Shown here: positions 1 through 64,000 of the stretch, piece after piece
Numbering within the stretch: position 1 is the stretch's first letter
How the letters are laid out: each line of letters begins with the position of its first letter
NCBI GenBank assembly: GCA_050010195.1
Contig: JBEKLM010000008.1
Coordinates: 7,843-71,842, forward strand
DNA from: Verrucomicrobiia bacterium
Lineage (GTDB): Bacteria > Verrucomicrobiota > Verrucomicrobiia > Palsa-1439
Length of the DNA stretch: 64,000 nucleotides
Direction of reading: 5' to 3'
Program-made: the position numbers and the translations under genes
Notes under the pieces: model-generated
What the model was told of the DNA's origin: nothing
Seen by the model: only the letters and a program-made list of their open reading frames with translations
The model's database searches: none

Positions 1-192
1 CCACGAAGCCGCTTGGTCGATGGTTGGCCAGCCGTCAAAGAGAGCCTTCGCCGCAGGGTGGAATAGGAGTGAGAGCTCAAGTGTGACTGGGTCCAAGGAC
101 GAGGGTGACTCGGCAACTCTGCCAAAATCGATAAGAACGGGCTTGCCCTTACGATCAACCAGTATGTTGGTCGCGCCGGTCGCGAAGGAGTT
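1..192 (-). other. Partial ORF running off the window start with a protein-kinase-like catalytic-loop/DFG segment (…ATGATNILVDRKGKPVLIDFGRVAE…). It has no in-frame ATG in the window and its frame differs from the upstream ATPase, so it is a gene fragment or a frameshifted extension
   Basis: Manual translation of the minus strand from ~192 to 1 gives a stop-free run with an HGDxxxNILVD…IDFG-like motif. The N-lobe is absent from the window. Confidence 0.25.
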
Positions 193-1231
193 TCAACTGG
201 TCCTTCTTCTTGGCAACAACGGATCGGAGGGAGGCAGCTTGACTGGCGCGCGACTTCATTTCAGCTAACCTCTTTGATACAGCGCCCGCGCCTTCGTGTA
301 ATTCTTCGAGTCGGCGACGGAGCACACGGGCCCCGTCCTCCTTCGCCAAGAGATCGTTGGTATTGGCCGCCTTCAGTGCTTCTAGCTCTTTTAGGACGGA
401 TTGAATCGTGTCGATAGCTGAAGACAATTGTTTTGCGGACAGTGCAATTTGGTTTCGAGTCTTCGCTAGAGGATCTTCACCGCCTGCGTTCTGTGGCCAG
501 TCTTCGAGTTTTGGAGTAAATGAAAGGAGTTCTTTAGATCGAGCAAACCACCTGGTGACAGCGTTGATAGACCGGTCATAGAAGGATGCACGAACAGAAA
601 GCTGGGCGAGGAAGGAGGCAATGTTGTCGAGTTCCGCCTTCTCCTTAATGCTTCCTTCGAGCTTGGCCAGTAATTCTTTTTCTTGTTTTGAAAGCTGCTC
701 GAGCTCTTCAGTTGCGACCTCGAGAGCGCGAGTATTCTCTAATAGTTGTTCAAGCTCATCGGTCTCGGATCTAATTTCTTTCACGACGGATCGAACGAAC
801 GCCCTAACTTGTTCTTCCTTGTCGTTCAGGCGGTCAGGCTCGGTGCGAAATCCATCAATGATCCGCAGACGTCCCATCGCTTGCAATCCGAGTGCTTCGA
901 CTTCTTTTTGGGCGAGAATCAACGGAGGCCGAAAACGTCTTGTAGCACGTGGGTCGTCTTCGTCGGCGGTGCGACTGATGTTTATCTGTTCGCCGTCTTG
1001 TAGGACTGTAAGCGCGACACGGCCGGACCCTAACACCGAAAGTGCGTGCTTGCGTGATGTAGATGCTGCCTCGTCGCTGTACGACGGAGCGCCAAGGGCA
1101 AAACGTATCAATTCGATAACGGAGGTCTTCCCTGAGCCTCGGGGACCGATCAAAACGTTGAGTCCGGGCGCGAAGGAGAGGTCAAGGCCGTCGAGAAATC
1201 CTTCTTCAACTTGGATGCGCTGGATAAACAC
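155..1231 (-). CDS. P-loop ATPase of the RecF/SMC/AAA_21-like type with a long coiled-coil region. The polypeptide ends without a Walker B/signature half
   Basis: Walker A LIGPRGSGKTSVIELIRFALG near the N-terminus is followed by an E/K/L-rich heptad-like sequence. This matches the ORF-track 358 aa. Confidence 0.6.
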   Translation of the reverse strand: MFIQRIQVEEGFLDGLDLSFAPGLNVLIGPRGSGKTSVIELIRFALGAPSYSDEAASTSRKHALSVLGSGRVALTVLQDGEQINISRTADEDDPRATRRFRPPLILAQKEVEALGLQAMGRLRIIDGFRTEPDRLNDKEEQVRAFVRSVVKEIRSETDELEQLLENTRALEVATEELEQLSKQEKELLAKLEGSIKEKAELDNIASFLAQLSVRASFYDRSINAVTRWFARSKELLSFTPKLEDWPQNAGGEDPLAKTRNQIALSAKQLSSAIDTIQSVLKELEALKAANTNDLLAKEDGARVLRRRLEELHEGAGAVSKRLAEMKSRASQAASLRSVVAKKKDQLKLLRDRRDQHTG

Positions 1232-1578
1232 GCAAAGATTCTAGAAAATTCAAGCCACAAAAGCAAGCAGAGCGGTATTCTTCGAGCGACGCCAGCGCAA
1301 GTGGCCGGCGCAGGCCGGGCCATCTCCGCTTGAAATTGGCGGTCGGACGGGCGGGGGGTGTTGGCATGTGCGGGCGGGGCGGAAGGAATCCGGAGCGGAG
1401 GACGGACCGGGCAAGGGCCTCGATCACGAAGACGCCAAGGACAGGAAGTCGGCGGGGCGATCAGGCAGGTTTGTAACCGGCGAATTGGCAGGTGGAAGCG
1501 AATTCCAAAAAGGCGTTGACGGTGGCGGGGGATGGTGTTATCACCAAGGCGTAATGCAAGGAGGAAGGCGTTGATATT

Positions 1579-2124
1579 ATGAAGAGCTTCTCAAGGATTT
1601 TTCTGTCTGCAACCCTCGCGGGAGCAGCAGCTTTGGTTTTCAGCGGATGCGCGACGCAACAGAAGCGCATGACACCCGTCAACGAAGAGCAAAAGAGCGA
1701 GTTTCTCAAGGGGATGGACGTGGTGGAGAAACCCGAGCTGGAGCCGGAGTGGGCGGATTTCGTGAAGGACCATTACCCGAACTGGCGGCGCCACTACTGG
1801 GTGGACCGCGGCCAGTGGGGCAATCGCGGCTACATCGTCGGGCGACCTGCGGCGGAGGCCGAGCCGGTCGTCGAGCAGATCACGCCGTTGCCGCCGGCCG
1901 AGCCTGCGGCGCCGACCATCGTCGAGAACCCGCCACCGAAGGTCGAGGTGCCGGAGAAGCCGACCAAGTACGTGGTGCGCCGGGGCGATTCGCTGTGGAA
2001 GATTGCCGGCAAAGTTTATGGCAATCCGTTGAAATGGCCGCGCATCTATCGGGCCAACAAGGATAAGATCAAGAATCCCAACAGGATCTACGCGAATCAG
2101 GTGCTGGCGATTCCGGAGAAATAG
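1579..2124 (+). CDS. LysM domain lipoprotein
   Basis: Signal peptide plus lipobox (LVFSGC). The C-terminal LysM motif is YVVRRGDSLWKIAGKVYGNPLKWPRIYRANKDKIKNPNRIYANQVLAIP. An AGGAGG RBS is present. Confidence 0.8.
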   Translation: MKSFSRIFLSATLAGAAALVFSGCATQQKRMTPVNEEQKSEFLKGMDVVEKPELEPEWADFVKDHYPNWRRHYWVDRGQWGNRGYIVGRPAAEAEPVVEQITPLPPAEPAAPTIVENPPPKVEVPEKPTKYVVRRGDSLWKIAGKVYGNPLKWPRIYRANKDKIKNPNRIYANQVLAIPEK

Positions 2125-2212
2125 GACGCGCCGGGGGGGGAGTTGGATTGCGAAGTATGGGCACATGCGGTATGGTTTTTGCTCGCTTGAGGGAATGACG
2201 TTTTAGCGACAC

Positions 2213-3223
2213 ATGGCAAGCGAAACACTGCACTTCGACAATGCGCGGCAAGCGCAGTCCCTGTACGCCAGCGAACCCAAGAACCTCCGGCTCGTTGAAG
2301 ACCTGCTCAATTTAAAAGTGACCGCCCGCGACGGTTGGATCAACGTCGAAGGGTCCGTCGAAGACATCGCGCGGGCGAAGTCGCTGTTTACCGAACTGCA
2401 CCAGGCCGTGTCCCACGGCACGGTGATTCGTCGGCAGGAATTCAGCCGGGCGGTCAGCGCGATCTCCCGCGGTGAGGCGCTGAAGATGCAGGAACTGCAC
2501 GAAGGCCGCGTGGATGTTTCCACACGCAAGCGGCCGATCATCCCGAAAACGCAGGGGCAGAATCGTTATCTCGAAGCGATCCGCAAGAACGACATCGTGA
2601 TCGGCATTGGTCCGGCGGGCACGGGCAAGACGTACCTGGCGATGGCGATGGCGGTGCACGCGCTGCGCAGCGACCGCGTGGGACGAATTATTTTGTGCCG
2701 GCCGGCGGTCGAGGCGGGCGAGGCGCTCGGATTCCTGCCGGGGACGTTGGAAGAGAAGGTCAGCCCGTATCTGCGGCCCTTGTACGACGCGTTGTACGAC
2801 ATGATGGACCCCGACGAGATCCAGCGGCACATGGAGCGGGGCGTGATTGAAATCGCGCCGTTGGCGTATATGCGCGGGCGCACGCTGAACAATGCGTATG
2901 TGATCCTGGACGAGGCACAGAACACGACCAGCGAGCAGATGCTGATGTTCCTGACGCGGATGGGATTCGATTCCAAGGTGGTGATCACCGGCGACATCAC
3001 ACAGGTGGACCTGCCCGGGCACAAGATGTCAGGGCTGATCGAAATCCAGGGCATTCTGCAGGAAATTCCCGGCTTGGAAATCGTCTACTTTGACGAGCAC
3101 GACGTGGTCCGCCACGAACTGGTGCAGAAGATCATCTCCGCATATTCGAAGTTCAAAGAGGAACGGGAACGCCGCCGCCAGGAATCCGCGGCGAACGGCA
3201 ACGGCAGACCGCACGCGGCATGA
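2213..3223 (+). CDS. ybeZ: PhoH-like ATPase (YbeZ family)
   Basis: IVIGIGPAGTGKTYLAMAMAV Walker A and PhoH-family conservation. The stop overlaps the ybeY start. Confidence 0.9.
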   Translation: MASETLHFDNARQAQSLYASEPKNLRLVEDLLNLKVTARDGWINVEGSVEDIARAKSLFTELHQAVSHGTVIRRQEFSRAVSAISRGEALKMQELHEGRVDVSTRKRPIIPKTQGQNRYLEAIRKNDIVIGIGPAGTGKTYLAMAMAVHALRSDRVGRIILCRPAVEAGEALGFLPGTLEEKVSPYLRPLYDALYDMMDPDEIQRHMERGVIEIAPLAYMRGRTLNNAYVILDEAQNTTSEQMLMFLTRMGFDSKVVITGDITQVDLPGHKMSGLIEIQGILQEIPGLEIVYFDEHDVVRHELVQKIISAYSKFKEERERRRQESAANGNGRPHAA

Positions 3224-3675
3224 TCCCCGACGGCACGGGGGAGCGGGTCGCGGTCACCAATCGCCAGCGCCGGTTGAAAATCAATACGCGCCTGCTCGCG
3301 GAGATCGCGGAACGCGCCCTGGAACAGGTTGGCGACAAGCCGTTCCATCTCGGGATCGTGCTGGTTGACGATGCGGCGATGGCGAAGCTCAATGCGCAAT
3401 ACCACAACACGCCGGGCGCAACGGACATCCTGAGTTTTGATTACGGTGAAGGCCAGGGCGAACTGATCATTTCGGTGGAACACGCCGTGGCGCAGGCCAG
3501 ACAGTACCGTACGACACCGGCGCAGGAACTTGTTTTGTACATGGTGCACGGTATGCTCCATCTCCACGGGTACAACGACCGCACACCGCCCCAGCGTCGA
3601 CGGATGCGCGCGGCGGAGCGGCGGTTGGTGTCACGGTTGTGTAAACGTTTTGAGTTGAAGGAGTTGATTTTGTAG
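3220..3675 (+). CDS. ybeY: Endoribonuclease YbeY (rRNA maturation factor)
   Basis: HGMLHLHGYND metal-binding motif. The 151-aa size and phoH-ybeY synteny fit. Confidence 0.9.
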   Translation: MIPDGTGERVAVTNRQRRLKINTRLLAEIAERALEQVGDKPFHLGIVLVDDAAMAKLNAQYHNTPGATDILSFDYGEGQGELIISVEHAVAQARQYRTTPAQELVLYMVHGMLHLHGYNDRTPPQRRRMRAAERRLVSRLCKRFELKELIL

Positions 3676-3715
3676 CAAACTTACAAGCGGTTGTGGGTCG
3701 CTGAGGCCATTTTTA

Positions 3716-3744
3716 TTGACTTTTAGGACATAGGGGTGTCTAAT
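3716..3744 (+). promoter_or_regulatory. Sigma70-like promoter candidate (TTGACT-17-TCTAAT) in an AT-rich gap upstream of the secreted EEP-PKD gene
   Basis: Read directly: ttgact tttaggacataggggtg tctaat. The hexamers sit in a partial inverted repeat (ttgact…agtcaa). Confidence 0.35.
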
Positions 3745-3800
3745 AAAACGTTTTAGTCAAAAATCAAATAAAGGGTGACGTTTGCCAGCAGGGGAGACCA

Positions 3801-6317
3801 ATGAATAGAACACGCTTCATGAAGAGCGCCGCAATCCGCAGGTGTTTGAGTGGCATGGCTTTCTGGGTAGTCGGCAGTATCATGGCGGTGGCTTCCGCCC
3901 AAACCACCCGAACAGTCCGTGTCGTTGAGTACAATATCCAGGCCGACACTACTTATACCATTCCGACGTGTGGCTTGATCGTTCCCTTCACTGGCACCGG
4001 CGGAAGTTTCACGACCAGCTGCGGCGGCAGTGCGACCACGACGAATGGCGGCGTGCTCGAAGGGATTGGCGAAGAGATTATAAACGGCGATCCGGCCCAG
4101 CCGATCGACATTCTGGCGTTGAATGAGACGACCAGTAACACGACCACCGTCCAACCGATCGTGAACGGGTTAAACGCATTCTACTTATACTACAATAGCA
4201 TATGCTATACGAATCATCCCGCCGGGTATGCGATGAGCACGTATCAGGCAACGGAAAGCGGCGGCAGCCCCAGCTCTGGGAACGGGCCCAACGCCCTGGT
4301 GTACAACACCAACACGCTCCAGCTTCTGGCCTCGGTCCCGGTGGATCCGCCGGGCGGCACCGGCAACCTGGGTTCCACCAGCGGCGAGTATCGCGAGGTG
4401 ATGCGGTACGAGTTTGCGCCGGCCGGTGTAACGCCCGGGACGAACAATGAGTTTTACGTCTACGTGAGCCACTACAAGGCGAGCTCGGGTAGCAGCGACG
4501 ACAAAGCTCGCTTCGGTGAGGCCAGCATCATCCGCAGTAACGAATACCTCAACTTACCCGCCAATGCCCGGGTGCTGTACGTGGGTGACTACAATCCCGA
4601 CGATAACAGCGGCGAAGCCGGCTACCAGACCATTTGCTCCAACGGCGTACCCGGCATTGCCAACTCTGCGACAGGGCAGGGCCAGGGAGTCGACCCCCTC
4701 AATATTCTGTGGACTCCGTACACAAGCGCGTCGCCCAACATTAATTGGAGTGTGAGTACGACCAATACAAATATCCTGTTTATGATGAGCGAGGAGTCCT
4801 ACGAGCTCCGGTACCGCGACGATCTCCAGGTTATGACGAGCAATGTGTACTATGACGTGGCCGGTGGTTTCCAGTATGTACCGGGAACCTACCACTCGTT
4901 CGGCAACAATGGCTCGTTCACCTGGGGAACCAGCGTGAACAGTGGTGGCAACACCGCCCTGAGCGATCTGGACACGAATCTGACGAAAGTTACCGGTCTT
5001 TCCGCCGCCGTGCTGTTGGAGGACCTTACCGGTGCCAGCGACCACCTGCCCACTGTGGCCGATTACACCATCCCCATCCCACTTTCCGTGACGGCGCCGG
5101 TAGCCAGTTTCACAAATAATCCCGCCAGCGGGCCGGTGCCATTGACCGTGCACTTTTACGACACCTCGACGGGCTCGCCCACGAGTTGGAGTTGGACGTT
5201 TGGTGATGGCAGCGGCACGTCAACGTCGCAGAACCCGAACTATACATACAACTATCCGGGTTCTTACGTGGTGACGCAGATTGTGGCCAACGCGAGCGGA
5301 TCCAGCACCAATCACAGCACGATCACGGCGTCCTGCCCGGCGATCACATTGTCACCAGCCGCCGGCGCCTTGACGGCCGGAACGGTGGGCACGGCGTACA
5401 GCCAGACGATCACGGCCAGCGGTGGGACTGGACCGTACACCTACGCCGTAACGGCGGGCTCGTTGACGGGCTCGGGTCTGAGTTTGTCATCGGCGGGCAC
5501 GCTCTCCGGTGCGTCCCCGGTGGCGGGCACGTACACGTTTACAGTCACGGCGACGGACACCAACAACTGCACGGGCAGCGCGGCCTACACATTGACCGTG
5601 GGTTGCCCGACGATCACATTGTCACCCAATGGAGCGAATCCGACGGCGTTGCCCGGCGGGACGGAGGGCACAGCGTACAACAGCCAGACGATCACGGCCA
5701 GCGGTGGGACTGGACCGTACACCTACGCCGTAACGGCGGGCTCGTTGGCGGGCTCGGGCCTGAGTTTGTCATCGGCGGGCGTTCTGTCCGGTCCGTCCCC
5801 GGTGGCGGGCACGTACACGTTTACAGTCACGGCGACGGACACCAACAACTGCACGAGCAGTCAAGCGTACAGCGTGACGGTGCAGACGCAATTCGGGTCG
5901 TGGGAGCAGTTCTACGACCTCAGCGGCACGTTGAGTGGTGGGAATGCCTCCTACACGGGCGACGGCATGAGCAACACCAACAAGTTCATGGCGGGCTTCA
6001 ATCCCACCAATGCGGCAGCGTACCTGCACGTCATCAGTATCGTGGAGTCGGTGGCGGGCAATACCAACGTCGTGGTGACGTACCTCGGCGCCAACGGGGA
6101 TAACACCTACGTGCCGGGGATTGCGTCACGGACCAACGTGCTGGATTACATGACCGGTGACGCTAACGGCAGCTACACGAATGGCGGTTGGCAGGACACC
6201 GGCCAGACCAATATTCTCAGTGGCGGGAACGGGTCCGGCATTGTCACCAACATGACGGACTCGAATGTGACGGCGAGTCCCAACTTGTATTACCGCGTGC
6301 GCGTGTTGTTGCCATAA
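3801..6317 (+). CDS. Secreted multidomain protein: endonuclease/exonuclease/phosphatase (EEP) domain, PKD domain, two putative-Ig (He_PIG) repeats and an uncharacterised ~125-aa C-terminal domain
   Basis: Signal peptide. EEP motifs DILALNE … SDHLPTVADY. PKD: PLTVHFYDTSTGSPTSWSWTFGDGSGTS. Two tandem repeats match the He_PIG consensus (…TAYSQTITASGGTGPYTYAVTAGSL…TYTFTVTATDTNNCT…). The C-terminal domain is shared with the next gene. Confidence 0.85.
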   Translation: MNRTRFMKSAAIRRCLSGMAFWVVGSIMAVASAQTTRTVRVVEYNIQADTTYTIPTCGLIVPFTGTGGSFTTSCGGSATTTNGGVLEGIGEEIINGDPAQPIDILALNETTSNTTTVQPIVNGLNAFYLYYNSICYTNHPAGYAMSTYQATESGGSPSSGNGPNALVYNTNTLQLLASVPVDPPGGTGNLGSTSGEYREVMRYEFAPAGVTPGTNNEFYVYVSHYKASSGSSDDKARFGEASIIRSNEYLNLPANARVLYVGDYNPDDNSGEAGYQTICSNGVPGIANSATGQGQGVDPLNILWTPYTSASPNINWSVSTTNTNILFMMSEESYELRYRDDLQVMTSNVYYDVAGGFQYVPGTYHSFGNNGSFTWGTSVNSGGNTALSDLDTNLTKVTGLSAAVLLEDLTGASDHLPTVADYTIPIPLSVTAPVASFTNNPASGPVPLTVHFYDTSTGSPTSWSWTFGDGSGTSTSQNPNYTYNYPGSYVVTQIVANASGSSTNHSTITASCPAITLSPAAGALTAGTVGTAYSQTITASGGTGPYTYAVTAGSLTGSGLSLSSAGTLSGASPVAGTYTFTVTATDTNNCTGSAAYTLTVGCPTITLSPNGANPTALPGGTEGTAYNSQTITASGGTGPYTYAVTAGSLAGSGLSLSSAGVLSGPSPVAGTYTFTVTATDTNNCTSSQAYSVTVQTQFGSWEQFYDLSGTLSGGNASYTGDGMSNTNKFMAGFNPTNAAAYLHVISIVESVAGNTNVVVTYLGANGDNTYVPGIASRTNVLDYMTGDANGSYTNGGWQDTGQTNILSGGNGSGIVTNMTDSNVTASPNLYYRVRVLLP

Positions 6318-6506
6318 CACGGTTTCAGGATAGGCAATATTGATGAGTCTCGTGCGACTCTGCCGCGTTGCGACCATCGGCGTGGCCGTGGAAAGGCCAG
6401 TTTCATTGCACTTTCACGACACAGGGATGTTTGCTGCCAGCTTGGTCGCTAGTGCTGTGCGTTTCGTAAATTCTACAAAGGTGACATTAATGTCTCGGAG
6501 ATTGCA

Positions 6507-8519
6507 ATGAAGAGAAAACTCACGTTTTTGATTGTAGGCGCATCCTTTTTGCTCGGTGCGCTGGCGGCGCAGGCCCAGCAAATCAAGGTGATGGAGTACG
6601 ATGCCTCGCAGGAGATCGGCGCCAACACCAATCCGACACCGCAATCGGCGGCGTTCACACGCGTCATCGCGTACCAGCAACCGGATATCGTCTGCTTCTC
6701 CGAGCTAAATGATGGCAGCTCCGTTTCGCTGGTCACCAGTGGTGTGGTCAACTGGGTGACGAACAATCTGGCTTCGATCTTCGGAACAAAGACCGGCGTC
6801 ACGTTTTGGGTCTACATCGCCAACGTGGGAGATGGATACAATCGCAACGGCGAGATCAGCCGTTATCCGATTGTCAGCGCCACGACGTATAGCGATGCCG
6901 GGGGCGGGTTTGCCAACCTGCGTGGCATGGATTCGATCCAGATCCAGTTGAGCGGAACGAACACGCTCCAGATTTTCCATGCACAACTGAAAGCGGGTGG
7001 CGGCACCCTCGACACGAACAGCAATTGCGAACGAAAGCAGGCGGAGGCCGCGACCGACGCGACCAACATGATGAACTGGGCGAGCACGAACCAGTACCCG
7101 TATATCTGGACCTGTGATTGCAATGAGGACCAGGACCCGCGCGACGCCGGTTACACCGCGCCCTACACCACGCCCGAGTGCCCGGTGTCGAGCACGTATC
7201 ATCCGATCACCACCCTCGAACAGGTGGGCGGGCTGGTTGATTACGCCCCCACCACGCTCGAAACCAATGCGGTCGGTTCATGGCGGACGTGGAGCACGGC
7301 GCAAACGGCTGGTCAGCCGTCCGACATGTTCGATCGCATTCTTGCCGCGACCAACCGGCTCAGCCCCGCGTCCGGGCTGGTGTTCAGCACGTTCGACTGG
7401 GCCGCGCACGGTCTGTACACCAACGCGAGCCCGCAGAATCTCGTTAACGACAGCCTGACGGCGGACGATCACTACGATGTCATGGTGACCTACTCGTTTC
7501 CGACCTCCGGGACGAATTCTGGCGTCAACCCGACCTTGCTCACGGCGAGCGGAAGTCCGGGCGGGCCGTTCACTCCCTCCAGTCAGATCTGCGTGCTGAC
7601 GAACTTCGACACGATCCCGTTGTTTTGGTACGCGACAAACCAAACCAGCTGGTTGAAGGTTTCTTCTCCGGCCGGAAACCTTGGCGCCGGTTGGGGCACA
7701 AACATCACCGCGTCCATTACGGCGGCGGCCAATTCGCTGACAGCGGGGACGTACACGGACACGATTACCTTCAGCAACACGGCTACGGGAGTTTCTCTCC
7801 CAGTGGGTGTGACGCTGACAGTCGGGACACCACCACCCGTGGCGAGTTTTACGGCGAGTCCGACCAACGGCGCGACGCCGTTGACCGTGAGCTTCACGGA
7901 CCACTCGTCCGGTTCGGTGACGGGCTGGGCGTGGGCGTTTGGGGACGGCAACACGTCGATCAGCGAGAACCCGTCGGACATCTACGTGACTCCGGGCACG
8001 TACACGGTGCAGGAGATCGTCAGCGGCCCGGGTGGGTCCAGTACGGACACGGTGGTGAATGTGATCAACGTGTACGACCCGTTCGCGTGGTGGCAACTCC
8101 AGTACTTCGGCAGCACCAACATTAGTGCGAGCACCGCGCCGGGCGGGGATTACACCGGTACCGGTATGAGCAACACCAACAGATTTCTGGCGGGCTTCAA
8201 TCCCACCAACGCGGCGGCGTACCTGCACGTCATCAATGTCGTGGAGTCGGTGGCGGGCAATACAAACGTCGTGGTGACGTATCTTGGGCCCAATGGGGAC
8301 AACACCTATGTGCCGGGGATTGCGTCACGGACGAACGTATTGGATTACATGACCGGCGACGCCAACGGCAACTACACGAATGGCGGCTGGCAGGACACGG
8401 GCCAGACCAATATTCTCAGCGGTGGGAATGGGTCGGGGATTGTCACCAACATGACGGATCCGGCGATCCCGGGCGCCCCGACGAACCGGTACTACCGCGT
8501 GCGCGTGGTGTTGCCGTAA
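6507..8519 (+). CDS. Secreted paralogous protein: EEP-like N-terminal region, PKD domain and the same uncharacterised C-terminal domain
   Basis: Signal peptide. DIVCFSELND (an EEP DIVCLQE-like motif). PKD: PLTVSFTDHSSGSVTGWAWAFGDGNTS. The C-terminal ~125 aa are about 90% identical to the 3801..6317 C-terminus. Confidence 0.8.
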   Translation: MKRKLTFLIVGASFLLGALAAQAQQIKVMEYDASQEIGANTNPTPQSAAFTRVIAYQQPDIVCFSELNDGSSVSLVTSGVVNWVTNNLASIFGTKTGVTFWVYIANVGDGYNRNGEISRYPIVSATTYSDAGGGFANLRGMDSIQIQLSGTNTLQIFHAQLKAGGGTLDTNSNCERKQAEAATDATNMMNWASTNQYPYIWTCDCNEDQDPRDAGYTAPYTTPECPVSSTYHPITTLEQVGGLVDYAPTTLETNAVGSWRTWSTAQTAGQPSDMFDRILAATNRLSPASGLVFSTFDWAAHGLYTNASPQNLVNDSLTADDHYDVMVTYSFPTSGTNSGVNPTLLTASGSPGGPFTPSSQICVLTNFDTIPLFWYATNQTSWLKVSSPAGNLGAGWGTNITASITAAANSLTAGTYTDTITFSNTATGVSLPVGVTLTVGTPPPVASFTASPTNGATPLTVSFTDHSSGSVTGWAWAFGDGNTSISENPSDIYVTPGTYTVQEIVSGPGGSSTDTVVNVINVYDPFAWWQLQYFGSTNISASTAPGGDYTGTGMSNTNRFLAGFNPTNAAAYLHVINVVESVAGNTNVVVTYLGPNGDNTYVPGIASRTNVLDYMTGDANGNYTNGGWQDTGQTNILSGGNGSGIVTNMTDPAIPGAPTNRYYRVRVVLP

Positions 8520-8541
8520 TCGCGTACGGAACCGGCTCGCG

Positions 8542-8583
8542 CTCAACGCTCAACGCTCAACGGGCAACCCGCCACAAGGCGGG
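8542..8583 (+). terminator. Triple ctcaacg direct repeat followed by a GC hairpin (cccgcc acaa ggcggg) downstream of the 6507..8519 gene. This is a terminator-like stem without a clear U-tract
   Basis: Read directly: gctcaacgctcaacgctcaacgggcaacccgccacaaggcggg. Confidence 0.35.
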
Positions 8584-8717
8584 CAAGGGTTCGGGGGCGT
8601 GGCGGGCGGGGTGGTAACCGCGACGAATGCCTTGAATGGATCACTGGCGCGGACCATAGCGTCCCCCGGAGCCTTATTTTTCTTGCCTTAGCGGGTAGCG
8701 CCCGATAGGATGGGCGG

Positions 8718-9398
8718 ATGCTAAAGGGTCGCTTGGCGTACGGGTGGATTTACGTTCTGGCACTGGCCACTGCGGCCACGATTTGGCCTGGGGGAGATGT
8801 TCACGCTGTTGCCACCAATGTAGCCGTGTTCAGCATTGATGTCGTCCTGGGGACGGACACGGTCGAAACGGCCGACGGCACGGTGGTGTTCGCGGAGAGC
8901 GACCTGGCGGTGACGACGGTCATACCCCTGGATCTGGCGCAAGCGATTGCCAGCGATCCGGTCGTTCCTCCCGCGATCCAGGCATCCATCGGGAGTCTGG
9001 TGGGGACGACGGACTATCCGTTCCTGATTGCGGCGGGCAGTCCACCGGCGGAACTGCTCGATCACACGGGCAATGTGGGGACCTTCAGCAATGACGTGTT
9101 CACCATTGTGTCGAATGATTTGACGAGTGTGTCACTGCTGGGTGAGGTGCTCAAGAGCGAATCGATCACTCCGGTGGCGAGTGATAGCTATCAGTTCGAT
9201 GGCATCAATCCGATTACGTCGCAGCAACTGGCTGGGTTCATCGACGTGTATTATTATACCGAATGTCTGCAGGAGTCGGTGCCCGAGCCTGCGACGTGGG
9301 GGTTGGTGGTGGCGGGCGCGGCGGCCCTGATGGTTGCGGCGGCCAGATCTCGGCGACGGAAAGCTGTCGTCGTGGTTGCCGGCCGTCGAACATTCTAG
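8718..9398 (+). CDS. PEP-CTERM sorting-domain protein (exosortase substrate)
   Basis: The C-terminus VPEPATWGLVVAGAAALMVAAARSRRRK is a PEP motif followed by a TM helix and an Arg-rich tail. An N-terminal signal peptide is present. Confidence 0.8.
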   Translation: MLKGRLAYGWIYVLALATAATIWPGGDVHAVATNVAVFSIDVVLGTDTVETADGTVVFAESDLAVTTVIPLDLAQAIASDPVVPPAIQASIGSLVGTTDYPFLIAAGSPPAELLDHTGNVGTFSNDVFTIVSNDLTSVSLLGEVLKSESITPVASDSYQFDGINPITSQQLAGFIDVYYYTECLQESVPEPATWGLVVAGAAALMVAAARSRRRKAVVVVAGRRTF

Positions 9399-9670
9399 CG
9401 CCGAGCGGATCGGTTTCTCCCAGCGCGTGTCCCCTCTGGCTGATTTGTGAATTGTGAGGCGGGGAGGCGGTTGACGCCGTGTCGTCAAGAAGCCGGTCTT
9501 GGAGCCGCAAAACGGGTTTGACAGCAATGCCAGAGAGGATACGATGCTAATCGGTCAAACCAAATACCTCGTGATGGTCGCAGGCGTAGGTCATTTGGGA
9601 AATGTCAGCTAAGTGTTGCCGGTGTCGCAGGCTGGTAGTCGCTATCGAATCAACAAAGGAGGGGTGGCTT

Positions 9671-10384
9671 ATGAAGAAGTCCGTCTTATTGTTTATTGCG
9701 GTCACACTTGGGGGATGGGGTTTCAGCGGCGGCCGGGCTCTGGCCGCGGGAAGCAGCACCAACGCCATGGCGATTTCGATCCAAATCGCGGGCGCCATTC
9801 CCAACGAGGTCGCTGTGACGAACAAGGGGGTTGTCACGACCACGTATTCTTCGACCGCGATCAAACTCGACAACGAGGATCTGCTGAATATGCTGCAGAC
9901 GGAGTTCGCGGTGAGCTTTCCGACCGGCGCGCAATTGGCCTATTATCTGACGGGGGACATCGGGTTTCATGTGCTCGATCCAGAAGGGAATTCCATCCTG
10001 AAGGCGTCAACGAATTCATTAGATAGCAGCTACGTGTTTGCCCTGTCGAATTCCGTGGCCGGGGGAGTGTACGCCGACCTCCTCGTCGGAAAAGCGGCAA
10101 CGATCGAGGCGACGACTAACACCCAGGAGGTGGCCACGGATACGGCACCGGATTACGGGATCTATTATTCCGACAGCCATGGGAATAATTTCCATGTCGA
10201 TGGCCTGCTGGTGTTGACGCTCACTGCGACCCAGACCACGACCAGCCTCGTTTATGATACCGTGTCATTCACGCTCACCGGCCAGGGCGGCGGGAAGTTC
10301 TTTAACCCGGCCGATGGGAAGTACGACACCGGGGTGTTCACCAAGGTCAAAGTGTCCGCGAAAGGCGCCGGGATTATCCAGTAA
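9671..10384 (+). CDS. Secreted hypothetical protein
   Basis: AGGAGG RBS then ATG. Signal peptide MKKSVLLFIAVTLGGWGFSGGRALA. Thr/Ser-rich with no recognised domain. Confidence 0.6.
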   Translation: MKKSVLLFIAVTLGGWGFSGGRALAAGSSTNAMAISIQIAGAIPNEVAVTNKGVVTTTYSSTAIKLDNEDLLNMLQTEFAVSFPTGAQLAYYLTGDIGFHVLDPEGNSILKASTNSLDSSYVFALSNSVAGGVYADLLVGKAATIEATTNTQEVATDTAPDYGIYYSDSHGNNFHVDGLLVLTLTATQTTTSLVYDTVSFTLTGQGGGKFFNPADGKYDTGVFTKVKVSAKGAGIIQ

Positions 10385-10576
10385 ACCGGGCGCGGTCGGG
10401 CGAGAACAGGGAACGGGCATGTTACGGAATTCGCGGACGGGACGCGGGGAGCCCGTCGTCGAACTCGGGACAGGCCACGCCGGAGGCGGGCAAGGCCGGG
10501 CGTGGGAACGTCTGGTCCGGAAATTGTGAGGCGGTGGGCGGGTCGGCGATTGCAGTAGGAGTGGATTTGGCCCCGG

Positions 10577-10596
10577 GGCGTCAAGGCGCTGACGCC
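10577..10596. terminator. Perfect 7-bp-stem hairpin (ggcgtca aggcgc tgacgcc) between convergent genes, immediately 3' of the MTase-fusion gene
   Basis: The inverted repeat was read directly. An adjacent ccccgggg palindrome is also present. Confidence 0.35.
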
Positions 10597-10601
10597 ATCG
10601 A

Positions 10602-12647
10602 TCACTTAGTTTTGTACGGTCCAAGAAATTTGTGGCCGTCGAAGTGCACGAGGTGGTCTGGCGTGTCCGCAATCCACACCTCTGTCTCCCAGGCGATGTC
10701 TGGTGCGAATTTCCTGAACGTCTCTCGGCTGAGAAATGCGGTTACGAAAATCAGTTCAGCCGTGCATTCTCGGCACAGACGTTCCAGTTCGACTAAACGG
10801 AGCGGAGAGATCGGGCCGGAGCTGTGAACCGCCTCTATTAAGAAGAGCCAGTTCTTCTCCTCTGAATAGGCAACAATGTCCGGTAGTTCTCCGTGTTCGA
10901 GTTTAAAGAACTTCAACGAGTCCAACTTTCTTTCGTTGCGGACTAGGTATCTGTTGGCGGCATCACCAACGTAAAGAACCTCGGCGCCAAATCCATACCG
11001 AGGGAGGAACACTTCGATTACTGCCTTTTGCAGAAGATTGTGCTCGCCCGGGCTGAAGTGAAGTGTCTTCCCGTCGGGTAGCTTTACCGGAACAAGCTCA
11101 AGGTTGCGCTCTGCCTTCAGGCGTTCGGCCAGCGTGGGCCTGCCGTCCATAAATTCCTCAATTTCCTCTAGCCAACCATCCTGGCCAAAAAACTTAATAA
11201 TCTCGATGAACTCCGGAGATAGCGAGTACCCGCGTGTTGGATCATTACGCGCAGCGGCTGGTTTATTTGCGCTTGCGATAACAATTCCGGCGACAACGAG
11301 CATTTTTAGGTCTTTACGACGAATATCATCGTAAGAGCCCTTCGAAATCTGTTCTTCGAAATGCTTATTCACATAATCAATGATATCGCGCGATTTCAGC
11401 GTATCTTTGCCCGTCCGCATACGAGCGTTGGGCCAGTCTGCGCTTCGCTTTACGTCGGCAACAGCTAGAAATGCCATCGCCATCCGTTCTAGTTCACGGG
11501 GCTTCAGACCCTCAAGGGGGATGCCCAATTTAGATAGCACGAGCAAGGCTTCATTGAATAATTTTGTCAGCCGTTGACTTTTTCCAGAGGAAGCGACGAA
11601 CTGAGGTGTTTTCATTTCTGAAGACTCCTTAAATTCCAGGGGCAGCGTGAATTGATCTGGCAGATTACGGTAAAGAATCTCAGCGGATTCGAGGCGGCGT
11701 TTTGAGGCTAGGTATGTGCGAATTGCACCCGCCAGATGCCACGCGAAAAGGGGCGGCACGGCGTTGCCCACTTGGTTGAACTGGCTGGTTTCCCCGCCCG
11801 CGAACTGAAATCCGTCAGGAAAGCTTTGCAGCCTAGCCGCCTCGTGGATAAGGATCCTCCGCCGTCGCCCGTCGGGCAGGCGAATTCGATGCATGTCCCC
11901 GGTTGCGCCGGCAAGGTTGCGGCAAGTCAATGTACGCGCGGGCTGATCGGGGTGAAGATCACGCGGGCGGACACAAAAAGAGGCGCGCTCATATTTAGCT
12001 ACGTATTCGTCCATGCTTGGCGTCAGAAACTTGGATTCAGGCGGCGCTTGGGACATAAGCCCGCCCAGGGCTTCGCCAGCCGTTACCTTCGCGGAGCATT
12101 CAATGGGGAATTGAAATTCACCTCGGTGGCCAACAACAATCACCCGCTCTCGGTTCTGCGGAACTCCGAAGTTTACGGCATTGAGGAGGCGCACCTCGAC
12201 AACATAATTGAGTGCGCGCAACGCGGCGATGACTTCATCGAAATACCACCGACTCCCGTAGAGCATCCCGCGAACATTCTCGAACATCCAGATGTCGGGC
12301 TGGACGCGCTTTATAGCGGAGATGAAGATAGGAAACCCGTCACGCGAATCCTTGAGCCCCAATTGGTAACCGCCCACGCTGAAAGGCTGGCACGGCGGTC
12401 CGCCGATTATGACCTTTGCTTGAGGATATATGGTGTCGACTGTGAGAGCGACTTGCTGGCAGTCGCCTTTGAGGTTTCGGTGATACGTATCGCAGGCGTC
12501 GCGATCTTGCTCATACCCCAGCGTCTTGAATCCCTGCGCCTCGAATCCAAGTGCAAGTCCGCCACAACCTGCGAATAGATCGAGAACCAAGGGTGAGCCG
12601 TTCTCCTTCGGCTTCAGCATTGTGTTGATCTTCTCTATGTAGGGCAT
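10602..12647 (-). CDS. DNA (cytosine-5) methyltransferase fused to a ~350-aa C-terminal restriction-endonuclease-like domain (BsuBI/PstI-type by recollection)
   Basis: m5C MTase motifs: I LVLDLFAGCGGLALGF, IV GGPPCQPFSVGG, VI ENVRGM, X FNQVGNAVPP. A further 350 aa follow, containing a PD…EEK element. GC is ~52%, against >60% in flanking genes. The start was chosen at the internal Met (MPYIEKI) to limit overlap with vsr. Confidence 0.75.
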   Translation of the reverse strand: MPYIEKINTMLKPKENGSPLVLDLFAGCGGLALGFEAQGFKTLGYEQDRDACDTYHRNLKGDCQQVALTVDTIYPQAKVIIGGPPCQPFSVGGYQLGLKDSRDGFPIFISAIKRVQPDIWMFENVRGMLYGSRWYFDEVIAALRALNYVVEVRLLNAVNFGVPQNRERVIVVGHRGEFQFPIECSAKVTAGEALGGLMSQAPPESKFLTPSMDEYVAKYERASFCVRPRDLHPDQPARTLTCRNLAGATGDMHRIRLPDGRRRRILIHEAARLQSFPDGFQFAGGETSQFNQVGNAVPPLFAWHLAGAIRTYLASKRRLESAEILYRNLPDQFTLPLEFKESSEMKTPQFVASSGKSQRLTKLFNEALLVLSKLGIPLEGLKPRELERMAMAFLAVADVKRSADWPNARMRTGKDTLKSRDIIDYVNKHFEEQISKGSYDDIRRKDLKMLVVAGIVIASANKPAAARNDPTRGYSLSPEFIEIIKFFGQDGWLEEIEEFMDGRPTLAERLKAERNLELVPVKLPDGKTLHFSPGEHNLLQKAVIEVFLPRYGFGAEVLYVGDAANRYLVRNERKLDSLKFFKLEHGELPDIVAYSEEKNWLFLIEAVHSSGPISPLRLVELERLCRECTAELIFVTAFLSRETFRKFAPDIAWETEVWIADTPDHLVHFDGHKFLGPYKTK

Positions 12648-13066
12648 CGCTTTGGCTTGCTGCCTTTGATGGCCTTCTTCAGGCGTGCAACAACCCGAGA
12701 CTCTCGTTTGAGTGAATGTTCCCATATACGAATGACGCTCCAGCCCTGTCTCCTCAATTTCCGGCTAACGGCACGATCGCGAGTTTGGTTCTTAACAATC
12801 TTATCCTCCCAATACAAGGCATTCTGTCTCGGTCGCTGGAGGTGCGATGAACAACCGTGCCAAAAGCAACCGTCCACGAATACCGCTAGACGGCGACTAG
12901 CGAAGATGAAATCTGGTCTGCCCGGCAGCGCTTGATTTCGTCGCCATCCGGTGATGCCGTTTGCCCGCATGATGGACATCAGTTTCAGCTCGGTGTGCTT
13001 GTTGCCGCTTGAACGAATGGCCGCCATTACATCGGAGCGCTTCCGCTTGGTAAATATGTCAGGCAT
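12635..13066 (-). CDS. vsr: Very-short-patch repair endonuclease Vsr
   Basis: FVDGCFWHGC motif and a ~140-aa Vsr-like sequence. The 3' end overlaps the m5C MTase gene. Confidence 0.9.
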   Translation of the reverse strand: MPDIFTKRKRSDVMAAIRSSGNKHTELKLMSIMRANGITGWRRNQALPGRPDFIFASRRLAVFVDGCFWHGCSSHLQRPRQNALYWEDKIVKNQTRDRAVSRKLRRQGWSVIRIWEHSLKRESRVVARLKKAIKGSKPKRCPT

Positions 13067-13175
13067 ACGCTTTTTCGAGCTTAACCAGACAGGGAATTTT
13101 CCACAAGTTTACGGGTAGGAGACGGGGTTCAAAAGTCAGGAGACTGAAAGCAATCTCGGGTGTAAAATTGCTCTC

Positions 13176-13300
13176 ATGTGCGGTCGATTTACGTTGGCGA
13201 AAGAGCTTCGCGTAGTCGCGGCGCGATTCGGCGTTAATTGCGGCCACGGATACGACGAGGCCGCGTCTCGCTACAGTCGCAGCTCGGCTATCCCAGCGAA
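13176..13300 (+). pseudogene. Stub of an SOS-response-associated peptidase (SRAP/YedK) gene
   Basis: Translation MCGRFTLAKELRVVAARFGV matches the invariant SRAP N-terminus (MCGRF…), then degenerates into GC-rich low-complexity sequence. Confidence 0.45.
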
Positions 13301-13760
13301 CGGGTTCCATGGGGCGGCGGTGGAGGCGGGGGGCTTTCGGCTGGTGACAGCCGACGCTACAAGGACGACGGCGGACGGCGCGCTGGGCCAGCACGCCCTA
13401 CCGGGGGCAAAGGCGGCGGGGTACACGAAGGACGCGAAGTAGACACGAATCGCACGAAGGTCAAGGGGCGGAAGGCGAGGCGGACGGCGCGCTCCAAAAG
13501 AGGGCAAGAGAAGCGCAGGCTAAAGCCGTGCGGCTACCGGGGACGGCACGCCGACAGAGCGGCGTGGCTACAGGGACGGGGGACGGACCGCGGTCGACGC
13601 CCGCGGCTACAACGGGCGGGGCGGAAGGGCGGCGGGCGTGATAACGACGGCGGCTGGATACCCTCATCGGATTCGGGCATCGAGCCCTACAATGCGGCGG
13701 CGAGAAGCGGCCACGACGAAGCGTGGCCCGAACGGTGCTACCGGGCGCGTTGACACCATA
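13300..13760. repeat. GC-rich degenerate repeat tract (GCTACNNGGRCG-like units and G-runs such as gggcggggcggaagg)
   Basis: gctacaaggacg, gctaccggggacg, gctacagggacg and gctacaacgggcg recur every ~32-40 bp. Every ORF here is low-complexity G/R-rich. Confidence 0.5.
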
Positions 13761-13776
13761 GCGGGGGGCGATTACG

Positions 13777-14430
13777 ATGAGCGCGGGCATGAGCGAACTG
13801 TGGAAAGATCTGCGGAATTCTTTTTTCGCGGGGTTGCTGGTGGTGGTGCCGGTGGCGGCGTCGGTGCTGATTCTGCTGGCGGTATTCACGTGGGTGACGG
13901 ATTTCATGCTGCCGGATGCATTGCGGCAGCAGATGTTGACGCCGTTGTATCGGATCATCGCGTTGGTGCTGTTCGTGGGGTTCACGATGGGCGTGGGGTG
14001 GATCACGCGTCACATGATCGGGCGGCGGATGGTGTCGGCGACGGAGTCGATGATCGGGCGGGTGCCGTTGTTGAACAAGACGTACGGGTTCATGAAGGAG
14101 ATCAGCCAGACGCTGTTGTCGGGTCGGAAGACGATGTTTCAGCGGGTGGTATTGGTGGAATTTCCGCGGCCGGGGGTGTATTCCGTGGGATTTGTCACGA
14201 GCGAGGCGGGGGGCGAAGCGCAGGCGAAGACGGGTCAGACGGTGATCAATGTGTTTGTGCCGACGACGCCGAATCCGACGAGCGGTTTTCTGATTTTGGT
14301 GCCGCGGGGACAGTTGGTGGACCTGAACATGAGCGTGGCCGAGGGGATGAAGATGGTGATTTCGGGCGGGACGGTGGTGCCTGGGTACACGCCGGTGGGG
14401 CAGGAGACGCTGAAGCTGGGACAGCCGTAG
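13777..14430 (+). CDS. DUF502 family membrane protein
   Basis: N-terminal TM segments with DUF502-like conservation (…FFAGLLVVVPVAASVLIL…VLVEFPRPGVYSVGFVT…). Confidence 0.7.
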   Translation: MSAGMSELWKDLRNSFFAGLLVVVPVAASVLILLAVFTWVTDFMLPDALRQQMLTPLYRIIALVLFVGFTMGVGWITRHMIGRRMVSATESMIGRVPLLNKTYGFMKEISQTLLSGRKTMFQRVVLVEFPRPGVYSVGFVTSEAGGEAQAKTGQTVINVFVPTTPNPTSGFLILVPRGQLVDLNMSVAEGMKMVISGGTVVPGYTPVGQETLKLGQP

Positions 14431-14436
14431 GGGCGC

Positions 14437-15069
14437 ATGGACACCGAGCGCGCTGAGGGGATCGTCTTGCGCCGACAGACGGTGACGGAATCGAGTCTGG
14501 TCGTGACATGGTACACGCGCGAGTTTGGCAAGCTGAAGACGCTGGCCAAGGGTGCGCGACGGATCAAGGGGCCGTTTCAAGGCAAGATCGACCTATTTTA
14601 CCGCGATGAGATTGTGTTTTTGCGCAGTAAACGCAGCGATCTACATTTGTTGCACGATTGTTTCCTAGAGGAAGCCCATCCCCGGCTACGCAAATCGGTC
14701 GAATCATTGACAGCGGCGTCGTATGTGTCTGAGCTGGTGGATCTTGCGACGGAGCAAGAGGACCCGAATGAAGGGATTTACGAGCTGCTGGTAGCGGTTC
14801 TGGAAGCGCTGGAGAACCGACAGGATGGGGTACTGCTGATCTGGTTCGAGTTGCGACTGCTGGCGGCAGCGGGCTGGAAACCGAACTGGGAGGGCAAGAC
14901 GGGAGTGGGGCGGGTGCTACAGTCATTGGCGAATTCGTCGTTGGAAGGCATTGGACGCGTGAAGCTTAGCGGGGAGCAGGTAGAGGCTGGGCGGGAAGCG
15001 TTGTGGCAATTTTGGGACGGGCATCTGGGTCGGCCACCACGGACGCGTGGGTTTTTGGTGGGGAAATAG
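14437..15069 (+). CDS. recO: DNA repair protein RecO
   Basis: N-terminal OB-fold region (GIVLRRQTVTESSLVVTWYTREFGKL…) and a ~210-aa RecO-like size. Confidence 0.8.
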   Translation: MDTERAEGIVLRRQTVTESSLVVTWYTREFGKLKTLAKGARRIKGPFQGKIDLFYRDEIVFLRSKRSDLHLLHDCFLEEAHPRLRKSVESLTAASYVSELVDLATEQEDPNEGIYELLVAVLEALENRQDGVLLIWFELRLLAAAGWKPNWEGKTGVGRVLQSLANSSLEGIGRVKLSGEQVEAGREALWQFWDGHLGRPPRTRGFLVGK

Positions 15070-15073
15070 GCAA

Positions 15074-15102
15074 TTGACGTAGACGGGACGGCTTGATATA
15101 AT
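15074..15102 (+). promoter_or_regulatory. Near-consensus sigma70 promoter TTGACG-17-TATAAT upstream of the MotA-like gene
   Basis: Read directly: ttgacg tagacgggacggcttga tataat. Confidence 0.45.
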
Positions 15103-15139
15103 AAGGGCTGTAGGGTAACTGGCCATCTTGGGCGTGAGA

Positions 15140-15155
15140 CTGCATGAAAATGCAG
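15140..15155. promoter_or_regulatory. Perfect 16-bp palindrome ctgcatgaaaatgcag between that promoter and the MotA-like start codon (operator candidate)
   Basis: Inverted repeat CTGCAT-gaaa-ATGCAG read directly. Confidence 0.35.
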
Positions 15156-15201
15156 GAAAGGAAGGTTATTCCCTACAAAGTAAGCACGAAAATCGCTTGT
15201 C

Positions 15202-16944
15202 ATGAAGCAGGCGCGCGAGCGAGCCAACCAAACGATTATTCAACGAGGAGTAAATGACGCCATGGCGAATCAAGTAGTAGCATTCCCTGCCCACGAAAGG
15301 CCCCAGACCGAAATCAGCACCATCCAGATGGTCGGTATAGCCATTGTGATCACGCTGGGGGTATTTGGGATCGCGTATGTGGTCGGTGGGTTCCCGAAAG
15401 ACCTGTTTATGGGCCGGGACAAGATTCTCCCTGACCGGGTTTTTTTCCAAAGCTTGATTACGCTTGTGTGGGCGCTGTCGATGGCCAACGTCGTGTTGAA
15501 GATGGTGCGACTCAACAAAGAGCGGGCGGCGCTTGAGGAAGGCAGCGTGCCGGAGAATCTCGACATGAGCGATAAGGATGCGTTGATCGTGCAGTATGAG
15601 CGGATCAAGTTGCGCCCGGCGATGACGGAGAGCCTGGGGTTGACACGCATCGCGCGCGTGTTGGCGATGTGGATTAACACCGATGATTTCGAGCGCACGG
15701 CGCAGTACGCGCGTGAGCAAGCCGACCTCGACGCGGCCGAGTCCGATGCGACGTTTCGGCGTATCCGGTTGTTCATTTGGGCAATGCCGCTGCTGGGGTT
15801 CGTCGGTACCGTATACGGCGTGGCCAACGGGATCAGCGGTTTCTCGGGTTTTCTGCATCAGGCGAATGTGTCGATGGATCAAATCAAGGCGGCGATTGGT
15901 GACATCACGACCGGACTGGCGGTGGCGTTTATGTGTACGCTGCTGGGTCTGTTCACGGCCGGGTTGGCGGCGTTTCCCAATTTGATGGCGGAACGCCGGG
16001 AAGAGAAGATGCTGGCGGAGATCGAGGAACTGGTGGAGGACCGGCTGCTGTCGCGGATGCCATCGTCGGCCGGGGAAGAATCGAAGAGATTTCCCGTGGA
16101 ACAGATGGTGGCGGCGATCCGCGAAGGGATGGACGGACTGCAGACCCAATCGAAATTCCCCGTGGAGGAATTGGCGCAGGCCATCGACGCGGGGTTCCGG
16201 CGGTTGCCGAATCCGGATCGGTATGAAGAAGTGTTTTCCCGCGCGATCGCGAAGGCCGGCGATGTCATCAACCAGAAGTACGATGAATTCGCCGAGAATT
16301 ACGAACGACGCATTGGCGAACTGGGTTCCCAGCTCGGCGGCAAGCTGGAGGGCGTGGCCAGCAGCTTCAATAGCGGGACGCACCGGATCGTGTCCGAGTT
16401 GACCAAGACCCAGGAGCGCAACCTGGAGATTTACTCCAAGAACGAGCAGAAACTGGCGGAGAAGTTCGAGGAACTGACGGAACAATTGACCACCATCGCC
16501 AAGGAACAATCCGAGCAGTTCGGCGAAGCCCACGAAAATTACGTCGAGGCGATCCAGGAGTTGGACAAGAAGGAAATCGCGCGATTCGAGAAGATGGTCC
16601 AGGAGTTCAGCCAGCTCTCGGTACGGTTGGCCGACTCCTTCAAGCAGGCGGTCATGACGCTGGAGAATGCGTCCACGCGGTACAGTGAACGCATCCAGCA
16701 GTCGGTCGAGTCGTTGAACGAGCAACTGGAGAAAGTCACCCAGTTGGGCGCGGAGATCGACAAGGTGCTGCGGACCACACAGGCGATGGAGACGACGTTG
16801 CGTCAGGTGGGCAATTCGGATGAATTCCGCCAGACCCTGGCCAATTTGCGCAGTCACCTGAACACGAGCGATGAGTTGCTCAAGCAACTGTCGCGTCCGC
16901 GCAAGGTGATCTTCCAGGAAGCCCGGGGCGACGACAGCATGTAG
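15202..16944 (+). CDS. MotA/TolQ/ExbB-family proton-channel protein with a ~300-aa C-terminal coiled-coil tail
   Basis: Family signature (MPLLGFVGTVYGVANGISGF…IGDITTGLAVAFMCTLLGLFTAGLAAFPNLMAERR). This is followed by a long E/K/Q-rich helical region. Confidence 0.8.
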   Translation: MKQARERANQTIIQRGVNDAMANQVVAFPAHERPQTEISTIQMVGIAIVITLGVFGIAYVVGGFPKDLFMGRDKILPDRVFFQSLITLVWALSMANVVLKMVRLNKERAALEEGSVPENLDMSDKDALIVQYERIKLRPAMTESLGLTRIARVLAMWINTDDFERTAQYAREQADLDAAESDATFRRIRLFIWAMPLLGFVGTVYGVANGISGFSGFLHQANVSMDQIKAAIGDITTGLAVAFMCTLLGLFTAGLAAFPNLMAERREEKMLAEIEELVEDRLLSRMPSSAGEESKRFPVEQMVAAIREGMDGLQTQSKFPVEELAQAIDAGFRRLPNPDRYEEVFSRAIAKAGDVINQKYDEFAENYERRIGELGSQLGGKLEGVASSFNSGTHRIVSELTKTQERNLEIYSKNEQKLAEKFEELTEQLTTIAKEQSEQFGEAHENYVEAIQELDKKEIARFEKMVQEFSQLSVRLADSFKQAVMTLENASTRYSERIQQSVESLNEQLEKVTQLGAEIDKVLRTTQAMETTLRQVGNSDEFRQTLANLRSHLNTSDELLKQLSRPRKVIFQEARGDDSM

Positions 16945-16992
16945 GGTGAAAGCGTGCGCCGCACGACTCGATAATTTGGAGGCGACAACCTT

Positions 16993-17502
16993 ATGGCGCG
17001 ACGGAAACCTTACGAGAAGATCGACATCAATGTCGAACCGTTTCTGTCCATCATGGCGATCGTGCTAAAGTTGATCTCCTTGATTTTGGTGGTCATCGTC
17101 ATGCGCATCGCCATGAATCCCAATGCCAAACGGATTCCCACCTTCCCCGGATTATACAGCGGCCACGGCAATGAAATGAATCCCAAGATTCCTTCGTACA
17201 TCGATTGCCATCCGGATGGGTTGACGTTGTATTCCAGCGACGTCCCGGCTGGTGCGCAGGTACACTGGGACGATTTGCAGCGGCCGGATAATGCCGTGAA
17301 CCAACTTCTCGATAAAGTGCAGCAGCACAAGGACGACGAGTATATCGTTGTGATGGTGCGACCCTCGTCGCTGAAGTTTTACCGCACGGTACGCAATCTG
17401 ATCGAGAAACGTCCGATCGATGTGGGCTACGATGCGATTGATGCCAATTTTAAGGTCGACTGGGACGCGGCAGAGAAGGCGCTAGCCATTTCCCCGGACT
17501 GA
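16993..17502 (+). CDS. ExbD/TolR-like single-TM protein (weak similarity)
   Basis: MARRK… cytoplasmic N-terminus, one TM helix, then a periplasmic domain. The position directly after the MotA-like gene fits. Confidence 0.5.
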   Translation: MARRKPYEKIDINVEPFLSIMAIVLKLISLILVVIVMRIAMNPNAKRIPTFPGLYSGHGNEMNPKIPSYIDCHPDGLTLYSSDVPAGAQVHWDDLQRPDNAVNQLLDKVQQHKDDEYIVVMVRPSSLKFYRTVRNLIEKRPIDVGYDAIDANFKVDWDAAEKALAISPD

Positions 17503-17506
17503 CAAC

Positions 17507-18145
17507 ATGGCGCGGCGAAGAATACGGAAGGGCGAGCCGGAGATGCTGATCGTGTCGTTCTGCGACATCGTGACGATTACGACAGCGGCGCTTTTCTTTT
17601 GCTTGTTGGTCACTGTCCAGGAGTCGGTGAAAGTTCCTGTCTTCCGCCCGACGCCCCGTGCCAAAATAACATCCAAACAAGGCGTATTCTTCGAATGTCG
17701 GACAAATGAGTTATTTTTTGTCGATAAGGCCGGTTTGGACGATCAAGTGGAGAAACTGATGTCGACGTTGAATCCGGGAATTCGCGGTGGAGATCTTGAG
17801 TCGTTTCTTAAAGCTCTTCAGGGACAAGAAGTCGGGAACGCATATTACAGGGTGGATCCACGGTATTTGTTGGTCGGGAAGATGGGGTTGGAGGTGCGGA
17901 CCGGGATCGCTGGGGAAATGATAACGGAGCTGGATGACCCCAATAGCAAGTTTCAAGCGATCCTTTCTCAGTTGGACAAGAGGCAGCAATACATTGCGTT
18001 TTTGGTCAGAGATGATAGCTTTACCATATTTCGCAAGGCACGGCAGATCGCCGACACGGCTGGGTTCGACACGGGCTGGGAACTGCTCGGGATTGATGAA
18101 CCAATCAAGTTCGGGGAGGGTGGCACGGCGATCGCCACCCAATAG
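17507..18145 (+). CDS. ExbD/TolR/MotB-like single-TM protein with a conserved TM aspartate
   Basis: MARRR… then a TM helix with D (LIVSFCDIVTITTAALFF, compare ExbD LIDVVF). No OmpA/PG-binding motif was recognised. Confidence 0.5.
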   Translation: MARRRIRKGEPEMLIVSFCDIVTITTAALFFCLLVTVQESVKVPVFRPTPRAKITSKQGVFFECRTNELFFVDKAGLDDQVEKLMSTLNPGIRGGDLESFLKALQGQEVGNAYYRVDPRYLLVGKMGLEVRTGIAGEMITELDDPNSKFQAILSQLDKRQQYIAFLVRDDSFTIFRKARQIADTAGFDTGWELLGIDEPIKFGEGGTAIATQ

Positions 18146-18148
18146 GGA

Positions 18149-19180
18149 TTGTTTATGGCTGGAAGCACAAGCGGCAAAGGGAAGGGGAGAGGGACAAAAG
18201 CCAATGTAATTGTCTGGACTCTTCTGGTCGTATTGATTCTGACAGCAGGGGTTTTGGCCCTCAATGTGACGCAGCGATTCCACCGTGTCGTCCAAGAGAC
18301 GAATCAGGTGCGCACGGTTGTCCAGGAAGCCGTCAAGCGCCAGGAAATGATCGTCAAGGCGCCCGCCCGCAAGGAGTTCTCCGCGGCGTTTCTCCAAATG
18401 GCGTTCGGCGATAACCCGCAGCTCTTGGATGAAATCAAAGGGTCTCTTAGCAAAGCGCTCGGTGAAAATCCAACACTGGCCCAAGGCGACGTCGCCATGA
18501 TGCTGGTGACGTACCGCGCGGAGGGCGAGTTGCGCGACGTGGCGATCCATATTTTTGGCAATCTGGTGCCCGAAAAGCTCCCGGCATTCAGTTCCGAAGG
18601 CTACTGGAAATCGCAACTCCCCGATAGTTTCTTCAAGATGGGGCAATCGATGCTGGCCACCTTGGGGCGGGAAGTCGTGATTTTGGCCAGCCCGGAAGCC
18701 GAGAAGCGTCAACGGGATCTGCTCGAGGCGATCCTGAACAACCGATACGACACGGTCCAGAATTACCTCCACGAGCCGGTTTCGTTTATTGCGGTCATTC
18801 CCGAACCGGGGTTGTTGTTCACGGATCGATTTCGGCCGTACATGGCGGCGGCGCTGGTCAAAGGAAAGATTTCGCTCGATGAAGGGCGTGCGGAAATGGT
18901 TGCGCTGAGCATGGATCCTCAGAAAGCCCAGGAGCTGGCGCAATTGCTCTCCGACACGCGCATGATGGCCGTGGGCATCGCTCGCGTTCGATACGGCAGT
19001 TCGGTGGCCGAATCGGCTCTCGAACAGTTGTCCCGCGCGCAGATTGTTGCGGACGGACCCGCCGTGAAGATGAGCGTGGTGCTGCCGTCGGATGTAATCG
19101 AACGCGGTCTGCCCCGGGTGATTCGCGCGTTGGCCAAGGGCATCGGCCGGATCCAACGCGGCCCTGGTTATCCCAGCTAG
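18149..19180 (+). CDS. Membrane-anchored hypothetical protein
   Basis: N-terminal TM helix (VIVWTLLVVLILTAGVLALNV), 343 aa, tightly spaced in the same operon. Confidence 0.55.
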   Translation: MFMAGSTSGKGKGRGTKANVIVWTLLVVLILTAGVLALNVTQRFHRVVQETNQVRTVVQEAVKRQEMIVKAPARKEFSAAFLQMAFGDNPQLLDEIKGSLSKALGENPTLAQGDVAMMLVTYRAEGELRDVAIHIFGNLVPEKLPAFSSEGYWKSQLPDSFFKMGQSMLATLGREVVILASPEAEKRQRDLLEAILNNRYDTVQNYLHEPVSFIAVIPEPGLLFTDRFRPYMAAALVKGKISLDEGRAEMVALSMDPQKAQELAQLLSDTRMMAVGIARVRYGSSVAESALEQLSRAQIVADGPAVKMSVVLPSDVIERGLPRVIRALAKGIGRIQRGPGYPS

Positions 19181-19216
19181 GGTGTGAATCCTCGCCTCTG
19201 TGCACTCACGAGGAAG

Positions 19217-21145
19217 ATGACAACACAACAAGTCAAGCGGGTGGTCCTCGGGGCGGTAAGCCTGCTCGTGCTGTCCTGGCCGTCGCTCGCCCAAGAGGCG
19301 GCGTCGACTCCCGCCGATCCCAAACTCAAAGCCGCCTATCAACACCTCCACTTTGACCGCCTGTACCCGGCGGAGGCCGTCGCGTTCATTCAGGGCAAGC
19401 TGCAGAACGCGCCCCGCGCCGTGGATGTTCTCGCCGATGTGGCGTCGGATCAACGCCCCGATGTGCGCGTTCTGGTGGCCATGCTCCTGGGAGAACTCGG
19501 CGAGCCCGACGGCGCCAAGACACTCTGGCATCTGACCCGTGACGACGTGGAATTCGTGCGCACGACCGCCGCCGGGTCCCTGGTGCGGCTGTCGAGCACG
19601 ACGCCCATCGTGAATTCCTGGGAAGGCCTCAAGGACCCCCGCCCCGATGTCCGCAAATTCACCGCGGCTCTCCTCGGTCAGGCATCCGATAAATCGGCCG
19701 AGCCCGCGTTGATCGAGGACATCCGCGACCCGGACGCTTCGGTTCGGGCCGAAGTGGTTGGCTCGCTCGGCTCGTGCGGGACCAGCGCTTCCGTTCCCTC
19801 GCTCGTCGAGTCGTTGCGGGACGATCGCGCGCTGGTTCGGATCGCCGCCGCAAGTTCGCTGGCGCACTTCGCCGATCCGTCGTCGATTCCACCGCTCGTG
19901 GCCGCCTTGAACGACTCCGACTGGCATGTTCGCGCGGCGGCCATCATGTCGTTGTCGTCGCTGGCTGGCAATGACAAGGAGCGCGTCGCCAAGATCATCG
20001 ACCCCATCGCCGCCCGCCTTCAAGATGACCAGTACGCCCTCGTTCGCGACCGCGCTGCCGACGCCCTCGCCCGCCCCAATGACGAAAAGGCCGTCGCGGC
20101 GCTCGTGCAGGCGGTTGTTTCCGAGAATCGCGAAGCCCGGTTTCATGCCCACGAAGCGATCATCAGTTGCCAGGCGGTTTCCGCGCTCCCGCAGTTGGCG
20201 AAATACGTTCACCATGCAAACCGCGATGTCCGCGAAAAGATCGTCCGCATCTTCGGCGAGATCGGCGGGGGCGACCAGGTCCCCTACGTCACCGACGCGC
20301 TGAACGACCCCGATCCGGTCGTTCGTCTCGCCGCCGTCCAGGCGCTCCGCAAACTTCAGGGCGCGGGCATGCTCGAATCGCTCGAGACCAAGTGTACCGA
20401 CGCCGACCCCAACGTCCGCGCCGAGTCCGCCCGCGCTCTCGGCACCATCGGCGATCGCAAAGCCGTGCCGAGGCTGGTCGAACTGCTCCACGACGACAAT
20501 GGGTTTGTCCGCAGCGCCGCCGCCGAGTCGCTCGGTCAACTCGGGGATCGCACCGCCACCGCCGACTTGATTCAGGTGCTGACGGGCGAGAAACGTCACA
20601 CGGCTCAGGGCTCGGAGCAGGAGGGTCTCGTCATCTCGGCACAATCGGGCGTGTTGCCAGGAATTGCCAAATTGAAACTCGTCGAAGAAAAAATCAACGC
20701 CACCAAGGCCCTCGGGGATATCCGTGATCCCGTCGCCGTGGACGCTTTGATTGAGAATGGACTGAAGGCCGAAGACCCGGGGCTCCGCGCGGAGTCCGCC
20801 GTGTCGTTGGGCAAGATCGGCGAGGAGCGTGCGGTCAAACCGCTGGAAGCCACCGTGCGCCCCTACTACGACACCGCCCCCGAGGACAGCCAGGGCGTGA
20901 CCATTTCGTCCGGGCAGGTCGACGAAACGATACGCCTCCGCAAGGAAAAGGAATCCCGCGTCCGCGCCTCCGTCGCCTGGGCGCTCGGCCAGATTGCCGA
21001 TCCGTCCGCACGGGAAATCCTCCGACGCGCCGTGAACGACGAGAACAGCCTCGTCCGCGATGCCGCCGCGGAAGCCCTCGCCAAGATCGCCGAGAAACAG
21101 GAACGCGTCGCCGAAGGCCAGCCCACCGCCCAATCCGCGCACTGA
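19217..21145 (+). CDS. Secreted HEAT-repeat (PBS-lyase-type) protein
   Basis: Signal peptide and more than 10 HEAT-like repeats (…DPDVRAEVVGSLGSCG…, …DSDWHVRAAAIMSLSSLAG…). Confidence 0.8.
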   Translation: MTTQQVKRVVLGAVSLLVLSWPSLAQEAASTPADPKLKAAYQHLHFDRLYPAEAVAFIQGKLQNAPRAVDVLADVASDQRPDVRVLVAMLLGELGEPDGAKTLWHLTRDDVEFVRTTAAGSLVRLSSTTPIVNSWEGLKDPRPDVRKFTAALLGQASDKSAEPALIEDIRDPDASVRAEVVGSLGSCGTSASVPSLVESLRDDRALVRIAAASSLAHFADPSSIPPLVAALNDSDWHVRAAAIMSLSSLAGNDKERVAKIIDPIAARLQDDQYALVRDRAADALARPNDEKAVAALVQAVVSENREARFHAHEAIISCQAVSALPQLAKYVHHANRDVREKIVRIFGEIGGGDQVPYVTDALNDPDPVVRLAAVQALRKLQGAGMLESLETKCTDADPNVRAESARALGTIGDRKAVPRLVELLHDDNGFVRSAAAESLGQLGDRTATADLIQVLTGEKRHTAQGSEQEGLVISAQSGVLPGIAKLKLVEEKINATKALGDIRDPVAVDALIENGLKAEDPGLRAESAVSLGKIGEERAVKPLEATVRPYYDTAPEDSQGVTISSGQVDETIRLRKEKESRVRASVAWALGQIADPSAREILRRAVNDENSLVRDAAAEALAKIAEKQERVAEGQPTAQSAH

Positions 21146-21814
21146 TTCCGTGCGGCTGGATGGCTTCGTCCGTCATTTTTGCCTCTCCCATGGCCCTCCG
21201 GATCCCCTAAACGAACCAAATTCTGGCTTCGTTCTTGGCCTTCCCATTTGCAGACTTCCACGCTGGCCTATGCAGAATTGGCTTCGTTTGGCAGAAAGCG
21301 CGTTTTCACGCAGCTCTCTGCCTCCCCAGTTCACCCTGCTTGCCCTGAACAGCGTCGAAGGGTAGCCGCGTCCCGTGTACGCGGACCGGTCATCCGCCCG
21401 GCCACCCATCCGCCATCCCTCATTGTTAGACCGTCTTCCGTCGCACCTCATTACCTCATTTCAAAGATCCAACCCCGCCAGCCCGGCGCCATCACCAGGC
21501 CGGCCCCAACACCACTAAAAACCCATCCATCACATGCGCGTATAGATAAACACGATACAACGTCAGATCGAAAAAGAGATAGATGGCCAACCATCCCGCA
21601 ACGGGGGGGCGAGCGGCTCGGGCCACACCCGGACGAAACGGGCACGCTTGTGTGCCAGGCGCGCAAAACCCGGCGACACTTCCCAGACATATAAGCCTTG
21701 ACTGAGTAACAGCATTTTGCTATGCCACTCCACGGGGTTGTCTTGGGGGTCATTCCACGTGTTCTCGACTCGCGCCGGTCTGGGCACCAACAGTTGTTGG
21801 ACAAGGAGTCGATC

Positions 21815-22147
21815 ATGAACCTCAGTGAGATAGTTGCGGTGGCACTGTTCCTGACCGTCTTGGGCGTTGTCCCCATTCTCTTGATAGGAATTGTCGGCGG
21901 TCGCCAATCTACCGATCCGGGTCTTCTGGAATGCCCTCACTGCGGGGCTTACAACCATAAAACCAAAGAGCACTGCTACTGCTGTGGCTTTGGCTTTGTC
22001 CTCCCGCAATCGGACAGGCCGGACCCTGCCCTGATTCAGCGGGTGAAGCAGGCAGATGCCAGCAGAATGAGACGGGAAGCCGAACCTCAAATTCTCCGAG
22101 TAGTCGAGGATGAGCCACAGCGCGCAGAGAAAGCGAGTGACCCGTGA
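21815..22147 (+). CDS. Small membrane protein with a C-terminal zinc ribbon
   Basis: AAGGAG RBS. TM helix IVAVALFLTVLGVVPILLIGIVGG. CPHCG…CYCCG. Confidence 0.45.
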   Translation: MNLSEIVAVALFLTVLGVVPILLIGIVGGRQSTDPGLLECPHCGAYNHKTKEHCYCCGFGFVLPQSDRPDPALIQRVKQADASRMRREAEPQILRVVEDEPQRAEKASDP

Positions 22148-22175
22148 AAGCCGGACGAGGAGGACCAATGATTTT

Positions 22176-22457
22176 ATGAACCATCGCAGCCTGTTAAGGG
22201 ACGCGAACCCCCGAGTTGAAACTGCTTCCCAAACAACCCTTCCACACCGGCAGTTGACCGACCAGCATCGGAAGAGCCTTTCCAAGTCCATGAAGAAGAT
22301 GTGGGCCAGGCGGGGCGGACTGTCGAATGAACATCGCCAGAAGATTTCGGTTTCCGTGGTGAAGTGGTGGGCCAAGCGGGACAGAGGCAAAGCCCGCGGG
22401 AGCGATCGAGCCGTGTTAGCAACGGCGAACCCGCTGAAGGACGTTGGGGAGAGATAG
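22176..22457 (+). CDS. Small protein with two NUMOD3-like DNA-binding motifs (a homing-endonuclease-associated module)
   Basis: TDQHRKSLSKSMKKMWARR and SNEHRQKISVSVVKWWAKR match the NUMOD3 pattern (S-x-E-H-R-x-K-I-S). The patch has lower GC. Confidence 0.4.
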   Translation: MNHRSLLRDANPRVETASQTTLPHRQLTDQHRKSLSKSMKKMWARRGGLSNEHRQKISVSVVKWWAKRDRGKARGSDRAVLATANPLKDVGER

Positions 22458-22495
22458 CCGGTGCCCGTTACGGCATCGAAATGGAGGGCGGTCCC

Positions 22496-23911
22496 ATGAA
22501 ATGGTTACTCGCAACGGGGGGGTTGCTGGGTGTGCTGTTCCTGATGTCGGCATCTGGGGATGACCCACGCGATGCTCGATCTTCTGTGGATGTCGCTGTC
22601 GAATTACGGAATCAAGATGCGGCATTGTCTCTGTTGCTGGAGGCCTTTCGACAAATTCAAAGCTCGGTGATTCAATCAGACTACGACTCACGGATCCGTG
22701 CCGTAGGCTCCTCAAGGGACACGGAAGTTCGTCGCACGGTGGCCATTCTGGCCGACATCGAGCGCTACCTTCGGGGCCGGAAACTTGAGAAACAAGTGGG
22801 GAGTTTATTGACGGCCTACGAGTACGCGCGAAAGGCCGACGAACGCGAGGCCGGTGTCATCGTTCCGAGCGGTGTCGACCTTGGAACCGCAGCCAATACA
22901 CTGAAAGAGTTTCGTTTCATTCAGGGGACTCCTCCCGTCCTGGAAGTCAGTGTCGAAACGCCTGTTTTTAGTTCAGGCCCTGCGGCATCGAGTGAGGCTG
23001 CGCGTCCGGCCGCACTGCAGAAGTATCTGACGCTTCTGAGCGGCCTTTATACGAACGATGCCATACTTGTCGGAGCGGTCCAATCACTGCTGGACGAACG
23101 CGCGCAGCAAACCGATTCGGTCCAGGCCGGTCCCGCTTTGGTTGCGATTAGCTATCGAACAGTGGCCGGTAACACGAGTAATGTTGTCGTTCAACTATTC
23201 GACCCTCCGAAGCAAACAACAGAGCGTGTCGTGGCAAATACGCGGTTGGCAGCGTCACGCCTTGGCCCGGAGATTTTAGGCCCCATCGACGAATGGTTGA
23301 ACCTGCTCACGGAAACGCACATTAATTACCTTGGTCCGGAGAAGGAAGTATTCATGCGCCAGCGCGCATTTCATTTGGCACTCCAGGCCGACCTGACATT
23401 AATGCGCGAGCAAACAGTTGAACCACTGCACCTGGTCATCTTACTGACAGATCCGGAACCGCTTCTTCCGCAGTGTTTGTCACGCCGAGTCCGCTCGGCA
23501 ATCGTCGAAGCCGATCTGGCGTATGGAGAATGGCAATGCCGGGTTCATCTCATGACCGCTGAGAATGATACCGCGCAACAAGTGGAATTGCTTCTGGCGA
23601 GTTGGCGCGACATGGCCGTGAGCGTGCTCGATATTTACGGGAGTTCGGCCACAAATCCCTCTGCTCGCCGCGCATTGGAAACTGGCACCCTTACGGTTCA
23701 AGGGAACGAAGTTCTTGTCACTGGCTCGGTCCCAAGCAGCTTGGGCCTGCGAGCAGTCACAAAACTGACCCGCTGGGCAGTCGAAGAAGCCGCTTGGGAA
23801 GATGAGCCAAAGATGGTCACCATCTGCCAGGGTGGGAAAATTCAGCAGGTCCGGGCACTTGATCTTTCCGCATGCCTGGCCAAAGGCGCTCACCTCGGGC
23901 CTTGTCGCTGA
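22496..23911 (+). CDS. Secreted hypothetical protein, paralog 1, with a Cys-containing C-terminal tail
   Basis: Signal peptide MKWLLATGGLLGVLFLMSASG. The C-terminal 250 aa align with the next gene. The tail is …HLGPCR. Confidence 0.65.
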   Translation: MKWLLATGGLLGVLFLMSASGDDPRDARSSVDVAVELRNQDAALSLLLEAFRQIQSSVIQSDYDSRIRAVGSSRDTEVRRTVAILADIERYLRGRKLEKQVGSLLTAYEYARKADEREAGVIVPSGVDLGTAANTLKEFRFIQGTPPVLEVSVETPVFSSGPAASSEAARPAALQKYLTLLSGLYTNDAILVGAVQSLLDERAQQTDSVQAGPALVAISYRTVAGNTSNVVVQLFDPPKQTTERVVANTRLAASRLGPEILGPIDEWLNLLTETHINYLGPEKEVFMRQRAFHLALQADLTLMREQTVEPLHLVILLTDPEPLLPQCLSRRVRSAIVEADLAYGEWQCRVHLMTAENDTAQQVELLLASWRDMAVSVLDIYGSSATNPSARRALETGTLTVQGNEVLVTGSVPSSLGLRAVTKLTRWAVEEAAWEDEPKMVTICQGGKIQQVRALDLSACLAKGAHLGPCR

Positions 23912-24172
23912 TCGTGCCATTGGCGGGTGTTCGGCGAGCTTTTCGATCCCCTCTCTGCCCCGCAGGAACCCGCCCGCCTCAAAATCCAAAGCAGGACATG
24001 CTCCGCCCGCAAGCCTGGGTTGACTTTGCGGGTCGATGGTCTATCTTGAACGTGGCGTTCGGTGTTGGGGTCTTGCCGAAAACGGGCTGTTCTCGGCCCG
24101 TTTCGTGTTGCGATTTTCGCGGAATCCCCCACAGAGAAGACTGGCACCGAACTTGCATATTTGAGAGCCGAA

Positions 24173-25327
24173 ATGAACAAGACATCTAACATCCAACTCG
24201 CCGGAACGCTCTGCCGGCGCCTTGGTTCCATTGGTCTTTCCCTGTTGGCGGTAATCTCTCTGTCAATGCGTTGCCGCGCGGCGGCACTCGCACCGGTTTC
24301 ACCGACTCCGATGCCGAACGCCGTGGTCGCACCATCTCCCGCCACGTCCATTTCCAGCGCGCACTCCACGAAACCGGCGTCCACAATCGCCCCGGCAAAT
24401 TACACGGAATGCCTCACGCTGTTGCAGGGAACCGACCGGATCAGCCCTGTTCTCGTCGAAGCCGTCGCCCAACTCTTGAACCATCCCGAAAACGCTTCCC
24501 AGGCCGTCCCCCAGAGGCCGCCCTCGCTCCTGGCCGTGACCTGGCGCGAGAACGCGGGTCAGGTGCGCGACATCGTCGTCCAAGCGTACTACGAACCGCT
24601 GGGCGGAGATGTCAGCACTTTGAACGCCGATGGTTATGTCCGTGCCCGGTTGGGTGGCGAATTGTCCAGTTCCGCGAACCAACTTCTTGGCCTGATGTAC
24701 GAGCAGGTCGTGTACTTCGGGCCCAAGAACCAGGTGGCACTTGAACAGCGCGCCTTCCAGGCGGCCATCAACGGCGACATGACACTTCTGCGGGAGCAAA
24801 CGGTCGATCCGTTGCGTCTCCTCGTCGTGATGCCGCACGGCGGCACGTTTCTCCCGTCGAGCCTTCGGTCCCGCGTCCGCGGCATGGTTCTCAATGCCAC
24901 GCTGGACTTTGGAACCTGGAGCGGTCAAATCGGCATGGTGACCAGTGATGGCGAGTCGGCGGAACAGGTCGGCACCATCGTGTCCGCCTGGCGCGATATG
25001 GCCGTGTCACTGGCCGATACGTTCGCCAGTTACAGTTCGGGAAAACAACTTCGTGACGCGCTCCAGGCGAGCACCGTTCAGGTCGTGGCCAATCGCGTGT
25101 TGGCCTCCGCCTCGGTCGACTCCCGCACGATCGTGCGCGCCTCGAAGGAAATCACCGGCCACGGCGGCGGTTGCCCGCCGGGCGGCGTCTGCTCGAAGGA
25201 CACCGTGGCGGTGTGCCACAAGATCAATAGTACACGCGAGGAGACTGTGTGCGTCGCCCCGACGGCCGTCGCAGCCCACCTGGCGGCGGGGGACCACTGC
25301 GGCCCGTGCGAGGGCAATGGCCCGTAA
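24173..25327 (+). CDS. Secreted hypothetical protein, paralog 2, with a Cys-rich tail
   Basis: Signal peptide. It is collinear with paralog 1 (…FGPKNQVALEQRAFQAAINGDMTLLREQTVDPL…). The tail is GGGCPPGGVCSK…VCVAP…HLAAGDHCGPCEGNGP. Confidence 0.65.
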   Translation: MNKTSNIQLAGTLCRRLGSIGLSLLAVISLSMRCRAAALAPVSPTPMPNAVVAPSPATSISSAHSTKPASTIAPANYTECLTLLQGTDRISPVLVEAVAQLLNHPENASQAVPQRPPSLLAVTWRENAGQVRDIVVQAYYEPLGGDVSTLNADGYVRARLGGELSSSANQLLGLMYEQVVYFGPKNQVALEQRAFQAAINGDMTLLREQTVDPLRLLVVMPHGGTFLPSSLRSRVRGMVLNATLDFGTWSGQIGMVTSDGESAEQVGTIVSAWRDMAVSLADTFASYSSGKQLRDALQASTVQVVANRVLASASVDSRTIVRASKEITGHGGGCPPGGVCSKDTVAVCHKINSTREETVCVAPTAVAAHLAAGDHCGPCEGNGP

Positions 25328-25434
25328 GTCGTGGTCTCGACTTCTGCTCAATTGGTGATGGCGCGGCCGAAAACTCAGCAGCTCGTTTGCTGGTCGAAGT
25401 TTCGTTCCAATCAGGTTTGTTGCGGGGGGAGCCG

Positions 25435-26481
25435 TTGATTCTGAAAACACCGTGGTACCGTCCTGTTCCGGCCGTTGTCATTTGGTTCCTCTGTGGAGCC
25501 TCGCTGGGGGTTTTGCACATCGCCGCGGCCGAAACCGACTCATCCAAACAGGAATTGGGACGGCTCGCGGCCTGGCTCCAATCCCCGGACGAAGGCGAGC
25601 GCGAGGACGCCATCCGCGAACTGGCCAACCTGCACACCCCGGAAGCACTCTCCCTGATGCTGCGGGGGCTTCAAGACACCAACGCCGCCGTTCGCGCGTC
25701 GGCCGCGTGGAGCCTGGTTCTGGCCCCGGCGGGCACGGATACAATCAACGCCCTGCGCAACGTGCTGGCCGATGACAACGACCGCGTGCGCGCCTCGGCG
25801 ATCTGGACGCTCGCCCACATTGGCGGCAAGGCGGTCCTCCCGGATGTCGTGCGCCTGGCCACCAACGACGCCTCCGGCATCGTGCGCTTTCGCGCGGTGT
25901 GGGGCCTGGCATTTATTCACGACAAATCCGCGTTGCCGGTCGCCATTCATGCCCTCGGCGATTACAATAACTCCGTTCGCGAACGGTCCGCGCTTCTGGC
26001 CATCGACTCCATGGCCGACAAATCTTCCGTCATCCCGCTCCTGCTCACGCAACGCGCCCATGTCCTGCCCGCGACGCGACGCATTGTGATGTATCTCCTT
26101 GCCAAATATGGCGATGCGTCCGTCGTTCCGGCGTTGACCGACGGCCTGAAGGACCCGGACGCGCTGGTGCGTGGGGAAGCGGCCATTTCGCTCGGAAAAC
26201 TTCACGCCCGAAAAGCGTTGGGCGCACTCCAGCCGGCCTTGCAGGACCCCGACGATCATGTCCGCGGTTCGGCGGCGTACGGTGTCGGATTGATGGGCGA
26301 CCCGGCCGGCGTGGCGCTCTTGCGTCCGCTCCTGAAGGACGACAGTGCCTTCGTGCGCGCCGTCGCGGCGGATTCCTTGCAAACGCTCGGCGACCGGACC
26401 GCCCAACCGCCCGAAGGTTTCAAGTCCTCGGAGTTGTTCACGTTCCCCATCTTCAGCCCCGAGCAGAAAGACTTGTACTGA
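25435..26481 (+). CDS. HEAT-repeat (PBS-lyase-type) protein. The start is uncertain (TTG proposed)
   Basis: Repeats …EDAIRELANLHTPEALSLMLRGLQDTNAAVRASAAWSL… An N-terminal hydrophobic segment is present. Confidence 0.65.
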   Translation: MILKTPWYRPVPAVVIWFLCGASLGVLHIAAAETDSSKQELGRLAAWLQSPDEGEREDAIRELANLHTPEALSLMLRGLQDTNAAVRASAAWSLVLAPAGTDTINALRNVLADDNDRVRASAIWTLAHIGGKAVLPDVVRLATNDASGIVRFRAVWGLAFIHDKSALPVAIHALGDYNNSVRERSALLAIDSMADKSSVIPLLLTQRAHVLPATRRIVMYLLAKYGDASVVPALTDGLKDPDALVRGEAAISLGKLHARKALGALQPALQDPDDHVRGSAAYGVGLMGDPAGVALLRPLLKDDSAFVRAVAADSLQTLGDRTAQPPEGFKSSELFTFPIFSPEQKDLY

Positions 26482-26545
26482 AGCATCTTTGAGGTGGTGG
26501 CACAGGCGTCTCTGCCTGTGGATTCCAAGTAACAACGCCCGTCGC

Positions 26546-27331
26546 TCACGCTCTTACCGGCGGACAAATCCCGTTCGGCGAGTTCCGCACGAATTCGATA
26601 AACTCCCGCGCTTCGGACGTGGTGAACGCCCCGTCCCGTGACGCTTCCGCCAACGCTTGTGTGCCGTTCATCCCCGAGAGGTAGAATAGCTGGTAAAGCT
26701 TTTTCAGTTCCCCCAGCGCTTCCCGGGAAATCTTCATCCGTCGCAGGCCGACCAGGTTCAACGCGTGGATCTCGTTGCGCTCCGCCGCCAGCGTGAACGG
26801 CGGCACGTCCATCGACACCCGCGCATTCCCGGAAAACATCGCCAGCCGTCCCACGTGCGTGAATTGGTGGATCACCACGCCACCCGAGATGAATGCGCGG
26901 TCGCCCACGTGCACGTGGCCCGCCACCAGCGCGCAATTGCAGATGATCACATTGTTGCCGATTACACAGTTGTGGCCAACATGCGCCGTGGCCATGATGT
27001 AACAATCGTTGCCGATGACCGTCGCGCTCTCGGGTTCCGTCCCGCGGTGGATGTTGCAGTACTCGCGGAACACGTTGCGGTCGCCGATGCGCAAGTACGT
27101 CCGCCGTGACCGGTCAAACTTCAAATCCTGCGGTTCATGCCCGATCACCGCGCCCATGTGGATTTCGTTGTCGCGTCCGATCTCCGTGTGGCCTGTCAGA
27201 TACGCATTTGCCCAAATCCGCGTTCCCGCACCGACCTTCACGTGCTCCTCGATGACCACATTCGGCCCCACCTCGACGCTCGAATCGAGTTGCGCCTTCG
27301 GACTGATAATGGCTGTCGGATGAATCGACAT
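26546..27331 (-). CDS. lpxA: Acyl-ACP–UDP-N-acetylglucosamine O-acyltransferase LpxA
   Basis: Left-handed beta-helix hexapeptide repeats and LpxA N-terminal conservation (MSIHPTAIISPKAQL…). Confidence 0.9.
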   Translation of the reverse strand: MSIHPTAIISPKAQLDSSVEVGPNVVIEEHVKVGAGTRIWANAYLTGHTEIGRDNEIHMGAVIGHEPQDLKFDRSRRTYLRIGDRNVFREYCNIHRGTEPESATVIGNDCYIMATAHVGHNCVIGNNVIICNCALVAGHVHVGDRAFISGGVVIHQFTHVGRLAMFSGNARVSMDVPPFTLAAERNEIHALNLVGLRRMKISREALGELKKLYQLFYLSGMNGTQALAEASRDGAFTTSEAREFIEFVRNSPNGICPPVRA

Positions 27332-27370
27332 GGCGCCGACTATACCAAACCCAGGAACCGTGATTCGAGA

Positions 27371-28564
27371 TCAGACTTTCTTGACCGATGACAGAACTTT
27401 GTAGCCGTGATCCTCGCATTCGACGTGGAAACCGCCAAACCAATCTCGGATCGCGTTCTCGTACGGCAAGCGAACGTTCGCCACAAGATAGAACCGTCCA
27501 CCGGGCTTCAACACTTCCCAGGCATCGCGGATGAATTGGTGCGCGATGTCGAACTCCGCGCGTCGTCCCACGTGAAACGGTGGATTGGTGACCACGACAT
27601 CGAAGGCCGACGTTTTCACCGCACTTCCTGCGTCACTGGGCAGGACCGTGCAATTGGTCAGCGCGCTGGCCTCGACCGATCGCGTTGCCGAGCGAATGGC
27701 TTCCGCATCGCTGTCGAGTAGGACCACGTTTCCTCGCACCGCCATCTTCGCGGCCATGAGTCCAACAATTCCATTGCCACACCCGAGATCCAGCACCGAG
27801 TCATTGGGTTCGATTCGCATTCGTTCCACCAACAATCGCGTGCCGTCATCGAGCCGGTCCCAGGCGAATACCCCGGTGCGGGAGTAAACGGTCACGGAGT
27901 TTTCCCCGATCTCCACGGGAAACTCCAGAAACGCCTGATGGTCGAGCCACTTGACGTCAAACGCGCTGGAATCAACGGGGGACGAAGTCTTCTTTTCCGA
28001 GCGGGCAATCCGATGTCCGCCTCCGTACCCCACGATCGTTGCATTGCCGAAAAGCTGCCCCATCAGTTCAATCGCAGGCTTGATCCCTTCCCGATTGGCG
28101 CCCGCCACGTAGCACGCCCCGCCAACCCGCAGCGCGTGGAATCCATCCCAGAGCAATTGCAACAAGGGAAGCCGTCCCTTGGGCAACCGGATCGCGACGC
28201 AATCCACCGGCTCACGTGACGAGAGACCGCACAAGCCATTGGAGAAATGCACCTCAACATTCTTCAACTGGTTGGCCTCAACCGTCTGCCGCGCGGCCAG
28301 CACATTGACCAGGTTCCGGTCCGTCATGATGACCGTGACACCGCTGGCGGTCATCGCCAGCGCTGCACCCGCCAATCCGGCCCCGGCGTTCAAGTGCAGC
28401 ACGGTTGAATCTTGAGTGATATCGACATGCTCCGCCAGCAACATCAAAGCGGGATCGGGAGCGTCCGAACAAGAGGCCCCGGGTTTCGAGACGAGCTTCA
28501 CGACGCGCTGACGCACCGTTACGTCAACCTGTCTCCACGAGTAATACTGTGATTCTTCCTTCAA
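27371..28564 (-). CDS. rRNA (guanine-N2)-methyltransferase, RsmC/RlmG-like (two tandem MTase-like domains)
   Basis: VLDLGCGNGIVG and the NPPFH motif (VVTNPPFHVG), with an N-terminal degenerate MTase domain. Confidence 0.8.
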   Translation of the reverse strand: MKEESQYYSWRQVDVTVRQRVVKLVSKPGASCSDAPDPALMLLAEHVDITQDSTVLHLNAGAGLAGAALAMTASGVTVIMTDRNLVNVLAARQTVEANQLKNVEVHFSNGLCGLSSREPVDCVAIRLPKGRLPLLQLLWDGFHALRVGGACYVAGANREGIKPAIELMGQLFGNATIVGYGGGHRIARSEKKTSSPVDSSAFDVKWLDHQAFLEFPVEIGENSVTVYSRTGVFAWDRLDDGTRLLVERMRIEPNDSVLDLGCGNGIVGLMAAKMAVRGNVVLLDSDAEAIRSATRSVEASALTNCTVLPSDAGSAVKTSAFDVVVTNPPFHVGRRAEFDIAHQFIRDAWEVLKPGGRFYLVANVRLPYENAIRDWFGGFHVECEDHGYKVLSSVKKV

Positions 28565-28925
28565 TCGCTCGCCTTGTCCGATTATCGCAGGCAGTCAAAG
28601 CGGTTGACGCCAATCGCAGCCGCAGTCTTCAACGCTTCACGACGGGTCATGGGTTGGTCGATCATGCTGGAGTCCTTGTCGATTGCGCTTCCGAACCGAT
28701 GGCTCGACGCCACCGATTCGCACGACACTACCGAGCGCGCCGTAGAATCGCAAGGCTGCTGGCGCTTGATCTATCTTTCTTTAGGTGTGCATCAGGAGGA
28801 ACAGCAGCGTGCTCGGGAGCGCGGAGAAGGCGGTGTCATCCCCATGCACCTGCCGATCCTTGACGACAACTGGAAAGTGTAAGGACGATCAAATCAAAGC
28901 TGGTAGTCCGGGAGTCGCCAACACC

Positions 28926-30413
28926 TCAGTACTGCGGCACGTTCGGATCGATGCGCTCAGCCCAGGCGTTGATACCACCGGCGACGTTCTTGAGTTTGCC
29001 GTAGCCCTGCGATCGGAGAAATTTCAGCGCGCGACCGCTGCGCCCGCCGGACTTGCAATGTAGGACGATGAGCTTGTCCTTGGGCAGTTCCTGAAACCGT
29101 TGCGGTAATTCGGGTAACGGGAGCTTGACCGAGCCATCGATGGTGCAGATGGCGAACTCGTCGGGATTGCGGACATCGACGAGGACAAAATCGTCTCTGC
29201 GGTCGCGCATTTTCTTGAGCGTCTCCACGCTGATGTCGTCGGGGCCAAGGCCTTCGTCTTTCGTTTCCACAATCGAATCTCCTGATGAACCGCCGTCCTC
29301 GCCGCGGCCAATGCCGCAGAATTGGTTGTAATCGATCAGTTTGGTCACGGTCGGATTTTTGCCGCACACAGGGCAGTTCGGATCGCGCGGAATTTTGTAC
29401 TCGCGGAAACTCATGTCCATCGCGTCAAACCGCAGTAATCGGCCCATCAGCGGTTTGCCCTTGCCGATAATGAGCTTGACCGCCTCGTTGGCCTGAATGT
29501 TGCCGATGATGCCGCAAATGACGCCGAGCACGCCGCCTTCCGCGCAACTCGGCACGAGGCCGGGCGGCGGCGGTTCGGGATACCAGCAACGGTAGCACGG
29601 CCCGCCGAGATGCGGCGCGAACACGCTGGCCATGCCTTCCCAGCGGAAAATCGAGCCGTACACGTTCGGCTTCTTCAGCATCACACAGGCGTCATTGACC
29701 AGATACCGCGTCGGAAAATTGTCCGTGCCGTCCAGGACGAGATCGTAATCCTTGATGATGTCGAGCGCGTTGTCGCTGGTGATCTTGACGGGGTAGGGGA
29801 TGAAATTCAGGTTCGGGTTAATCGCCTTGAGTTTTTCCTCGGCGCTCTTGAGCTTGTGTTTGCCCACGTCGCCCGTGAAATGAATAATCTGGCGCTGGAG
29901 ATTGCTGAAATCGACCGTGTCGAACTCGACCATGCCAATCGTGCCCACGCCCGCCGCCGTGAGATACAACGCAATTGGCGAACCGAGTCCACCCGAGCCG
30001 ATGAGCAGCACCTTCGCCGCCTTGATCCGCTCCTGCCCTTCGACGCCAACTTCCGGCAGAATCAAATGACGCGAGTAGCGTTTGATTTCTTCATTCGTCA
30101 GCTTCGCGCGGTCTTTGATGATCGGATCGAGTTTCGCGAGGTTCCCGCCCGCAATCGACGGCACAATCGAGATTTCGTCGCCTTCGTTGACCTGAGCATC
30201 GTCGCCTTTGGCGCGGATGTCCTCGTCGTTGACGTACACCCGCACGAAATTGCGCAGTTTGCCGTCGTCGCTGTAGAGATGCGGACGCAGTTGCGCGTGC
30301 TCGGTGGTCAGGTTGCCCAGCACTTCGCTGATCGTCCCGCCGGGCACTTCGACCGTCGCCTGCCCATTGGCAAAACGCCGGAGGGCTGTTGGTATCGTGA
30401 CTTTAATTGCCAT
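28926..30413 (-). CDS. Tripartite fusion: ThiS/MoaD/CysO-like sulfur-carrier domain (ending GG), then MoeB/ThiF/MoeZ E1-like adenylyltransferase, then a rhodanese domain
   Basis: N-terminal ubiquitin-like domain ending …IVPSIAGG. E1 motifs LLIGSGGLGSPIALYL and CxxC…CPVCG. C-terminal rhodanese active site LHCKSGGRSG. Confidence 0.85.
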   Translation of the reverse strand: MAIKVTIPTALRRFANGQATVEVPGGTISEVLGNLTTEHAQLRPHLYSDDGKLRNFVRVYVNDEDIRAKGDDAQVNEGDEISIVPSIAGGNLAKLDPIIKDRAKLTNEEIKRYSRHLILPEVGVEGQERIKAAKVLLIGSGGLGSPIALYLTAAGVGTIGMVEFDTVDFSNLQRQIIHFTGDVGKHKLKSAEEKLKAINPNLNFIPYPVKITSDNALDIIKDYDLVLDGTDNFPTRYLVNDACVMLKKPNVYGSIFRWEGMASVFAPHLGGPCYRCWYPEPPPPGLVPSCAEGGVLGVICGIIGNIQANEAVKLIIGKGKPLMGRLLRFDAMDMSFREYKIPRDPNCPVCGKNPTVTKLIDYNQFCGIGRGEDGGSSGDSIVETKDEGLGPDDISVETLKKMRDRRDDFVLVDVRNPDEFAICTIDGSVKLPLPELPQRFQELPKDKLIVLHCKSGGRSGRALKFLRSQGYGKLKNVAGGINAWAERIDPNVPQY

Positions 30414-30462
30414 CGTGTTCTCCTGAATCAAATCCGCGGCCCGCGGTGGATAGTCTATCGCA

Positions 30463-30891
30463 TTACTCGGAAATTTCAACTGCCTCTTGGTCAAACGCCG
30501 AGCGGTCATCCCGCAACCGCCAGGAATTGGATTCGACCGCCTTGCCTTTCACGACCGAGACGATCAAGTACGAAAAATTCGGCCACGCGTGATCAAGGTC
30601 GAATTGCGACGGGCGCGCGGCCACATCCGGGTGCGAATGATAAATCCCCAGCACGTCCATCCCACGCTTGTCGGCCTCGCGCTCGATCTTCATATACACG
30701 AGCGGATCAATCAGGTATCGGTTGCGCGCACTCTCCCCACCAGAGGCGGGCAGGTCGGTGCGCCGGTTGTCTGCGGAGACAATTTCCGTAATCACACCGT
30801 CTTTGCCCAGCATCACACCGCACGCCTCGTTCGGATAACCTGATTCCAAATGCCTGTGAGTTTGATGCAGGAGTTGTTGGGAGAGTTTCAT
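30463..30891 (-). CDS. mec: JAMM/MPN+ metalloprotease (Mec-like)
   Basis: JAMM motif GIYHSHPDVAARPSQFD plus an upstream E. The position between cysM and the carrier-E1 gene matches the Mtb mec-cysO-cysM context. Confidence 0.8.
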   Translation of the reverse strand: MKLSQQLLHQTHRHLESGYPNEACGVMLGKDGVITEIVSADNRRTDLPASGGESARNRYLIDPLVYMKIEREADKRGMDVLGIYHSHPDVAARPSQFDLDHAWPNFSYLIVSVVKGKAVESNSWRLRDDRSAFDQEAVEISE

Positions 30892-30910
30892 CTGTGGTGA
30901 GCGTCTCCTG

Positions 30911-31008
30911 CCCCCTCACCTTGATCCTCTCCCCCGGAGGGGAGAGGAAACTGCTGCACGCTCGCCGGTCCCCTCTCCCCTTGAGGGAGAGGGTTAGGGT
31001 GAGGGGAC
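30911..31008. repeat. Compound palindromic element: an outer inverted repeat (ccccctcacc / ggtgagggg) enclosing two similar GC hairpins (cctctcccc-cgga-ggggagagg and ccctctccc-cttga-gggagaggg)
   Basis: Read directly in the 130-bp cysM–mec intergenic gap. It is transcribed within the operon. Confidence 0.55.
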
Positions 31009-31021
31009 AGCCTGTGTGTAG

Positions 31022-31960
31022 TCATGCCGCCTCCCAGAACTTCTCGCTTTGGTAGCGTGCCCCAGCATCGGGACAAATGGCAACGATCACGCCCTCCTGG
31101 ATGGTGGCCGCCACCTTGAGCGCGGCGCAAATGCCAGCACCCGCGCTCACGCCGACGTACAGACCTTCCTCGCGCGTCATGCGCCGGGCCATTTGCTGCG
31201 CGGCTTCGGTCGAGATCCCGACAATCTGGTCGGGGACCTTCGCATCGTACAACGCCGGGACATGCGAGGCCGTTTCCATGTGCTTGAGTCCTTCCAGGCC
31301 GTGAAATGGCCCTTCGGGTTGGATGGCAACGAGCTTGATGTCGCGATTGAATTCGCGGAGCCGTTGGCCCGTGCCCATCAACGTGCCGCTCGTGCCAAGC
31401 CCGGCGAGAAAATGCGTGATCTTGCCTTCGGTCTGCTGGATGATCTCCGGCCCCGTGGTTTCATAATGCGCGCGCGGGTTTTCGGGATTGCCGTATTGGT
31501 CGGGGTAAAAATACAGGTCGGGGTGCTCCTTGTACAGCCGCTGCGCCGCGTAGAACGCACCGTCACTGCCTTCCGCCGGGTCGGTAAGAACCACTTCCGC
31601 GCCGTACGCCTTCAGGAGTTTCTTGCGCTCGGGACTGGCATTCGCCGGCATCAGCAACTTGCAGCGGTAGCCACGCCGCGCGGCGATCATGGCATACGCA
31701 ATGCCCGTGTTGCCGCTGGTGGCATCGAGGATGGCTTTCTCTGGCGCAAGCTGGCCGGACACTTCCGCGGCGCGAATCATGCGGTACGCGGGCCGGTCCT
31801 TCACGGAACCACCGGGATTGTACCACTCCGCCTTGGCGAGGATGCGAACGCGGGGGAATTCATGCCCGATGCGCAGCAAGGGAATCAGCGGCGTGCTGCC
31901 AATCGTGCGCAACAACGCGTCGGAATCCGACGACGGCAGGAGCGAGACTTCACCCATCAT
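31022..31960 (-). CDS. cysM: Cysteine synthase of the CysM/CysK PLP-dependent family, likely CysO-thiocarboxylate-dependent
   Basis: PLP-lysine motif GGSVKDRPAYRMI and glycine-rich loop GTSGTLMGTG. Synteny with mec and the CysO-like carrier. Confidence 0.85.
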   Translation of the reverse strand: MMGEVSLLPSSDSDALLRTIGSTPLIPLLRIGHEFPRVRILAKAEWYNPGGSVKDRPAYRMIRAAEVSGQLAPEKAILDATSGNTGIAYAMIAARRGYRCKLLMPANASPERKKLLKAYGAEVVLTDPAEGSDGAFYAAQRLYKEHPDLYFYPDQYGNPENPRAHYETTGPEIIQQTEGKITHFLAGLGTSGTLMGTGQRLREFNRDIKLVAIQPEGPFHGLEGLKHMETASHVPALYDAKVPDQIVGISTEAAQQMARRMTREEGLYVGVSAGAGICAALKVAATIQEGVIVAICPDAGARYQSEKFWEAA

Positions 31961-32817
31961 CAGGCCGGTTTATCGCCCTTGACAATCGGCGCGTTGACCA
32001 AATTGCCCCACTCGGTCCACGAACCATCGTAGTTTCTCACGCTCGGGTAGCCCAGTAGATATTTCAACACAAACCACGTGTGCGCCGACCGCTCGCCGAT
32101 CCGGCAGTAGGCGATGGTATCATCGTACGGGGTGACCCCGCGGCCGCGGTACAATTCCAACAACGCGTCGTGGTCTTTGAATGTGCCGTCTTCGTTGACC
32201 GCCTGCGCCCAGGGAACGTTCAACGCTGTGGGTATGTGACCGCCGCGTTGCGCGGTTTCCGTCATTCCCGGCGGAGCAATCACCTTGCCGGTGTACTCAT
32301 CAGGCGAGCGCACGTCCACGAGATTGAATTTGCTCTCCTTGATCGCCAGCGCCACGTCATCGCGAAACGCGCGCAGAGATCCATCTGCCGGGCGGGCGCG
32401 GTAGCTGGTCGCCGGGTATTTGGGCACATCCCTGGTGACCGCGCGGTTCTCGGCGAGCCACTTCTTGCGTCCGCCGTTCATGATGCAGGCGGCGCGGTGG
32501 CCGTACAGTTTCAATTGCCAAAACGCGTAGCACGCGAACCAGTTGTTGTTGTCCCCGTACAGGACGACGGTTGTATCCGCTGCGATACCGGACTCGCCCA
32601 TCAACTTCTCGAAAGCTTCCTCGGTCAGCACGTCGCGGCGGATGTTGTCGCAGAGCTGGCTTTGCCAGTTCCAGGCGATGGCGCCCGCAATGTGACCTTG
32701 CTCGTAGGCCGACGTGTCGACGTCCACTTCGACGAGGCGCACATTCGCGTCGCCCTTGTGGTGTTCAACCCAATCGGTTGAAACAAGAACATCTGGATGT
32801 GAATACGGTTTCGTCAT
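31960..32817 (-). CDS. sseA: 3-mercaptopyruvate/thiosulfate sulfurtransferase (tandem rhodanese)
   Basis: Two rhodanese domains with a CRIGERS active-site loop (…YCRIGERSAHTWF…). Confidence 0.85.
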   Translation of the reverse strand: MTKPYSHPDVLVSTDWVEHHKGDANVRLVEVDVDTSAYEQGHIAGAIAWNWQSQLCDNIRRDVLTEEAFEKLMGESGIAADTTVVLYGDNNNWFACYAFWQLKLYGHRAACIMNGGRKKWLAENRAVTRDVPKYPATSYRARPADGSLRAFRDDVALAIKESKFNLVDVRSPDEYTGKVIAPPGMTETAQRGGHIPTALNVPWAQAVNEDGTFKDHDALLELYRGRGVTPYDDTIAYCRIGERSAHTWFVLKYLLGYPSVRNYDGSWTEWGNLVNAPIVKGDKPA

Positions 32818-32948
32818 GGATCATGCCCTTTTATTTGGTGCTCTGAAACCAACTGTGAAACGTGCAACCCGCCAACACCAACGACATTATACCATGGAGA
32901 TGTGGTGGGGCAATCATGGTTTCGATAGCGAGGAGGCCATGTGAGGGT

Positions 32949-33024
32949 TGGTGGAGATGAGGGGATTTGAACCCCTGACCTCCTCGTTGCGAACGAGGCG
33001 CTCTCCCAACTGAGCTACATCCCC
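32949..33024 (-). tRNA. tRNA-Ala (anticodon CGC), CCA encoded
   Basis: The reverse complement reads GGGGATGTAGCTCAGTTGGGAGAGCGCCTCGTTCGCAACGAGGAGGTCAGGGGTTCAAATCCCCTCATCTCCACCA. It has the G3:U70 pair, the anticodon loop TT-CGC-AA and a GTTCAAATC T-loop. Confidence 0.95.
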
Positions 33025-33086
33025 AACACTTCAACAAGGTCACCATTTCAAAAAACGCTCCCTGAGTCAAGCCGATCGAGCCAGAC

Positions 33087-33311
33087 TTGCGGACCATGGC
33101 ACGTACCCTGCTTAACATCCTGTCCATGAAACGCAATGCGCAAAAGGGTAACCAAAAGCCCCCCCCAACGCTGGCGGATTTGATCGCCACCGTAAACCAA
33201 CTCACGCGCGACGAACAGCTTGGCGCATATATCGTTGCCGATCTGATCAATTCACGTAAGGTCCGTCTGGAAGGTCAGTTCCAGGGACACAACGTGATCG
33301 TTTCGGACTAG
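33087..33311 (+). CDS. Small hypothetical protein (74 aa)
   Basis: ORF only; no recognised motif. Confidence 0.25.
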   Translation: MRTMARTLLNILSMKRNAQKGNQKPPPTLADLIATVNQLTRDEQLGAYIVADLINSRKVRLEGQFQGHNVIVSD

Positions 33312-33401
33312 TCGCACCCGCGGGGTTGGCCGCTGGCGGGGTCTCAACCCTGCAAAATAGTCCTGCCCTTTTGCGCTCATTTTTGCCACACTCGCGCAAA
33401 A

Positions 33402-34193
33402 ATGAGCGCCCTATTTCGTCCCCACCATAAATTTGTCATTGGCGTCGTTCACCTGAAACCTCTTCCCGGCTCACCCAAATGGGGTGGCAGCCTGCAGGCC
33501 GTCATCGATTTTGCCCTTGCCGACGCCCGGGCCTACGAGCGCGGCAGCGTTGACGCGATCATCATCGAAAACTTCGGCGACGCGCCATTCACCAAGTCGC
33601 GTGTCGGGCCGGAGACGGTTGCCGTCATGTCGGCCGCGGGCTCGGCAGTCCGCGCCGCGGTCAAGCTGCCGCTGGGATTCAATGTGTTGCGCAACGACCC
33701 GCAAACTGCGTTGGCGCTGTGCGCCGCGTGCGGCGGGAGTTTCGTGCGGGTGAACGTCCATTCCGGCGCGATGCTGACCGATCAGGGCATCATCGAAGGC
33801 GACGCTTACGGAACTGTCCGTTATCGCGAACGAATTTGCCCGACCGCGTCCATTTTTGCCGATGTCCACGTGAAGCACGCCGTCCCACTCGGTAATTTTG
33901 AAATCGAGGACTCGGCGCATGACACGCTGGATCGTGGGCTGGCCGATGCCCTGATCATTTCCGGAACGGGCACGGGCCGGGTGGCGGACATTACGGACGT
34001 GCAGCGTGTGCGCGAGGCATGCCCGTCGGCGAAGATTCTCATCGGCAGCGGCATCAATGTCGACAATGTCCGCGAGTTCCTCCGTTATGCCGACGGCGTG
34101 ATCGTGGGCACATCGCTCAAAGTCGGCGGTAAACTATTCAGCGCGGTCGATCCCCGGCGCGTGGCGGCGCTCGTCAAAGCCGCCCACGCGTGA
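33402..34193 (+). CDS. BtpA/SgcQ family TIM-barrel protein
   Basis: N-terminal VIGVVHLKPLPGSP… and overall BtpA-family conservation. Confidence 0.7.
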   Translation: MSALFRPHHKFVIGVVHLKPLPGSPKWGGSLQAVIDFALADARAYERGSVDAIIIENFGDAPFTKSRVGPETVAVMSAAGSAVRAAVKLPLGFNVLRNDPQTALALCAACGGSFVRVNVHSGAMLTDQGIIEGDAYGTVRYRERICPTASIFADVHVKHAVPLGNFEIEDSAHDTLDRGLADALIISGTGTGRVADITDVQRVREACPSAKILIGSGINVDNVREFLRYADGVIVGTSLKVGGKLFSAVDPRRVAALVKAAHA

Positions 34194-34945
34194 ACACGAT
34201 TCGATTAAGCCGCGACTGGCCCGCGGTGGAGGTCCTCCACGAAGACGAGGCCATTCTGGCGGTGAACAAGCCGGCCGGTTTGCTTGCCGTCCCGGATCGG
34301 TTCGACAAGGACAAGCCCGACCTGATCTCGCTGCTTCAGGCGGCGCGTCCGGGGGAATCATTGGCGAACGTTCATCGCCTTGATTTCAACACCAGCGGCG
34401 TGTTCGTCGTGGCGAAGAACCAGGAAACGTTTCGCGATCTGGTTCGCCAGTTCCGCGACCGCGAGACGCGAAAAATGTATGCGGCACTTGTACGAGGTAC
34501 GCCCGACATATCACCCCTGACCATTGACCTTCCCATTGGGCGACATCCCAAGTTTCCGGGGCTGGCCCGGATCGATCACAGTCGCGGCAGCGAAGCGCGG
34601 AGTCTCGTCCACGTTCGGGAGAGATTTCGCGGGTATGCGTTGCTGGAGGTCGTCATCGAAACCGGACGGATGCACCAGATTCGCGTGCATGTACAGGCCG
34701 TCGGGTGCCCGCTGGTCGGTGATCCCGATTACGGCGGCGCTCCACTGTTGCTCTCGCAGTTCAAGGCTGACTACAAGGGGAAGGACGACGAGCCGGAGCG
34801 TCCGTTGCTGGATCGCCCGGCGTTGCACGCGGAGCGATTGACGCTCAACCGTCCAATGACGGCTGAGAAACTCACCATCGAAGCCCCGTGGCCGAAGGAT
34901 TTGACGATAGCGTTGAAGCAACTGCGCAAGTACGCCGCGCTTTAG
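34190..34945 (+). CDS. RluA-family pseudouridine synthase
   Basis: Catalytic motif VHRLDFNTSGVFVVAKN plus the HQIRVH motif. Confidence 0.85.
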   Translation: MNTIRLSRDWPAVEVLHEDEAILAVNKPAGLLAVPDRFDKDKPDLISLLQAARPGESLANVHRLDFNTSGVFVVAKNQETFRDLVRQFRDRETRKMYAALVRGTPDISPLTIDLPIGRHPKFPGLARIDHSRGSEARSLVHVRERFRGYALLEVVIETGRMHQIRVHVQAVGCPLVGDPDYGGAPLLLSQFKADYKGKDDEPERPLLDRPALHAERLTLNRPMTAEKLTIEAPWPKDLTIALKQLRKYAAL

Positions 34946-35730
34946 CGCGGTTTGCGAGCGCGGATGATCAGGAAGAAGGCGACCTTGCGCGTGTCGGCCA
35001 CGCGCGGGCATTCGGCGGCGGTTTTCTCGTCGGCGCGCGGTTCGGCCAGGCGTTCGATTTGAAATCCGGTATCGAGCAACATGTTGAGCCATTCGCTCAA
35101 CGTATGATCGAAGTAGGCCATCCGAAACTTGCGCATCTTGTCGGTCAGTTCCTTCGGCGCTGCTCCAAAGATCCACTCATCGATCCGTCCGGGTTTCTGG
35201 TCGAAATACTGACCGCACAGCACGCCGAGTTTGGTTCCGTTCTCGTCCCGAATCCAGTTCCACAAGGGCGTTTGGAAGCAGGGATGGGTGATCGAGAACT
35301 GGAAGAAGCCGCCCGGTTTGATCACGCGAAATGCCTCCCGAATCGCCCGGTCCTGTTCCGGCATGTCCATCAGGGACATGAATGCCGTGGCGAAATCGAA
35401 GGATCGATCGGGGAAGGGGAGTTGCACGGCGCTGGCGAGGTGATAGTCGATTCCCAGGGGCTTTTCCCTTTCCGCGTCCGATGCGTAACGAATGAACGTC
35501 TCCGAGATATCGAACGCGGTCATTACCGCACCGCGCTGGGCGAGCAGCCGGGTATTATGGCCCTCTCCGCAGCCGATGTCCAGTCCGCGTAGCCCTTTCA
35601 CCTCCGGCAACATCGCGAAAAAAGCGGGCGTATTGACGTAGTCACGATACACGTCATGGCCAGCCCGAGAGAGTTGGGTCCACACCTCGGCGTTCTCATC
35701 CCACATCCGCCCGACTTCACGATCATTCAC
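34942..35730 (-). CDS. Class I SAM-dependent methyltransferase
   Basis: Motif I LDIGCGEGHNTRLLA and post-I acidic DISE. Confidence 0.75.
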   Translation of the reverse strand: MNDREVGRMWDENAEVWTQLSRAGHDVYRDYVNTPAFFAMLPEVKGLRGLDIGCGEGHNTRLLAQRGAVMTAFDISETFIRYASDAEREKPLGIDYHLASAVQLPFPDRSFDFATAFMSLMDMPEQDRAIREAFRVIKPGGFFQFSITHPCFQTPLWNWIRDENGTKLGVLCGQYFDQKPGRIDEWIFGAAPKELTDKMRKFRMAYFDHTLSEWLNMLLDTGFQIERLAEPRADEKTAAECPRVADTRKVAFFLIIRARKPR

Positions 35731-35787
35731 AATCTGTCTCCATAATCTCGCGCAGGTGCCCAGAGCCCCGGCGGCAACGCAGGCCCT

Positions 35788-37146
35788 TCACGCGCCAGGA
35801 AACCTGCGTTGTTGGTACAGTATGTCCCAGCAATTGCCTGCAGCGTGTTCGCGGTCATGATGGTAAAAAAGATGGATGACACCTCGCAACAAAACCACCT
35901 GTGGGGAATGGGCTGCCCTGCCCGGCGTTGTGCTCGTCACTTGCCTTGGCTCCGACCAGTGTTGGCCGCCATCCGCGCTGACGGAGTAGGCAATATCGTA
36001 TCTGGCATCGCGTCCCTTGCCAGCGTGATGCACCCAGGCAACAACGATTCTCTGGCCCTCCACAGACATGGACAAACCGCTGGTGCTGATACTTCTGGGT
36101 TTCAGGCCCGCTGACAACTTTCTTGCCTCAGACCATGTGGCAGTCGAATCCTTCCAGTTCCGGTAAAAGAGTTGGTAGTCAAGGCTCTCCCCGAAAAAAG
36201 GAACCTGGTCCTTCAACCGCAGTTCTGTCGCCGGGTTTTCCAGCCAGCAAAAATGGAACGTGTCCTCGTCACCCACGGGAGCACAGACGCTATACCAGTA
36301 GTGCGCGACGAGCGTTTGCAGGGCGGGCCAGGGCGCATCGCTTCCGCTTCTTTCGGTATACACCAGATCCGGCGCATGGTTCACGAGGAGGAATTGAGTC
36401 CCGCGACTCGCGAAAAGACCCGGCAAGGCCGTGTATCCTCGCAAATCAAACAAGTGGGTCCTCGTCCACGACGACCCACCATCCTGACTTTCATAGACCC
36501 CAATCACAGCCGGCGATCCCTCTTTTCTGGCTTCGTTGGCAAACGAGACGTCCGCCTGAGCCACGTATGGGACATCAATCTGCGAGCCGCGGACCAGCGC
36601 GCTCCCAAAACCGAATTCGTATACCCCCAGACTTGTAGCTTCCGTGCCGAACAGATCCCCTCGGGTCAATGCCACCTTCTCGCGGGCCACCGTTTGCAGA
36701 CCGAAATCGTTGTCGAGGGACGCGACCACGATTTCCCCATCAACCCTGTCTTGGGAAAAATTCCTGGCCTGATACGCTTGATTGCGCGGCGGCAGAACGT
36801 CGGATTTCACGAGTACAATCTCGTTGGTCGTCGCGTCAGCGTACGCCAGGTGGTAGCCGTTAAAGGCTGGGACCGCTTTCTTGTCCCAATTCAGTCCGTC
36901 ATCTCCCAGAGTGTAAAGGGCGTGGTCTTCCAAATCGAAAGCGACGGCGCGGTTATTGAACTTGCGAGCCTGCAGGTCGGATCGGCACCCCAATTCGGAA
37001 TCAAGAACCTTTGGAGCCGTCCAGTCGGTATCGATCGGTGCAACGCGCGGCGCCACGCGGCCACATCCGCTTGCGCACAGCGCCGAGACGAAAACCGTGG
37101 CGAGCAGAAACGCGAGCCGTGACAGCGGTCGCATCTGATTCTTCAT
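35788..37146 (-). CDS. BNR/sialidase-like repeat lipoprotein
   Basis: Lipobox (SALCASGC). BNR motifs SQDGGSSWTRT and SADGGQHWSE. Confidence 0.7.
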   Translation of the reverse strand: MKNQMRPLSRLAFLLATVFVSALCASGCGRVAPRVAPIDTDWTAPKVLDSELGCRSDLQARKFNNRAVAFDLEDHALYTLGDDGLNWDKKAVPAFNGYHLAYADATTNEIVLVKSDVLPPRNQAYQARNFSQDRVDGEIVVASLDNDFGLQTVAREKVALTRGDLFGTEATSLGVYEFGFGSALVRGSQIDVPYVAQADVSFANEARKEGSPAVIGVYESQDGGSSWTRTHLFDLRGYTALPGLFASRGTQFLLVNHAPDLVYTERSGSDAPWPALQTLVAHYWYSVCAPVGDEDTFHFCWLENPATELRLKDQVPFFGESLDYQLFYRNWKDSTATWSEARKLSAGLKPRSISTSGLSMSVEGQRIVVAWVHHAGKGRDARYDIAYSVSADGGQHWSEPRQVTSTTPGRAAHSPQVVLLRGVIHLFYHHDREHAAGNCWDILYQQRRFPGA

Positions 37147-37195
37147 CGACGTCCTGCAGATTGTTTTGGGCATTCTCACGCCCGGGCGTTCACAG

Positions 37196-37218
37196 CGTCG
37201 GTTTTTCGGTCTCGGCGG
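37196..37218. repeat. Direct repeat copy A (cgtcggtttttcggtctcggcgg), part of a degenerate duplicate of the leuA 3' terminus
   Basis: Exact 23-mer, also at 37942..37964. The surrounding ~60 nt encode …[15 protein letters not shown], against leuA …[15 protein letters not shown]. Confidence 0.7.
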
Positions 37219-37257
37219 ACTGGCGGATTTCATAGAGAACATGCTTGAGGAAGCCGA

Positions 37258-37776
37258 CTAGCCAGGTTGTTTGCGCGCCCGGATCGCTTGCAGTTGAGCA
37301 ATCGCTTCGCGGTCGCGGGGACGGTTCATGGCGCGCTTGGCTTTGATGAGCGCATCGAGTCCAAGCACGCGGCATTTGCCAAAGCTCAAATCGATGACCA
37401 CACTTTGCTTCTTCACGGTGGCGGCGTTTCCCACGCCGAGCACTTCACTGAGGCAGTCGAGGACACCCAAATCCGTTTCCAAATAGAGGTTTTTCAGGCC
37501 GCGACACCGCTCGCGAGTCAATTCCAACGGCAGACGCTTCGGCGTGAGCCGGTGAACTGGATGCAGGTCGGTGAGCGCGGCTTGCAGCTTCAACAGGTTC
37601 CCCGGCGTGAATGGACAGCAAATATCGACATCTCGGGTTCCCAACGTTACTCCGTGCATCGTGGATGCAAAGGCACCGACGACCACGAATTCCACGTCGT
37701 GCTCGATCAGACGCCCCACAAGTGTCTTAAGCTTTGACATGCCGCCGTTTGCCTGCGGCTTCCAGCGCCTCGGCAA
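37258..37776 (-). CDS. Minimal nucleotidyltransferase-fold protein (toxin/antitoxin-like)
   Basis: NTase motif VVVGAFASTMHGVTLGTRDVDI (hG[GS]…DxD). 172 aa. Overlaps the upstream small ORF. Confidence 0.55.
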   Translation of the reverse strand: MPRRWKPQANGGMSKLKTLVGRLIEHDVEFVVVGAFASTMHGVTLGTRDVDICCPFTPGNLLKLQAALTDLHPVHRLTPKRLPLELTRERCRGLKNLYLETDLGVLDCLSEVLGVGNAATVKKQSVVIDLSFGKCRVLGLDALIKAKRAMNRPRDREAIAQLQAIRARKQPG

Positions 37777-37939
37777 AGTCTAAAGCATCTTGGTTCGCAT
37801 CGATTCGCTGCTCGGGCGTCATGCGCAGGCTAATTTCAAGCAGGTTCATGTCGCACCCGTACGCCGCGGCCGCAGCCCAAGCGTCTTTCTTTGCCTTGGG
37901 AGCGGCCTTCGAACCCCGTTTGCTGCGCGTCTTCTTCAC
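37727..37939 (-). CDS. Small basic protein (70 aa), putative partner of the NTase-fold gene
   Basis: Its start overlaps the leuA stop codon. Lys-rich N-terminus, helical C-terminus. Confidence 0.4.
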   Translation of the reverse strand: MKKTRSKRGSKAAPKAKKDAWAAAAAYGCDMNLLEISLRMTPEQRIDANQDALDFAEALEAAGKRRHVKA

Positions 37940-39489
37940 AACGTCGGTTTTTCGGTCTCGGCGGTTTGGCGTTGCTCGAAGAGGTAGCGGTTGAGGGCGT
38001 TTAAGTAGGCGAGGGCGCTGGCCTCGATGATGTCGGTCGAGGAACCCTTGCCGGTGACGATGCGGCCCGCGTCGCCATTGAAGTGGACGCGGACGGTGAC
38101 CTCGCCGATGGCGTCCTTGCCGCGCGTGACGCTGTTGACGCTGTAATCCGCGAGGCTGCCTTTGAGTCCCGTGATGCGGTCGATAGTCTTGAGCATCGCG
38201 TCAATCGGGCCGTCGCCGGTGCCGGCGTCTTGCACCGGTTCCTGTTTGTCGGCGCGGATGAGGCGCACGGAAGCGGTCGGGATTTCGCCGGTGGTCACAC
38301 TGAGATAGCCCAGTTTCCAGACCTGCGGCACCTCGGTGAACTGGCCTTCGACGAGTGCCATCACATCCTCGTCGTACACCTGCTTCTTCTTGTCGGCGAG
38401 CGCCTTGATCTGGTCGGTGATGCGGCGGACCTCGTCGTCGCTGAGCTTGTAGCCCATTTCGTCGAGCTTTTTGCCGACGGCGTGGTGGCCCATGTGTTTG
38501 CCCCAGGTGAGCTCACTCGACCGGCCCACGTCCTCGGCATGCATGATCTCGTACGTCGCGCGATTGGCCATCATGCCGTGCTGGTGAATACCGGCTTCGT
38601 GGGCGAACGCGTTGTCGCCGACGATGGCCTTGTTGCGCTGGACCACCATGCCCGTCATGTGCGACACGAGGCGGCTGCTGCGGTAGATCTGCGCGCTGTC
38701 GACGTTCGTCTGATAACCGCCGAACGCGTCCTTGCGGACCTTGAGCGCCATGACGATTTCTTCGAGGGAAGCATTGCCGGCGCGTTCGCCGATGCCGTTG
38801 ATCGTACATTCGACCTGGCGCGCGCCATTCTGGACGGCGGCCAACGAATTCGCCACAGCAAGCCCGAGATCGTTGTGACAGTGGACGCTGATGACGGCGT
38901 TCTTGATGTTCGAGACGTGGTCGAAGAGATACTTGATGAGCGCACCGTATTCGTGAGGCGCGGCGTAGCCGACCGTATCGGGGATATTGACCGTGGTCGC
39001 GCCGGCTTCGATCACGGCATGCGTCACCTCGGCCAAGAACTCGGGTTCGGTGCGCGAGGCGTCCTCGGGCGAGAACTCGACGTCTTTACAGTAGCCGAGG
39101 GCGCGCTGCACGCCTTCCACGGCGCGCTTGAGAATCTCGCTTTGCGCCATCTTGAGCTTGAACTCGCGATGAATGGCGCTCGTGGCGAGGAACACGTGAA
39201 TGCGCGCTCGCTCGCCCGCCGGTTTCACGGCTTCGGCGGCGCGGTCGATGTCGTTATCGACGCACCGGGCCAACCCGGCGATGCGCGGGCCCTGGATCTC
39301 ACCAGCAATGGATTTGACGGCCTCGAAATCGCCGTCGCTGGCGATGGGGAAGCCCGCCTCGATGATGTCCACGCGCAACCGCGCCAATTGCCGCGCGACC
39401 TCGAGTTTCTCGCGGATGTGCATGGAGGCGCCCGGGCATTGCTCGCCGTCGCGCAACGTCGTGTCGAATATCAATATTTGCTCACTCAT
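37936..39489 (-). CDS. leuA: 2-isopropylmalate synthase
   Basis: [18 protein letters not shown]…[10 protein letters not shown]…[17 protein letters not shown]. Confidence 0.95.
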
Positions 39490-39710
39490 GGCCTGATCCT
39501 TTCGATTCTAGCCGTGGACAGGGGGCAAACAACAAAAAACCCACTGTCGCGCGGCGACAGTGGGTTTTGATTTTTCTGTGTACAGACCTCAACCCGCCGT
39601 CTGCCGCGTGAGCAGCAGCGCCAGCAAAGCCAGCAGCAGGTTGAAATTACGATTCATTACGTCCCTATACGTAGCAGGTCGTGGGCCATTCGTCAAGCCC
39701 GACGAACCGC

Positions 39711-39941
39711 CTATTTCTTGACCGCCAGCGCGAAGCCTACCGCAAGTACGACGACGGGGACAACGATGGCGAAGGGTACCTCGTCTTTCACCCAGTTACC
39801 AAAAAGGTCATGGCCCGTGGCGCTGAGTGTCGTATTGCCGATGGTGACGCTGTGCTTGTTACTGTAGTCGTAGCGTGCGTAGGCGAAGCTCAGAATCGCC
39901 AGCACGATCGCCACGGCGAGAACGTTGAATCGTTTGCGCAT
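39711..39941 (-). CDS. Small two-TM membrane protein
   Basis: Hydrophobic N- and C-terminal helices, 76 aa, lying between ilvC and leuA. Confidence 0.4.
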   Translation of the reverse strand: MRKRFNVLAVAIVLAILSFAYARYDYSNKHSVTIGNTTLSATGHDLFGNWVKDEVPFAIVVPVVVLAVGFALAVKK

Positions 39942-39950
39942 GTTGACCTC

Positions 39951-40976
39951 CTAGTAGGCGGCTTGGGCGCCGCCGAGTTTGCGTTTCTGCATCCACGGGA
40001 AGTTGGCGCGAATCTGTTCGCCCACTTTCTCGATGGGATGTTCCGCGCCGCGGTTCATGAGCGCGCTGTAGACGGGGCGGCCCGCCTGGTTTTCCGTGAT
40101 CCATTCCTTGGCGAACTGGCCGCTCTGGATTTCTTCGAGAATCTTCTTCATCTCGGCGCGGGTCTGATCGGTGATGACGCGTTTGCCGCGGGTGATGTCG
40201 CCGTACTTGGCGGTATCGCTGATGCAGAACCGCATGCCGCTGATGCCCGCTTCATTCACGAGATCGGCGATGAGTTTCACTTCGTGCAAGCATTCGAAGT
40301 AGGCCATCTCGGGCGCGTAACCGGCTTCCACGAGCGTTTCAAAACCCGCGAGGATCAACTCGCTCAGCCCGCCGCACAAGACGGCCTGTTCACCGAAGAG
40401 GTCGGTCTCGGTTTCCTCACGGATCGTCGTCTCAAACACTGCGGCACGCGTCGCGCCAATGCCTTTGGCCCAGGCGAGTGCCACCTGTTTGGCCTTGCCC
40501 GTGGCATCCTGATGCACGGCGACAAGCGCGGGAACGCCTTTGCCTTCGATGTACATACGGCGGACGAGGTGACCGGGGCCTTTCGGCGCGACGAGGAACA
40601 CGTCCACGTCCTCCGGCGGAACGATCTGTCCAAAATGCAGCGAGAAGCCGTGCGCGACGGCGAGCGCCTTGCCCTTCTTCATGTGCGGCGCGATTTCGCG
40701 GCGATACGTCTCGCCGTGACGCGTGTCGGGAATCGCCAACATGATCACGTCGGCGGCCTTCGCCGCGTCCGCGACACTGAGGACTTCGACGCCCTGCTTT
40801 TTCGCCACATCAACAGACTTGCTGCCTTCGTAGAGGCCGACGACGACTTTCACGCCGCTGTCCTTGAGGTTCAGCGCGTGGGCGTGGCCTTGCGAGCCGT
40901 AGCCGATGACGGCGCAGGTTTTGCCCTTCAGGTATTTCAGGTCTGCGTCTTTGTCGTGATAGGTTTTAGCTGCCAT
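39951..40976 (-). CDS. ilvC: Ketol-acid reductoisomerase (class I KARI)
   Basis: [21 protein letters not shown] Rossmann motif and canonical Mg-site residues (…[16 protein letters not shown]…FECLHEVK…). The start was set at MAAKTYHDK. Confidence 0.9.
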
Positions 40977-41148
40977 CGTTATGTTCCTTGTGAATGAGAT
41001 CCTCGCCCGACTGCTCAAATTGACCCGGCAGGCATTATACCTTCGACCCGGCTCGCCGACAACCGTTGATTGCGGGGCCTGGAATAAGCGAGCCAGTGGA
41101 CGCACGATCGCATCCACCGGCTCGGGTCGTGCAGCCTGTTACAGGTGA

Positions 41149-42246
41149 TCAACCGCCGCGACCGACAAGGCCTTTGGTCCCGTGGGAAATCGCCCGGGCT
41201 TTTTCCGTCGGACGCAAGGCGCGGACCGCCGCGCCGGTGCGCCACATTTCGGAGTTGCGCATGGCGGCGAGTTCCCGGGCGACACGTTTCGGATAGTTCT
41301 TCGCGCCGCACACTTTGATGACGCGCTCGGCCTCCTGGCCGGACGACACGCGACCGTACAGTTTCTTGAAGACGGGCAGGACAGCCGCTTTGAACTTCGG
41401 CTTCCAATCGAGCGCGCCGCGTTGGGCCGTGGCGGAGCAGTTGGAATACATCCAGTCCATGCCCTTCTCGTCCACGAGACGGATGAGGCTCTGGGTGAGC
41501 TCTTCAATGGTTTCGTTGAACGCTTCACTCGGGGAATGGCGGTGGGCGCGCAAGACGTCGTATTGCGCTTCCATGATGGCCGCCAGGCACCCCATCAACA
41601 CGCCGCGCTCGCCCGTCAGATCACTGTTGGTTTCGTGCGGGAACGTGGTGGGGAACAGGTAGCCCGACCCAATGGCGATGCCGATGGCCAGACAGCGGTC
41701 CTTGGCCCGACCGGTGGCATCCTGGTGGATGGCGAAGCTGGAGTTGATACCGGCGCCGGACAGGAAGTTGCGGCGCACGTTCAGGCCAGACCCTTTGGGG
41801 GCGACCATAATCACATCGACATTCCTGGGGGGAACGACGCCGCTCTTGTTGCGGTAGGTGATCGAAAAGCCGTGCGAGAAATACAGCGCATCGCCCGGTT
41901 TGAGATGCTTCTTGATTGTCGGCCAAACCGCGCGTTGGGCCGCGTCGGACACGAGCATTTGAATGATCGTGCCCTTCTGGACGGCGGTTTCGATGTCGAA
42001 CAGGTTCTTGCCGGGCACCCAGCCGTCGGCGACGGCGCGATCCCAGTCGCGCTTGAACTCGCGCGCCTGGCCGACGATCACGTGGAATCCGTTGTCTTTC
42101 ATATTCAACGCCTGGGCCGGGCCTTGGACGCCGTAGCCGATGACAGCGATGACCTCGTTTTTGAGGACGCTGCGGGCTTTGGCCAGGGTGAATTCCTTGC
42201 GGGTGACAACGCGTTCTTTTACGCCTCCAAAATCAATGATTGCCAT
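41149..42246 (-). CDS. Divergent second ketol-acid reductoisomerase paralog
   Basis: IAVIGYGVQGPAQALNMKDNG. The D/E metal-site pattern is retained (…HETNSDLTGERGVLMGC…FNETIEELTQ…). About 365 aa. Confidence 0.8.
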   Translation of the reverse strand: MAIIDFGGVKERVVTRKEFTLAKARSVLKNEVIAVIGYGVQGPAQALNMKDNGFHVIVGQAREFKRDWDRAVADGWVPGKNLFDIETAVQKGTIIQMLVSDAAQRAVWPTIKKHLKPGDALYFSHGFSITYRNKSGVVPPRNVDVIMVAPKGSGLNVRRNFLSGAGINSSFAIHQDATGRAKDRCLAIGIAIGSGYLFPTTFPHETNSDLTGERGVLMGCLAAIMEAQYDVLRAHRHSPSEAFNETIEELTQSLIRLVDEKGMDWMYSNCSATAQRGALDWKPKFKAAVLPVFKKLYGRVSSGQEAERVIKVCGAKNYPKRVARELAAMRNSEMWRTGAAVRALRPTEKARAISHGTKGLVGRGG

Positions 42247-42325
42247 GATTCATGTTCTCCATTGCTGATTGTTTTATGCTGAGATCCTTCACCGTATCCT
42301 GCAGGTTCCGGATGGTCACCCCGCG

Positions 42326-42799
42326 TTATTTGCGCGGCATGGCGACCTTGCCGGTCCGCGTGATGTCACGGATGCCGAACGGTTCCATCAACCCGAGAAA
42401 CGCGCTGATTTTCGATTCGTCACCCGTGATCTCGATGGTCAACGCCTTGTGGGCGACATCGACGATTTTCGCGCGAAAAATATCGCAAATCTGCATCAAT
42501 TCGGCGCGCGTCTTGTTGTCGGCGTTGACCTTGATGAGGACGAGTTCGCGGTCGACGTATTCGCCTTCCTTGAAATCCGAGACCTTGATGACGTCGACGA
42601 GCTTGTTGAGCTGCTTGGTGACCTGCTCGAGGACGGTGTCGTCGCCTTTGACCACGATGGTCATGCGGGACTGGGTCGGGTCCTGCGTCGGGGCGACGTT
42701 GAGTGTGTCGATGTTGAACCCGCGGCCGCTGAACAGCCCCGAGATGCGGGTCAACACGCCGAATTTATTCTCGACCAAAACTGACAGGGTATGCCTCAT
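42326..42799 (-). CDS. ilvH: Acetolactate synthase small (regulatory) subunit
   Basis: ACT domain: HTLSVLVENKFGVLTRISGLFSGRGFNIDTLNVAPT. Confidence 0.85.
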   Translation of the reverse strand: MRHTLSVLVENKFGVLTRISGLFSGRGFNIDTLNVAPTQDPTQSRMTIVVKGDDTVLEQVTKQLNKLVDVIKVSDFKEGEYVDRELVLIKVNADNKTRAELMQICDIFRAKIVDVAHKALTIEITGDESKISAFLGLMEPFGIRDITRTGKVAMPRK

Positions 42800-42993
42800 A
42801 AAGCGCCCTGCTTATACGGCAATCCGCGCCGTCAATCAACCCCCATTTCCGGTGCCCTGGCGCGAGGTGGCTCACGACGTGCTTTGTCGAAAGGAACTCG
42901 TAATTTCGCAAGTCGAGGGCGGACGAGCCGCCAAACGCCACGAAGGACAACCCCCTTTTGGCCGTACCTCGCGAAGCCGCGATGGAACGGCGC

Positions 42994-43482
42994 ATGAATG
43001 AGATAACAGTTTCAGTTTCGAGACAGTTGGCCCCTCCACAATGGCGTCCTCCCGTTGTCAGCGGCCACCGGCGGTCGATTCTTTTGTGCAGCTTGTGCGT
43101 CGTGGCGCTTCTGTTTGCAGTATCGACGGGGCGCAATGCCGATCAAGGACCTGCCCCGGCACCCGCACACGTCATACGGGTGCTCGTCGCGCCGCACGGC
43201 GGAGGATCGCCAACCTCGCCAGCAACGATGGCACGGGAGGCGGCGGCGCGCAGCGCGATGCTGCGGCCGGCAACCGACACGGCACGAGTTCGAAATCGAT
43301 TCGAGCCGGAAACGGCGATTGACAATCCCAGGCAGGTGGCGGTGCTGTGCGTTCCGACGCGTCGGGCGTTTGACGGTCCGATGTGGCGATTTCTCCTGAA
43401 CGAGCCCGTGCAGCCCGATATCGATCTCACGCACAACCAGACGTACTATGGTGTCAAAGTGACGCTCCCATTCGGGGGTTGA
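42994..43482 (+). CDS. Hypothetical membrane-anchored protein
   Basis: ORF with one TM helix (ILLCSLCVVALLFAV) and no known motif. Confidence 0.3.
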   Translation: MNEITVSVSRQLAPPQWRPPVVSGHRRSILLCSLCVVALLFAVSTGRNADQGPAPAPAHVIRVLVAPHGGGSPTSPATMAREAAARSAMLRPATDTARVRNRFEPETAIDNPRQVAVLCVPTRRAFDGPMWRFLLNEPVQPDIDLTHNQTYYGVKVTLPFGG

Positions 43483-43533
43483 GGCGGGAAAATCATGTCT
43501 TGTTAATGCTGCCGGTGGCCCTTACCATGCCCT

Positions 43534-44757
43534 ATGCCTTTCAAACAACTTGGACTTTCTGAGGAAGCGCTGCGCGGTGTGCAGGCGGCGGGATATACCG
43601 AACCGACGCCGATCCAACTGCGCGCGATCCCGCTCATTTTGGCGGGCAAGGACGTTATCGGTTCGGCGCAGACCGGCACCGGTAAGACCGCGGCGTTTGC
43701 GCTGCCGATTCTTACGCTACTCAAGACACACGGCAAATGCCGTTGCCTGGTGCTGGGGCCGACCCGCGAACTGGCGGCGCAGGTGGAGACCGCTTTCCGT
43801 GATTACGGGCGGTTCACCAATTTGAAAACGGCAGTCATATTTGGCGGGGTTGGTTACGGCGAGCAGAAACAGTCACTGACCCAGGGCGTGGACACCATCG
43901 TCGCGACGCCGGGTCGGCTGTTGGATTTGATGGGGCAGGGGTTTGTGAAGCTGCAGGACGTGAACCTGCTCGTGCTCGACGAGGTGGACCGGATGCTGGA
44001 CATGGGATTCCTGCCGGACGTGCGGCGGATCATCGAAAAGTGTCCAAGGCAGCGCCAGACGATGCTGTTTTCCGCGACGATCCCGCCCGAGATCGAACGG
44101 CTGGCGGCATGGGTGCTTAACAAGCCCGAAAAGGTTGAGATCGGGATCAGCCGTTCGCCCGCCGATACGGTGACGCACGCGTGTTACCCGGTCGCAACCA
44201 GCCAGAAGTTCCAATTGCTCGCGGCCTTGCTGCAGCGGACCAATTTCGACAGCGTGCTCATTTTCTCGCGCACCAAACACGGCGCGGACAAGATCGCGAC
44301 CCGGTTACGGGCGGAGAAGCATTCCGTGGCGGCGTTGCACTCGAACCGCACGCAACGCGAGCGCGTCGAGGCGCTGGAAGGTTTCAAGTCGGGCAAATAC
44401 GAAGTGATGGTCGCGACGGATATCGCCGCGCGCGGACTGGACGTCGAAGGCGTCACCCACGTGATCAACTACGACGTGCCGCAGCACCCCGAAGATTACG
44501 TGCATCGGATTGGGCGCACGGGCCGCGCGCAGAAGGTGGGCGATGCGTTCACGCTCGTGACGATCGAGGAACTCGAGTACCTGCGCGCCATCGAGCGGTT
44601 CATCGGCCAGAAGATTCCGCAGCTCAAGCTGGAGGATTTCAATTACGTCCTGACCCCGATGTTCGAAGAGAAACAAATTTCCGGCGACCGCCGCAGCGTC
44701 CGCGCCGTCCGCACGATGAAGGGTTACTCGTTTAGTCCGAGCCGCCGGAGACGGTGA
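43534..44757 (+). CDS. DEAD-box ATP-dependent RNA helicase (RhlE-like)
   Basis: Q-motif, AQTGTGKTAAF, DEVD, SAT and HRIGRTGRA. Confidence 0.95.
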   Translation: MPFKQLGLSEEALRGVQAAGYTEPTPIQLRAIPLILAGKDVIGSAQTGTGKTAAFALPILTLLKTHGKCRCLVLGPTRELAAQVETAFRDYGRFTNLKTAVIFGGVGYGEQKQSLTQGVDTIVATPGRLLDLMGQGFVKLQDVNLLVLDEVDRMLDMGFLPDVRRIIEKCPRQRQTMLFSATIPPEIERLAAWVLNKPEKVEIGISRSPADTVTHACYPVATSQKFQLLAALLQRTNFDSVLIFSRTKHGADKIATRLRAEKHSVAALHSNRTQRERVEALEGFKSGKYEVMVATDIAARGLDVEGVTHVINYDVPQHPEDYVHRIGRTGRAQKVGDAFTLVTIEELEYLRAIERFIGQKIPQLKLEDFNYVLTPMFEEKQISGDRRSVRAVRTMKGYSFSPSRRRR

Positions 44758-44759
44758 TC

Positions 44760-45728
44760 TCAATGTTGCGGGTTCGACGCCGGCGGGCCATTACCTTCCG
44801 GAGCCTTCTTTGTCATTTCCTGTAATGTTCTCTCGATTTGGTCAAAGACGCCCTTGAAGTCGGCCAAACGCTTTGCTTTCACGACGATCCCCAGATTCGC
44901 AGGGATCGCGGTCTTTGTCTTGATGTCAAAGGCTGTCGGAATGGTGATAATCTCGGCCTTGCCTTCGCTGGTATACTGATAAACGCCATACATGATTCCC
45001 AAGAAGCTGACGCGGGAACCTGAATAAAGTCCGCCGTCAAAGAAATTGAGTCCCTCATTTGCTATAAACACTGGTGAGCCGCTCGAACCAGGAAACACGG
45101 CTGCGTCAACGAGGAATTCGGTGCGCCCGTTATAGTCGATGACTGGATCGGTTGCTGTCATACCTCGGCGCACGACGGGGAGATTGTTCTTCTCGTCCCA
45201 TATACCGATGGGATAACCGATAAACTTGACCTCTTGAAATACACCGTACTTCGGCAGTTCTTCGTCACTTGGAATGAGCGATTCCCCTATGGGTGCCACG
45301 TCTAGGAACTTGCCTTGCTCTTTAAGAAGTCTTATTAGCGGGGCAAGAGGCATCACGGCCAAGTCAACGTTGGTGTCCGGATGCCTGATCCAGTACTTGT
45401 CGAACTGCGGAAGCGCTATTGTGAAGTGGTCTTGCGTACGGGCTGGCCAATTTGTGGAGGCGAGTGCGAAGAACAAGGCGCCAGTCGCGCCATCAGAAAC
45501 CACATGCCAGCAGGTAACGATCACAGGTATCGAGGATGTCCGATTTTTGTCCTCAAACGCATAAAAGAAGCCTGTCCCTACGTTCACCGTGCCGTCTGAC
45601 TTCACCACCTCGATGCGCACTGTGTTGCGAAGCAAAGTTCGGGACATCATGGGGCGGTCATGGGTAGAGGGATCCGCAAAGGAGGAGACTGCGCCCAAGA
45701 GCAAAGCTAATGTGACCAGTACTTTCAT
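44760..45728 (-). CDS. Secreted trypsin-like (S1 family) serine peptidase
   Basis: Signal peptide. His motif TCWHVV. Ser motif GSSGSPVF. Confidence 0.7.
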   Translation of the reverse strand: MKVLVTLALLLGAVSSFADPSTHDRPMMSRTLLRNTVRIEVVKSDGTVNVGTGFFYAFEDKNRTSSIPVIVTCWHVVSDGATGALFFALASTNWPARTQDHFTIALPQFDKYWIRHPDTNVDLAVMPLAPLIRLLKEQGKFLDVAPIGESLIPSDEELPKYGVFQEVKFIGYPIGIWDEKNNLPVVRRGMTATDPVIDYNGRTEFLVDAAVFPGSSGSPVFIANEGLNFFDGGLYSGSRVSFLGIMYGVYQYTSEGKAEIITIPTAFDIKTKTAIPANLGIVVKAKRLADFKGVFDQIERTLQEMTKKAPEGNGPPASNPQH

Positions 45729-45740
45729 AATAGATTCATT

Positions 45741-46832
45741 TTACCACAACTCGTTCGGGCCGGCGGGGACTTTGACGGCGGTGGCGGGTTCGGCGGCCAG
45801 GCCGAGCGGGTGGGGTTTGTAATGCGGGAGCAGATTGCCGTCGGCGTCGAGGAACTGGGCGCGCCAGGCGCGATAGACGGCGAGGATGTCGTCGAACTCG
45901 GCGCGAGTGTTCAAGCGCACGACAAGTTTGTGGAACTCCTTGGTCGGGCCGAGGGCGCGCGAGTATTGGATGGCGACCTTGCGGAACGTGAGACAGCCCC
46001 GTCGTTCGCCGAAGACTTCGACCATCAGATCGAGATGCCGTTTCATCACGGCGATGTGTTCTTCGAAGTCGGGTTCGGGTGGCAATTCGCCCGTGGAGAG
46101 AAAGTGGGACACGTGCCGAAAGATCCACGGATTATAGAACGCGCCGCGACCGATACTGATCGCGGCGCAGCCGGTGTGATCGAACATCATCTTCGCCGTC
46201 TGCGGCGTGGTGATATCGCCATTGCCGATGACGGGCACGCGGTTCACGGCCTGCACGACGGCGCGGATGCCGGCGAGATTCACCGAACCGCTGAAGCCTT
46301 GTTGGCGGGTGCGACCGTGGACGGCGATGGCGGCGATGCCGGCATCTTCCAGGGCGCGGGCGAGATCGGGTGCGGTGAGGTTTTCATCGTCCCAGCCGAG
46401 GCGCATCTTGGCGGTGACGGGGATTTTCACGGCATTGACCATCGTGCTGACCAGTCGCGCGGCTTTGGTGTGATCGGCCATCATCGACGAGCCACCGCCG
46501 TTCTTGCAAATCTTGCGCATGGGACAACCCATGTTGATGTCCACGGAACTGACGCCGAGGGATTCGAGCAACGCGGCGGCATCGCGCATCTCTTCGGGGA
46601 TGGTGCCATAGAGCTGGACGGCGAGCGGACGGTCGGCGGGTCGGGTCTGAATAAGCTGGAGGGCTTTGCGATTCTTCAGCAACAGCGAGCGGGCGTTGAC
46701 GAGATCGGTGGTGCAGAGGCCGACGCCGCCGATTTCGCGGATGATGAGACGGAAGGGCAGGTTGGTATAACCCGCGAGCGGGGACAGGAACAGATTGGAG
46801 TCGAGCGACAACTGGCCAAGGGCGAACGGCAT
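45741..46832 (-). CDS. tRNA-dihydrouridine synthase (Dus family)
   Basis: SPLAGYTNLPFRLI… and AIAVHGRTRQQ with FMN-site conservation. The start was set at MPFALGQ. Confidence 0.85.
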   Translation of the reverse strand: MPFALGQLSLDSNLFLSPLAGYTNLPFRLIIREIGGVGLCTTDLVNARSLLLKNRKALQLIQTRPADRPLAVQLYGTIPEEMRDAAALLESLGVSSVDINMGCPMRKICKNGGGSSMMADHTKAARLVSTMVNAVKIPVTAKMRLGWDDENLTAPDLARALEDAGIAAIAVHGRTRQQGFSGSVNLAGIRAVVQAVNRVPVIGNGDITTPQTAKMMFDHTGCAAISIGRGAFYNPWIFRHVSHFLSTGELPPEPDFEEHIAVMKRHLDLMVEVFGERRGCLTFRKVAIQYSRALGPTKEFHKLVVRLNTRAEFDDILAVYRAWRAQFLDADGNLLPHYKPHPLGLAAEPATAVKVPAGPNELW

Positions 46833-47055
46833 GAACCAATGAATAGGGCATTTTGATGGGGTTTGCAACCCGTCGGCGAGCGGAAAAAAGATTTGTCGCT
46901 TTTTTCGATGAGATGGAGGATAGTCACTGTCGTTTGATGACAAGGAGGCACGTGTCGACCGAAGGTAGCGCGAGCGCGTTTGGCTTGCGGCATGCTCCTG
47001 TTAGGCTGCCGGATCGCAGATTGCCTCGGGAGTTGAACGGGTTGGCTGGTTCATC

Positions 47056-47673
47056 ATGCCATTAGAAGCTGTTACATCGCTGGTGACGTTTGGAAGCGAG
47101 TTGTTGGCCAACCCGCGGCCGATTGGGTCGGCTGTGCCGAGTTCTCCGTTTTTGGCGCGGCGCATGGCCAGCTACCTGCCGCGGGCGCCTCGGGGATATG
47201 TGATCGAGTTGGGCGCGGGGACGGGCGCGATTACGGCCGCTCTCCTGAAGCGCGGAATCCCACCCGAGCAGATCATTCCGGTCGAACGGTCGGAAACCAT
47301 GGTGCGATTGTTGAAGCGGCGGTTTCCGTCGCTGAAAATCGCGCTCGGCGACGCCAGCGAACTTCGCACTCTCCTCCGAACGTTCCTGGCGAAAGACAAC
47401 ATCGAGATCAGCCACGTCGTTTCGAGTCTGCCGTTGCGGTCATTACCCGAGAATGTGGTGACGAACATCATCCGCGAGGTGCACGCCGTGCTGCCCAAGG
47501 AGGGAAAACTGGTGCAGTACACCTACAATCTGGGCAAGACCGCGCATCCCAGCCTGTCTGGTTTCAAGCGGATCCGCACGACGGTCATCTGGGCCAACGT
47601 GCCGCCCGCTCGCGTGGACGTATTTCAGAAAAACGGGGAGTCTTCCGGCTCGTTCGGTCCGAAATCTTGTTGA
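47056..47673 (+). CDS. Small class I SAM-dependent methyltransferase (PmtA/RsmA-like)
   Basis: Motif I VIELGAGTGAIT. Confidence 0.65.
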   Translation: MPLEAVTSLVTFGSELLANPRPIGSAVPSSPFLARRMASYLPRAPRGYVIELGAGTGAITAALLKRGIPPEQIIPVERSETMVRLLKRRFPSLKIALGDASELRTLLRTFLAKDNIEISHVVSSLPLRSLPENVVTNIIREVHAVLPKEGKLVQYTYNLGKTAHPSLSGFKRIRTTVIWANVPPARVDVFQKNGESSGSFGPKSC

Positions 47674-47826
47674 GCGGGCGAGCCTTCCGCGGTGTCGCAA
47701 TCGAATTCTGACGCAACACCACCAGTATCTTCATCATCTACTCAGTGCGAAAAACAGTGGCGGCCCGCACCGAATCACGGTAAAGATAAGGGAAAAGGCT
47801 ACAATGATTCAACGCAGGAGGGCGCA

Positions 47827-49131
47827 ATGAGCGAGCAGGCAAAACTGGAAGTCGGCGGCAAGGTTTACCAACTGCCCGTCGTGGTTGGGACCGAAGACGA
47901 GCACGCGATCGACATCACGAAATTGCGGGACGAGTCCGGACTGATCACGCTCGACGACGGCTATTCCAACACTGGCTCGTGCAGCAGCGCGATCACGTTC
48001 ATCGACGGTGAGAAGGGGATTTTGCGGTATCGCGGCATCCCGATTGAGGAGTTGGCCGAGAGATCCACGTTCATCGAGACCGCGTATTTATTGATCTACG
48101 GCCATCTGCCGACCAGCCAGGAACTACGCCGGTTCTCGGAATTGCTTACGCAAAACGAAATGCTGCACGAAGACATGAAATTCCATTTCGAAGGGTTCCC
48201 GCCCAATGCACATCCGATGGCCATCCTCTCCTCGATGATCAACGCCGCGAGTTGCTTTCATCCTCGCCTGATGGAAGGGTACCAACCGAGGAATTTCGAA
48301 CTCCAATCCGCGCGGCTGATTTCCAAGGTCCGCACCATTGCCGCGTTTTCCTATCGCAAGTCGCGCGGGTTGCCGATCATCTACCCCAAGCCGGTGTACA
48401 AATACACGGCCAACTTTCTGCACATGCTGTTTTCCGAGCCGTATCAGGATTATGATTTGAAGCCGGAAGTCGTGCGCGCTCTCGATCTCATTTTTCTCTT
48501 GCATGCCGACCACGAACAGAATTGTTCAACCTCGACCGTCCGCATGATCGCCTCGAGCCGCGCCAATCTGTTCGCCTGCGCCGCCGGGGGCGTGTGCGCG
48601 CTGTGGGGGCCGCTCCATGGCGGCGCCAACCAGGCGGTCATCGAAATGCTCGATCAGATCCACCGCGATGGCGACGATGGATCGAAGTTCATCGCCGCCG
48701 CCAAAGACAAGAAGAGCGGCAAGAAACTCATGGGCTTTGGGCACCGCGTGTATAAGAACTATGACCCGCGCGCCAAAATCATCAAGGAGCAGTGCGACAG
48801 GATTCTGCAACTGCTGCGCATTGACGATCCGTTGCTGGCCATCGCGAAGAAGCTGGAAGAGACGGCCATGCACGACGAGTATTTCATCGAGCGCAAGCTC
48901 TATCCCAATGTGGACTTTTACAGCGGCATCATCATGCGGGCGATCGGCATCCCCATGGAGATGTTCACGGTGATTTTCGCCATCGGACGGATGCCGGGCT
49001 GGATTGCGAATTACAAGGAAATCATGGACGAGTCCAGCAGTCGCATCTACCGTCCGCGGCAAGTCTACGTCGGAGCGCGCGAGCAGCATTACGTGCCCAT
49101 CACACAGAGAGACAAACAAACAGGGTCCTAA
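47827..49131 (+). CDS. gltA: Citrate synthase
   Basis: GFGHRVYKNYDPRA signature. AGGAGG RBS before MSEQAKLEV. Confidence 0.9.
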   Translation: MSEQAKLEVGGKVYQLPVVVGTEDEHAIDITKLRDESGLITLDDGYSNTGSCSSAITFIDGEKGILRYRGIPIEELAERSTFIETAYLLIYGHLPTSQELRRFSELLTQNEMLHEDMKFHFEGFPPNAHPMAILSSMINAASCFHPRLMEGYQPRNFELQSARLISKVRTIAAFSYRKSRGLPIIYPKPVYKYTANFLHMLFSEPYQDYDLKPEVVRALDLIFLLHADHEQNCSTSTVRMIASSRANLFACAAGGVCALWGPLHGGANQAVIEMLDQIHRDGDDGSKFIAAAKDKKSGKKLMGFGHRVYKNYDPRAKIIKEQCDRILQLLRIDDPLLAIAKKLEETAMHDEYFIERKLYPNVDFYSGIIMRAIGIPMEMFTVIFAIGRMPGWIANYKEIMDESSSRIYRPRQVYVGAREQHYVPITQRDKQTGS

Positions 49132-49169
49132 ACAAGATAGTCCTGTCCGCCAGCTTGAACAGGCTCATG

Positions 49170-49209
49170 GGCGAGACGAGACAAACACGATCTCACGGCG
49201 AGACGAGAC
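49170..49209. repeat. Two copies of ggcgagacgagac separated by a 14-bp spacer. An imperfect hairpin (acgagac gctagc gctctcgt) follows
   Basis: Read directly between gltA and the PEP-CTERM gene. Confidence 0.4.
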
Positions 49210-49340
49210 GCTAGCGCTCTCGTGCTCTGGCAACCACGGCAACAGCGCTGCGCCCCCCCTTTATCCGACTCGGCTGAATTGTCTGGTAATTGCGCCACCG
49301 ATTTCGTAGGATTCCGACCAGAAGCGAAAGGGCTTTCTCC

Positions 49341-49964
49341 ATGATGAAAGCAACACTCTTGCTGCTGCTGGCTGTGTTCTCCACGCTCCCCCTGTTTTCA
49401 GCCCGCTCGCAGACCGTGGTGACGTTTGATGACATCAACGTCGCTCTCACGCCCGGCTATGCGACCAATATACCCACTGGCTACCAAGGTCTCATCTGGA
49501 GCAATTTCTGGGTCAATAACTCGATCCTCACATTCCAGAGCGGACATGTCGACGGCTACTACTACGGGATGGTCTCGCCATCCAATGTGGCCTTCAACGC
49601 CTCTGGCAATCCCGCAGAAATTGATTCAGCGACCAACTTTAATTTCCTGAGTGTCTACCTGACTGGCGCATGGAACAGCAATCTGAACATCGAAGTCGAA
49701 GGATTCAACGGAGCACAAGAAATATACAACACAATCGTGGTTGCCAGCGCCACCAACCCTACCCTGTTCACTTTCAATTACCTCGATATCAACCGCCTCT
49801 ATTTCAACTCCTACGGTGGCGAGCCGGCCTTTACCCCTTACTCCGAAAATAACTTTGTCATGGACAATTTCACTTTCGAATTCGTCCCCGAGCCCTCGTC
49901 GCTCCTGCTGACCATGTTGGGAGTCCTGATGCTTTGGGCATGTCGCAAACGCAGGGCAGCCTAA
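49341..49964 (+). CDS. PEP-CTERM sorting-domain protein
   Basis: Signal peptide. C-terminal FVPEPSSLLLTMLGVLMLWACRKRRAA. Confidence 0.8.
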   Translation: MMKATLLLLLAVFSTLPLFSARSQTVVTFDDINVALTPGYATNIPTGYQGLIWSNFWVNNSILTFQSGHVDGYYYGMVSPSNVAFNASGNPAEIDSATNFNFLSVYLTGAWNSNLNIEVEGFNGAQEIYNTIVVASATNPTLFTFNYLDINRLYFNSYGGEPAFTPYSENNFVMDNFTFEFVPEPSSLLLTMLGVLMLWACRKRRAA

Positions 49965-50139
49965 CGGCAACGACTCCCACCCTCGTCTCGTCGCGGCTTT
50001 CCGATTCTACCGTCTCGCCTACGGTGTCAAGGATACTACGTCGCGCGGCACACGACCGCCGCTCGTGCGTTCCTCCTCGACATGCTGTGCCGCCCTCACC
50101 CCTCGCCACATCACGAGACAGTCCCGCCAAACAGACCGC

Positions 50140-50640
50140 CTAGTCCACCCGCAACAGGATCTGCAACTGGGAGGAGACGGCATCCATGGCGTATTGGACT
50201 TCGGGGGTGCGGATGCCTTCCGCGTCTCGCAACGGGGAGGTCACCGCGATGATCCGCGCCCGCGTGTGTTTGTCGCGGGACACGTACTCCAGGTCTCGCA
50301 CGATCTCGTGAAATAGCGCGTCGGATTCGGCGGCGGTCAGCTCGGTCTGCGCGACGACGTCCCCGAGCCGCGCGCGCAATTTTGTTTTCTCGGCCGGATC
50401 GGCTTTCGAGTAATCGCGGCGAATCTGATTGGAGATCAGGTCAAACTTTTCCTGCAACATGTTCAGCTTGGCCACGTCCTTGTTCCACGCGTCGATGTTC
50501 TGGACGCAACGCGACACCGCGTCACGGTTGATAGTCGCCTGGTCAACAACAAGCTTCGAGCAGGAGCAAAGGAGCAGAGCCAGCGCCGAGAGCGCGGCCC
50601 GACAACGGGAACGAGTTGAAATCATCGGTGCTGTTTCCAC
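50140..50640 (-). CDS. Hypothetical lipoprotein
   Basis: Signal peptide plus lipobox (LLLCSCS). Confidence 0.5.
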   Translation of the reverse strand: METAPMISTRSRCRAALSALALLLCSCSKLVVDQATINRDAVSRCVQNIDAWNKDVAKLNMLQEKFDLISNQIRRDYSKADPAEKTKLRARLGDVVAQTELTAAESDALFHEIVRDLEYVSRDKHTRARIIAVTSPLRDAEGIRTPEVQYAMDAVSSQLQILLRVD

Positions 50641-50728
50641 TTGGTACTGGCGTAGAATTCAGCAATTCCTTTGCCAGCTTTTTGGGGCTGACTTGAATGC
50701 GTGATTCTGCTATCTTTCGACAAGAGCA

Positions 50729-53101
50729 ATGACGGAACGCCGACATCGCAGGATGAAGAGCTGGGCCGTGGGCGTGGGCATTGGCTTCGTGTTGTTCAAC
50801 GTATTCAGTTTTTTTGTCCTTCCAGCGGCCATCAAATCACAAATGCTCAAACGGTTGCCGGCGTTGACGCATCGCCATGTCGCCGTGCGGGAAGTGAAGC
50901 TGAATCCATACGCGCTTTCGTTCACACTTCGCGGGTTCTCATTGACAGAAACCAATGGTGACGAATTTGTCACGTTGGACGAGTTGTACGTCAATTTCAA
51001 GCCCGTCTCGCTCCTCAAACGCGGATTTGTCTTCGGCGAAATCCATGTCAAGAAGCCGTCCGCCAACATCGTTCGACTGGCCGACGGGACCTTCAACTTT
51101 TCGAACCTTCTCCCGGCCACCAATCAGCCGCCATCTGAGGCCAAGGCTGCCGCCCCGTCAACCGCCAAACAGCAATTGCCCCTGGTGATTGTTGAGGCGC
51201 TCAAGATCGAAGATGGCCAATTTTCGTTCACCGATCTTGACCGCAAGAAACCGTTTCAGCGGCGATTCGGCCCGATCGACGTTACCCTGACCGATTTTAC
51301 CACCCGTCCGAAGAACGGCAGCCCGTACGCCGTCGTGGTCAGCACGAAAGATGGGGAGACGTTTGCCTGGTCGGGAGATGTATCCATCGCGCCGCTGTAT
51401 TCGGCGGGCACATTCAAGTTGACGGGGCTGCACTTCGACAAATACGCCGCGTATGCCGAGGACGTTGTGCCCATCCAGGTTGACGGTGGCCGCATGAATT
51501 TGCAAATGGATTACCACGTGGCTGTGACGGGCGAAGAAGCCAGTGCCTCCATTTCCAATTTGACCGTGGATCTGGCCGAAGTTCGGGTGTCAACGACGCA
51601 ACCAAGGCCCGCTCAGGCCCACTTGGACAAGTTGCATCTCACGGTCGACGGGGTGTCGCTGGACACGGCGGCCAAGCGGCTGGATGTCGCGGAGATTCGG
51701 TTGACGGACCTTACAACAGGGGTGACGCTGTTGCCCGGCGCACCCGCGACACAAACGGTTGCCCAGGTCGCGTCCAAGCCCGTGATCGAGTCCAAACCGG
51801 CGGCGACGCAGACCAACGCGTTCCAGATCAAGATCGATGAGGTGGCGATCGAGAATGCGTCGTTCCATTTCACGGATGAATCGGTCGAGCCCCACGTCGA
51901 ATCCGCGGTCGAGGAATTCAACGGGAGTGTAAAGGGGCTGACTTCCGACATGAATACGGTTGCCGTGGTGGACCTTGCGGGCAAGGTGAACAAATACGCG
52001 CCGTTCTCGATCAAGGGCAAGATCAACCCGTTGGCGTCGGACTTGTTTGTCGATGTGGCAATTCTATTGCAGAATGATGCGCTGATGCCCACGTCGCCGT
52101 ACGCCTCGAAGTACGTCGGGTTTCCGCTGGAAAGCGGCGCGTTGTCGCTCGATCTCCGCTACTACGTCACCCAGCGGGAGTTGAAGGCCGAGAACAAGGT
52201 GCGGGTCGATCAACTGCGACTGGGCGAGGCCAGCAACAGTCCCGAGGCGATCAAACTGCCGGTGAAACTCGGCATTGCCTTGTTGCAGGACCGCCACGGC
52301 GTGATCGCGCTCAACGTGCCCGTGAATGGCCGCCTCGATGATCCGAAGTTCAAGCTCGGCCCTGTCATCATGCAGGTGTTCATGAATATCATCACCAAGG
52401 CCGTCACGAAACCGTTTGCCATGCTCGGATCAATGTTCGGCGGCGGTGAGGACCTTGACCATATCACGTTTCAGATGGGCGGGGCGGATTTCGCGGAAGG
52501 CGAGTTGACCAAACTCGACACGCTGGCGACGGCCCTCTACGAGCGACCGGCACTGAAGCTCGGCATCGCAGGTTCGGTTGATCCCGTCAAGGATCGTGAG
52601 GCGTTGGCAAAACTCAAGCTGGAGCACAAGCTTGGCGAAATGCGCGTGAAGGAGTTGCAGGCGGCCGGGCAGAAGGTGACCTCGGTGGATTCCGTGCGGT
52701 TGACCCCGGACGACCGGAACCGCTTGATAAAACTGGCGTATGCGGAAGCGATGGGGCTGGTTTCGAGCAGGGCCTCGGCTGGGCGTGCTGAGACGGTTCT
52801 GGCGCACCTTCAAACAAAAACCAATTTCGAGCCGCAGCATCCCGCGAAGAGCGCGGAGCGGGCCAAAGGCGGAGCCCCCGGGGCTGTGGTGAGCCTGGCG
52901 GATATGGAAACGAAGCTTGTTGAAGTTACGGAGGTAACCCCCGACGATTTCAAGAAGCTCATGGATGAGCGCGCGACCGCCGTGCAGAGCTATCTGTTAC
53001 AGAGTGGAAAGGTTGAACCCGAACGGCTTACGGTTGCCGCCTCCAAGACCGTCGACGCATCATTTCAGGGCGCGAATCGGGTGAATTTGACGCTACAGTA
53101 A
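50729..53101 (+). CDS. DUF748/AsmA-like family protein
   Basis: N-terminal TM helix followed by DUF748-like repeats (…REVKLNPYALSFTLRGFSLTETNGDEFVTLDELYVNFKPVSLLKRGFVFGEIHVKKPSANIVRLADGTFNFSNLL…). Confidence 0.7.
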   Translation: MTERRHRRMKSWAVGVGIGFVLFNVFSFFVLPAAIKSQMLKRLPALTHRHVAVREVKLNPYALSFTLRGFSLTETNGDEFVTLDELYVNFKPVSLLKRGFVFGEIHVKKPSANIVRLADGTFNFSNLLPATNQPPSEAKAAAPSTAKQQLPLVIVEALKIEDGQFSFTDLDRKKPFQRRFGPIDVTLTDFTTRPKNGSPYAVVVSTKDGETFAWSGDVSIAPLYSAGTFKLTGLHFDKYAAYAEDVVPIQVDGGRMNLQMDYHVAVTGEEASASISNLTVDLAEVRVSTTQPRPAQAHLDKLHLTVDGVSLDTAAKRLDVAEIRLTDLTTGVTLLPGAPATQTVAQVASKPVIESKPAATQTNAFQIKIDEVAIENASFHFTDESVEPHVESAVEEFNGSVKGLTSDMNTVAVVDLAGKVNKYAPFSIKGKINPLASDLFVDVAILLQNDALMPTSPYASKYVGFPLESGALSLDLRYYVTQRELKAENKVRVDQLRLGEASNSPEAIKLPVKLGIALLQDRHGVIALNVPVNGRLDDPKFKLGPVIMQVFMNIITKAVTKPFAMLGSMFGGGEDLDHITFQMGGADFAEGELTKLDTLATALYERPALKLGIAGSVDPVKDREALAKLKLEHKLGEMRVKELQAAGQKVTSVDSVRLTPDDRNRLIKLAYAEAMGLVSSRASAGRAETVLAHLQTKTNFEPQHPAKSAERAKGGAPGAVVSLADMETKLVEVTEVTPDDFKKLMDERATAVQSYLLQSGKVEPERLTVAASKTVDASFQGANRVNLTLQ

Positions 53102-53105
53102 TCAC

Positions 53106-53984
53106 TCACATCACGGCGCGCGATTTCGCTGTGACCGATATCGTGTAGCGCTGGCTCTCGGTATGCAACTTCACGGCTGCGTTGAACGCGCGCCCCAGCA
53201 GTTCTGACGTGAGTACGTCTGCCTTCCGCCCTTGGGCCAGCACGCGGCCGGCTTTGAGGAGCAGCACATGCGAAAACACGGGCACAATTTCCTCGACGTG
53301 ATGCGTGACGAGCAGGAGCGTCGGCGCTCCCCGACGACGACCGAGGTCTTCGAGGAATCGCAGAAAATGGACGCGGGCGACAGGATCGAGTCCCGCGCAT
53401 GGTTCATCAAGAATCAGCAATGGCGGATTGGCCATCAGCGCACGGCCGATGAGCACCCGTTGGCGTTCGCCTTGTGAGAGCACTCGCCAGGGGCGGGCAG
53501 CGAGATGCGAACACTCAACGCTTTTCAGAATCTGGACAGCGCGCTTGCGATCGGCGGACGCAGGCTCTCCCCAGTAATCAATCATCGCATATTTGCCGCT
53601 CACGACCGTTTCCAACGCCGGCTCCTCCTCGGCCATCATTTGTCGGACAGATGAACTGACCAAGCCGACGCGTTTCCGCAGTTCGCGCCAGTCGGTCTCG
53701 CCGTAGCGTTCGCCCAGCACCTCGATCGTGCCGGCGGTTGGCGTAAGATAGGCCGTCAACGCACTGAGAAGAGACGTTTTCCCCGATCCATTCGCGCCGA
53801 GAATGGCCCAATGCTGGCCGTGCTCGACGCGCCACGACACATCGTCGAGAATGACCGTCTCCCCGCGCTCGACGCGCAAGTTACGGACGTTCAGGACGGC
53901 TGAGTTCCTCTGTGACTGCACGGTGCGGATCCTAGCATAGACGACGCCACAGTGCGCGTCTACGTGTCTTGTGCCGCCTAGCAC
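53106..53984 (-). CDS. Orphan ABC-transporter ATP-binding protein (the start may lie downstream of the first Met)
   Basis: Walker A GANGSGKTSLL, signature LSQGERQR and Walker B LLILDEP. No adjacent permease. Confidence 0.8.
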   Translation of the reverse strand: MLGGTRHVDAHCGVVYARIRTVQSQRNSAVLNVRNLRVERGETVILDDVSWRVEHGQHWAILGANGSGKTSLLSALTAYLTPTAGTIEVLGERYGETDWRELRKRVGLVSSSVRQMMAEEEPALETVVSGKYAMIDYWGEPASADRKRAVQILKSVECSHLAARPWRVLSQGERQRVLIGRALMANPPLLILDEPCAGLDPVARVHFLRFLEDLGRRRGAPTLLLVTHHVEEIVPVFSHVLLLKAGRVLAQGRKADVLTSELLGRAFNAAVKLHTESQRYTISVTAKSRAVM

Positions 53985-54027
53985 TCCGACCTTGTCGAAG
54001 GGTCTTTACCTGGTTACGCTGCGAGCT

Positions 54028-55320
54028 ATGGGACGGACATACCAAGTTACAATGTTTCACTTTCGATGTCCGCTTTGCGGTGCGAGACCTCCAGAAGAAC
54101 CTCTAGCCGACTATCTGGCCCGCTGGGCTACGTCCGATTCCCAGCGTTTGGGACGCTTCCTCAGTTTTCTAGTATGCGCTCTAAATGAGTTGCGCTGCGG
54201 TAGACCGGCTTGGTTCACTGAGCGTTTCGATGGGTCTTTGACCAGGGTGCACGATTCGGCAACGCCGTTGCTAGCAAGTTTCAACTCGATATGTCCGCAT
54301 TTACTTACGACTATCACGGAGGGGAGTTTCCGCATTGCCGAGCAGTGCCCCTTCTGCCACGCCCCCTCCGGCGAGCGGGAACCTGATCGCTACTTCGGCG
54401 CTTGGATGAGAGCGGACAAAGTGCAGACAGCCAACCTACTCTACGAAACGACGCTTGTTCTGTGGGCCATTCTGCGTGGTGCTCCCCAATGGTGCGATGG
54501 CAGCCTGCTGGACTCTCTAAACGGACTTCGCAAGTCTCTCCGTTGTGCGGCGCAGCAGTTGGGGATGATGGAATGCCCGCAATGTGGGCGATTCACGAAT
54601 TGCTTGTATGGCCCACTAGAGCCCAAGGAACAACGGTTCTGCCGGTGGTGTTTGGACATGGGCGGCGGCTTTGGCTTTGGCATATCCGTCGTCGTGGGTG
54701 ACGATCCGCGCGACGTCAAGATCGAGGCTCACGGCACAAATCCAAAGGCGCCCGCCGCAAATTCACGCGACCTCCTTCCACCGCGAGAGCCCCCGCCACC
54801 GTACACCGGGCCCAAATTCACCATCGAGATGCCGATCTTACCCGCTCGCGATGGAGTCGGGCTCGCCGAGTTTCTGAATGACAATCTGCCGGAAGTTTCA
54901 GCGGGGATTCGGCAAGGTTTCGCTCAGGTGTTTGACGGTTACGTTTCCACTCATCTTCTTAAGCGGTACAAAGACAGGTCTCAGGATTCATATTTTTGCG
55001 ACCGTCCGCGGCCTTCTTTTGACGCGACGATCTTCAAGGTCCTTTCGGGTGAGATTGAACCGCGTCACGCGCCTCCGCTCGCCATCACCTACGTTGCATT
55101 CGACCTTGTGTTTGCGAAATCAAATGTGTCGCACATCCCAGACGGTGATTTTCAAGGCGGCGAGCCTGCGCCCTTCATTGTGATCCAGCCCCCGTGGGAA
55201 ATTGTCTTACACTGGGCCGACAAAAAGGAGCAGGTAACTCAAGTTCGATTTCGCTTTCGGGCATTCATTCACCTGCGATTATCCACGGATCCCCAATGGA
55301 TGGGACGTGGACACACCTAA
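54028..55320 (+). CDS. Cys-rich hypothetical protein with several zinc-ribbon-like CxxC pairs (low-GC island)
   Basis: CPLCG, CPFCH, ECPQCG…CRWC. About 430 aa. GC is about 48-52%, against >60% in the flanks. Confidence 0.5.
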   Translation: MGRTYQVTMFHFRCPLCGARPPEEPLADYLARWATSDSQRLGRFLSFLVCALNELRCGRPAWFTERFDGSLTRVHDSATPLLASFNSICPHLLTTITEGSFRIAEQCPFCHAPSGEREPDRYFGAWMRADKVQTANLLYETTLVLWAILRGAPQWCDGSLLDSLNGLRKSLRCAAQQLGMMECPQCGRFTNCLYGPLEPKEQRFCRWCLDMGGGFGFGISVVVGDDPRDVKIEAHGTNPKAPAANSRDLLPPREPPPPYTGPKFTIEMPILPARDGVGLAEFLNDNLPEVSAGIRQGFAQVFDGYVSTHLLKRYKDRSQDSYFCDRPRPSFDATIFKVLSGEIEPRHAPPLAITYVAFDLVFAKSNVSHIPDGDFQGGEPAPFIVIQPPWEIVLHWADKKEQVTQVRFRFRAFIHLRLSTDPQWMGRGHT

Positions 55321-55393
55321 TCTCCCATCCACAGCGCCGTGCGCCTTAACACCGCAGCCTGCTGACCTTGACGGCTCTTCGCGTAGGATGGGG

Positions 55394-56068
55394 TCACGAC
55401 ATGGTCAGCGCCGGAACTGGCAGGGATGGTGCGTCCATAGAGCAATACTTGTTATGGAGAAACGCGAAAGCTGAAAACGAATTCGTCGCCAATTTGGCGG
55501 CCAGCCGAATATCCTGCTCCGTGACCGTGTAGATGATATCACGCGCTACGTTGCGGGGGCCATGAATCACCTTGTTTCTTTTCTTTTGGAGATTACGCCA
55601 TTCAGAGAAAACATCCGCGACCTCTGTTCCAGCGAGCGCGTCCTCAGGTTTGCATCCGCAAATCTTCTCGAACAACTTCAGGCGGTCACCCAATCGGGAA
55701 TTGCTTTCGAGCAGCAAATCGATGATTGGCCAGTCAAGACCCACGCGGCGGCACCGGTTAACCAGAAATGTGTGGAGGTGCAATTCCATCATCGTACAGA
55801 ACAGAATCACACAAACGCTGCGAGAACTCTCGGTCGAATAAGACTCAAAAATCATCTCTAGCAAGGTCCGCTCATCAAGCCCGAAGAATGTTTGCCTCAT
55901 ATCGCAAACGGTTCCGCAAATCCGGCATGGTATCTTTCTTCTGGTCTCCCCGTCGTTGTGGACGTGGCCGCATTCTGGGCACAGGGTGGCCGCGGTGGTA
56001 ATCGACGCGAGATTATGTGGTGTGTCGTGTGGGTCCCGCTCATCGAGAATTTCCAAGATCGTGCTCAT
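55394..56068 (-). CDS. Cys-rich hypothetical protein with an N-terminal zinc ribbon and a C-terminal HEPN-like Rx4HG motif (low-GC island)
   Basis: CPECGHV…CRICG. …WRNLQKKRNKVIHG…. Low GC. Confidence 0.5.
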   Translation of the reverse strand: MSTILEILDERDPHDTPHNLASITTAATLCPECGHVHNDGETRRKIPCRICGTVCDMRQTFFGLDERTLLEMIFESYSTESSRSVCVILFCTMMELHLHTFLVNRCRRVGLDWPIIDLLLESNSRLGDRLKLFEKICGCKPEDALAGTEVADVFSEWRNLQKKRNKVIHGPRNVARDIIYTVTEQDIRLAAKLATNSFSAFAFLHNKYCSMDAPSLPVPALTMS

Positions 56069-56339
56069 GGCCGATAAATTGGTAAAGGCTGGCTGAACGA
56101 GAGCCTAATCTGGCAATCGTGAGACCACAATCCCAAAGTGGCTGGAATCGGTCGGCAGTGGTCCAAATAAACTGGCGGGCACCCCGGCGATCCGCCCCCG
56201 CCGGCTCGTAGTTTACGGGTAAATGCGCGGCGCTGCTGGCTGCCGTCGCTTGCGTTTGCGGTACCGGCAAGTCTGTACCGCGTCTCACCTTCGGTTCGGC
56301 TTGCCAGCGGGTTTGCGGTTCGGCTATGTTGTCGGGGTT

Positions 56340-57611
56340 ATGGCAACGACGGTTTTAGTGGGCGCCCAGTGGGGCGATGAGGGCAAGGGCAAGGTCATCG
56401 ACGTGCTCACCGAGCAGGCGGACGTGGTGGTGCGCTACCAGGGCGGCAACAACGCGGGCCACACGGTTGAGGTCGGCGACCAGAAGTATGTATTGCACCT
56501 GATCCCGTCAGGGATATTGCATCCTGGCAAGATCAGCGTGATCGGCAACGGCGTCGTGGTCGATCCCGCGGCGTTGCTGGGTGAAATTGAGCACCTGCGC
56601 AGTCGCGGCGTGACCATCGACGGCAATCTCTACGTCAGCGAGACCGCCCACCTCGTGTTTCCGTACCACAAGATACTGGACGAGATTCGCGAGGAGCAAA
56701 AGGGCCAGCGCAAGATCGGGACCACCAAGCGCGGCATCGGCCCCGCCTACGCCGACAAGGTCGCGCGCACAGGCCTGCGACTGGTCGATTTGCTTTCGCC
56801 GGAACGTTTCTCCGAGAAACTGCGTCGAAAGATTCGGGAAAACAACGAGATCTTCAAGGCGTTCGGGGCGAAGCCGTTGAGTTTCGCGAAAATCAATGAC
56901 GAGTACCTGGAATGCGGACGCAAGCTACGGCCGTTTATTACGGACACCGTGACGCTGCTGAATCGTGCCGTGCGCGACGGACGAAATATTCTGTTCGAGG
57001 GCGCGCAGGGCACATTGCTCGATATCGATTTTGGGACCTATCCATTCGTGACCAGTTCGAACGCCACGGCCGGTGGGGCCTGCATCGGCACCGGTGTACC
57101 GCCACACCGTGTTGACCGGGTGGTCGGCGTCATGAAGGCCTACACGACACGCGTGGGCGAGGGACCATTCCCGACGGAACTGCTCGACGATCAGGGTTTG
57201 ATCCTGCGCGAGACAGGGCGCGAGTTCGGTGCGACCACGGGCCGGCCGCGTCGTTGTGGTTGGTTCGACGCCGTGGCGACGCGATACTCGGTCATGGTCA
57301 ATGGTATTGACGAACTGGCGGTGACGAAACTGGATGTGCTCGACAACCTGCCAAAGATCAAGGTGTGTGTTGCCTACAAGGTGGGCAGCCGGATTTACGA
57401 AACCGTCCCGAACGACATCAACGTGCTGGAGCGGTGCTCGCCTGTCTACCAGGAATTCGATGGCTGGCAAATGTCGACGAAACAGGCACGGGACTTCGAC
57501 CAATTGCCAAAGCGCGCTCGCGTTTATCTCCAAAAGCTCGCCCAACTCAGCGGCGCGAAACTCAGCCTTGTGTCCGTCGGCGCCCGGCGGGAGGAGACGA
57601 TATTCTTGTGA
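56340..57611 (+). CDS. purA: Adenylosuccinate synthetase
   Basis: VLVGAQWGDEGKGKVID P-loop and GGNNAGHT. Confidence 0.95.
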   Translation: MATTVLVGAQWGDEGKGKVIDVLTEQADVVVRYQGGNNAGHTVEVGDQKYVLHLIPSGILHPGKISVIGNGVVVDPAALLGEIEHLRSRGVTIDGNLYVSETAHLVFPYHKILDEIREEQKGQRKIGTTKRGIGPAYADKVARTGLRLVDLLSPERFSEKLRRKIRENNEIFKAFGAKPLSFAKINDEYLECGRKLRPFITDTVTLLNRAVRDGRNILFEGAQGTLLDIDFGTYPFVTSSNATAGGACIGTGVPPHRVDRVVGVMKAYTTRVGEGPFPTELLDDQGLILRETGREFGATTGRPRRCGWFDAVATRYSVMVNGIDELAVTKLDVLDNLPKIKVCVAYKVGSRIYETVPNDINVLERCSPVYQEFDGWQMSTKQARDFDQLPKRARVYLQKLAQLSGAKLSLVSVGARREETIFL

Positions 57612-57681
57612 TGTATACGACGATGACGACTCAATTTGTTTAACATCCACATCGAAACGGTTGGCATAACGGCAAGAGCAG

Positions 57682-58413
57682 GTGACTCCACATCTCAAAA
57701 ACATCCCCCACCACGTCGCTATCATCATGGATGGCAACGGACGTTGGGCGCGCAAGCGCGGGCTGCCTCACATCGAGGGGCATCGGCGGGGCGCCGAAAG
57801 CGTCCGTGAAATCGTCCGCGTGTCGGGCGAATTGGGTATTGATTACCTGACACTGTACGCATTCTCGACCGAGAACTGGAATCGTCCCAGGGCCGAGGTT
57901 TCTGGTTTGATGCGGTTGTTGGATTTTTTCCTGAAGCAAGAGGTCGCCGAGCTGAACAAGAACAACGTGCGGCTCACCGCCATTGGGCGCCTGGACGAAC
58001 TGCCGCTGCGCGCGCAACGCCAACTGGAGAAATCCATCGATGCGTTGAAGAAAAACACCGGCCTGACGCTGGTGCTTGCCTTGAGCTACGGTGGCCGGGC
58101 CGAGATCGTCGATGCCGTGAGGTCGATCTGCCGGGAGGTGAAGGGTGGGAGACTCGACGCAGCGGGAGTCGATGAGAAGGTCATCTCGCAGCACCTGTAT
58201 ACCCGCGCAATTCCCGACCCGGATTTGCTGATTCGGACCAGCGGCGAAATGCGCGTCAGTAATTTCCTGCTGTGGCAGATTTCGTACGCGGAGATTTATG
58301 TCACCGAAACGCTCTGGCCCGATTTTCGCCGGTCCGAGTACCTAAAGGCGCTGGCGGACTACGGGGGCCGTGACCGCCGTTTCGGCCGGGTCAGCCCGAA
58401 CGAGGCTGCGTGA
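57682..58413 (+). CDS. uppS: Undecaprenyl-diphosphate synthase (cis-prenyltransferase)
   Basis: HVAIIMDGNGRWA, and YAFSTENWNRP. Confidence 0.95.
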   Translation: MTPHLKNIPHHVAIIMDGNGRWARKRGLPHIEGHRRGAESVREIVRVSGELGIDYLTLYAFSTENWNRPRAEVSGLMRLLDFFLKQEVAELNKNNVRLTAIGRLDELPLRAQRQLEKSIDALKKNTGLTLVLALSYGGRAEIVDAVRSICREVKGGRLDAAGVDEKVISQHLYTRAIPDPDLLIRTSGEMRVSNFLLWQISYAEIYVTETLWPDFRRSEYLKALADYGGRDRRFGRVSPNEAA

Positions 58414-59399
58414 GCGTCGCGCCCAGCAATTCCGGTGTTGTCGCGCCCGGCCCGGGCGCGAATAGCCCTGGTCCTGCCGCCGGGACGGCGGCTACTACAA
58501 CGAGCAATGCGGCGGCGACGACACTGCCGCCTTCCCGCAGTGGTTTTCTCTGGCGGTTGATCAGTTCCCTCGTGCTCTGGGCGATCATGCTGGCGGTGGT
58601 CTTCTGGCTTCCGCCGACGGCGATGTACATCTTCATGAACGTGGTCATCGCCCGCGCGGTGTGGGAGTTCTACAAGATTTGCGAAGCCAAAGGGCTGCCG
58701 TCGTACAAAGTCTGGGGCGTGATCGGCACGGTGGCCATGGTGTCGGGAAGCTGGTTTGTGTTTGGCATGAGACAATTTCGGTCGACCGCCGATTTCGCGG
58801 CGTTGTCGTATGACTTCGATATCTGCATCCTCTTGGTATTTGCCCTGGGCGTGTTTATCCGCCAGTTCCCGCAAAAGTTGAACGCGCACGGCATTGAGAC
58901 GATGGCCGTGACGTTGTTCGGACTGATGTACGTGGCGTGGTTGGGCAACTTCATCACGCGCGTCAATTTCGTGACGGCGAACGGCCGGTACTGGGTCATG
59001 TTTTTGGTTGTCGTCACGAAGTTCACTGATATCGGGGCCTACCTCATCGGTTCGAGCCTTGGCCGGCACAAGATGATCCCGCGCATCAGCCCGAAGAAAA
59101 CGTGGGAGGGGACCTTTGGCGGGATGTTGTTCGCCATCGGCGGTTCGTGGTTGTGCTACGCGATTCTGCCCGAATTGTCCCACGATGGACTGACTCTTCT
59201 ACATATGGTCACGCTGGGGCTGTTGCTCGGTGGCGCGGCCGTGATCGGCGACCTGGCGGAATCACTCGTCAAACGCGAGGCAGGTGTCAAAGATTCCAGC
59301 ACGATCCTTCCCGGCCACGGCGGCTGCCTCGACATGATCGACAGCCTGCTGTTTACGGCGCCGCTGCTGTATGTGTATATGCGGCTCGTGCTGCGGTAG
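58410..59399 (+). CDS. cdsA: Phosphatidate cytidylyltransferase
   Basis: C-terminal CTP-transferase signature (…SPKKTWEGTFGG…GHGGCLD…). Confidence 0.85.
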   Translation: MSVAPSNSGVVAPGPGANSPGPAAGTAATTTSNAAATTLPPSRSGFLWRLISSLVLWAIMLAVVFWLPPTAMYIFMNVVIARAVWEFYKICEAKGLPSYKVWGVIGTVAMVSGSWFVFGMRQFRSTADFAALSYDFDICILLVFALGVFIRQFPQKLNAHGIETMAVTLFGLMYVAWLGNFITRVNFVTANGRYWVMFLVVVTKFTDIGAYLIGSSLGRHKMIPRISPKKTWEGTFGGMLFAIGGSWLCYAILPELSHDGLTLLHMVTLGLLLGGAAVIGDLAESLVKREAGVKDSSTILPGHGGCLDMIDSLLFTAPLLYVYMRLVLR

Positions 59400-59605
59400 C
59401 GGCAGCGGGGTTGGGCGTCAATAGTCAATGACTGACCCCTTGCCCAAATGTACCTTTGTTTAGATGTGACCCCAATTACCACCGCGCGTTAAAAGGCAGG
59501 GCGGACGCGGCGACAGAGCGCCGCGGCTACAACACGGCGGGAGGGGGCTGGGATGGCAGGCGGACGGTACACTTGCGCTGAGACAGCGCACGCCACACCG
59601 GCGAC

Positions 59606-59623
59606 GGGGCGGGCGGGGCGGGG
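59606..59623 (+). other. Canonical G-quadruplex motif GGGGcGGGcGGGGcGGGG in the cdsA–dxr intergenic region
   Basis: Read directly. A further G-run cluster is 60 nt upstream. Confidence 0.4.
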
Positions 59624-59801
59624 ATTCCAGAAACGACGCATGTATTGTATCGACAACCGATACAAAATGTCACGGGTAGCCGGAAGGTAACATGGGCAAA
59701 CTGGAGGTAGTATGAGTTCAAGGGTCGTGGAGATGGGGCCAATCCCGAAAGCACGAAACGCTTGTGGCGACGGGGCGGGGCAAGTATGCTGGCGTGACTT
59801 G

Positions 59802-60974
59802 ATGAAACCCAAGAACATTGTCTTGCTCGGGTGCACCGGATCCATCGGCGTGAGTACGCAGAAGGTGGCAGCGGATTTGCCGGATCAGATCCGGATTGTC
59901 GGCATGGCGTCGCGCGGGAACGTCGACGGTATGGAGGAGGCCATTCGTCAGTTCAAGCCTCTGGCTGTCGGAATGACGGACCGCGAGAAAGCGGAGGAGT
60001 TGAAGCGGCGCGTGGGTGGAAAAATCCCTGTGCACACGGGCGAACGTGGGCTGGTCGAATTGGCGACGATGCCGGAAGCCGATATTGTGCTGGTGGCAAT
60101 CGTGGGCACAGCAGGGTTGGAGCCGGCGTTGGCAGCGATTCGGGCGGGAAAGGATCTCGCAATTGCATCGAAAGAAATCCTGGTGATGGCAGGCGAACTC
60201 GTCATGAGCGAGGCCCGCAAGCACGGGGTCAAAGTATTGCCCGTGGACAGCGAGCATAGCGCTATTTTTCAATGTCTCGAAGGCCGCGACCCACACGACG
60301 TGAAGCGGTTGATTCTTACGGCGTCCGGTGGCCCTTTCCGGCAGACACCGCGCGAGAAATTTGCCGGGATCACCGTCGCGCAGGCGTTGAAGCATCCGAG
60401 TTGGAACATGGGCCAGAAGATCACCATTGACTCCGCCACGTTGTTCAACAAAGGACTCGAGATGATCGAGGCCCGGTGGCTGTTTGACATCGAAGTTGAC
60501 CGCGTGGATGTGATGGTGCATCCCCAGAGCGTGGTGCACTCCATGGTCGAATTCAGGGATGGATCGATTCTGGCGCAGTTGAGTGTACCGGACATGCGCT
60601 ACCCGATTCAGTACGCACTGACGGGGCCGCGTCGGTCACCGAACTCCATGCCGCCGACGGACCTTGCAAGGATTGGATCGCTGACCTTCGAAAACCCCGA
60701 CCGCGAGAAGTTTCCATCGTTGCGGCTGGCGCAGGAAGCGGGTCGCGCGGGCGGAACGATGCCGGCGGTGTTTAACGCGGCGAATGAAGTGGCGGTGGCG
60801 CGATTTGTGGGGGGGAAGATCGGCTTTCTGCAGGTTTTCGAGACCGTGGAAAGGGTGATGCGGGCCCACCACAAGAGTGGGGCGGCAGGAGCTTCGTGGG
60901 TTGCATCACCGACATTGGATGTTATACTAGAGGCGGACCTTTGGGCCAGGAAGGAAGCAGAGAATGTCGCTTGA
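59802..60974 (+). CDS. dxr: 1-deoxy-D-xylulose-5-phosphate reductoisomerase
   Basis: NADPH motif IVLLGCTGSIGVST and Dxr-wide conservation. Confidence 0.9.
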   Translation: MKPKNIVLLGCTGSIGVSTQKVAADLPDQIRIVGMASRGNVDGMEEAIRQFKPLAVGMTDREKAEELKRRVGGKIPVHTGERGLVELATMPEADIVLVAIVGTAGLEPALAAIRAGKDLAIASKEILVMAGELVMSEARKHGVKVLPVDSEHSAIFQCLEGRDPHDVKRLILTASGGPFRQTPREKFAGITVAQALKHPSWNMGQKITIDSATLFNKGLEMIEARWLFDIEVDRVDVMVHPQSVVHSMVEFRDGSILAQLSVPDMRYPIQYALTGPRRSPNSMPPTDLARIGSLTFENPDREKFPSLRLAQEAGRAGGTMPAVFNAANEVAVARFVGGKIGFLQVFETVERVMRAHHKSGAAGASWVASPTLDVILEADLWARKEAENVA

Positions 60975-62370
60975 TACAGTTGTGGTGTTTATTACGAACG
61001 CGGTGTATCCCGCGCTTCTCGTGCTTTTCTTCTTTGGTCTGACGATTTTCATCCACGAGTTGGGGCATTTCCTGGTTGCGAAGCGCTGTGGAATGAAAGT
61101 CGAGCGGTTTTCAGTCGGATTTGGCCCGAAGATTTGGGGCTACACGAAAGACGGGATCGACTATCGGGTTTCGTGGTTTCCGTTCGGTGGGTACGTGGCG
61201 CTTCCGCAAATGTCGCCGATGGAAACCATCGAAGGGGATACCGAGTCGAAACTGGAAGACCTCCCTTCCGTGCCACCGGGTTCCAAGTCCAAGGTGGCGA
61301 TCGCCGGTCCGTTTATGAACATCCTGCTGGCCGTGGTTCTGGCGGTGGTTTTGTGGTACGTCGGGATGCCGACCAATCTGGCCGTTGTCGGCTGGGTCGA
61401 TTCAGGTAGCCCGGAGGAACTGGCCGGTGTACGACCCGGCGACCGCATCGTGCAAGTGAACAACCAGAAGGTGAAGACGTGGAGCGATTTCATGGAAGTC
61501 GTGGCGTTCAGCCGCGAGCCGACGGTGCGCGTGACGGTCGAGCGCGACGGGCAGCAAAAGGAGTTTCTGCTGGAAACGAAGTTGAACGAGCAATTTGGCG
61601 TCAAGATGTTGGAACACCTCTGGCCGCGCGGGCATCCGTTTGCCCAGAGGGTGCTGGGTGATTCGCCCGCGGAGCGCGCCGGGCTGCGCATGGGCGATCA
61701 GTTCGTGTCGATCGAGGGAATACCCATCTACAGCTCCGATCAATTGCGGGAGTTGATCGGCAAACGGGCCGACCAATCCACGGAAATCAAGGTGCGTCGC
61801 GGTAGCGAGACGCTGCCGTTGACGGTGGTCCCCGAGTTGAGCGCCGAAGAAAAGGTCGGACGTATTGGTGTCCAGTTGGGCGATCACATGGAGATTGTCC
61901 GTCCCGGCCCGACGCCGGTCGATCAATTCACCGATATCCTTGTTTCGATGGGGCGCATGGTCAAAGGGCTGGCACATTCCAAGGAAACCGGGGTGACCGC
62001 CAAAAGCATGAGCGGGCCGGTGGGCATTCTGGCGATTTGGTGGTATGCCATCGTCAGCGGCGGGTTGCGCCAGGGGTTGCATATCGCGGTGCTGCTCAAT
62101 ATCAATCTCGCTGTCATCAATTTGTTGCCCGTACCGGTGCTGGACGGCGGACACATCCTCTTTGCCGCGCTTGAGGCCGTGCGCCGCAAACCGTTAAGCG
62201 CGCGATTGGTGCACGCAGCCTCTATGACCTTTGCGGTTCTGCTGATCACGTTCATGTTGTACGTTACGTTTTTTGACATCCAGCGGTTGACGTTTGGTCG
62301 GACCCGGATAGGACCGAAACCGGGCACGGAGGAACCTGCACCGGCTGCGGAGCCGGCCCCACACCCATGA
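60964..62370 (+). CDS. rseP: RIP site-2 metalloprotease RseP
   Basis: HELGHFLVAK HExxH motif in a TM helix, PDZ region, and the C-terminal LDGGH motif. Confidence 0.9.
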   Translation: MSLDTVVVFITNAVYPALLVLFFFGLTIFIHELGHFLVAKRCGMKVERFSVGFGPKIWGYTKDGIDYRVSWFPFGGYVALPQMSPMETIEGDTESKLEDLPSVPPGSKSKVAIAGPFMNILLAVVLAVVLWYVGMPTNLAVVGWVDSGSPEELAGVRPGDRIVQVNNQKVKTWSDFMEVVAFSREPTVRVTVERDGQQKEFLLETKLNEQFGVKMLEHLWPRGHPFAQRVLGDSPAERAGLRMGDQFVSIEGIPIYSSDQLRELIGKRADQSTEIKVRRGSETLPLTVVPELSAEEKVGRIGVQLGDHMEIVRPGPTPVDQFTDILVSMGRMVKGLAHSKETGVTAKSMSGPVGILAIWWYAIVSGGLRQGLHIAVLLNINLAVINLLPVPVLDGGHILFAALEAVRRKPLSARLVHAASMTFAVLLITFMLYVTFFDIQRLTFGRTRIGPKPGTEEPAPAAEPAPHP

Positions 62371-64000
62371 ACTACTGTAGCAACCCATTCTTCTGGCAGC
62401 GGCGCATCACGCGTGAAGTGAAGGTCGGCAGTATCGGTGTCGGCGGGGACAACCCGATCCGCGTTCAAACGATGCTGATTTCCGACACGATGAAGACGGA
62501 GGCCTGCGTGAACGAGGCCATTCCGATTATTGAAGCCGGGTGCGAGATCCTGCGGATTACGGCCCCGAGCATTAACGATTCAAAAAACCTCAAGAACATC
62601 GTCAGCGAATTGCGGAAGCGCGGGTTCAACACACCCATCGTTGCGGACATCCATTTCGTTCCCGCCGCGGCCATGGAGGCGGCGCTCTGGTGCGAGAAAA
62701 TCCGTATCAACCCGGGCAATTATGCCGACCGCAAGAAATTTGCGACCCGTGAATATTCGGACGACCAGTACGCGGAAGAACTGGAACGGCTGGAGAAAGC
62801 GTTCACGCCGCTCGTCCTCAAGTGCAAGGAACTGGGCCGCGCGATGCGTATCGGCACCAACCACGGCTCGCTGTCCGACCGGATCATGAACCGCTACGGC
62901 GATACGCCGTTGGGCATGGTCGAGAGCGCGCTGGAATTCGTCCGCGTTTGTCGCAAACACAATTACCACGAGATCATCCTCTCGATGAAAGCCAGTAACC
63001 CCAAGGTGATGATCGAGGCGTACCGTCTGCTGGTGGCGCGGATGGACCAGGAAGGCCCGGATTGGAATTACCCGCTTCATCTGGGCGTCACCGAAGCCGG
63101 GGAAGGGGAGGACGGTCGCATCAAATCGGCCATTGGCATCGGCGCGCTTCTGGAAGATGGCATCGGGGACACCGTGCGCGTATCGCTCACCGAAGACAGT
63201 GTCCATGAAATCCCTGTCTGTCAGGAACTCGTCAAGAAGTACAATGCGCTATGGGAGCTACAACGGAGGGGCCAGTTGCCCGCGCGTCCGGCCATCCATG
63301 TCGTCGAGAAGCGCGATCCGTTCGTGTATACGCGCCGTCCCACAGCCGAGTATTTTGTCGGCGAATTGCGGTTGCGCATGGGCAAGGACCATCCGCAGCG
63401 TGTCGAGTTACCCGTGCCGCTGACCGCGCGCATTGGGGACATCCAACGGATCACGACCGCCGAGCCGGACACATTCGCCGAGATTCTCCAATTTCATGTC
63501 AAGACGATGGCCGATATCGGTAAGGTTGCGGCCCTAAAGCCCGAGTTGCGGAAGCGGTACATCCACGCACCCATAGCGGCGAAACTGGATACTGCGGAGG
63601 TGACATTACCCGTGACGGACGTTGCGGAGAAAATCAACGTTCCGTACAACGGCAAAGAAGATGTGACCGCGTTGCTGACAGACGCTGCCGGCCTTACGGT
63701 GCAATTTGATGTGGCCGGCGATTCGCCCGAGCAATTTGTCAACCATTGCGCCACGCTGGCCGGCGTACTGAATCTTTTCCCGAAAAACCAGGTTGTTCTC
63801 GCGGTCGGTCACGCGGAGGGACTCGATGTGATTGCGGCGTACCGGATTCTGGCGGCAACTCTCGATCGACGCGGGTTGAACCTGCCGATTCTAATCCGTG
63901 ACCGGGTTGGTTCGCAACGTGGGCACCATGCGCAAGAAAACGCGCTGATCGCAGCGAGCACGCACATCGGCGCGTTGATTTGCGACGGCATCGGGGATGC
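62367..64000 (+). CDS. ispG: HMBPP synthase IspG/GcpE, long form with a central insertion. It is 3'-truncated by the window edge
   Basis: The ATG overlaps the rseP stop (ATGA). N-terminal TIM-barrel motifs (…IRVQTMLISDT…GCEILRIT…). A ~250-aa insert precedes the Fe-S region and it runs off the window. Confidence 0.85.
   Translation, partial: MNYCSNPFFWQRRITREVKVGSIGVGGDNPIRVQTMLISDTMKTEACVNEAIPIIEAGCEILRITAPSINDSKNLKNIVSELRKRGFNTPIVADIHFVPAAAMEAALWCEKIRINPGNYADRKKFATREYSDDQYAEELERLEKAFTPLVLKCKELGRAMRIGTNHGSLSDRIMNRYGDTPLGMVESALEFVRVCRKHNYHEIILSMKASNPKVMIEAYRLLVARMDQEGPDWNYPLHLGVTEAGEGEDGRIKSAIGIGALLEDGIGDTVRVSLTEDSVHEIPVCQELVKKYNALWELQRRGQLPARPAIHVVEKRDPFVYTRRPTAEYFVGELRLRMGKDHPQRVELPVPLTARIGDIQRITTAEPDTFAEILQFHVKTMADIGKVAALKPELRKRYIHAPIAAKLDTAEVTLPVTDVAEKINVPYNGKEDVTALLTDAAGLTVQFDVAGDSPEQFVNHCATLAGVLNLFPKNQVVLAVGHAEGLDVIAAYRILAATLDRRGLNLPILIRDRVGSQRGHHAQENALIAASTHIGALICDGIGD

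Follow-up and report, generated by a model that had tools for sequence, protein, structure and literature searches.

Two neighbouring genes of an uncultured peat/soil Verrucomicrobium, designated A and B and located in the 64-kb window (the whole stretch of DNA that was analysed), end in the same C-terminal domain (CTD) of ~140 residues, with identities of 87-88% at the protein level and 89-91% at the DNA level. The original observation of a shared C-terminal domain is confirmed.

Architecture of genes A and B

Gene A comprises a signal peptide, an endonuclease/exonuclease/phosphatase (EEP) domain, a PKD domain, two He_PIG repeats, and the CTD, and gene B comprises a signal peptide, an EEP-like domain, an unassigned beta-rich region, a PKD domain, and the CTD, in these orders (Table 1). 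According to a heuristic reading of the translation, the predicted signal peptide of gene A has a basic n-region and a hydrophobic core followed by A-S-A. The PKD domains of both genes were assigned by Pfam matches above the cut-off (PF18911/PF00801).

Table 1. Features of genes A and B in window coordinates.
Feature	Position	Strand	Basis
Gene A, 838-aa exported protein	3801..6317	+	ORF; Pfam domains
Gene A, predicted Sec signal peptide (MNRTRFMKSAAIRRCLSGMAFWVVGSIMAVASA|QT)	3801..3899	+	Translation, heuristic only
Gene A, EEP fold domain	3900..5090	+	Ordered motifs YN, LNE, SH, GDYN, SDH
Gene A, PKD domain (aa 432-510)	5094..5330	+	Pfam PKD_4, E=6.7e-16, 58.6 bits
Gene A, He_PIG repeat 1 (aa 514-607)	5340..5621	+	Pfam He_PIG, E=1.4e-17, two stretches; repeat analysis
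Gene A, He_PIG repeat 2 (aa 608-701)	5622..5903	+	Repeat analysis
Gene A, CTD, type 1	5901..6317	+	AF2 model; family alignments
Gene B, 670-aa exported protein	6507..8519	+	ORF; Pfam
Gene B, predicted Sec signal peptide (MKRKLTFLIVGASFLLGALAAQA|QQ)	6507..6575	+	Translation, heuristic only
Gene B, EEP-like domain	6576..7496	+	Motifs YD, FSE, FH, CDCN, DDH
Gene B, PKD domain (aa 443-520)	7833..8066	+	Pfam PKD_4, E=1.2e-12, 48.1 bits
Gene B, CTD, type 1	8088..8519	+	WWQLQYF; loop DYTGTGMSNTNRF; end RYYRVRVVLP-stop

The N-terminal half of gene A has the EEP alpha/beta sandwich fold, which was settled by structure and homologs. Its catalytic motifs occur in the order YN, LNE, SH, GDYN, RDD, and SDH (expected N, E, H, D-x-N, D, and D-H) and are invariant in the orthologs and 52 relatives. 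Pfam gives no score to this half, and PF03372 was found on relatives at ~60% identity. For gene B, the match to PF03372 (E=4e-4, 20.7 bits) was under the 24.5-bit cut-off; the motif order is kept, with the Asn of the first strand replaced by Asp (YD). Profile-profile comparison of the two EEP-like halves gave no signal (hhalign probability of 1.3%), and neither half retrieved anything useful when its profile was searched against PDB sequences. The two genes had been described as paralogs with different N-terminal halves. Paralogy is supported for the PKD and CTD halves, which are demonstrably homologous, and not for the N-terminal halves, which are both EEP-like yet lack detectable homology.

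The He_PIG match of gene A (PF05345) was above the Pfam cut-off, with 64.4 bits over two stretches. Between the core of the second repeat (5680-5882) and positions 5398-5600, DNA identity is 92% and dS is 0.32; the predicted boundaries of the repeats (5341-5590 and 5591-5880) were revised to those in Table 1. The copy number differs across gene A orthologs (two, one, or none detected).

A promoter and terminator scan was uninformative (three promoter-like sites versus 2.7 expected). A PEP-CTERM protein is encoded directly downstream of gene B (8718-9398), and the ORF at 9602-10384 matched PorV at noise level only (E=0.048).

Sequence, fold, and relationships of the CTD

The CTD of gene A was modelled by AF2 (pLDDT 89, pTM 0.80) as a helix (WEQFY), a degenerate EF-hand-like loop (SYTGDGMSNTNKF), a further helix, and a six-strand beta-sandwich ending in YYRVRVLLP at the stop codon. 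The predicted sandwich appears FN3-like, the fold searches having found only generic FN3/Ig-like similarity. The last strand and the free carboxy-terminus (...RVRVLLP) are nearly invariant, and two subtypes were distinguished, type 1 ending in ...RVRVLLP and type 2 ending in ...RVRLVP. With a dN/dS of ~0.07 between the copies of genes A and B, the CTD is under strong purifying selection. The domain had also been called N-x-S/T-rich, which proved to be a compositional effect and no conserved feature, as CTDs of the family contain on average 2.1 sequons versus 2.5 expected from composition; an enrichment of N-glycosylation sequons was therefore rejected.

Among the loops of 220 family members, 45 are DxDxD-like and 175 are degenerate. 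Position 12 is E/D in 43 and K/R in two of the DxDxD-like loops, while the degenerate loops have K/R in 110, Q in 56, E/D in seven, and another residue in two. Both loops in the window are degenerate (S-T-D...K in gene A and D-T-T...R in gene B).

The window CTDs matched no Pfam, NCBIfam, or PDB sequence entry at permissive thresholds (E up to 1-10), the HMM and structure searches yielded no known family, and literature searches retrieved no description of such a domain, in agreement with the claim that it is uncharacterised. Four divergent relatives gave only sub-threshold matches to TSP3_bac, EF-hand_1, and Amuc_1099, which are confined to ~45 residues and were not taken as membership in these families. 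The similarity to the Amuc_1099 family pilus-like system protein (NF042425) is weak and local: the segment DPDGDG..NxxEF..G.NPTN aligns with model positions ~125-171 (E of 7e-5 to 1e-3) at 18-22 bits versus a 50-bit cut-off. Only relatives whose DxDxDG loop is intact showed it (three of type 2 and one of type 1), and the window genes had no match.

Known terminal sorting signals were compared with the CTD. Like the CTD of the type IX secretion system (T9SS; TIGR04183/Por_Secre_tail, types A and B), which forms a terminal beta-sandwich on Sec-exported multidomain enzymes and adhesins, occurs on dozens of carriers per genome, often follows Ig/PKD spacers, and is indifferent to cargo function, the domain studied here is a predicted terminal beta-sandwich on carriers with signal-peptide-like N-termini, is present in many copies per genome, often behind Ig/PKD spacers, and does not depend on the function of its cargo. 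Unlike it, the window CTDs and the four divergent relatives have no TIGR04183, TIGR04131, or Por_Secre_tail match (E up to 1-10). Among the ORFs scanned in the 64-kb window, none of the T9SS core genes (PorK/L/M/N, SprA, PorU/PorV) was found. PEP-CTERM/exosortase sorting shares the logic of many proteins served by one system and occurs in the same kind of organism; however, the CTD is a folded domain without the PEP motif, transmembrane helix, or basic tail of PF07589/TIGR02595, and PEP-CTERM HMMs did not match gene A or B. No LPXTG/sortase motif or hydrophobic tail was seen in the two translations, and hydropathy over 18 residues peaks at 1.58 among 274 CTDs, which leaves no TM-like stretch. 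The CTD is thus not a PEP-CTERM, LPXTG, or T9SS tail, as had been predicted.

Distribution and exchange of the CTD

A scan of species-representative genomes yielded 112 confirmed copies of the domain. They belong to 16 MAGs of uncultured Verrucomicrobiia that originate from peat, bog, and soil, and the richest MAG has at least 16 of them. The CTD was found only in Verrucomicrobiia MAGs, a restriction that is pattern-limited because the genome scan was built on type-1-specific peptide patterns from a trimmed CTD alignment. All 102 complete copies end zero or one residue before the stop codon, and the last residue is Pro in 100 of them. A signal-peptide-like N-terminus was recognised heuristically in 71 of 78 complete carriers. 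PKD domains, located directly before the CTD, are present in 30 of 48 carriers and GH28 in 13 of 48; further carriers contain GH53, pectinesterase, pectate and alginate lyases, CBM6, or pro-kumamolisin (a sedolisin-type protease), and the CTD is also found on malectin, PATR, Ig-array, and EEP proteins.

The CTD homolog searches had only proteins of ≤250 aa among the matches listed. A family of stand-alone small proteins was rejected, since several short matches are 3' fragments of long genes according to their genomic context; P0066, for instance, forms the 3' part of a GH28 gene of 1560 aa. In the search of representatives, many proteins of 346-1622 aa matched the CTD at their very C-terminus.

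Nearly half of the carriers compared (22 of 45) have a CTD that is nearer to that of an unrelated passenger protein of the same genome than to the CTD of their ortholog. Passengers that are 91% identical can carry CTDs that are only 34% identical, and orthologous passengers carry different CTD subtypes. These comparisons indicate that the CTD is swapped between exported proteins like a cassette. Recent gene conversion had been proposed for genes A and B; the dS between their CTDs is ~0.5, and CTDs of the A type and of the B type fall into two distinct clades, each shared with the nearest genome (L002), so that conversion is not recent in the source genome. It is clear in two sister genomes (L004 and L020), where the A and B CTDs group by genome. 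Genes of a converted pair often lie next to each other, and the exchange could be a neutral consequence of their tandem arrangement.

Possible role of the CTD

We tentatively favour, at somewhat less than even chances, a passenger-independent sorting or surface-retention tag that would work like the T9SS CTD or a dockerin; the domain is a member of neither family. Its carriers, most of which have signal-peptide-like N-termini, would be exported by Sec. In the tag itself, a short helical lead-in built around a loop of the TSP3/EF-hand type would be followed by an FN3-like beta-sandwich, and one shared cellular partner would recognise it, for example a translocation or attachment factor of the outer membrane or a polymer at the cell surface. 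Pectinases and other polysaccharide degraders, the phosphoesterases encoded by genes A and B, a protease, and adhesin-like proteins with Ig repeats would thus reach the cell surface or be retained there. Under this proposal, the tag would be exchanged among genes of one genome by gene conversion or recombination because it works regardless of cargo, and the near-identity of the CTDs of genes A and B would result from such exchange. The lineage-specific sorting or anchoring role originally predicted fits the distribution (strictly terminal copies, unrelated carriers with signal peptides, Verrucomicrobiia only), and the function is still inferential. DUF1559 prepilin-like proteins and membrane+TPR proteins recur as neighbours in raw counts and are a lead at most, as both families are highly multicopy in these phyla; the neighbour analysis of CTD loci identified no partner or processing enzyme.

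The composition of the carriers also suits a new CBM-like family that would tether enzymes to plant cell-wall polysaccharide such as pectin, or to the cell's own exopolysaccharide or LPS: most carriers are CAZymes, for which substrate or glycan binding fits the same architecture, and the conserved Thr-Asn pairs that open four strands could form a Thr/Asn-rich glycan-binding face of the beta-sheet. We consider this rather unlikely. CBMs occur anywhere in a protein and also in tandem, whereas the CTD is terminal and single-copy in 102 of 102 cases, its free C-terminus is conserved, and its carriers include proteins other than CAZymes (EEP phosphoesterases, Ig arrays, and a sedolisin-type protease). 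A CBM6 is already present in one carrier, different subtypes on orthologous passengers are hard to square with substrate matching, and the CTD matched neither a CBM model (E up to 10) nor Pfam fn3. In these respects, it differs from the FN3-like modules, X-modules, and CBMs of bacterial glycoside hydrolases. A dockerin-like module plugging enzymes into a cohesin-like scaffold of a cell-bound multi-enzyme complex appears improbable. The DxDxDG...E calcium-type loop followed by a helix in the N-terminal segment recalls type I dockerin and TSP3 (PF00404, PF18884), with sub-threshold matches to TSP3_bac (E=0.0024) and EF-hand_1 (E=0.003), the CTD is likewise C-terminal on CAZymes, and its homogenisation within genomes is as expected of species-specific cohesin-dockerin pairs. 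However, the CTD alignment contains one loop-helix instead of two tandem ~22-residue Ca-binding segments, there was no Dockerin_1 match, and the best Pfam score for the loop, from one type-2 member, was 18.1 bits versus a 25-bit cut-off. The loop is degenerate in most members, including both window genes, the domain is predicted to be mostly beta-sandwich, and none of 78 loci showed a repeated cohesin-like scaffold.

Alternatively, the CTD would lack any targeting role and would cap the preceding PKD/Ig stalk or help it to fold or remain stable, having multiplied as tandem genes were duplicated and underwent gene conversion. This would explain the PKD domain preceding the CTD, the adjacency of many converted pairs, and the absence of a detected partner. 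It is very unlikely in view of the very strong conservation, the near-invariant free C-terminus, which is also found on PKD-less carriers, and the retention of the CTD in >100 genes across 16 species. A more specific version of the sorting or retention tag, which we regard as unlikely, is a recognition tag of an undescribed sorting or surface-display pathway with its own machinery in Limisphaerales-type Verrucomicrobia (Limisphaerales being the name given to the relatives in the sources), comparable in function to the T9SS CTD of Bacteroidota or to exosortase signals. The interchangeable type 1 and type 2 subtypes would then specify alternative destinations or partners, and in most lineages a lysine at one of two alternative loop positions would have taken the place of the ancestral Ca2+ site in the lead-in.

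Verrucomicrobia are major plant-polymer degraders of peat and soil, and the export and positioning of their enzymes are poorly understood. The unannotated CTD marks >100 exported enzymes and adhesin-like proteins and offers a handle to define the secretome of these uncultured organisms by sequence alone, to look by phyletic profiling for the sorting or anchoring machinery that goes with it, and to test a possible new surface-display route. Whichever reading holds, the CTD merits a Pfam or NCBIfam family model, and if it proves to be glycan-binding, it would represent a new CBM-like family tied to peatland pectin turnover.

Genes A and B and their common C-terminal domain

Genes A and B, adjacent on the same strand, encode exported proteins with a common C-terminal domain of ~140 residues (CTD; 5901-6314 in gene A). 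The original prediction of two genes ending in near-identical domains was confirmed by alignment, with 91% DNA identity across 377 nt, 89% identity in a 300-nt ungapped stretch, and 87% protein identity across 122 aa; protein comparison found no third copy within the window. Both translations start with a Sec signal peptide-type N-terminus (...AVASA/QT in A and ...AAQA/QQ in B). Outside the CTD, only the PKD domain is common to the two (49% identity), and Pfam also detected two He_PIG repeats in A. For the endonuclease/exonuclease/phosphatase (EEP) fold, Pfam made no call in the N-terminal half of A, and that of B matched PF03372 below threshold (E=4e-4; 20.7 bits vs. a 24.5-bit cut-off). By sequence motifs alone, B has the same EEP motif order as A, with Asp replacing the first-strand Asn. 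As homology between the N-terminal halves was undetectable at the profile level (hhalign probability 1.3%), the term paralogs is firm for the PKD and CTD part only.

Coordinates of features in the window and of examples of recurrent neighbours of CTD genes
Locus	Feature	Position	Strand	Details
Window	Gene A	3801-6317	+	ORF, 838 aa
Window	Gene B	6507-8519	+	ORF, 670 aa
Window	PKD domain, gene A	aa 432-510		Pfam
Window	PKD domain, gene B	aa 443-520		Pfam
Window	He_PIG repeat 1, gene A	5340-5621		282-nt unit
Window	He_PIG repeat 2, gene A	5622-5903		282-nt unit
Window	CTD loop, gene A	5952-5990		S-T-D form, Lys/Arg at position 12
Window	CTD loop, gene B	8151-8189		D-T-T form, Lys/Arg at position 12
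Window	PEP-CTERM protein	8718-9398	+	226 aa, directly downstream of gene B; Pfam E=2.7e-5; ...VPEPATWGLVVAGAAALMVAAARSRRRK
Window	260-aa ORF	9602-10384	+	Hydrophobic N-terminal segment; sole match PorV, noise-level, E=0.048
Window	AsmA/DUF748 family protein	50729-53101	+	790 aa; E=4e-193
L023	DUF1559 neighbour	4169-4960		
L051	DUF1559 neighbour	9662-10477		
L057	DUF1559 neighbour	3944-4828		
L047	DUF1559 neighbour	2705-4316		
L029	Membrane and TPR genes	9850-16423	-	Three consecutive
L018	Membrane and TPR gene	8869-11253		
L030, L047, L052, L065	Membrane and TPR genes			

The last ~140 residues of A and B had no match in Pfam (a copy with models to 2025) or NCBIfam 20.0, even at E-values up to 10, which upholds the earlier description of the domain as uncharacterised, and phmmer against PDB sequences gave noise only. 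A literature search for such a domain found no description. Homolog searches of a collection of 5.8 billion proteins yielded 129 and 784 relatives; among the matches listed, none had an informative name ("hypothetical protein" or "PKD repeat protein" only), and the short ones were largely fragments, such as P0066, which overlaps the 3' end of a 1560-aa GH28-PATR-PKD gene. Absent from both family databases, the CTD is a real, well-defined, and unannotated family of an already familiar general kind, the C-terminal module common to secreted proteins.

An AlphaFold model of the last 143 residues of A, with 121 sequences as input, was confident, with a pLDDT of 89 and a pTM of 0.80. It predicts two helices, the short WEQFY and NTNKFMA, separated by a loop and followed by six beta-strands in a sandwich, the last being YYRVRVL. 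Invariant or nearly invariant positions occur along the whole family alignment (N30/N32, F38, YLG.NGD, SRTN, T108/N109, a G.G.G turn, and YYR.R...P). No TM-like hydrophobic stretch was found in the CTD (maximum 18-residue hydropathy of 1.58). The proposed richness in N-x-S/T did not hold for the family, which averages 2.1 sequons per CTD vs. 2.5 expected from composition; the five in gene A are the family maximum.

Some relatives carry a perfect EF-hand/TSP3-type loop (DxDxDG.....E) ahead of helix 2, with sub-threshold matches to TSP3_bac (E=0.0024) and EF-hand_1 (E=0.003). The loop segment of relatives also scored 18-22 bits against the Amuc_1099 family model (cut-off of 50 bits) over ~45 residues only. 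Covariation was analyzed in 220 family loops, 45 DxDxD-like and 175 degenerate. Position 12 was Glu or Asp in 43 of the 45 DxDxD-like loops; in the degenerate loops, it was Lys or Arg in 110 (S-T-D or D-T-T forms) and Gln in 56, the commonest Gln-12 forms being D-L/Y/F-K (50 loops), with Lys at position 5. From these three covarying states, which recur across loci L001-L078, we infer that an ancestral Ca2+ site was replaced by a lysine side chain twice independently, in two different ways.

Distribution, subtypes, and carriers of the CTD family

To survey the occurrence of the CTD, a single genome for each GTDB species was searched with sequence patterns, and tblastn was then applied. A total of 112 stretches were confirmed, the best 80 of which were kept as 77 loci, and all 80 originated from uncultured Verrucomicrobiia MAGs. 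Judging by the isolate names, which we take to refer to the Microflora Danica, SPRUCE, and Stordalen sampling projects, these MAGs are from peat, bog, palsa, or soil. The closest relative among the 80 was MFD01223.bin.2.30 (locus L002), with 97% identity in the CTD and 90% in the passenger (the part outside the CTD) of gene A. The retrieved loci placed CTD genes in 16 MAGs, with a maximum of at least 16 per MAG, often in tandem as for A and B and up to five consecutively (L040 and L053). MFD01223.bin.2.30, MFD09222.bin.2.60, and SMAG_U14747 are among the CTD-rich MAGs.

All 102 copies matching to the domain end stop 0-1 residue from it, and the final residue is Pro in 100 of these complete copies. 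Six matches are partial and resemble ORFs that have been fused or have suffered a frameshift. At L021, one 1857-aa ORF (2871-8444) comprises an A-like passenger with an internal CTD that is missing its last ~15 residues, followed by a B-like passenger with a CTD at the terminus; it is probably a fusion of the A and B orthologs by frameshift, stop loss, or assembly error. The family has two subtypes. Type 1, which includes the window genes, has VTYLGANGD, a 10-residue insert, SRTNVL, and mostly an RVRVLLP end; type 2 is shorter, with VITWTTAGG-HTNxVQ and mostly an RVRLVP end. Both were present in eight of the 16 MAGs and in the L001 metagenome contig.

A Pfam scan of 48 carriers identified PKD (30 carriers), GH28 (13), Ig/I-set arrays (8), GH53 (3), pectinesterase (3), PATR (2), and, in one carrier each, pectate lyase (Pectate_lyase_4), alginate lyases of two Pfam families, CBM6, a pro-kumamolisin activation domain, and malectin. 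EEP proteins are likewise among the carriers. By a rough heuristic, 71 of 78 complete carriers had a signal-peptide-like N-terminus.

Gene conversion, cassette exchange, and repeat turnover

Between A and B, dS was ~0.5 in the CTD (dN/dS of ~0.07) and 1.2 in PKD, and the N-terminal halves were saturated. When the A-type and B-type CTDs of several genomes were compared in a codon-based tree, those of the window and L002 fell into separate A and B clades; thus, any conversion is older than the split from L002. DNA identity was 98.6% between the A CTDs of the window and L002, 95.6% between their B CTDs, and 85% between A and B of the window. The recent gene conversion originally predicted is therefore not seen in the window, but gene conversion does occur in L004 and L020, where the B CTD clusters with the A CTD of its own genome. 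Identity between the two L004 CTDs is 93.9%; B of L004 and B of the window are only 80.7% identical in the CTD vs. 94% in the passengers, a clear signature of gene conversion.

Orthologs in another MAG were available for 45 carriers. In 22 of these, the CTD was less similar to the ortholog's than to the CTD of another protein from its own genome whose passenger was unrelated. The orthologs L053 518-4009 and L040 12897-16241 are 91% identical in their passengers and 34% in their CTDs, and they differ in CTD subtype (type 1 vs. type 2), a difference that points to replacement of the whole domain between subtypes. Together, the 22 carriers and this swap argue that the CTD acts as an exchangeable cassette.

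The He_PIG repeats of gene A, predicted to be near-identical, are so in a ~200-nt core (92% identity), but their edges are divergent and the units extend to other boundaries (see table). Their dS was 0.32; several 30-nt windows of the core are 100% identical, and so are 60-nt stretches of the two repeats, which suggests ongoing homogenisation. Among the gene A orthologs of L002, L003, L008, L020, and L025, two copies were detected in L002 and L008, one in L003, and none in some; module number is thus evolutionarily labile.

Neighbouring genes and the role of the CTD

No partner of the CTD was identified. Proteins with prepilin-type N-methylation and DUF1559 (SBP_bac_10) were encoded 0.8-6 kb away from CTD genes (a raw count of 14 genes, spread over 12 loci); this proximity could be meaningful or simply reflect high family copy number. 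Membrane and TPR proteins (~650-790 aa) whose N-terminal motif is ...W(R/H)AGFIWDDDDY recurred at 3-9 kb (likewise by raw count, 14 genes in 10 loci and four in a second cluster). Their N-terminal half had no Pfam match and may resemble GT-C/TMTC-type glycosyltransferases. In these phyla, genes of both families occur in very large numbers.

The rest of the window contains housekeeping genes. The PEP-CTERM protein downstream of gene B implies that the organism also uses the exosortase route, and the AsmA/DUF748 protein, of the outer-membrane lipid-transport type, is consistent with a diderm envelope. On the minus strand, a 707-aa ORF (10602-12725) has an N-terminal part like a cytosine-5 DNA methyltransferase (GGPPCQPFS, ENV), and an overlapping 143-aa ORF (12635-13066) is like a Vsr very-short-patch repair endonuclease, both by eye only.

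The main rival to a sorting function is that the CTD is a new glycan-binding module, for which the bias of carriers to CAZymes and the Thr/Asn-rich sandwich speak; however, the CTD is strictly terminal and single-copy, is attached to non-CAZyme cargos, and is swapped between subtypes on orthologous passengers, and we consider this role unlikely. In its behaviour, the CTD resembles the cargo-independent tags known as T9SS CTDs, dockerins, and exosortase signals, but HMMs, motif, hydrophobicity, and loop number place it outside all three; a dockerin-like assembly module is improbable, and a purely structural cap slightly more so.

We tentatively favour the CTD as a sorting or surface-retention tag, although with less than even confidence. 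A tag that is independent of its cargo and recognised by one common partner in the cell would be expected to show what the CTD shows: a strictly terminal position, a conserved free C-terminus, multiple copies per genome, exported cargos unrelated to one another, strong purifying selection, and exchange as a cassette. The CTD would thus work like a T9SS CTD, a dockerin, or an exosortase signal rather than be one.

Follow-up and report, generated by a model that had tools for sequence, protein, structure and literature searches.

Among the described restriction-modification (R-M) systems closest to the locus reported here is AplI of Arthrospira (Limnospira) platensis NIES-39 (R.AplI, T2AP_LIMP3/D4ZX34), in which a C5-cytosine methyltransferase (MTase) is encoded directly upstream of a restriction endonuclease (REase) of the BsuBI/PstI family. 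The same order, M followed by R, is found in the window, the 64,000-nucleotide stretch of Verrucomicrobiia contig JBEKLM010000008.1 that we analysed, and the C-terminal tail of the AplI-linked MTase is similar to that of the MTase half encoded there. However, AplI consists of two separate proteins whereas the window encodes one fused chain, and the Limnospira locus has no adjacent Vsr whereas a vsr gene adjoins the fused gene in the window. R.AplI is also a member of the PstI-like branch, with NTRENIR as its helix and EAVKTGG as its catalytic motif, whereas the REase half of the window protein, 24% identical to it, falls into a branch marked by SYDD and EAVH. PstI and BsuBI (CTGCAG) as well as SdaI (CCTGCAGG) are members of the same REase family, with an N-terminal winged helix-turn-helix (wHTH) domain and a C-terminal PD-(D/E)xK fold, and their M and R genes are likewise arranged head to tail; in contrast, their partner MTases are N6-adenine enzymes.

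R and M domains within one polypeptide, as in the window, are known from Type IIC/IIG enzymes such as MmeI, BcgI, Eco57I, and BtgZI. In the members characterised so far, the nuclease is N-terminal, the m6A MTase belongs to the gamma class (alpha in BtgZI), both functions share a single specificity module, and cleavage falls outside the site (PMC4081073, PMC3039593). The window protein differs in having M before R, an m5C MTase, and a separate target-recognition domain (TRD) and wHTH, one recognition module per half, as would be expected if a Type IIP pair had simply been fused. A fusion of this kind has been engineered: in RM.Eco29kI (Mokrishcheva et al. 2011), an m5C MTase and a Type IIP REase were joined by removing the stop/start between adjacent genes, which gave a fully functional, bifunctional enzyme, and the authors predicted natural counterparts, with BsuBI among the listed candidates (PMC3039593). 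Whereas RM.Eco29kI is artificial, has R ahead of M, and relies on a GIY-YIG nuclease, the window protein is natural and has the M-R order. Fusions of an m6A MTase with a PstI-type REase (829-886 aa, PADLOC model PDLC03359) carry the same REase family C-terminal to the cognate MTase, as in the window, and often retain the old R start Met, but their MTase is of the N6-adenine (Eco57I/N6_Mtase) rather than the m5C type. We know of no characterised member of these m6A fusions. One of them, McoGP6ORF996P, has a REBASE-style entry as CTGCAG m6A (PMC11033074). A characterised natural m5C MTase-REase fusion was not found in the literature searched, which excluded REBASE and most subscription journals, and an earlier description is possible. 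All characterised single-chain R-M enzymes combine an adenine methylase with one specificity module shared by both functions. The sole m5C example that we found is the engineered one, and the family described here represents the natural counterpart predicted by the RM.Eco29kI authors.

The fused gene lies in a strain-specific island with the following layout:

10545..13683, no strand: strain-specific island of 3139 bp, from blastn against the sister strain L153 and border alignments
10602..12647, minus strand: fused M-R gene, 681 aa, from the ATG at 12647 used by homologues
12635..13066, minus strand: vsr, very-short-patch T:G mismatch endonuclease, 143 aa
13176..13442, plus strand: 88-aa ORF beginning MCGRFTL, inside the island, also gene-called on contig L001, without Pfam hit
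13443..13683, no strand: remainder of the island, non-coding and GC-rich (64-70%), with short imperfect repeats only

An earlier note on this DNA had proposed horizontal acquisition of the locus, and this could be shown directly. In blastn of the window against L153, the flanks at 6479-10544 and 13684-17000 matched at 99.0% and 99.3%, respectively, whereas the stretch between them had no match; at the same site, L153 instead carries a different, 3.85-kb R-M cassette of BamHI type. The window strain and this sister (Ga0326727) occur in peat and soil samples. The island itself is also present in L125 and L001. Because the BamHI-type cassette occupies exactly that site in a 99%-identical sister strain, the island at 10545-13683 is a recent swap, and it provides a clean case of allelic replacement of an R-M cassette in near-identical strains. 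Nothing convincing was seen around the island in the way of flanking direct or inverted repeats, an integrase, or a tRNA as an insertion signature, and the replacement more likely came about by homologous recombination within the flanks. GC content is 53.5% in the RM gene and 53.2% in vsr, compared to 60.2% and 58.7% in the flanks; the contrast first given as ~52% versus >60% thus held in direction and was slightly overstated in size. On plasmids, our search for the cassette returned m6A-linked standalone REases only, the full fused protein was absent from cultured phages in the phage search, and IMG/VR contigs contained split or MTase-only forms and nothing else.

The vsr product scored above the cutoffs of PF03852 (3e-21, 75.4 bits versus 27) and TIGR00632 (108.9 versus 97.85) and matched the PADLOC Vsr model (5e-21). 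In comparison to E. coli Vsr (1cw0), LPGRPDF, which includes the catalytic Asp of the E. coli enzyme, and GCFWH, from its zinc-ligand segment, are conserved, whereas the residues following GCFWH read GCSSH in place of the HHHC pattern, with His at the position of E. coli Cys117. As had been described, vsr overlaps the 5' end of the fused gene: its last 13 nt span the start at the ATG at 12647, and from this overlap a translationally coupled operon is predicted. The region upstream of vsr showed no sigma-70-like promoter. The view of this Vsr as dedicated to the fused enzyme was not supported, as Vsr near these systems is recurrent but occasional, an accessory of variable position among related loci and not a fixed partner. 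Likewise, the 88-aa ORF, first taken for an SRAP stub, has no Pfam match even at E 0.05; it resembles SRAP by eye in its first ~20 residues only and is probably a decayed fragment.

The maximum ORF of the fused gene (10602..12725, minus strand) encodes 707 aa, whereas homologues begin at its Met27, and so does a protein of 100% identity encoded on an ENA contig of independent origin. The two enzymatic halves are composed as follows, with residues counted in the 681-aa product:

11721..12587, minus strand: C5-cytosine DNA methyltransferase domain (Pfam, NCBIfam, invariant columns, TRD)
12390-12392, minus strand: predicted catalytic Cys86 of motif IV
11127..11564, minus strand: REase N-terminal winged-HTH DNA-recognition domain, BsuBI_PstI_RE_N (Pfam, SdaI alignment)
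11304-11339, minus strand: putative recognition helix GSYDDIRRKDLK, a subfamily-specific helix
10635..11093, minus strand: REase catalytic PD-(D/E)xK-type domain, BsuBI_PstI_RE (Pfam, invariant columns)
10878-10880, 10833-10835, and 10824-10826, minus strand: REase residues D590, E605, and H608, from the invariant PD and E-A-V-H columns

In the MTase half, Pfam DNA_methylase PF00145 covers residues 47-335 in the 707-aa numbering (5e-54, 184 bits versus a cutoff of 22), and TIGR00675 dcm scored 163 bits versus a cutoff of 100.65. Motifs I (FAGCGG), IV (GGPPCQPFS), VI (FENVRG), VIII (PQNRER), IX (REAARLQSFPD), and X (GNAVPP) follow each other in canonical order and are all invariant in 63 homologues. 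The TRD of this half, PARTLTCRNLAGATGDMHRIRLPDGRRRR, is conserved throughout the family and also in the MTase linked to AplI, and M.HaeIII and M.HhaI are structural relatives of the MTase half. In the nuclease half, BsuBI_PstI_RE_N (PF17728) matched residues 388-533 (3e-28, 98.8 bits, profile 2-139 of 140) and BsuBI_PstI_RE (PF06616) residues 545-697 (5e-61, 205 bits, profile 1-153 of 154), again in the 707-aa numbering, and the SdaI structure 2ixs matched over residues 410-705 (E 1.7e-50). The BsuBI/PstI-type assignment, which the earlier note had proposed, is borne out by the Pfam and SdaI matches, and Pfam, 2ixs, and the M.HaeIII and M.HhaI structures agree with its description of a single in-frame ORF encoding a Dcm-like m5C MTase and then a REase. 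The C-terminal part was placed by Pfam in a nuclease family; a match to a non-nuclease family was what that note had named as speaking against the assignment.

PD590, E605, and W653-E-T-E656 are invariant in fused, split, m6A-linked, and SdaI sequences. The PD…EEK element pointed out in the earlier note gave way to PD590 and E605 followed by A-V-H608, since the two Glu of EEK are not conserved in the family, whereas its Lys often is; PD…EEK was accordingly rejected as the catalytic motif. The residue after E-x-V, at the position of SdaI K251, is His in the window REase and Thr in PstI-like enzymes, so that a catalytic triad cannot be assigned, and either this His or the Lys of EEK may be the catalytic residue. 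The recognition helix also differs, reading SYDDIRRKDL where PstI-like enzymes, AplI, and SdaI share SRE(T/D)xR(R/K), and the GSYDDIRRKDLK helix is common to split m5C-linked REases, which sets these apart as a separate subfamily. The REase half is 33-43% identical to PstI-like enzymes; the subfamilies could not be told apart by percent identity to REases of the m6A type. By its motifs, the REase half belongs to a distinct subfamily, the SYDD/EAVH branch, which is apparently uncharacterised so far.

Comparison with related loci indicated how the two halves came together. Among ~65 reference genomes, nine fused loci from at least two clades were found beside ~50 split loci, and in L011, L013, L017, L020, L071, and L072 M and R are parted by a single in-frame stop. 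The fused junction retains the old M tail together with the old R start codon and N-terminus. Judged from these alignments, the fusion is derived from an M→R operon of two genes that is itself widespread. The architecture had been called uncommon; the two-gene system is very common and fused in a minority of cases, although in metagenomes the fused form is common. Members of the family abound in uncultured Verrucomicrobiota, Lentisphaerota, Acidobacteriota, and Chloroflexota. Fused ORFs are present, for example, in MAGs of Verrucomicrobiota, Lentisphaeria, and Humidesulfovibrio, and split systems in the cultured strains Fibrobacter intestinalis ATCC 43854 and Vibrio sp. Hep-1b-8. Both REase subtypes have partners from one and the same MTase family. 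The junction itself comprises the following elements:

11577..11666, minus strand: flexible linker, residues ~328-357 of 681 (AF2 and split-locus comparison)
11625..11630, minus strand: internal Shine-Dalgarno (SD)-like AAGGAG, 9 nt upstream of the ancestral R start codon
11613..11615, minus strand: internal ATG, Met345 of 681, aligned with the R start codon of two-gene relatives

The AF2 model consists of confident domains and a disordered linker, with no secondary structure at residues 328-357, pLDDT <50 at 332-343, and a pTM of 0.51. Comparison with split loci traces the linker to the C-terminal tail of the ancestral M, ~5 residues, and the N-terminus of the ancestral R.

The explanation we favour, and consider probable, is that the island is a horizontally exchanged Type II R-M cassette in which an AplI-like two-gene system was fused through loss of the M stop codon, and which encodes a bifunctional M-R enzyme together with Vsr. 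Loss of the stop codon would have joined the M and R of an AplI-like pair into a 681-aa product with two independent modules on a flexible linker of ~30 residues. The N-terminal C5-MTase, with its own TRD, would methylate host DNA, most probably at CTGCAG, and the C-terminal module, with its own winged-helix and PD-(D/E)xK domain, would dimerise and then cut the same sites where these are unmethylated in incoming DNA. Upon entry into a new cell, modification would precede restriction, because every nuclease chain comes with its own methylase and because cutting would need dimers and methylation a monomer; an assembly-timing argument has been made for single-chain R-M enzymes (PMC12707154). Vsr, putatively coupled upstream at the level of translation, would repair T:G mismatches resulting from 5-methylcytosine deamination. 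The family offers a natural experiment on how gene fusion affects the control of a toxic nuclease; if its enzyme activity turned out to be ordinary, its practical value would not go beyond a better annotation and perhaps a new PstI isoschizomer.

The junction also suggests how a second product could arise, as Met345 is a possible start of a free 337-aa REase of ~38 kDa. Anti-SD pairing at Met345, with AAGGAG 9 nt upstream, is -8.7 kcal/mol and ranks first of 21 in-frame ATG/GTG codons. In 6/12 fused genes, drawn from both fused clades, no other in-frame ATG/GTG codon pairs as strongly with the anti-SD as the junction start (-8.7 to -11.6 kcal/mol; -8 was reached by just 3.2% of 253 background codons), and such strong SD sequences before an internal start suggest that free nuclease is also made. 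The SD motif persists despite differing encoded residues (KESSEM, RKEEYAM, QEESKIV, PKEKYM), and m6A-type fusions keep Met at the old R start in 4/5 cases and a rank-1 SD in 2/5. One gene would then yield both the M-R fusion and the free REase, making the locus two-component-like, and the R domain tethered to M could dimerise with free R. We consider this possible, although on balance somewhat doubtful: in SD-using phyla the motif may be left over from the ancestral RBS, the window's own vsr and RM starts have no clear SD, three fused genes (L007, L014, L015) have no junction start, and three others (L006, L086, L087) show weak pairing only. In addition, the lineages are not independent, and the junction codon was picked by eye within a few residues. 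The production of two proteins would refine the explanation of the island as a fused, bifunctional cassette rather than exclude it.

More tentatively still, M-R joining in the PstI family might be a recurrent selected design with at least three origins (two m5C clades and an m6A branch), in which the internal RBS is functional, an M-R chain and free R are both made, and tethered R regulates nuclease dimers. If true, tethered R would time restriction, for example through M-R:R heterodimers or by delaying R2 until M accumulates, which would be a previously undescribed means of timing restriction upon horizontal transfer that needs no controller protein.

The target of the fused enzyme is likely CTGCAG, the sequence cut by AplI (PMC5741684, PMC13458397), because the AplI-linked MTase is 52% identical to the MTase half and has the same target-recognition region. 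This comparison was made with the C5-MTase encoded directly before the AplI-cluster REase (T2AP_LIMP3) over 342 residues (E 3e-119), and the alignment showed the TRD to be common to both; the AplI locus was reached by a search with the PstI-type REase of L017. Observed/expected ratios for CTGCAG were 0.46 in split carriers (depleted in 36/39 loci) and 0.17 in MTase-only loci, compared to 0.75 in controls. In contrast, carriers of the fused form had a ratio of 0.87 and the window 14 sites versus 16 expected, that is, no avoidance, which could reflect either recent acquisition or weak or absent restriction. An excess of TTGCAG as a deamination footprint was rejected, since it disappeared relative to ATGCAG and GTGCAG under a lower-order model. 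M.AplI reportedly methylates C4, as Shiraishi and Tabuse are said to have described in 2013. A weak CTGTAG excess (1.59) in MTase-only cyanobacterial loci is consistent with C4 methylation, although it is not convincing.

Because its helix SYDDIRRKDL departs from the SRE(T/D)xR(R/K) pattern, the nuclease half could read something other than plain CTGCAG that is still covered by the methylase, for example the longer CCTGCAGG, as SdaI does, or a related palindrome. SdaI (2ixs) demonstrates that an 8-bp site is readable by the same fold, and the lack of CTGCAG avoidance in fused carriers would fit as well. We nevertheless regard a different nuclease target as rather unlikely, given that REases of both subtypes, the CTGCAG-cutting AplI type included, are paired with MTases of a single family whose TRD is near-identical, and that split carriers of the SYDD type are themselves depleted in CTGCAG. 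Two REase subtypes that would both have to be blocked by one m5C mark may inform how the wHTH reads CTGCAG.

The lack of avoidance also bears on whether the nuclease half acts at all. Were this domain catalytically dead, it would serve as an extra DNA-binding module of an effectively orphan methylase with Vsr; the His in place of the SdaI Lys would agree with this, as would the many cyanobacterial relatives in which the REase is lost or truncated and the MTase kept. Yet E-A-V-H is also present in the free-standing R of split systems, which have no reason for inactivity, a dispensable REase is seen to decay rather than to be kept at full length, and PD590, E605, and AWETE show no variation across 63 sequences. 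Non-synonymous divergence (pN), given in place of dN/dS, which was not computable because synonymous sites were saturated, was 0.10-0.25 per domain and as low in the catalytic domain as in the MTase. By this measure, each domain is under strong purifying selection, with the REase as constrained as the MTase, and we consider a dead nuclease very unlikely.

That the fused ORF is an assembly or sequencing artefact merging two genes, a thought prompted by the two-gene state of most relatives, some with M and R parted by one stop codon, is hardly conceivable, given that the identical fused ORF occurs on the independent contigs L001 (ENA) and L125 (JGI) and that the fused three-domain architecture recurs in >120 protein clusters (at least 60% identity, ~681 aa) from different sources. 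A frameshift or stop between two genes, the second objection raised in the earlier note, was rejected on the same recurrence. In the public databases, the NCBI name for the whole protein is only 'BsuBI/PstI family type II restriction endonuclease', and the JGI name for the fused protein mentions the cytosine methyltransferase only.

An earlier note, made from the sequence alone, had described an m5C methyltransferase (MTase, M) and a BsuBI/PstI-type restriction endonuclease (REase, R) in one ORF, and database searches bore this out. Pfam detected, in order, DNA_methylase (5e-54), BsuBI_PstI_RE_N (3e-28) and BsuBI_PstI_RE (5e-61), which places the C-terminal half in a nuclease family, and the protein scored above the NCBIfam dcm cutoff. 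Among solved structures, the N-terminal half matched M.HaeIII and M.HhaI, and the C-terminal 300 residues matched SdaI endonuclease (2ixs, E 1.7e-50). Homologues start at Met27, one of them an identical (100%) protein of 681 aa from an independent ENA contig (L001), and the gene was therefore delimited as follows.

10602..12725, minus strand: RM ORF at maximum extent, 707 aa
10602..12647, minus strand: RM gene, 681 aa, start set by homologues at Met27
12635..13066, minus strand: vsr, above Pfam and NCBIfam cutoffs

The GC content of the RM gene (53.5%) and vsr (53.2%) was below that of the flanks (59-60%), confirming the direction of the difference noted earlier, though not its figures (~52% against >60%). 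An assembly or frameshift artefact was ruled out, as the three-domain architecture recurred in more than 120 protein clusters from ENA, JGI, NCBI and Logan assemblies, at 60-80% identity and nearly all with 680-690 aa. Alignment of 63 fused homologues revealed invariant MTase motifs (FAGCGG, GPPCQPF, ENV, QNRER, REAARLQSFPD, GNAVPP) and, in the nuclease half, invariant PD590, E605 and AWETE. When the RM gene was compared with five relatives, synonymous sites were saturated (pS 0.8-0.97) and non-synonymous divergence was similar in the MTase (0.13-0.25), wHTH (0.10-0.31) and catalytic domain (0.12-0.24). The gene is thus under selection, with the nuclease half as constrained as the methylase half. 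AlphaFold2, run on the 63-sequence alignment, gave confident domains (mean pLDDT 83) but a pTM of only 0.51, and the stretch joining them (residues 328-357) was unstructured and of low confidence, so that the model resembles two modules linked by a flexible tether.

Loci encoding both parts numbered ~65 in a scan limited to one genome per species. Measured by ORF continuity, only nine were fused (Verrucomicrobiota, Spartobacteria, two Lentisphaeria, one unclassified, Dehalococcoidia, two Acidobacteriota and Humidesulfovibrio). About 50 carried two genes in M-to-R order, usually with overlapping stop and start, and in L011, L013, L017, L020, L071 and L072 a single in-frame stop codon separated M from R. 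The split form was found in Bacteroidota, Cyanobacteria, Planctomycetota, candidate-phyla-radiation bacteria and a Methanoculleus MAG, as well as in two cultured strains, Fibrobacter intestinalis ATCC 43854 and Vibrio sp. Hep-1b-8. When either half was placed in a neighbour-joining tree (no support values), the fused genes formed at least two clades with many split lineages between them, suggesting that fusion arose more than once. The ancestral C-terminal tail of M is complete in the fused protein (...AEILYRNLPDQFTLPLEF, compared with ...EEILENNLQPNNELTLF and a stop in the split form) and is followed by ~5 residues and then the ancestral N-terminus of R (MKTPQF…KLFNEAL fused, MKQYLSKS…IINEAL split). 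One Verrucomicrobiales locus (L018) is split, yet lies inside a fused clade, and could be a product of fission or a copy in decay. In L018, L022, L038, L044, L050, L054 and L057, an intact MTase is accompanied by an REase part that is frameshifted or truncated. In most cases filamentous cyanobacteria keep only the MTase, at times with truncated remains of the REase fused to it (clusters P0191, 520 aa; P0129, 440 aa; P0127, 360 aa; loci L023, L028, L056, L060), which looks like decay of R-M systems to orphan methylases.

The ancestral start of R is retained within the RM gene, together with a Shine-Dalgarno (SD) sequence.

11615-11613, minus strand: ATG of Met345, ancestral R start codon
11630-11625, minus strand: AAGGAG, 9 nt upstream of this ATG

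The RM gene has 21 in-frame ATG/GTG codons, of which Met345 pairs best with the anti-SD sequence (-8.7 kcal/mol); -8 kcal/mol was reached by only 3.2% of 253 background codons. The junction start also ranked first (-8.8 to -11.6 kcal/mol) in L008, L009, L010, L012 and L016, which represent both fused clades and differ in their junction residues. In most split loci R is not preceded by an SD and depends on the stop/start overlap. Of five fusions with an m6A MTase, four still have a Met where R used to start, and in two of the five this is the site with the top-ranked SD. These patterns raise the possibility that the RM gene may also yield free nuclease. Alternatively, the internal SD could be left over from the former ribosome-binding site in phyla that use SD sequences, and three fused genes have no junction start.

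The product of the vsr gene noted earlier aligns with E. coli Vsr (1cw0) and keeps LPGRPDF and GCFWH, and the gene overlaps the RM start codon by its final 13 nt. The idea of a dedicated Vsr did not hold, since the fetched flanks contained vsr at ~10 of the 65 loci, in most cases on the downstream side of R. The closest relative, whose RM protein shares 80% identity, carries a convergent vsr downstream on its contig with only 59% identity, and in other close relatives vsr is absent. Repeated independent recruitment of such a T:G repair nuclease would be expected beside an active m5C methylase and lends indirect support to methylase activity. A hairpin resembling a terminator, with a T-run after it, sits just upstream of vsr (13140-13157, minus strand) and could shield the cassette from read-through; a search for a sigma-70-like promoter of the vsr-RM operon found none.

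When metagenomes were scanned with the DUF502 protein encoded next to the island, a 142-kb contig (L153, Ga0326727_10000633) emerged that is 99.0% identical to the window at 6479-10544 and 99.3% at 13684-17000, and unrelated between. The breaks in this match therefore define the island as 10545-13683, which in L153 is replaced by another R-M cassette, likewise lower in GC than its flanks.

L153:4055-7907: allelic cassette, 3.85 kb, also containing an ORF6N fragment
L153:4110-5429, minus strand: one of two N4/N6 MTases
L153:5451-6383, plus strand: the other N4/N6 MTase
L153:6375-7148, minus strand: BamHI-family REase
L153:7145-7396, minus strand: HTH_3 controller protein

Alternative cassettes at one site in two near-identical strains prove horizontal exchange of R-M cassettes, and with it the acquisition proposed in the earlier note. 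The site is a hot spot for the exchange of R-M cassettes, with a PEP-CTERM gene on one side and the DUF502-recO genes on the other. A search for an integrase, a tRNA or repeats flanking the island found none, so the swap most likely took place by recombination in the conserved flanks. Both the 88-aa ORF once taken for an SRAP stub and the GC-rich tail are inside the island, and neither gave a family match. The whole interval 8556-13743 is absent from relatives at ~82% identity (L088, L092, L095), in which a 670-aa secreted-protein gene joins the DUF502 gene directly. Two further genes are therefore lineage-specific insertions at this spot as well.

8718-9398: secreted-protein gene 1, PEP-CTERM
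9602-10384: secreted-protein gene 2, no Pfam hit

A ~30-nt motif (AATTGTGAGGCGGGG...) is repeated after each of the two (9442-9476 and 10514-10548), and the left island border coincides with the end of the second copy.

Standalone plasmid BsuBI/PstI REases adjoin N6-adenine MTases, the classic arrangement for this family. The m5C-linked REases, fused or split, form a distinct subfamily with an invariant wHTH helix (G/S)SYDD(I/V)RR and catalytic E-A-V-H-S (SYDD-type), in contrast to PstI-like enzymes (N(S/T)RETxR(R/K), E-(A/S)-V-T-S-(H/V)) and SdaI (GSREDFRKK, E-A-V-K). As fused and split forms share one subfamily, fusion left the recognition module unaltered. The residue after E-x-V varies within the family, so the alignment does not point to one third catalytic residue. 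In L017, L064 and L078, a homologue of the window's MTase (~60% identical in the first two, with TRD conservation checked; a distant 28% in L078) is paired with a PstI/AplI-type rather than a SYDD-type REase (helix NTRET, NSRES or NTRES), a case of partner swapping. A search with the L017 REase led to the cluster holding characterised AplI of Arthrospira/Limnospira platensis (T2AP_LIMP3, BAI92109.1), and in a Limnospira genome a 345-aa C5-MTase precedes this REase, with 2 nt between them. This MTase is 52% identical to the window's MTase half (E 3e-119, 342 residues) and alike in the TRD (…PRTLTCRNLSGATSDMLRLLLPDGRRRR…), almost invariant across the whole family, and even in the C-terminal tail. 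In contrast, R.AplI is PstI type (NTRENIR, EAVKTGG) and only 24% identical to the REase half. M.AplI reportedly methylates C4, as Shiraishi and Tabuse are said to have found in 2013. The target of AplI is CTGCAG (PMC5741684, PMC13458397). Since protection against either REase subtype comes from a single MTase family with a single TRD, CTGCAG, or a site that includes it, is most probably what the SYDD-type nuclease recognises as well.

Composition agrees with this target in part. Against a per-locus maximal-order Markov expectation, CTGCAG O/E was 0.46 in 39 split-system loci (36 below expectation), 0.17 in the MTase-only loci of filamentous cyanobacteria, a very strong depletion, 0.75 in loci with unrelated MTases and 0.87 in 12 fused-form loci; the window holds 14 sites with 16 expected. 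Recent arrival of the island, to which the alternative cassettes in near-identical strains point, gives a simple reason for no CTGCAG avoidance yet in the source genome. The most under-represented well-sampled hexamer palindromes in the whole 64 kb were CAGCTG (2 observed, 10 expected) and CTCGAG (9 observed, 22.7 expected), a hint that this genome is, or once was, under further R-M pressures, at PvuII- and XhoI-type sites.

Beyond the observed architecture, ancestry, selection and mobility of the cassette, the activities, target and timing of the fused enzyme may be pictured as follows. A Type II R-M cassette would have become single-chain once the M stop codon was read through. The MTase module would methylate C5 at, probably, CTGCAG, while the nuclease module, with its own wHTH, would dimerise and cut unmethylated sites, and Vsr would correct T:G mismatches from deamination. 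On entry into a new host, modification would run ahead of restriction, because each nuclease chain is made with its own methylase and dimers are needed for cleavage, not methylation, an argument already made for single-chain R-M enzymes (PMC12707154). An engineered fusion, RM.Eco29kI, demonstrates that full bifunctionality is possible in a protein of this kind (PMC3039593).

As reviews describe them, characterised Type IIC enzymes combine an N-terminal nuclease with a gamma-class m6A MTase (alpha-class in BtgZI) and one shared specificity module (PMC4081073). The 2011 Eco29kI paper listed only m6A examples and predicted natural fusions of head-to-tail Type II pairs, BsuBI included (PMC3039593). 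In the literature outside REBASE and most subscription journals, we found no description of a natural fusion of an m5C MTase with a Type IIP REase; databases already contain, and partly name, such proteins. The fused enzyme is thus of real interest to restriction enzymologists, with an ordinary biological role. Fusion is a recurring theme in the BsuBI/PstI REase family: among 1.84 billion representative proteins, besides m5C fusions (P0103, P0306), ~18 clusters of 810-886 aa join an N6-adenine MTase (N6_Mtase/Eco57I) to an entire PstI-type REase and so mirror the window's fusion with m6A in place of m5C (for example P0311, P0315, P0330, P0380 and P0344; loci L247-L251). The PADLOC 'MTase_II' model (840 positions) spans the REase part too. 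One m6A fusion locus (L247) adjoins a phage-type integrase.

Follow-up and report, generated by a model that had tools for sequence, protein, structure and literature searches.

The window, a 64-kb stretch of verrucomicrobial DNA, bears on its minus strand an operon with the gene order sseA-like rhodanese, cysM, JAMM, cysO~moeZ~rhodanese, the last gene joining a CysO-like β-grasp carrier, a MoeB/MoeZ-type E1 and a rhodanese, in that order. A tRNA-Ala(CGC) located with ARAGORN (32949..33024, minus strand) marks the upstream boundary of the module. The operon opens with a gene for a 285-residue two-domain rhodanese (31960..32817, minus strand) that resembles SseA and thiosulfate- or 3-mercaptopyruvate sulfurtransferases. 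Pfam Rhodanese matches this protein over two stretches, its score of 117.9 with the NCBIfam 3-mercaptopyruvate sulfurtransferase model lies under the cut-off of 250, and its gene overlaps the cysM start by 1 nt. It was absent from an earlier account of this DNA drawn up from the letters alone (the sequence-only reading).

The next gene (31022..31960, minus strand) encodes a CysM-like PLP-dependent cysteine synthase of 312 residues (Pfam PALP, 226 bits), so that a PLP enzyme is encoded together with the carrier, in close proximity and on the same strand. The protein matches Escherichia coli CysM (2v03, E 4e-70) and Mycobacterium tuberculosis CysM (3dwg_A, E 5e-62) among solved structures, and it falls just under the NCBIfam cut-offs for cysKM (339.4 versus 344.15) and cysM (335.8 versus 394.2). 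Between cysM and the fusion lies the gene of a 142-residue JAMM/MPN+ zinc metalloprotease (30463..30891, minus strand), a Mec/QbsD-like candidate that scores 88.4 bits with Pfam Prok-JAB (PF14464; cut-off 25). Its motif is intact (E22...H85-S-H87-x7-S95-x2-D98; HSHPDVAARPSQFD at 30639..30598), providing the E...HxH...S..D signature of a Mec-type protease encoded with a carrier. Among PDB entries, the protease matches 2kcq_A best (E 3e-21), and the names of its homologues are generic (M67, Mov34, "RPN8/RPN11") and uninformative on orthology to Mec. A second copy of the hairpin located between cysM and the JAMM gene was not found in the 64-kb window. For both neighbours of the fusion, the adjoining JAMM with HSHPD...S...D and the CysM beside it, the sequence-only reading was thus borne out.

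One reading frame for carrier, E1 and rhodanese

In the ORF listing, a single uninterrupted minus-strand frame (30509..28926) covers carrier, E1 and rhodanese. Because homologues begin MAIKV and the ATG at 30413 is preceded, at a distance of 7 nt, by an AGGAGA, we take the real product to be 495 residues long (coding 30413..28929, stop codon 28928..28926); the 32 codons of the frame 5' of 30413 overlap the 3' end of the JAMM gene. Three Pfam domains score above gathering in this product, namely ThiS (PF02597; 47.2 versus 22.5), ThiF (PF00899; 266.5 bits versus 28.1) and Rhodanese (PF00581; 69.5 bits versus 22.2), in agreement with the earlier description of a ThiS-like carrier that ends in ...SIAGG and runs straight into an E1 and a C-terminal rhodanese.

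The carrier domain (residues 1–90; 30144..30413, minus strand) is supported by the Pfam match, by PDB relatives and by an AF2 model. Among solved structures, phmmer finds 4n6e_B (E 2.3e-19) and M. tuberculosis CysO (3dwg_C, E 1.8e-15), which both align with the domain from end to end and whose C-termini coincide with the Gly-Gly at residues 89–90 (...IVPSIAGG; 30149..30144, minus strand). The domain is thus a CysO-homologous β-grasp carrier with a terminal Gly-Gly, and its closeness to these CysO-type structures upholds the earlier assignment of the operon to the M. tuberculosis-type CysO/CysM/Mec pathway. The Gly-Gly is internal to the protein (...SIVPSIAGG/NLAKLDPII...RYSRHLIL): 405 residues follow it in frame, with neither a stop nor an internal start, and the fusion does not itself present a free carrier whose C-terminus is the Gly-Gly carboxylate. 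Since the frame lacks any ATG, GTG or TTG between the Gly-Gly and RYSRH, separate translation of the carrier or the E1 part is impossible.

The junction linker NLAKL (residues 91–95; 30129..30143, minus strand), which holds the predicted scissile bond between Gly90 and Asn91, leads into the E1 adenylation domain (about residues 96–366; 29316..30128, minus strand), assigned from Pfam ThiF, NCBIfam and PDB matches. This domain carries RYSRH, GSGGLG and two CxxC pairs (C273/C276 and C347/C350), and its best solved relatives are Uba4 (6yub) and MoeB (1jw9). A low-confidence linker (residues 367–387; 29253..29315, minus strand; AF2 pLDDT <50), variable in the alignment, precedes the C-terminal rhodanese domain (residues 388–495 plus stop; 28926..29252, minus strand), in which the string LHCKSGGRSG contains the active-site loop H452-C453-KSGGRS. 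The fusion thereby has the MoeZR architecture of an E1 with a C-terminal rhodanese and intact catalytic residues. It reaches NCBIfam NF006444 (MoeB; 453.1 versus a cut-off of 449) and, with 486.4, stays under the cut-off of 647 of the MoeZ equivalog NF005902.

In an alignment of 41 fused homologues, P85, A88, G89 and G90 are invariant, as are RYSRH, the GxGxxG motif and both CxxC pairs of the E1 and the HCxxGxRS loop of the rhodanese (H452, C453, G456, R458 and S459). The AF2 model contains three folded domains, the β-grasp being folded over residues 1–85; pLDDT drops below 50 at residues 86–94, predicting a disordered junction, and the arrangement of the domains relative to each other is of low confidence (pTM 0.57).

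Fused and split forms among relatives

The three-domain Pfam architecture is common to 77 of the 120 best database matches, and a 97%-identical fusion protein is present on four contigs. We surveyed the corresponding loci of 80 species-level genomes, mainly of Acidobacteriota but also of Verrucomicrobiota and others, and found the fused form as an uninterrupted frame in 69 independent genome loci and a split form in the remaining 11. Separate carrier, E1 and rhodanese genes, which the sequence-only reading had taken for the usual form, are therefore not the usual form in this clade. None of the 69 assemblies has a frameshift or stop between the ThiS-like and E1 segments, and every one of the fused loci keeps the Gly-Gly at the junction; on both points, that reading stands. 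The fusion is genuine, conserved and common in soil phyla, and not an artefact.

The gene order cysM, JAMM, carrier-E1 is held in 77–79 of the 80 loci, across several phyla; 79 have a same-strand JAMM gene upstream, and 77 have cysM upstream. In one locus (L036), no JAMM gene lies in the 658 bp available upstream. In two others (L001 and L049), about 1.7–2 kb separate the JAMM gene from the fusion, and in L001 an oppositely oriented gene lies between them. The complete order including the sseA-like gene is repeated in verrucomicrobial relatives (L001 and L090-L093). In Verrucomicrobia, the place on the chromosome where relatives have a standalone moeZ is taken by the fused E1, and in one relative (L081) tRNA-Ala(CGC) sits upstream of an unfused moeZ; given this shared position, a released E1-rhodanese may serve other carriers too.

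Across the 69 fused loci, the linker after the Gly-Gly varies from 6 to 28 residues and is not conserved in sequence; the residue following the Gly-Gly is in most cases a Ser or an Ala (54 of 80 loci). In the split loci, the standalone carrier never stops at the Gly-Gly but continues for 1–8 residues (11/11; tails NGDR, V, R, REN, CSALNK, GQEM, AGHGRAL and others), and the E1 lies in the reading frame of the carrier in all eleven. Standalone E1s of relatives begin MEPIV.., aligned to L95-D96-P97 of the fusion. From these sequences, the fused and tailed-split forms interconvert by point changes and appear to be functionally equivalent, which implies processing after the Gly-Gly in both. Since all eleven split carriers are tailed and have the E1 in frame, the carrier in this clade is always a precursor, which would need trimming after the Gly-Gly. 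A search with the 90-residue carrier gave, among the 150 closest representatives, 7 carriers that end at the Gly-Gly, 40 with 1–12 extra residues and 27 that visibly run on into an E1, coarse counts from a library with many fragments and frameshifted gene calls and without stop information.

Proposed pathway and competing readings

The sequence-only reading had argued that an internal Gly-Gly cannot be adenylated, so that the carrier must be released; this logic holds, in keeping with the invariant Gly-Gly, the variable linker and the tailed split carriers. We consider it probable that the locus is a CysO/CysM/Mec/MoeZ-type thiocarboxylate cysteine operon in which the carrier makes up residues 1–90 of its own E1 and is freed by the JAMM. 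The first step, synthesis of the 495-residue polyprotein, can be read directly from the frame. The JAMM would then bind the β-grasp and hydrolyse the Gly90-Asn91 bond in the flexible junction, giving a carrier of ~9.6 kDa with a free Gly-Gly carboxylate and an E1-rhodanese of ~44 kDa. By analogy with the MoeZ and MoeB families, the E1 would adenylate Gly90 and a persulfide on Cys453, possibly loaded onto the rhodanese by the SseA-like enzyme, would turn the adenylate into a thiocarboxylate. CysM would join this thiocarboxylate to the PLP-aminoacrylate derived from O-phosphoserine or O-acetylserine, and an S-to-N acyl shift would yield carrier-Gly-Gly-Cys. Finally, the same JAMM would cut after Gly90 again, in the role of Mec, freeing cysteine and recycling the carrier. 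As the JAMM would cut after Gly90 on both occasions, maturation and turnover would involve one protease and one scissile position.

That the carrier is cut free by the JAMM encoded next door is the most likely course by analogy, inferred from QbsD/QbsE, CxnF/CxnE, DRJAMM on MoaD-MoaE, HvJAMM1 and MoaX. The adjacency of the JAMM gene is non-discriminating as evidence for cleavage of the fusion, since M. tuberculosis has Mec alongside CysO even though CysO already ends in Gly-Gly. It is conceivable, if rather unlikely, that the fusion is cut after the Gly-Gly by some other protease or route and that the JAMM acts solely as a Mec on the carrier-cysteine adduct. The established role of Mec would be enough to explain the adjacency (PMC3227635), in mycobacteria an "as yet unidentified protease" cuts M. 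tuberculosis MoaX at its Gly-Gly, at the proven site between Gly82 and Ser83 (PMC4326299), so that other proteases are capable of this kind of cut, and in L001 the intervening gene parts the JAMM gene from the fusion. However, both reactions are chemically identical, since in each the amide bond that follows the terminal Gly of the carrier is hydrolysed, and related JAMMs cut linear carrier fusions and tails (PMC5925218, PMC4443979, PMC8832034). In addition, the JAMM co-occurs in 79 of the 80 loci, and the neighbourhood of the related loci contains no other conserved protease gene.

Another reading, which we think unlikely, sees in the uncleaved fusion the self-blocked zymogen of a housekeeping MoeZ, such that JAMM cleavage would gate all thiocarboxylate-dependent sulfur traffic, that is, the supply for cysteine and perhaps also for molybdopterin, thiamin and tRNA thiolation. 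The tethered β-grasp would fill the carrier site of the E1 without offering a carboxylate, and the in-frame stop variants could be an evolutionary, or even a translational-readthrough, dial between the forms. If true, bacteria would have an equivalent of ubiquitin-precursor processing that acts as a regulatory switch.

We give little credence to the idea that the β-grasp stays attached to the E1 for good, uncleaved, as an accessory domain (regulatory, docking or decoy), the true carrier being the product of another gene. An argument of this kind was made by Iyer et al. for the Ubl-ThiF proteins of thiamin operons, which co-occur with a separate ThiS (PMC1779556), archaeal Ubl-E1 fusions have also been noted (PMC2948915), and, with 64 kb of the genome visible, a carrier gene may lie farther away. 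Unlike the thiamin-type Ubl, though, the present domain is a close relative of CysO and has the invariant PSIAGG tail needed for thiocarboxylation. No second CysO-like carrier was found in the 64-kb window or, at any of the 80 loci, over a distance of about 6 kb. Moreover, in eleven lineages the domain has become a standalone gene beside the E1, which shows free-carrier function.

It is likewise very improbable that cysteine synthesis is not the main task of the operon and that the thiocarboxylate instead goes to a different acceptor, for homocysteine/methionine, a thio-cofactor or a secondary metabolite, or that the carrier is conjugated to proteins and the JAMM serves as deconjugase. Such a role could be read from the scores of the PLP enzyme just under the NCBIfam CysM/CysK cut-offs, from the dual roles of MoeZR in mycobacteria (PMC3227635) and from the speculation of Iyer et al. 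on Ubl conjugation to targets in JAB-associated systems (PMC1779556). Yet the structures nearest to the PLP enzyme are those of genuine CysM proteins, that of M. tuberculosis included, the carrier is closest to CysO, and E2-like, siderophore or homocysteine-pathway genes are absent from the loci.

Finally, a sequencing or assembly artefact, through a lost stop codon or a frameshift, is effectively refuted: although split versions with an in-frame stop in 11 of the 80 loci indicate that a single base sets the form, 69 independent assemblies, which span several phyla, have the frame uninterrupted, and among the 120 best protein clusters 77 are fused, with near-identical copies on several contigs.

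Comparison with known carrier systems

The closest counterpart of the proposed JAMM-processed cysteine pathway is the CysO/CysM/Mec+/MoeZR system of M. tuberculosis, which likewise combines a Gly-Gly β-grasp carrier, an E1-rhodanese, a CysM-like PLP enzyme and a JAMM, and in which Mec frees cysteine from the CysO-Cys adduct by hydrolysis (PMC3227635). In both, carrier, CysM and JAMM are clustered. However, M. tuberculosis CysO is a separate 93-residue protein ending at the Gly-Gly and moeZ is unlinked, whereas the operon described here includes the E1 gene, has carrier and E1 in one polypeptide chain and contains an SseA-like rhodanese gene in addition.

Trimming of a carrier tail by a JAMM has been proposed or shown for QbsE/QbsD (thioquinolobactin) and CxnE/CxnF (chuangxinmycin), where it exposes the Gly-Gly ahead of adenylation by a MoeZ-type E1 (PMC5925218). 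The fusion shares with this type the residues past the Gly-Gly and the JAMM gene in the cluster, and the split relatives with their 1–8-residue tails match it exactly. HcyS/HcyD of Wolinella is presumably another JAMM-trimmed sulfur-carrier precursor pair. The difference lies in the tail, which comprises 1–10 disposable residues in the QbsE/QbsD type and a 405-residue E1-rhodanese in the fusion.

Cleavage of larger fusions is known from MoaD-MoaE proteins, such as MoaX of M. tuberculosis (PMC4326299), DR2607 of Deinococcus, cleaved by DRJAMM (PMC8832034), and the linear SAMP1-MoaE of Haloferax, cleaved by HvJAMM1 (PMC4443979). There too the carrier is N-terminal to a pathway enzyme and a cut after the Gly-Gly is needed for activity, and the Gly82-Ser83 site of MoaX resembles the Ser or Ala that mostly follows the Gly-Gly in our loci. 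In these fusions, however, the partner is the downstream sulfur acceptor MoaE rather than an E1, and the product is molybdopterin rather than cysteine.

Iyer, Burroughs and Aravind listed an operon type with ThiS, E1-rhodanese, JAB and cysteine synthase in 2006, Solibacter included, and proposed that JABs cleave Ubl moieties fused to other proteins (PMC1779556). Cleavage of fused carriers by a JAB is hence a known theme, of which a carrier fused to its own E1 is a variant. The sequence-only reading judged the fusion worth documenting; the general idea was already contained in the work of 2006. Full-text literature searches found no description of a carrier-E1-rhodanese fusion. Homologues of the fusion bear the plain database names "MoeB" or "adenylyltransferase/sulfurtransferase", which mask a cysteine-biosynthesis route in metabolic reconstruction of uncultured soil bacteria; in the abundant soil phyla Acidobacteriota and Verrucomicrobiota, the fusion is the predominant form of the CysO pathway.

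A β-grasp N-terminal to an E1-like enzyme is also seen in the Ubl-ThiF proteins of thiamin operons (e.g. in Campylobacter jejuni) and in archaeal Ubl-E1-TBP proteins (PMC1779556, PMC2948915). In the thiamin type, the Ubl is distinct from ThiS, a standalone ThiS co-occurs, a non-carrier role has been proposed and there is no JAB. By contrast, the fused domain described here is the sole carrier in its loci, the Gly-Gly is kept and a JAMM is present; thiamin genes were found neither in the 80 loci nor in the 64-kb window.

In polyubiquitin and ubiquitin-ribosomal protein fusions, a deubiquitinase-type protease exposes the Gly-Gly before E1 activation. To our knowledge, the fusion partner of a ubiquitin precursor is never an E1. 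As in these precursors, the Ubl would always be translated in precursor form and its Gly-Gly exposed by a protease, whereas ubiquitin is conjugated to proteins and the present carrier carries sulfur. Processing of the Caldiarchaeum Ub precursor by Rpn11 has been described (PMC6043591). If the proposed pathway is correct, one JAMM would mature the carrier and recycle the same carrier at every turnover, and the operon would provide the first documented ubiquitin-like sulfur carrier that is co-translated with its own E1 and freed by a deubiquitinase-type protease, a clean and testable bacterial parallel to ubiquitin-precursor processing.

Gene order and identity of the parts

On the minus strand, a tRNA-Ala(CGC) gene (33024..32949) is followed by genes for a two-domain, SseA-type rhodanese (32817..31960) and a CysM-like PLP enzyme (31960..31022), which overlap by one base, by a 130-nt hairpin-forming spacer from the cysM stop to the JAMM start (30892..31021), by a JAMM/MPN+ protease gene with the full E...HSH-x7-S-x2-D motif (30891..30463) and by the fusion ORF. 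The ORF call starts at 30509 and ends at 28926; as the homologues all start MAIKV/MAITV and an AGGAGA lies 7 nt 5' of the ATG at 30413, we adopted this ATG, giving a product of 495 aa. The start codon is thereby corrected relative to the sequence-only reading, and the sseA-like gene is added as the fourth gene of the operon.

ThiS, ThiF and Rhodanese all exceed their Pfam gathering scores in the ORF, and its inspection revealed no in-frame start or stop between the domains. The carrier domain ends ...IVPSIAGG, with the GG at residues 89-90, and continues as NLAKLDPIIKDRAKLTNEEIKRYSRHLIL into the E1; the rhodanese active loop reads HCKSGGRS. The sequence-only reading, a carrier running into an E1 and a C-terminal rhodanese next to JAMM and CysM genes, is thus confirmed.

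The nearest solved structures of the carrier are CysO-type (4n6e_B, E 2e-19; M. tuberculosis CysO, 3dwg_C, E 2e-15), and both terminate precisely at the GG aligned with that of the carrier; MoaD-like and SAMP structures matched far more weakly. The E1 part matches Uba4, MoeB and ThiF structures. RYSRH, the nucleotide-binding glycines, both CxxC zinc pairs, loop C290 and the rhodanese HCxxGxRS loop are invariant in 41 aligned fused proteins. The fusion scores marginally above the cut-off of one NCBIfam MoeB model and under that of the MoeZ model, which accounts for the public name "MoeB". The PLP enzyme matches E. coli and M. tuberculosis CysM structures about equally. An AF2 model of the fusion shows three confident domains, whose relative arrangement is unreliable, with pLDDT <50 at residues 86-94 (GG junction) and 367-387; the low value at the junction would fit an exposed cleavage site.

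Between the tRNA-Ala and sseA-like genes is the region's best match to a sigma-70-like promoter (32886..32913, minus strand; 10/12 positions, with an extended -10 TG); this candidate, a consensus match only, would be compatible with a four-gene transcription unit. The spacer folds as a single long nested hairpin (-77.9 kcal/mol, z = -5.35 versus shuffles) composed of CCCTCTCCC/GGGAGAGGG-type palindromes, and no second copy was found within the 64-kb window. This spacer may derive from a REP/MITE-like element; alternatively, it may act within the operon as a signal for RNA processing or attenuation. Directly 3' of the fusion, the minus strand (27371..28564) encodes a 397-aa protein with two MTS halves (methyltransferase small-domain, RsmC/RlmG-like; Pfam); this gene is missing there in relatives, in which other genes lie between moeZ and lpxA.

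Spread of the fusion and split loci

In a 5.8-billion-protein collection, 77 of the 120 best matches have all three Pfam domains of the fusion, with identities from 97% (a Verrucomicrobiia MAG) down to ~58% (Bryobacteraceae, other Acidobacteriota). A junction-spanning profile, run against a single genome of each species, yielded at least 600 stretches, at least 590 of which encode relatives; locus counts refer to the best 80 of these, each a contiguous match to residues 1-133. By record titles, these are mostly Acidobacteriota (Bryobacterales, Vicinamibacteria, Pyrinomonadaceae, Terriglobia), together with Verrucomicrobiia, Gemmatimonadota, Ignavibacteria, Kiritimatiellae and Rubrobacteraceae, a few labels probably being mis-binned. 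This scale and taxonomic range of the fusion are new here.

An uninterrupted carrier-E1-rhodanese ORF is present in 69 of these best 80 of at least 590 loci, and 11 are split. The junction GG, whose loss in orthologues would have spoken against the sequence-only reading, is found in 80/80; a sequencing or assembly artefact is excluded, and comparative support for that reading is good. Across the same best 80, the stretch from the GG to the conserved E1 N-terminus comprises 6-28 residues of unconserved sequence, the first residue past the GG being Ser or Ala in 54. Of the 80, 79 have a same-strand JAMM gene upstream, and 77 have cysM; the sole JAMM exception, L036, has none in the 658 bp of upstream DNA present. 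In L001 (Verrucomicrobiia), the closest relative in the genome collection, a gene for a 530-aa protein with two internal repeats (2378..3970, minus strand) is inserted on the opposite strand between the JAMM and fusion genes, which are therefore not co-transcribed.

In the split loci (L006, L009, L024, L027, L035, L043, L049, L050, L055, L059, L071), the E1 lies in the carrier's reading frame in 11/11 cases, versus one third expected by chance, lineages not all being independent. None of the 11 standalone carriers ends at the GG; all have 1-8 more residues (NGDR, V, R, REN, CSALNK, R, GQEM, AGHGRAL, LRGENIGD, AGNKRAR, VAVVR). The shared frame and these tails imply that point changes, namely an in-frame stop and a nearby Met, distinguish fused from split loci, and suggest repeated toggling between both forms by point mutation. 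One or two in-frame stops (mixed TAA/TAG/TGA) stand between carrier and E1, with the junction at ~6270-6300 in most. The carrier of this clade is, by a rule newly added here, always a precursor that would need trimming after the GG. As carrier and E1 are free of each other in the split forms, the fused form most probably releases both as well, after cleavage.

A present/absent module at the moeZ locus

Close unfused E1-rhodanese relatives from Verrucomicrobia include P0035 (88% identical across the E1 part), P0037, P0052 and P0114; none has cysM, JAMM or carrier genes upstream. They retain the downstream lpxA-like gene (27331..26546 in the window), and the unfused locus L081 likewise has tRNA-Ala(CGC) upstream, as in the window. 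Fused loci L090-L093 share the window's gene order, with BtpA/tRNA on one side and lpxA on the other. These common flanks indicate that an sseA-cysM-JAMM-carrier block occupies a fixed chromosomal site in some genomes and is lacking there in others. In genomes that have it, the block is fused in frame with the resident moeZ, a module newly described here. In a crude NJ tree, unfused forms branch both at the base of the fused Verrucomicrobial clade and inside it, and the fusions of Acidobacteria make up a clade of their own; the fusion may have arisen once or twice. Genomes lacking the module still have the E1, which therefore probably serves other carriers too, like MoeZR in mycobacteria (PMC3227635).

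In L081 (4423..4833), a small GIY-YIG ORF (4506..4787) follows the tRNA. Direct 23-nt repeats of the tRNA 3' end border this ORF on both sides (at 4476 and 4811), an arrangement resembling an insertion that duplicated its target; in the window (tRNA 32949..33024), the repeated sequence occurs once. L092 and L093 have the GIY-YIG gene in the interval that separates the tRNA region from the sseA-like gene.

Proposed processing and known systems

In the known pathway, MoeZR adenylates and thiocarboxylates CysO, CysM adds the thiocarboxylate to O-phosphoserine-derived aminoacrylate, and the JAMM protease Mec hydrolyses the CysO-Cys adduct (PMC3227635). As adenylation requires a free glycine carboxylate, the fusion would first have to be cut at Gly90|Asn91. 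For this cut, the neighbouring JAMM is the obvious candidate, as the chemistry would be that of Mec, amide-bond hydrolysis after the carrier's last glycine. We infer every catalytic step of this scheme; the architecture, conservation and context of the fusion are direct observations. The main weakness of JAMM as the maturation protease is that a Mec role alone would predict its adjacency. Related processing by JAMM proteases has been shown or proposed for carrier tails (QbsD/QbsE, CxnF/CxnE; PMC5925218) and for linear MoaD-MoaE (DRJAMM; PMC8832034) and SAMP1-MoaE (HvJAMM1; PMC4443979) fusions, and MoaX is cleaved at Gly82|Ser83, as required for its activity (PMC4326299).

An operon type "ThiS/MoaD, E1-rhodanese, JAB, cysteine synthase", including Solibacter usitatus, was listed by Iyer, Burroughs and Aravind (2006; PMC1779556), whose operon descriptions name no carrier-E1-rhodanese fusion; the Ubl-ThiF fusion described there differs in that its Ubl is distinct from ThiS, ThiS is separate and JAB is lacking. 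Makarova and Koonin (2010; PMC2948915) mention Ubl-E1 fusions in passing. Full-text literature searches, the reach of which excluded Burroughs 2009, returned no description of or experiment on the present fusion.

Many standalone CysO-like carriers have short post-GG tails starting with or rich in cysteine (CCCCCCL, CCVMTCGT, CCALI, ACACYCPCRMNA, C, CAT, CSALNK; P0129, P0140, P0141, P0164, P0172, P0180, P0226, P0257, P0266, also L035), with uncertain ends, as the library has fragments. These tails resemble the GG-CF tail of QbsE and the carrier-GG-Cys that is the natural Mec substrate. The fusion is a variant on known themes: the CysO pathway, carrier precursors processed by JAMM proteases, and carrier-enzyme fusions that such proteases cleave.
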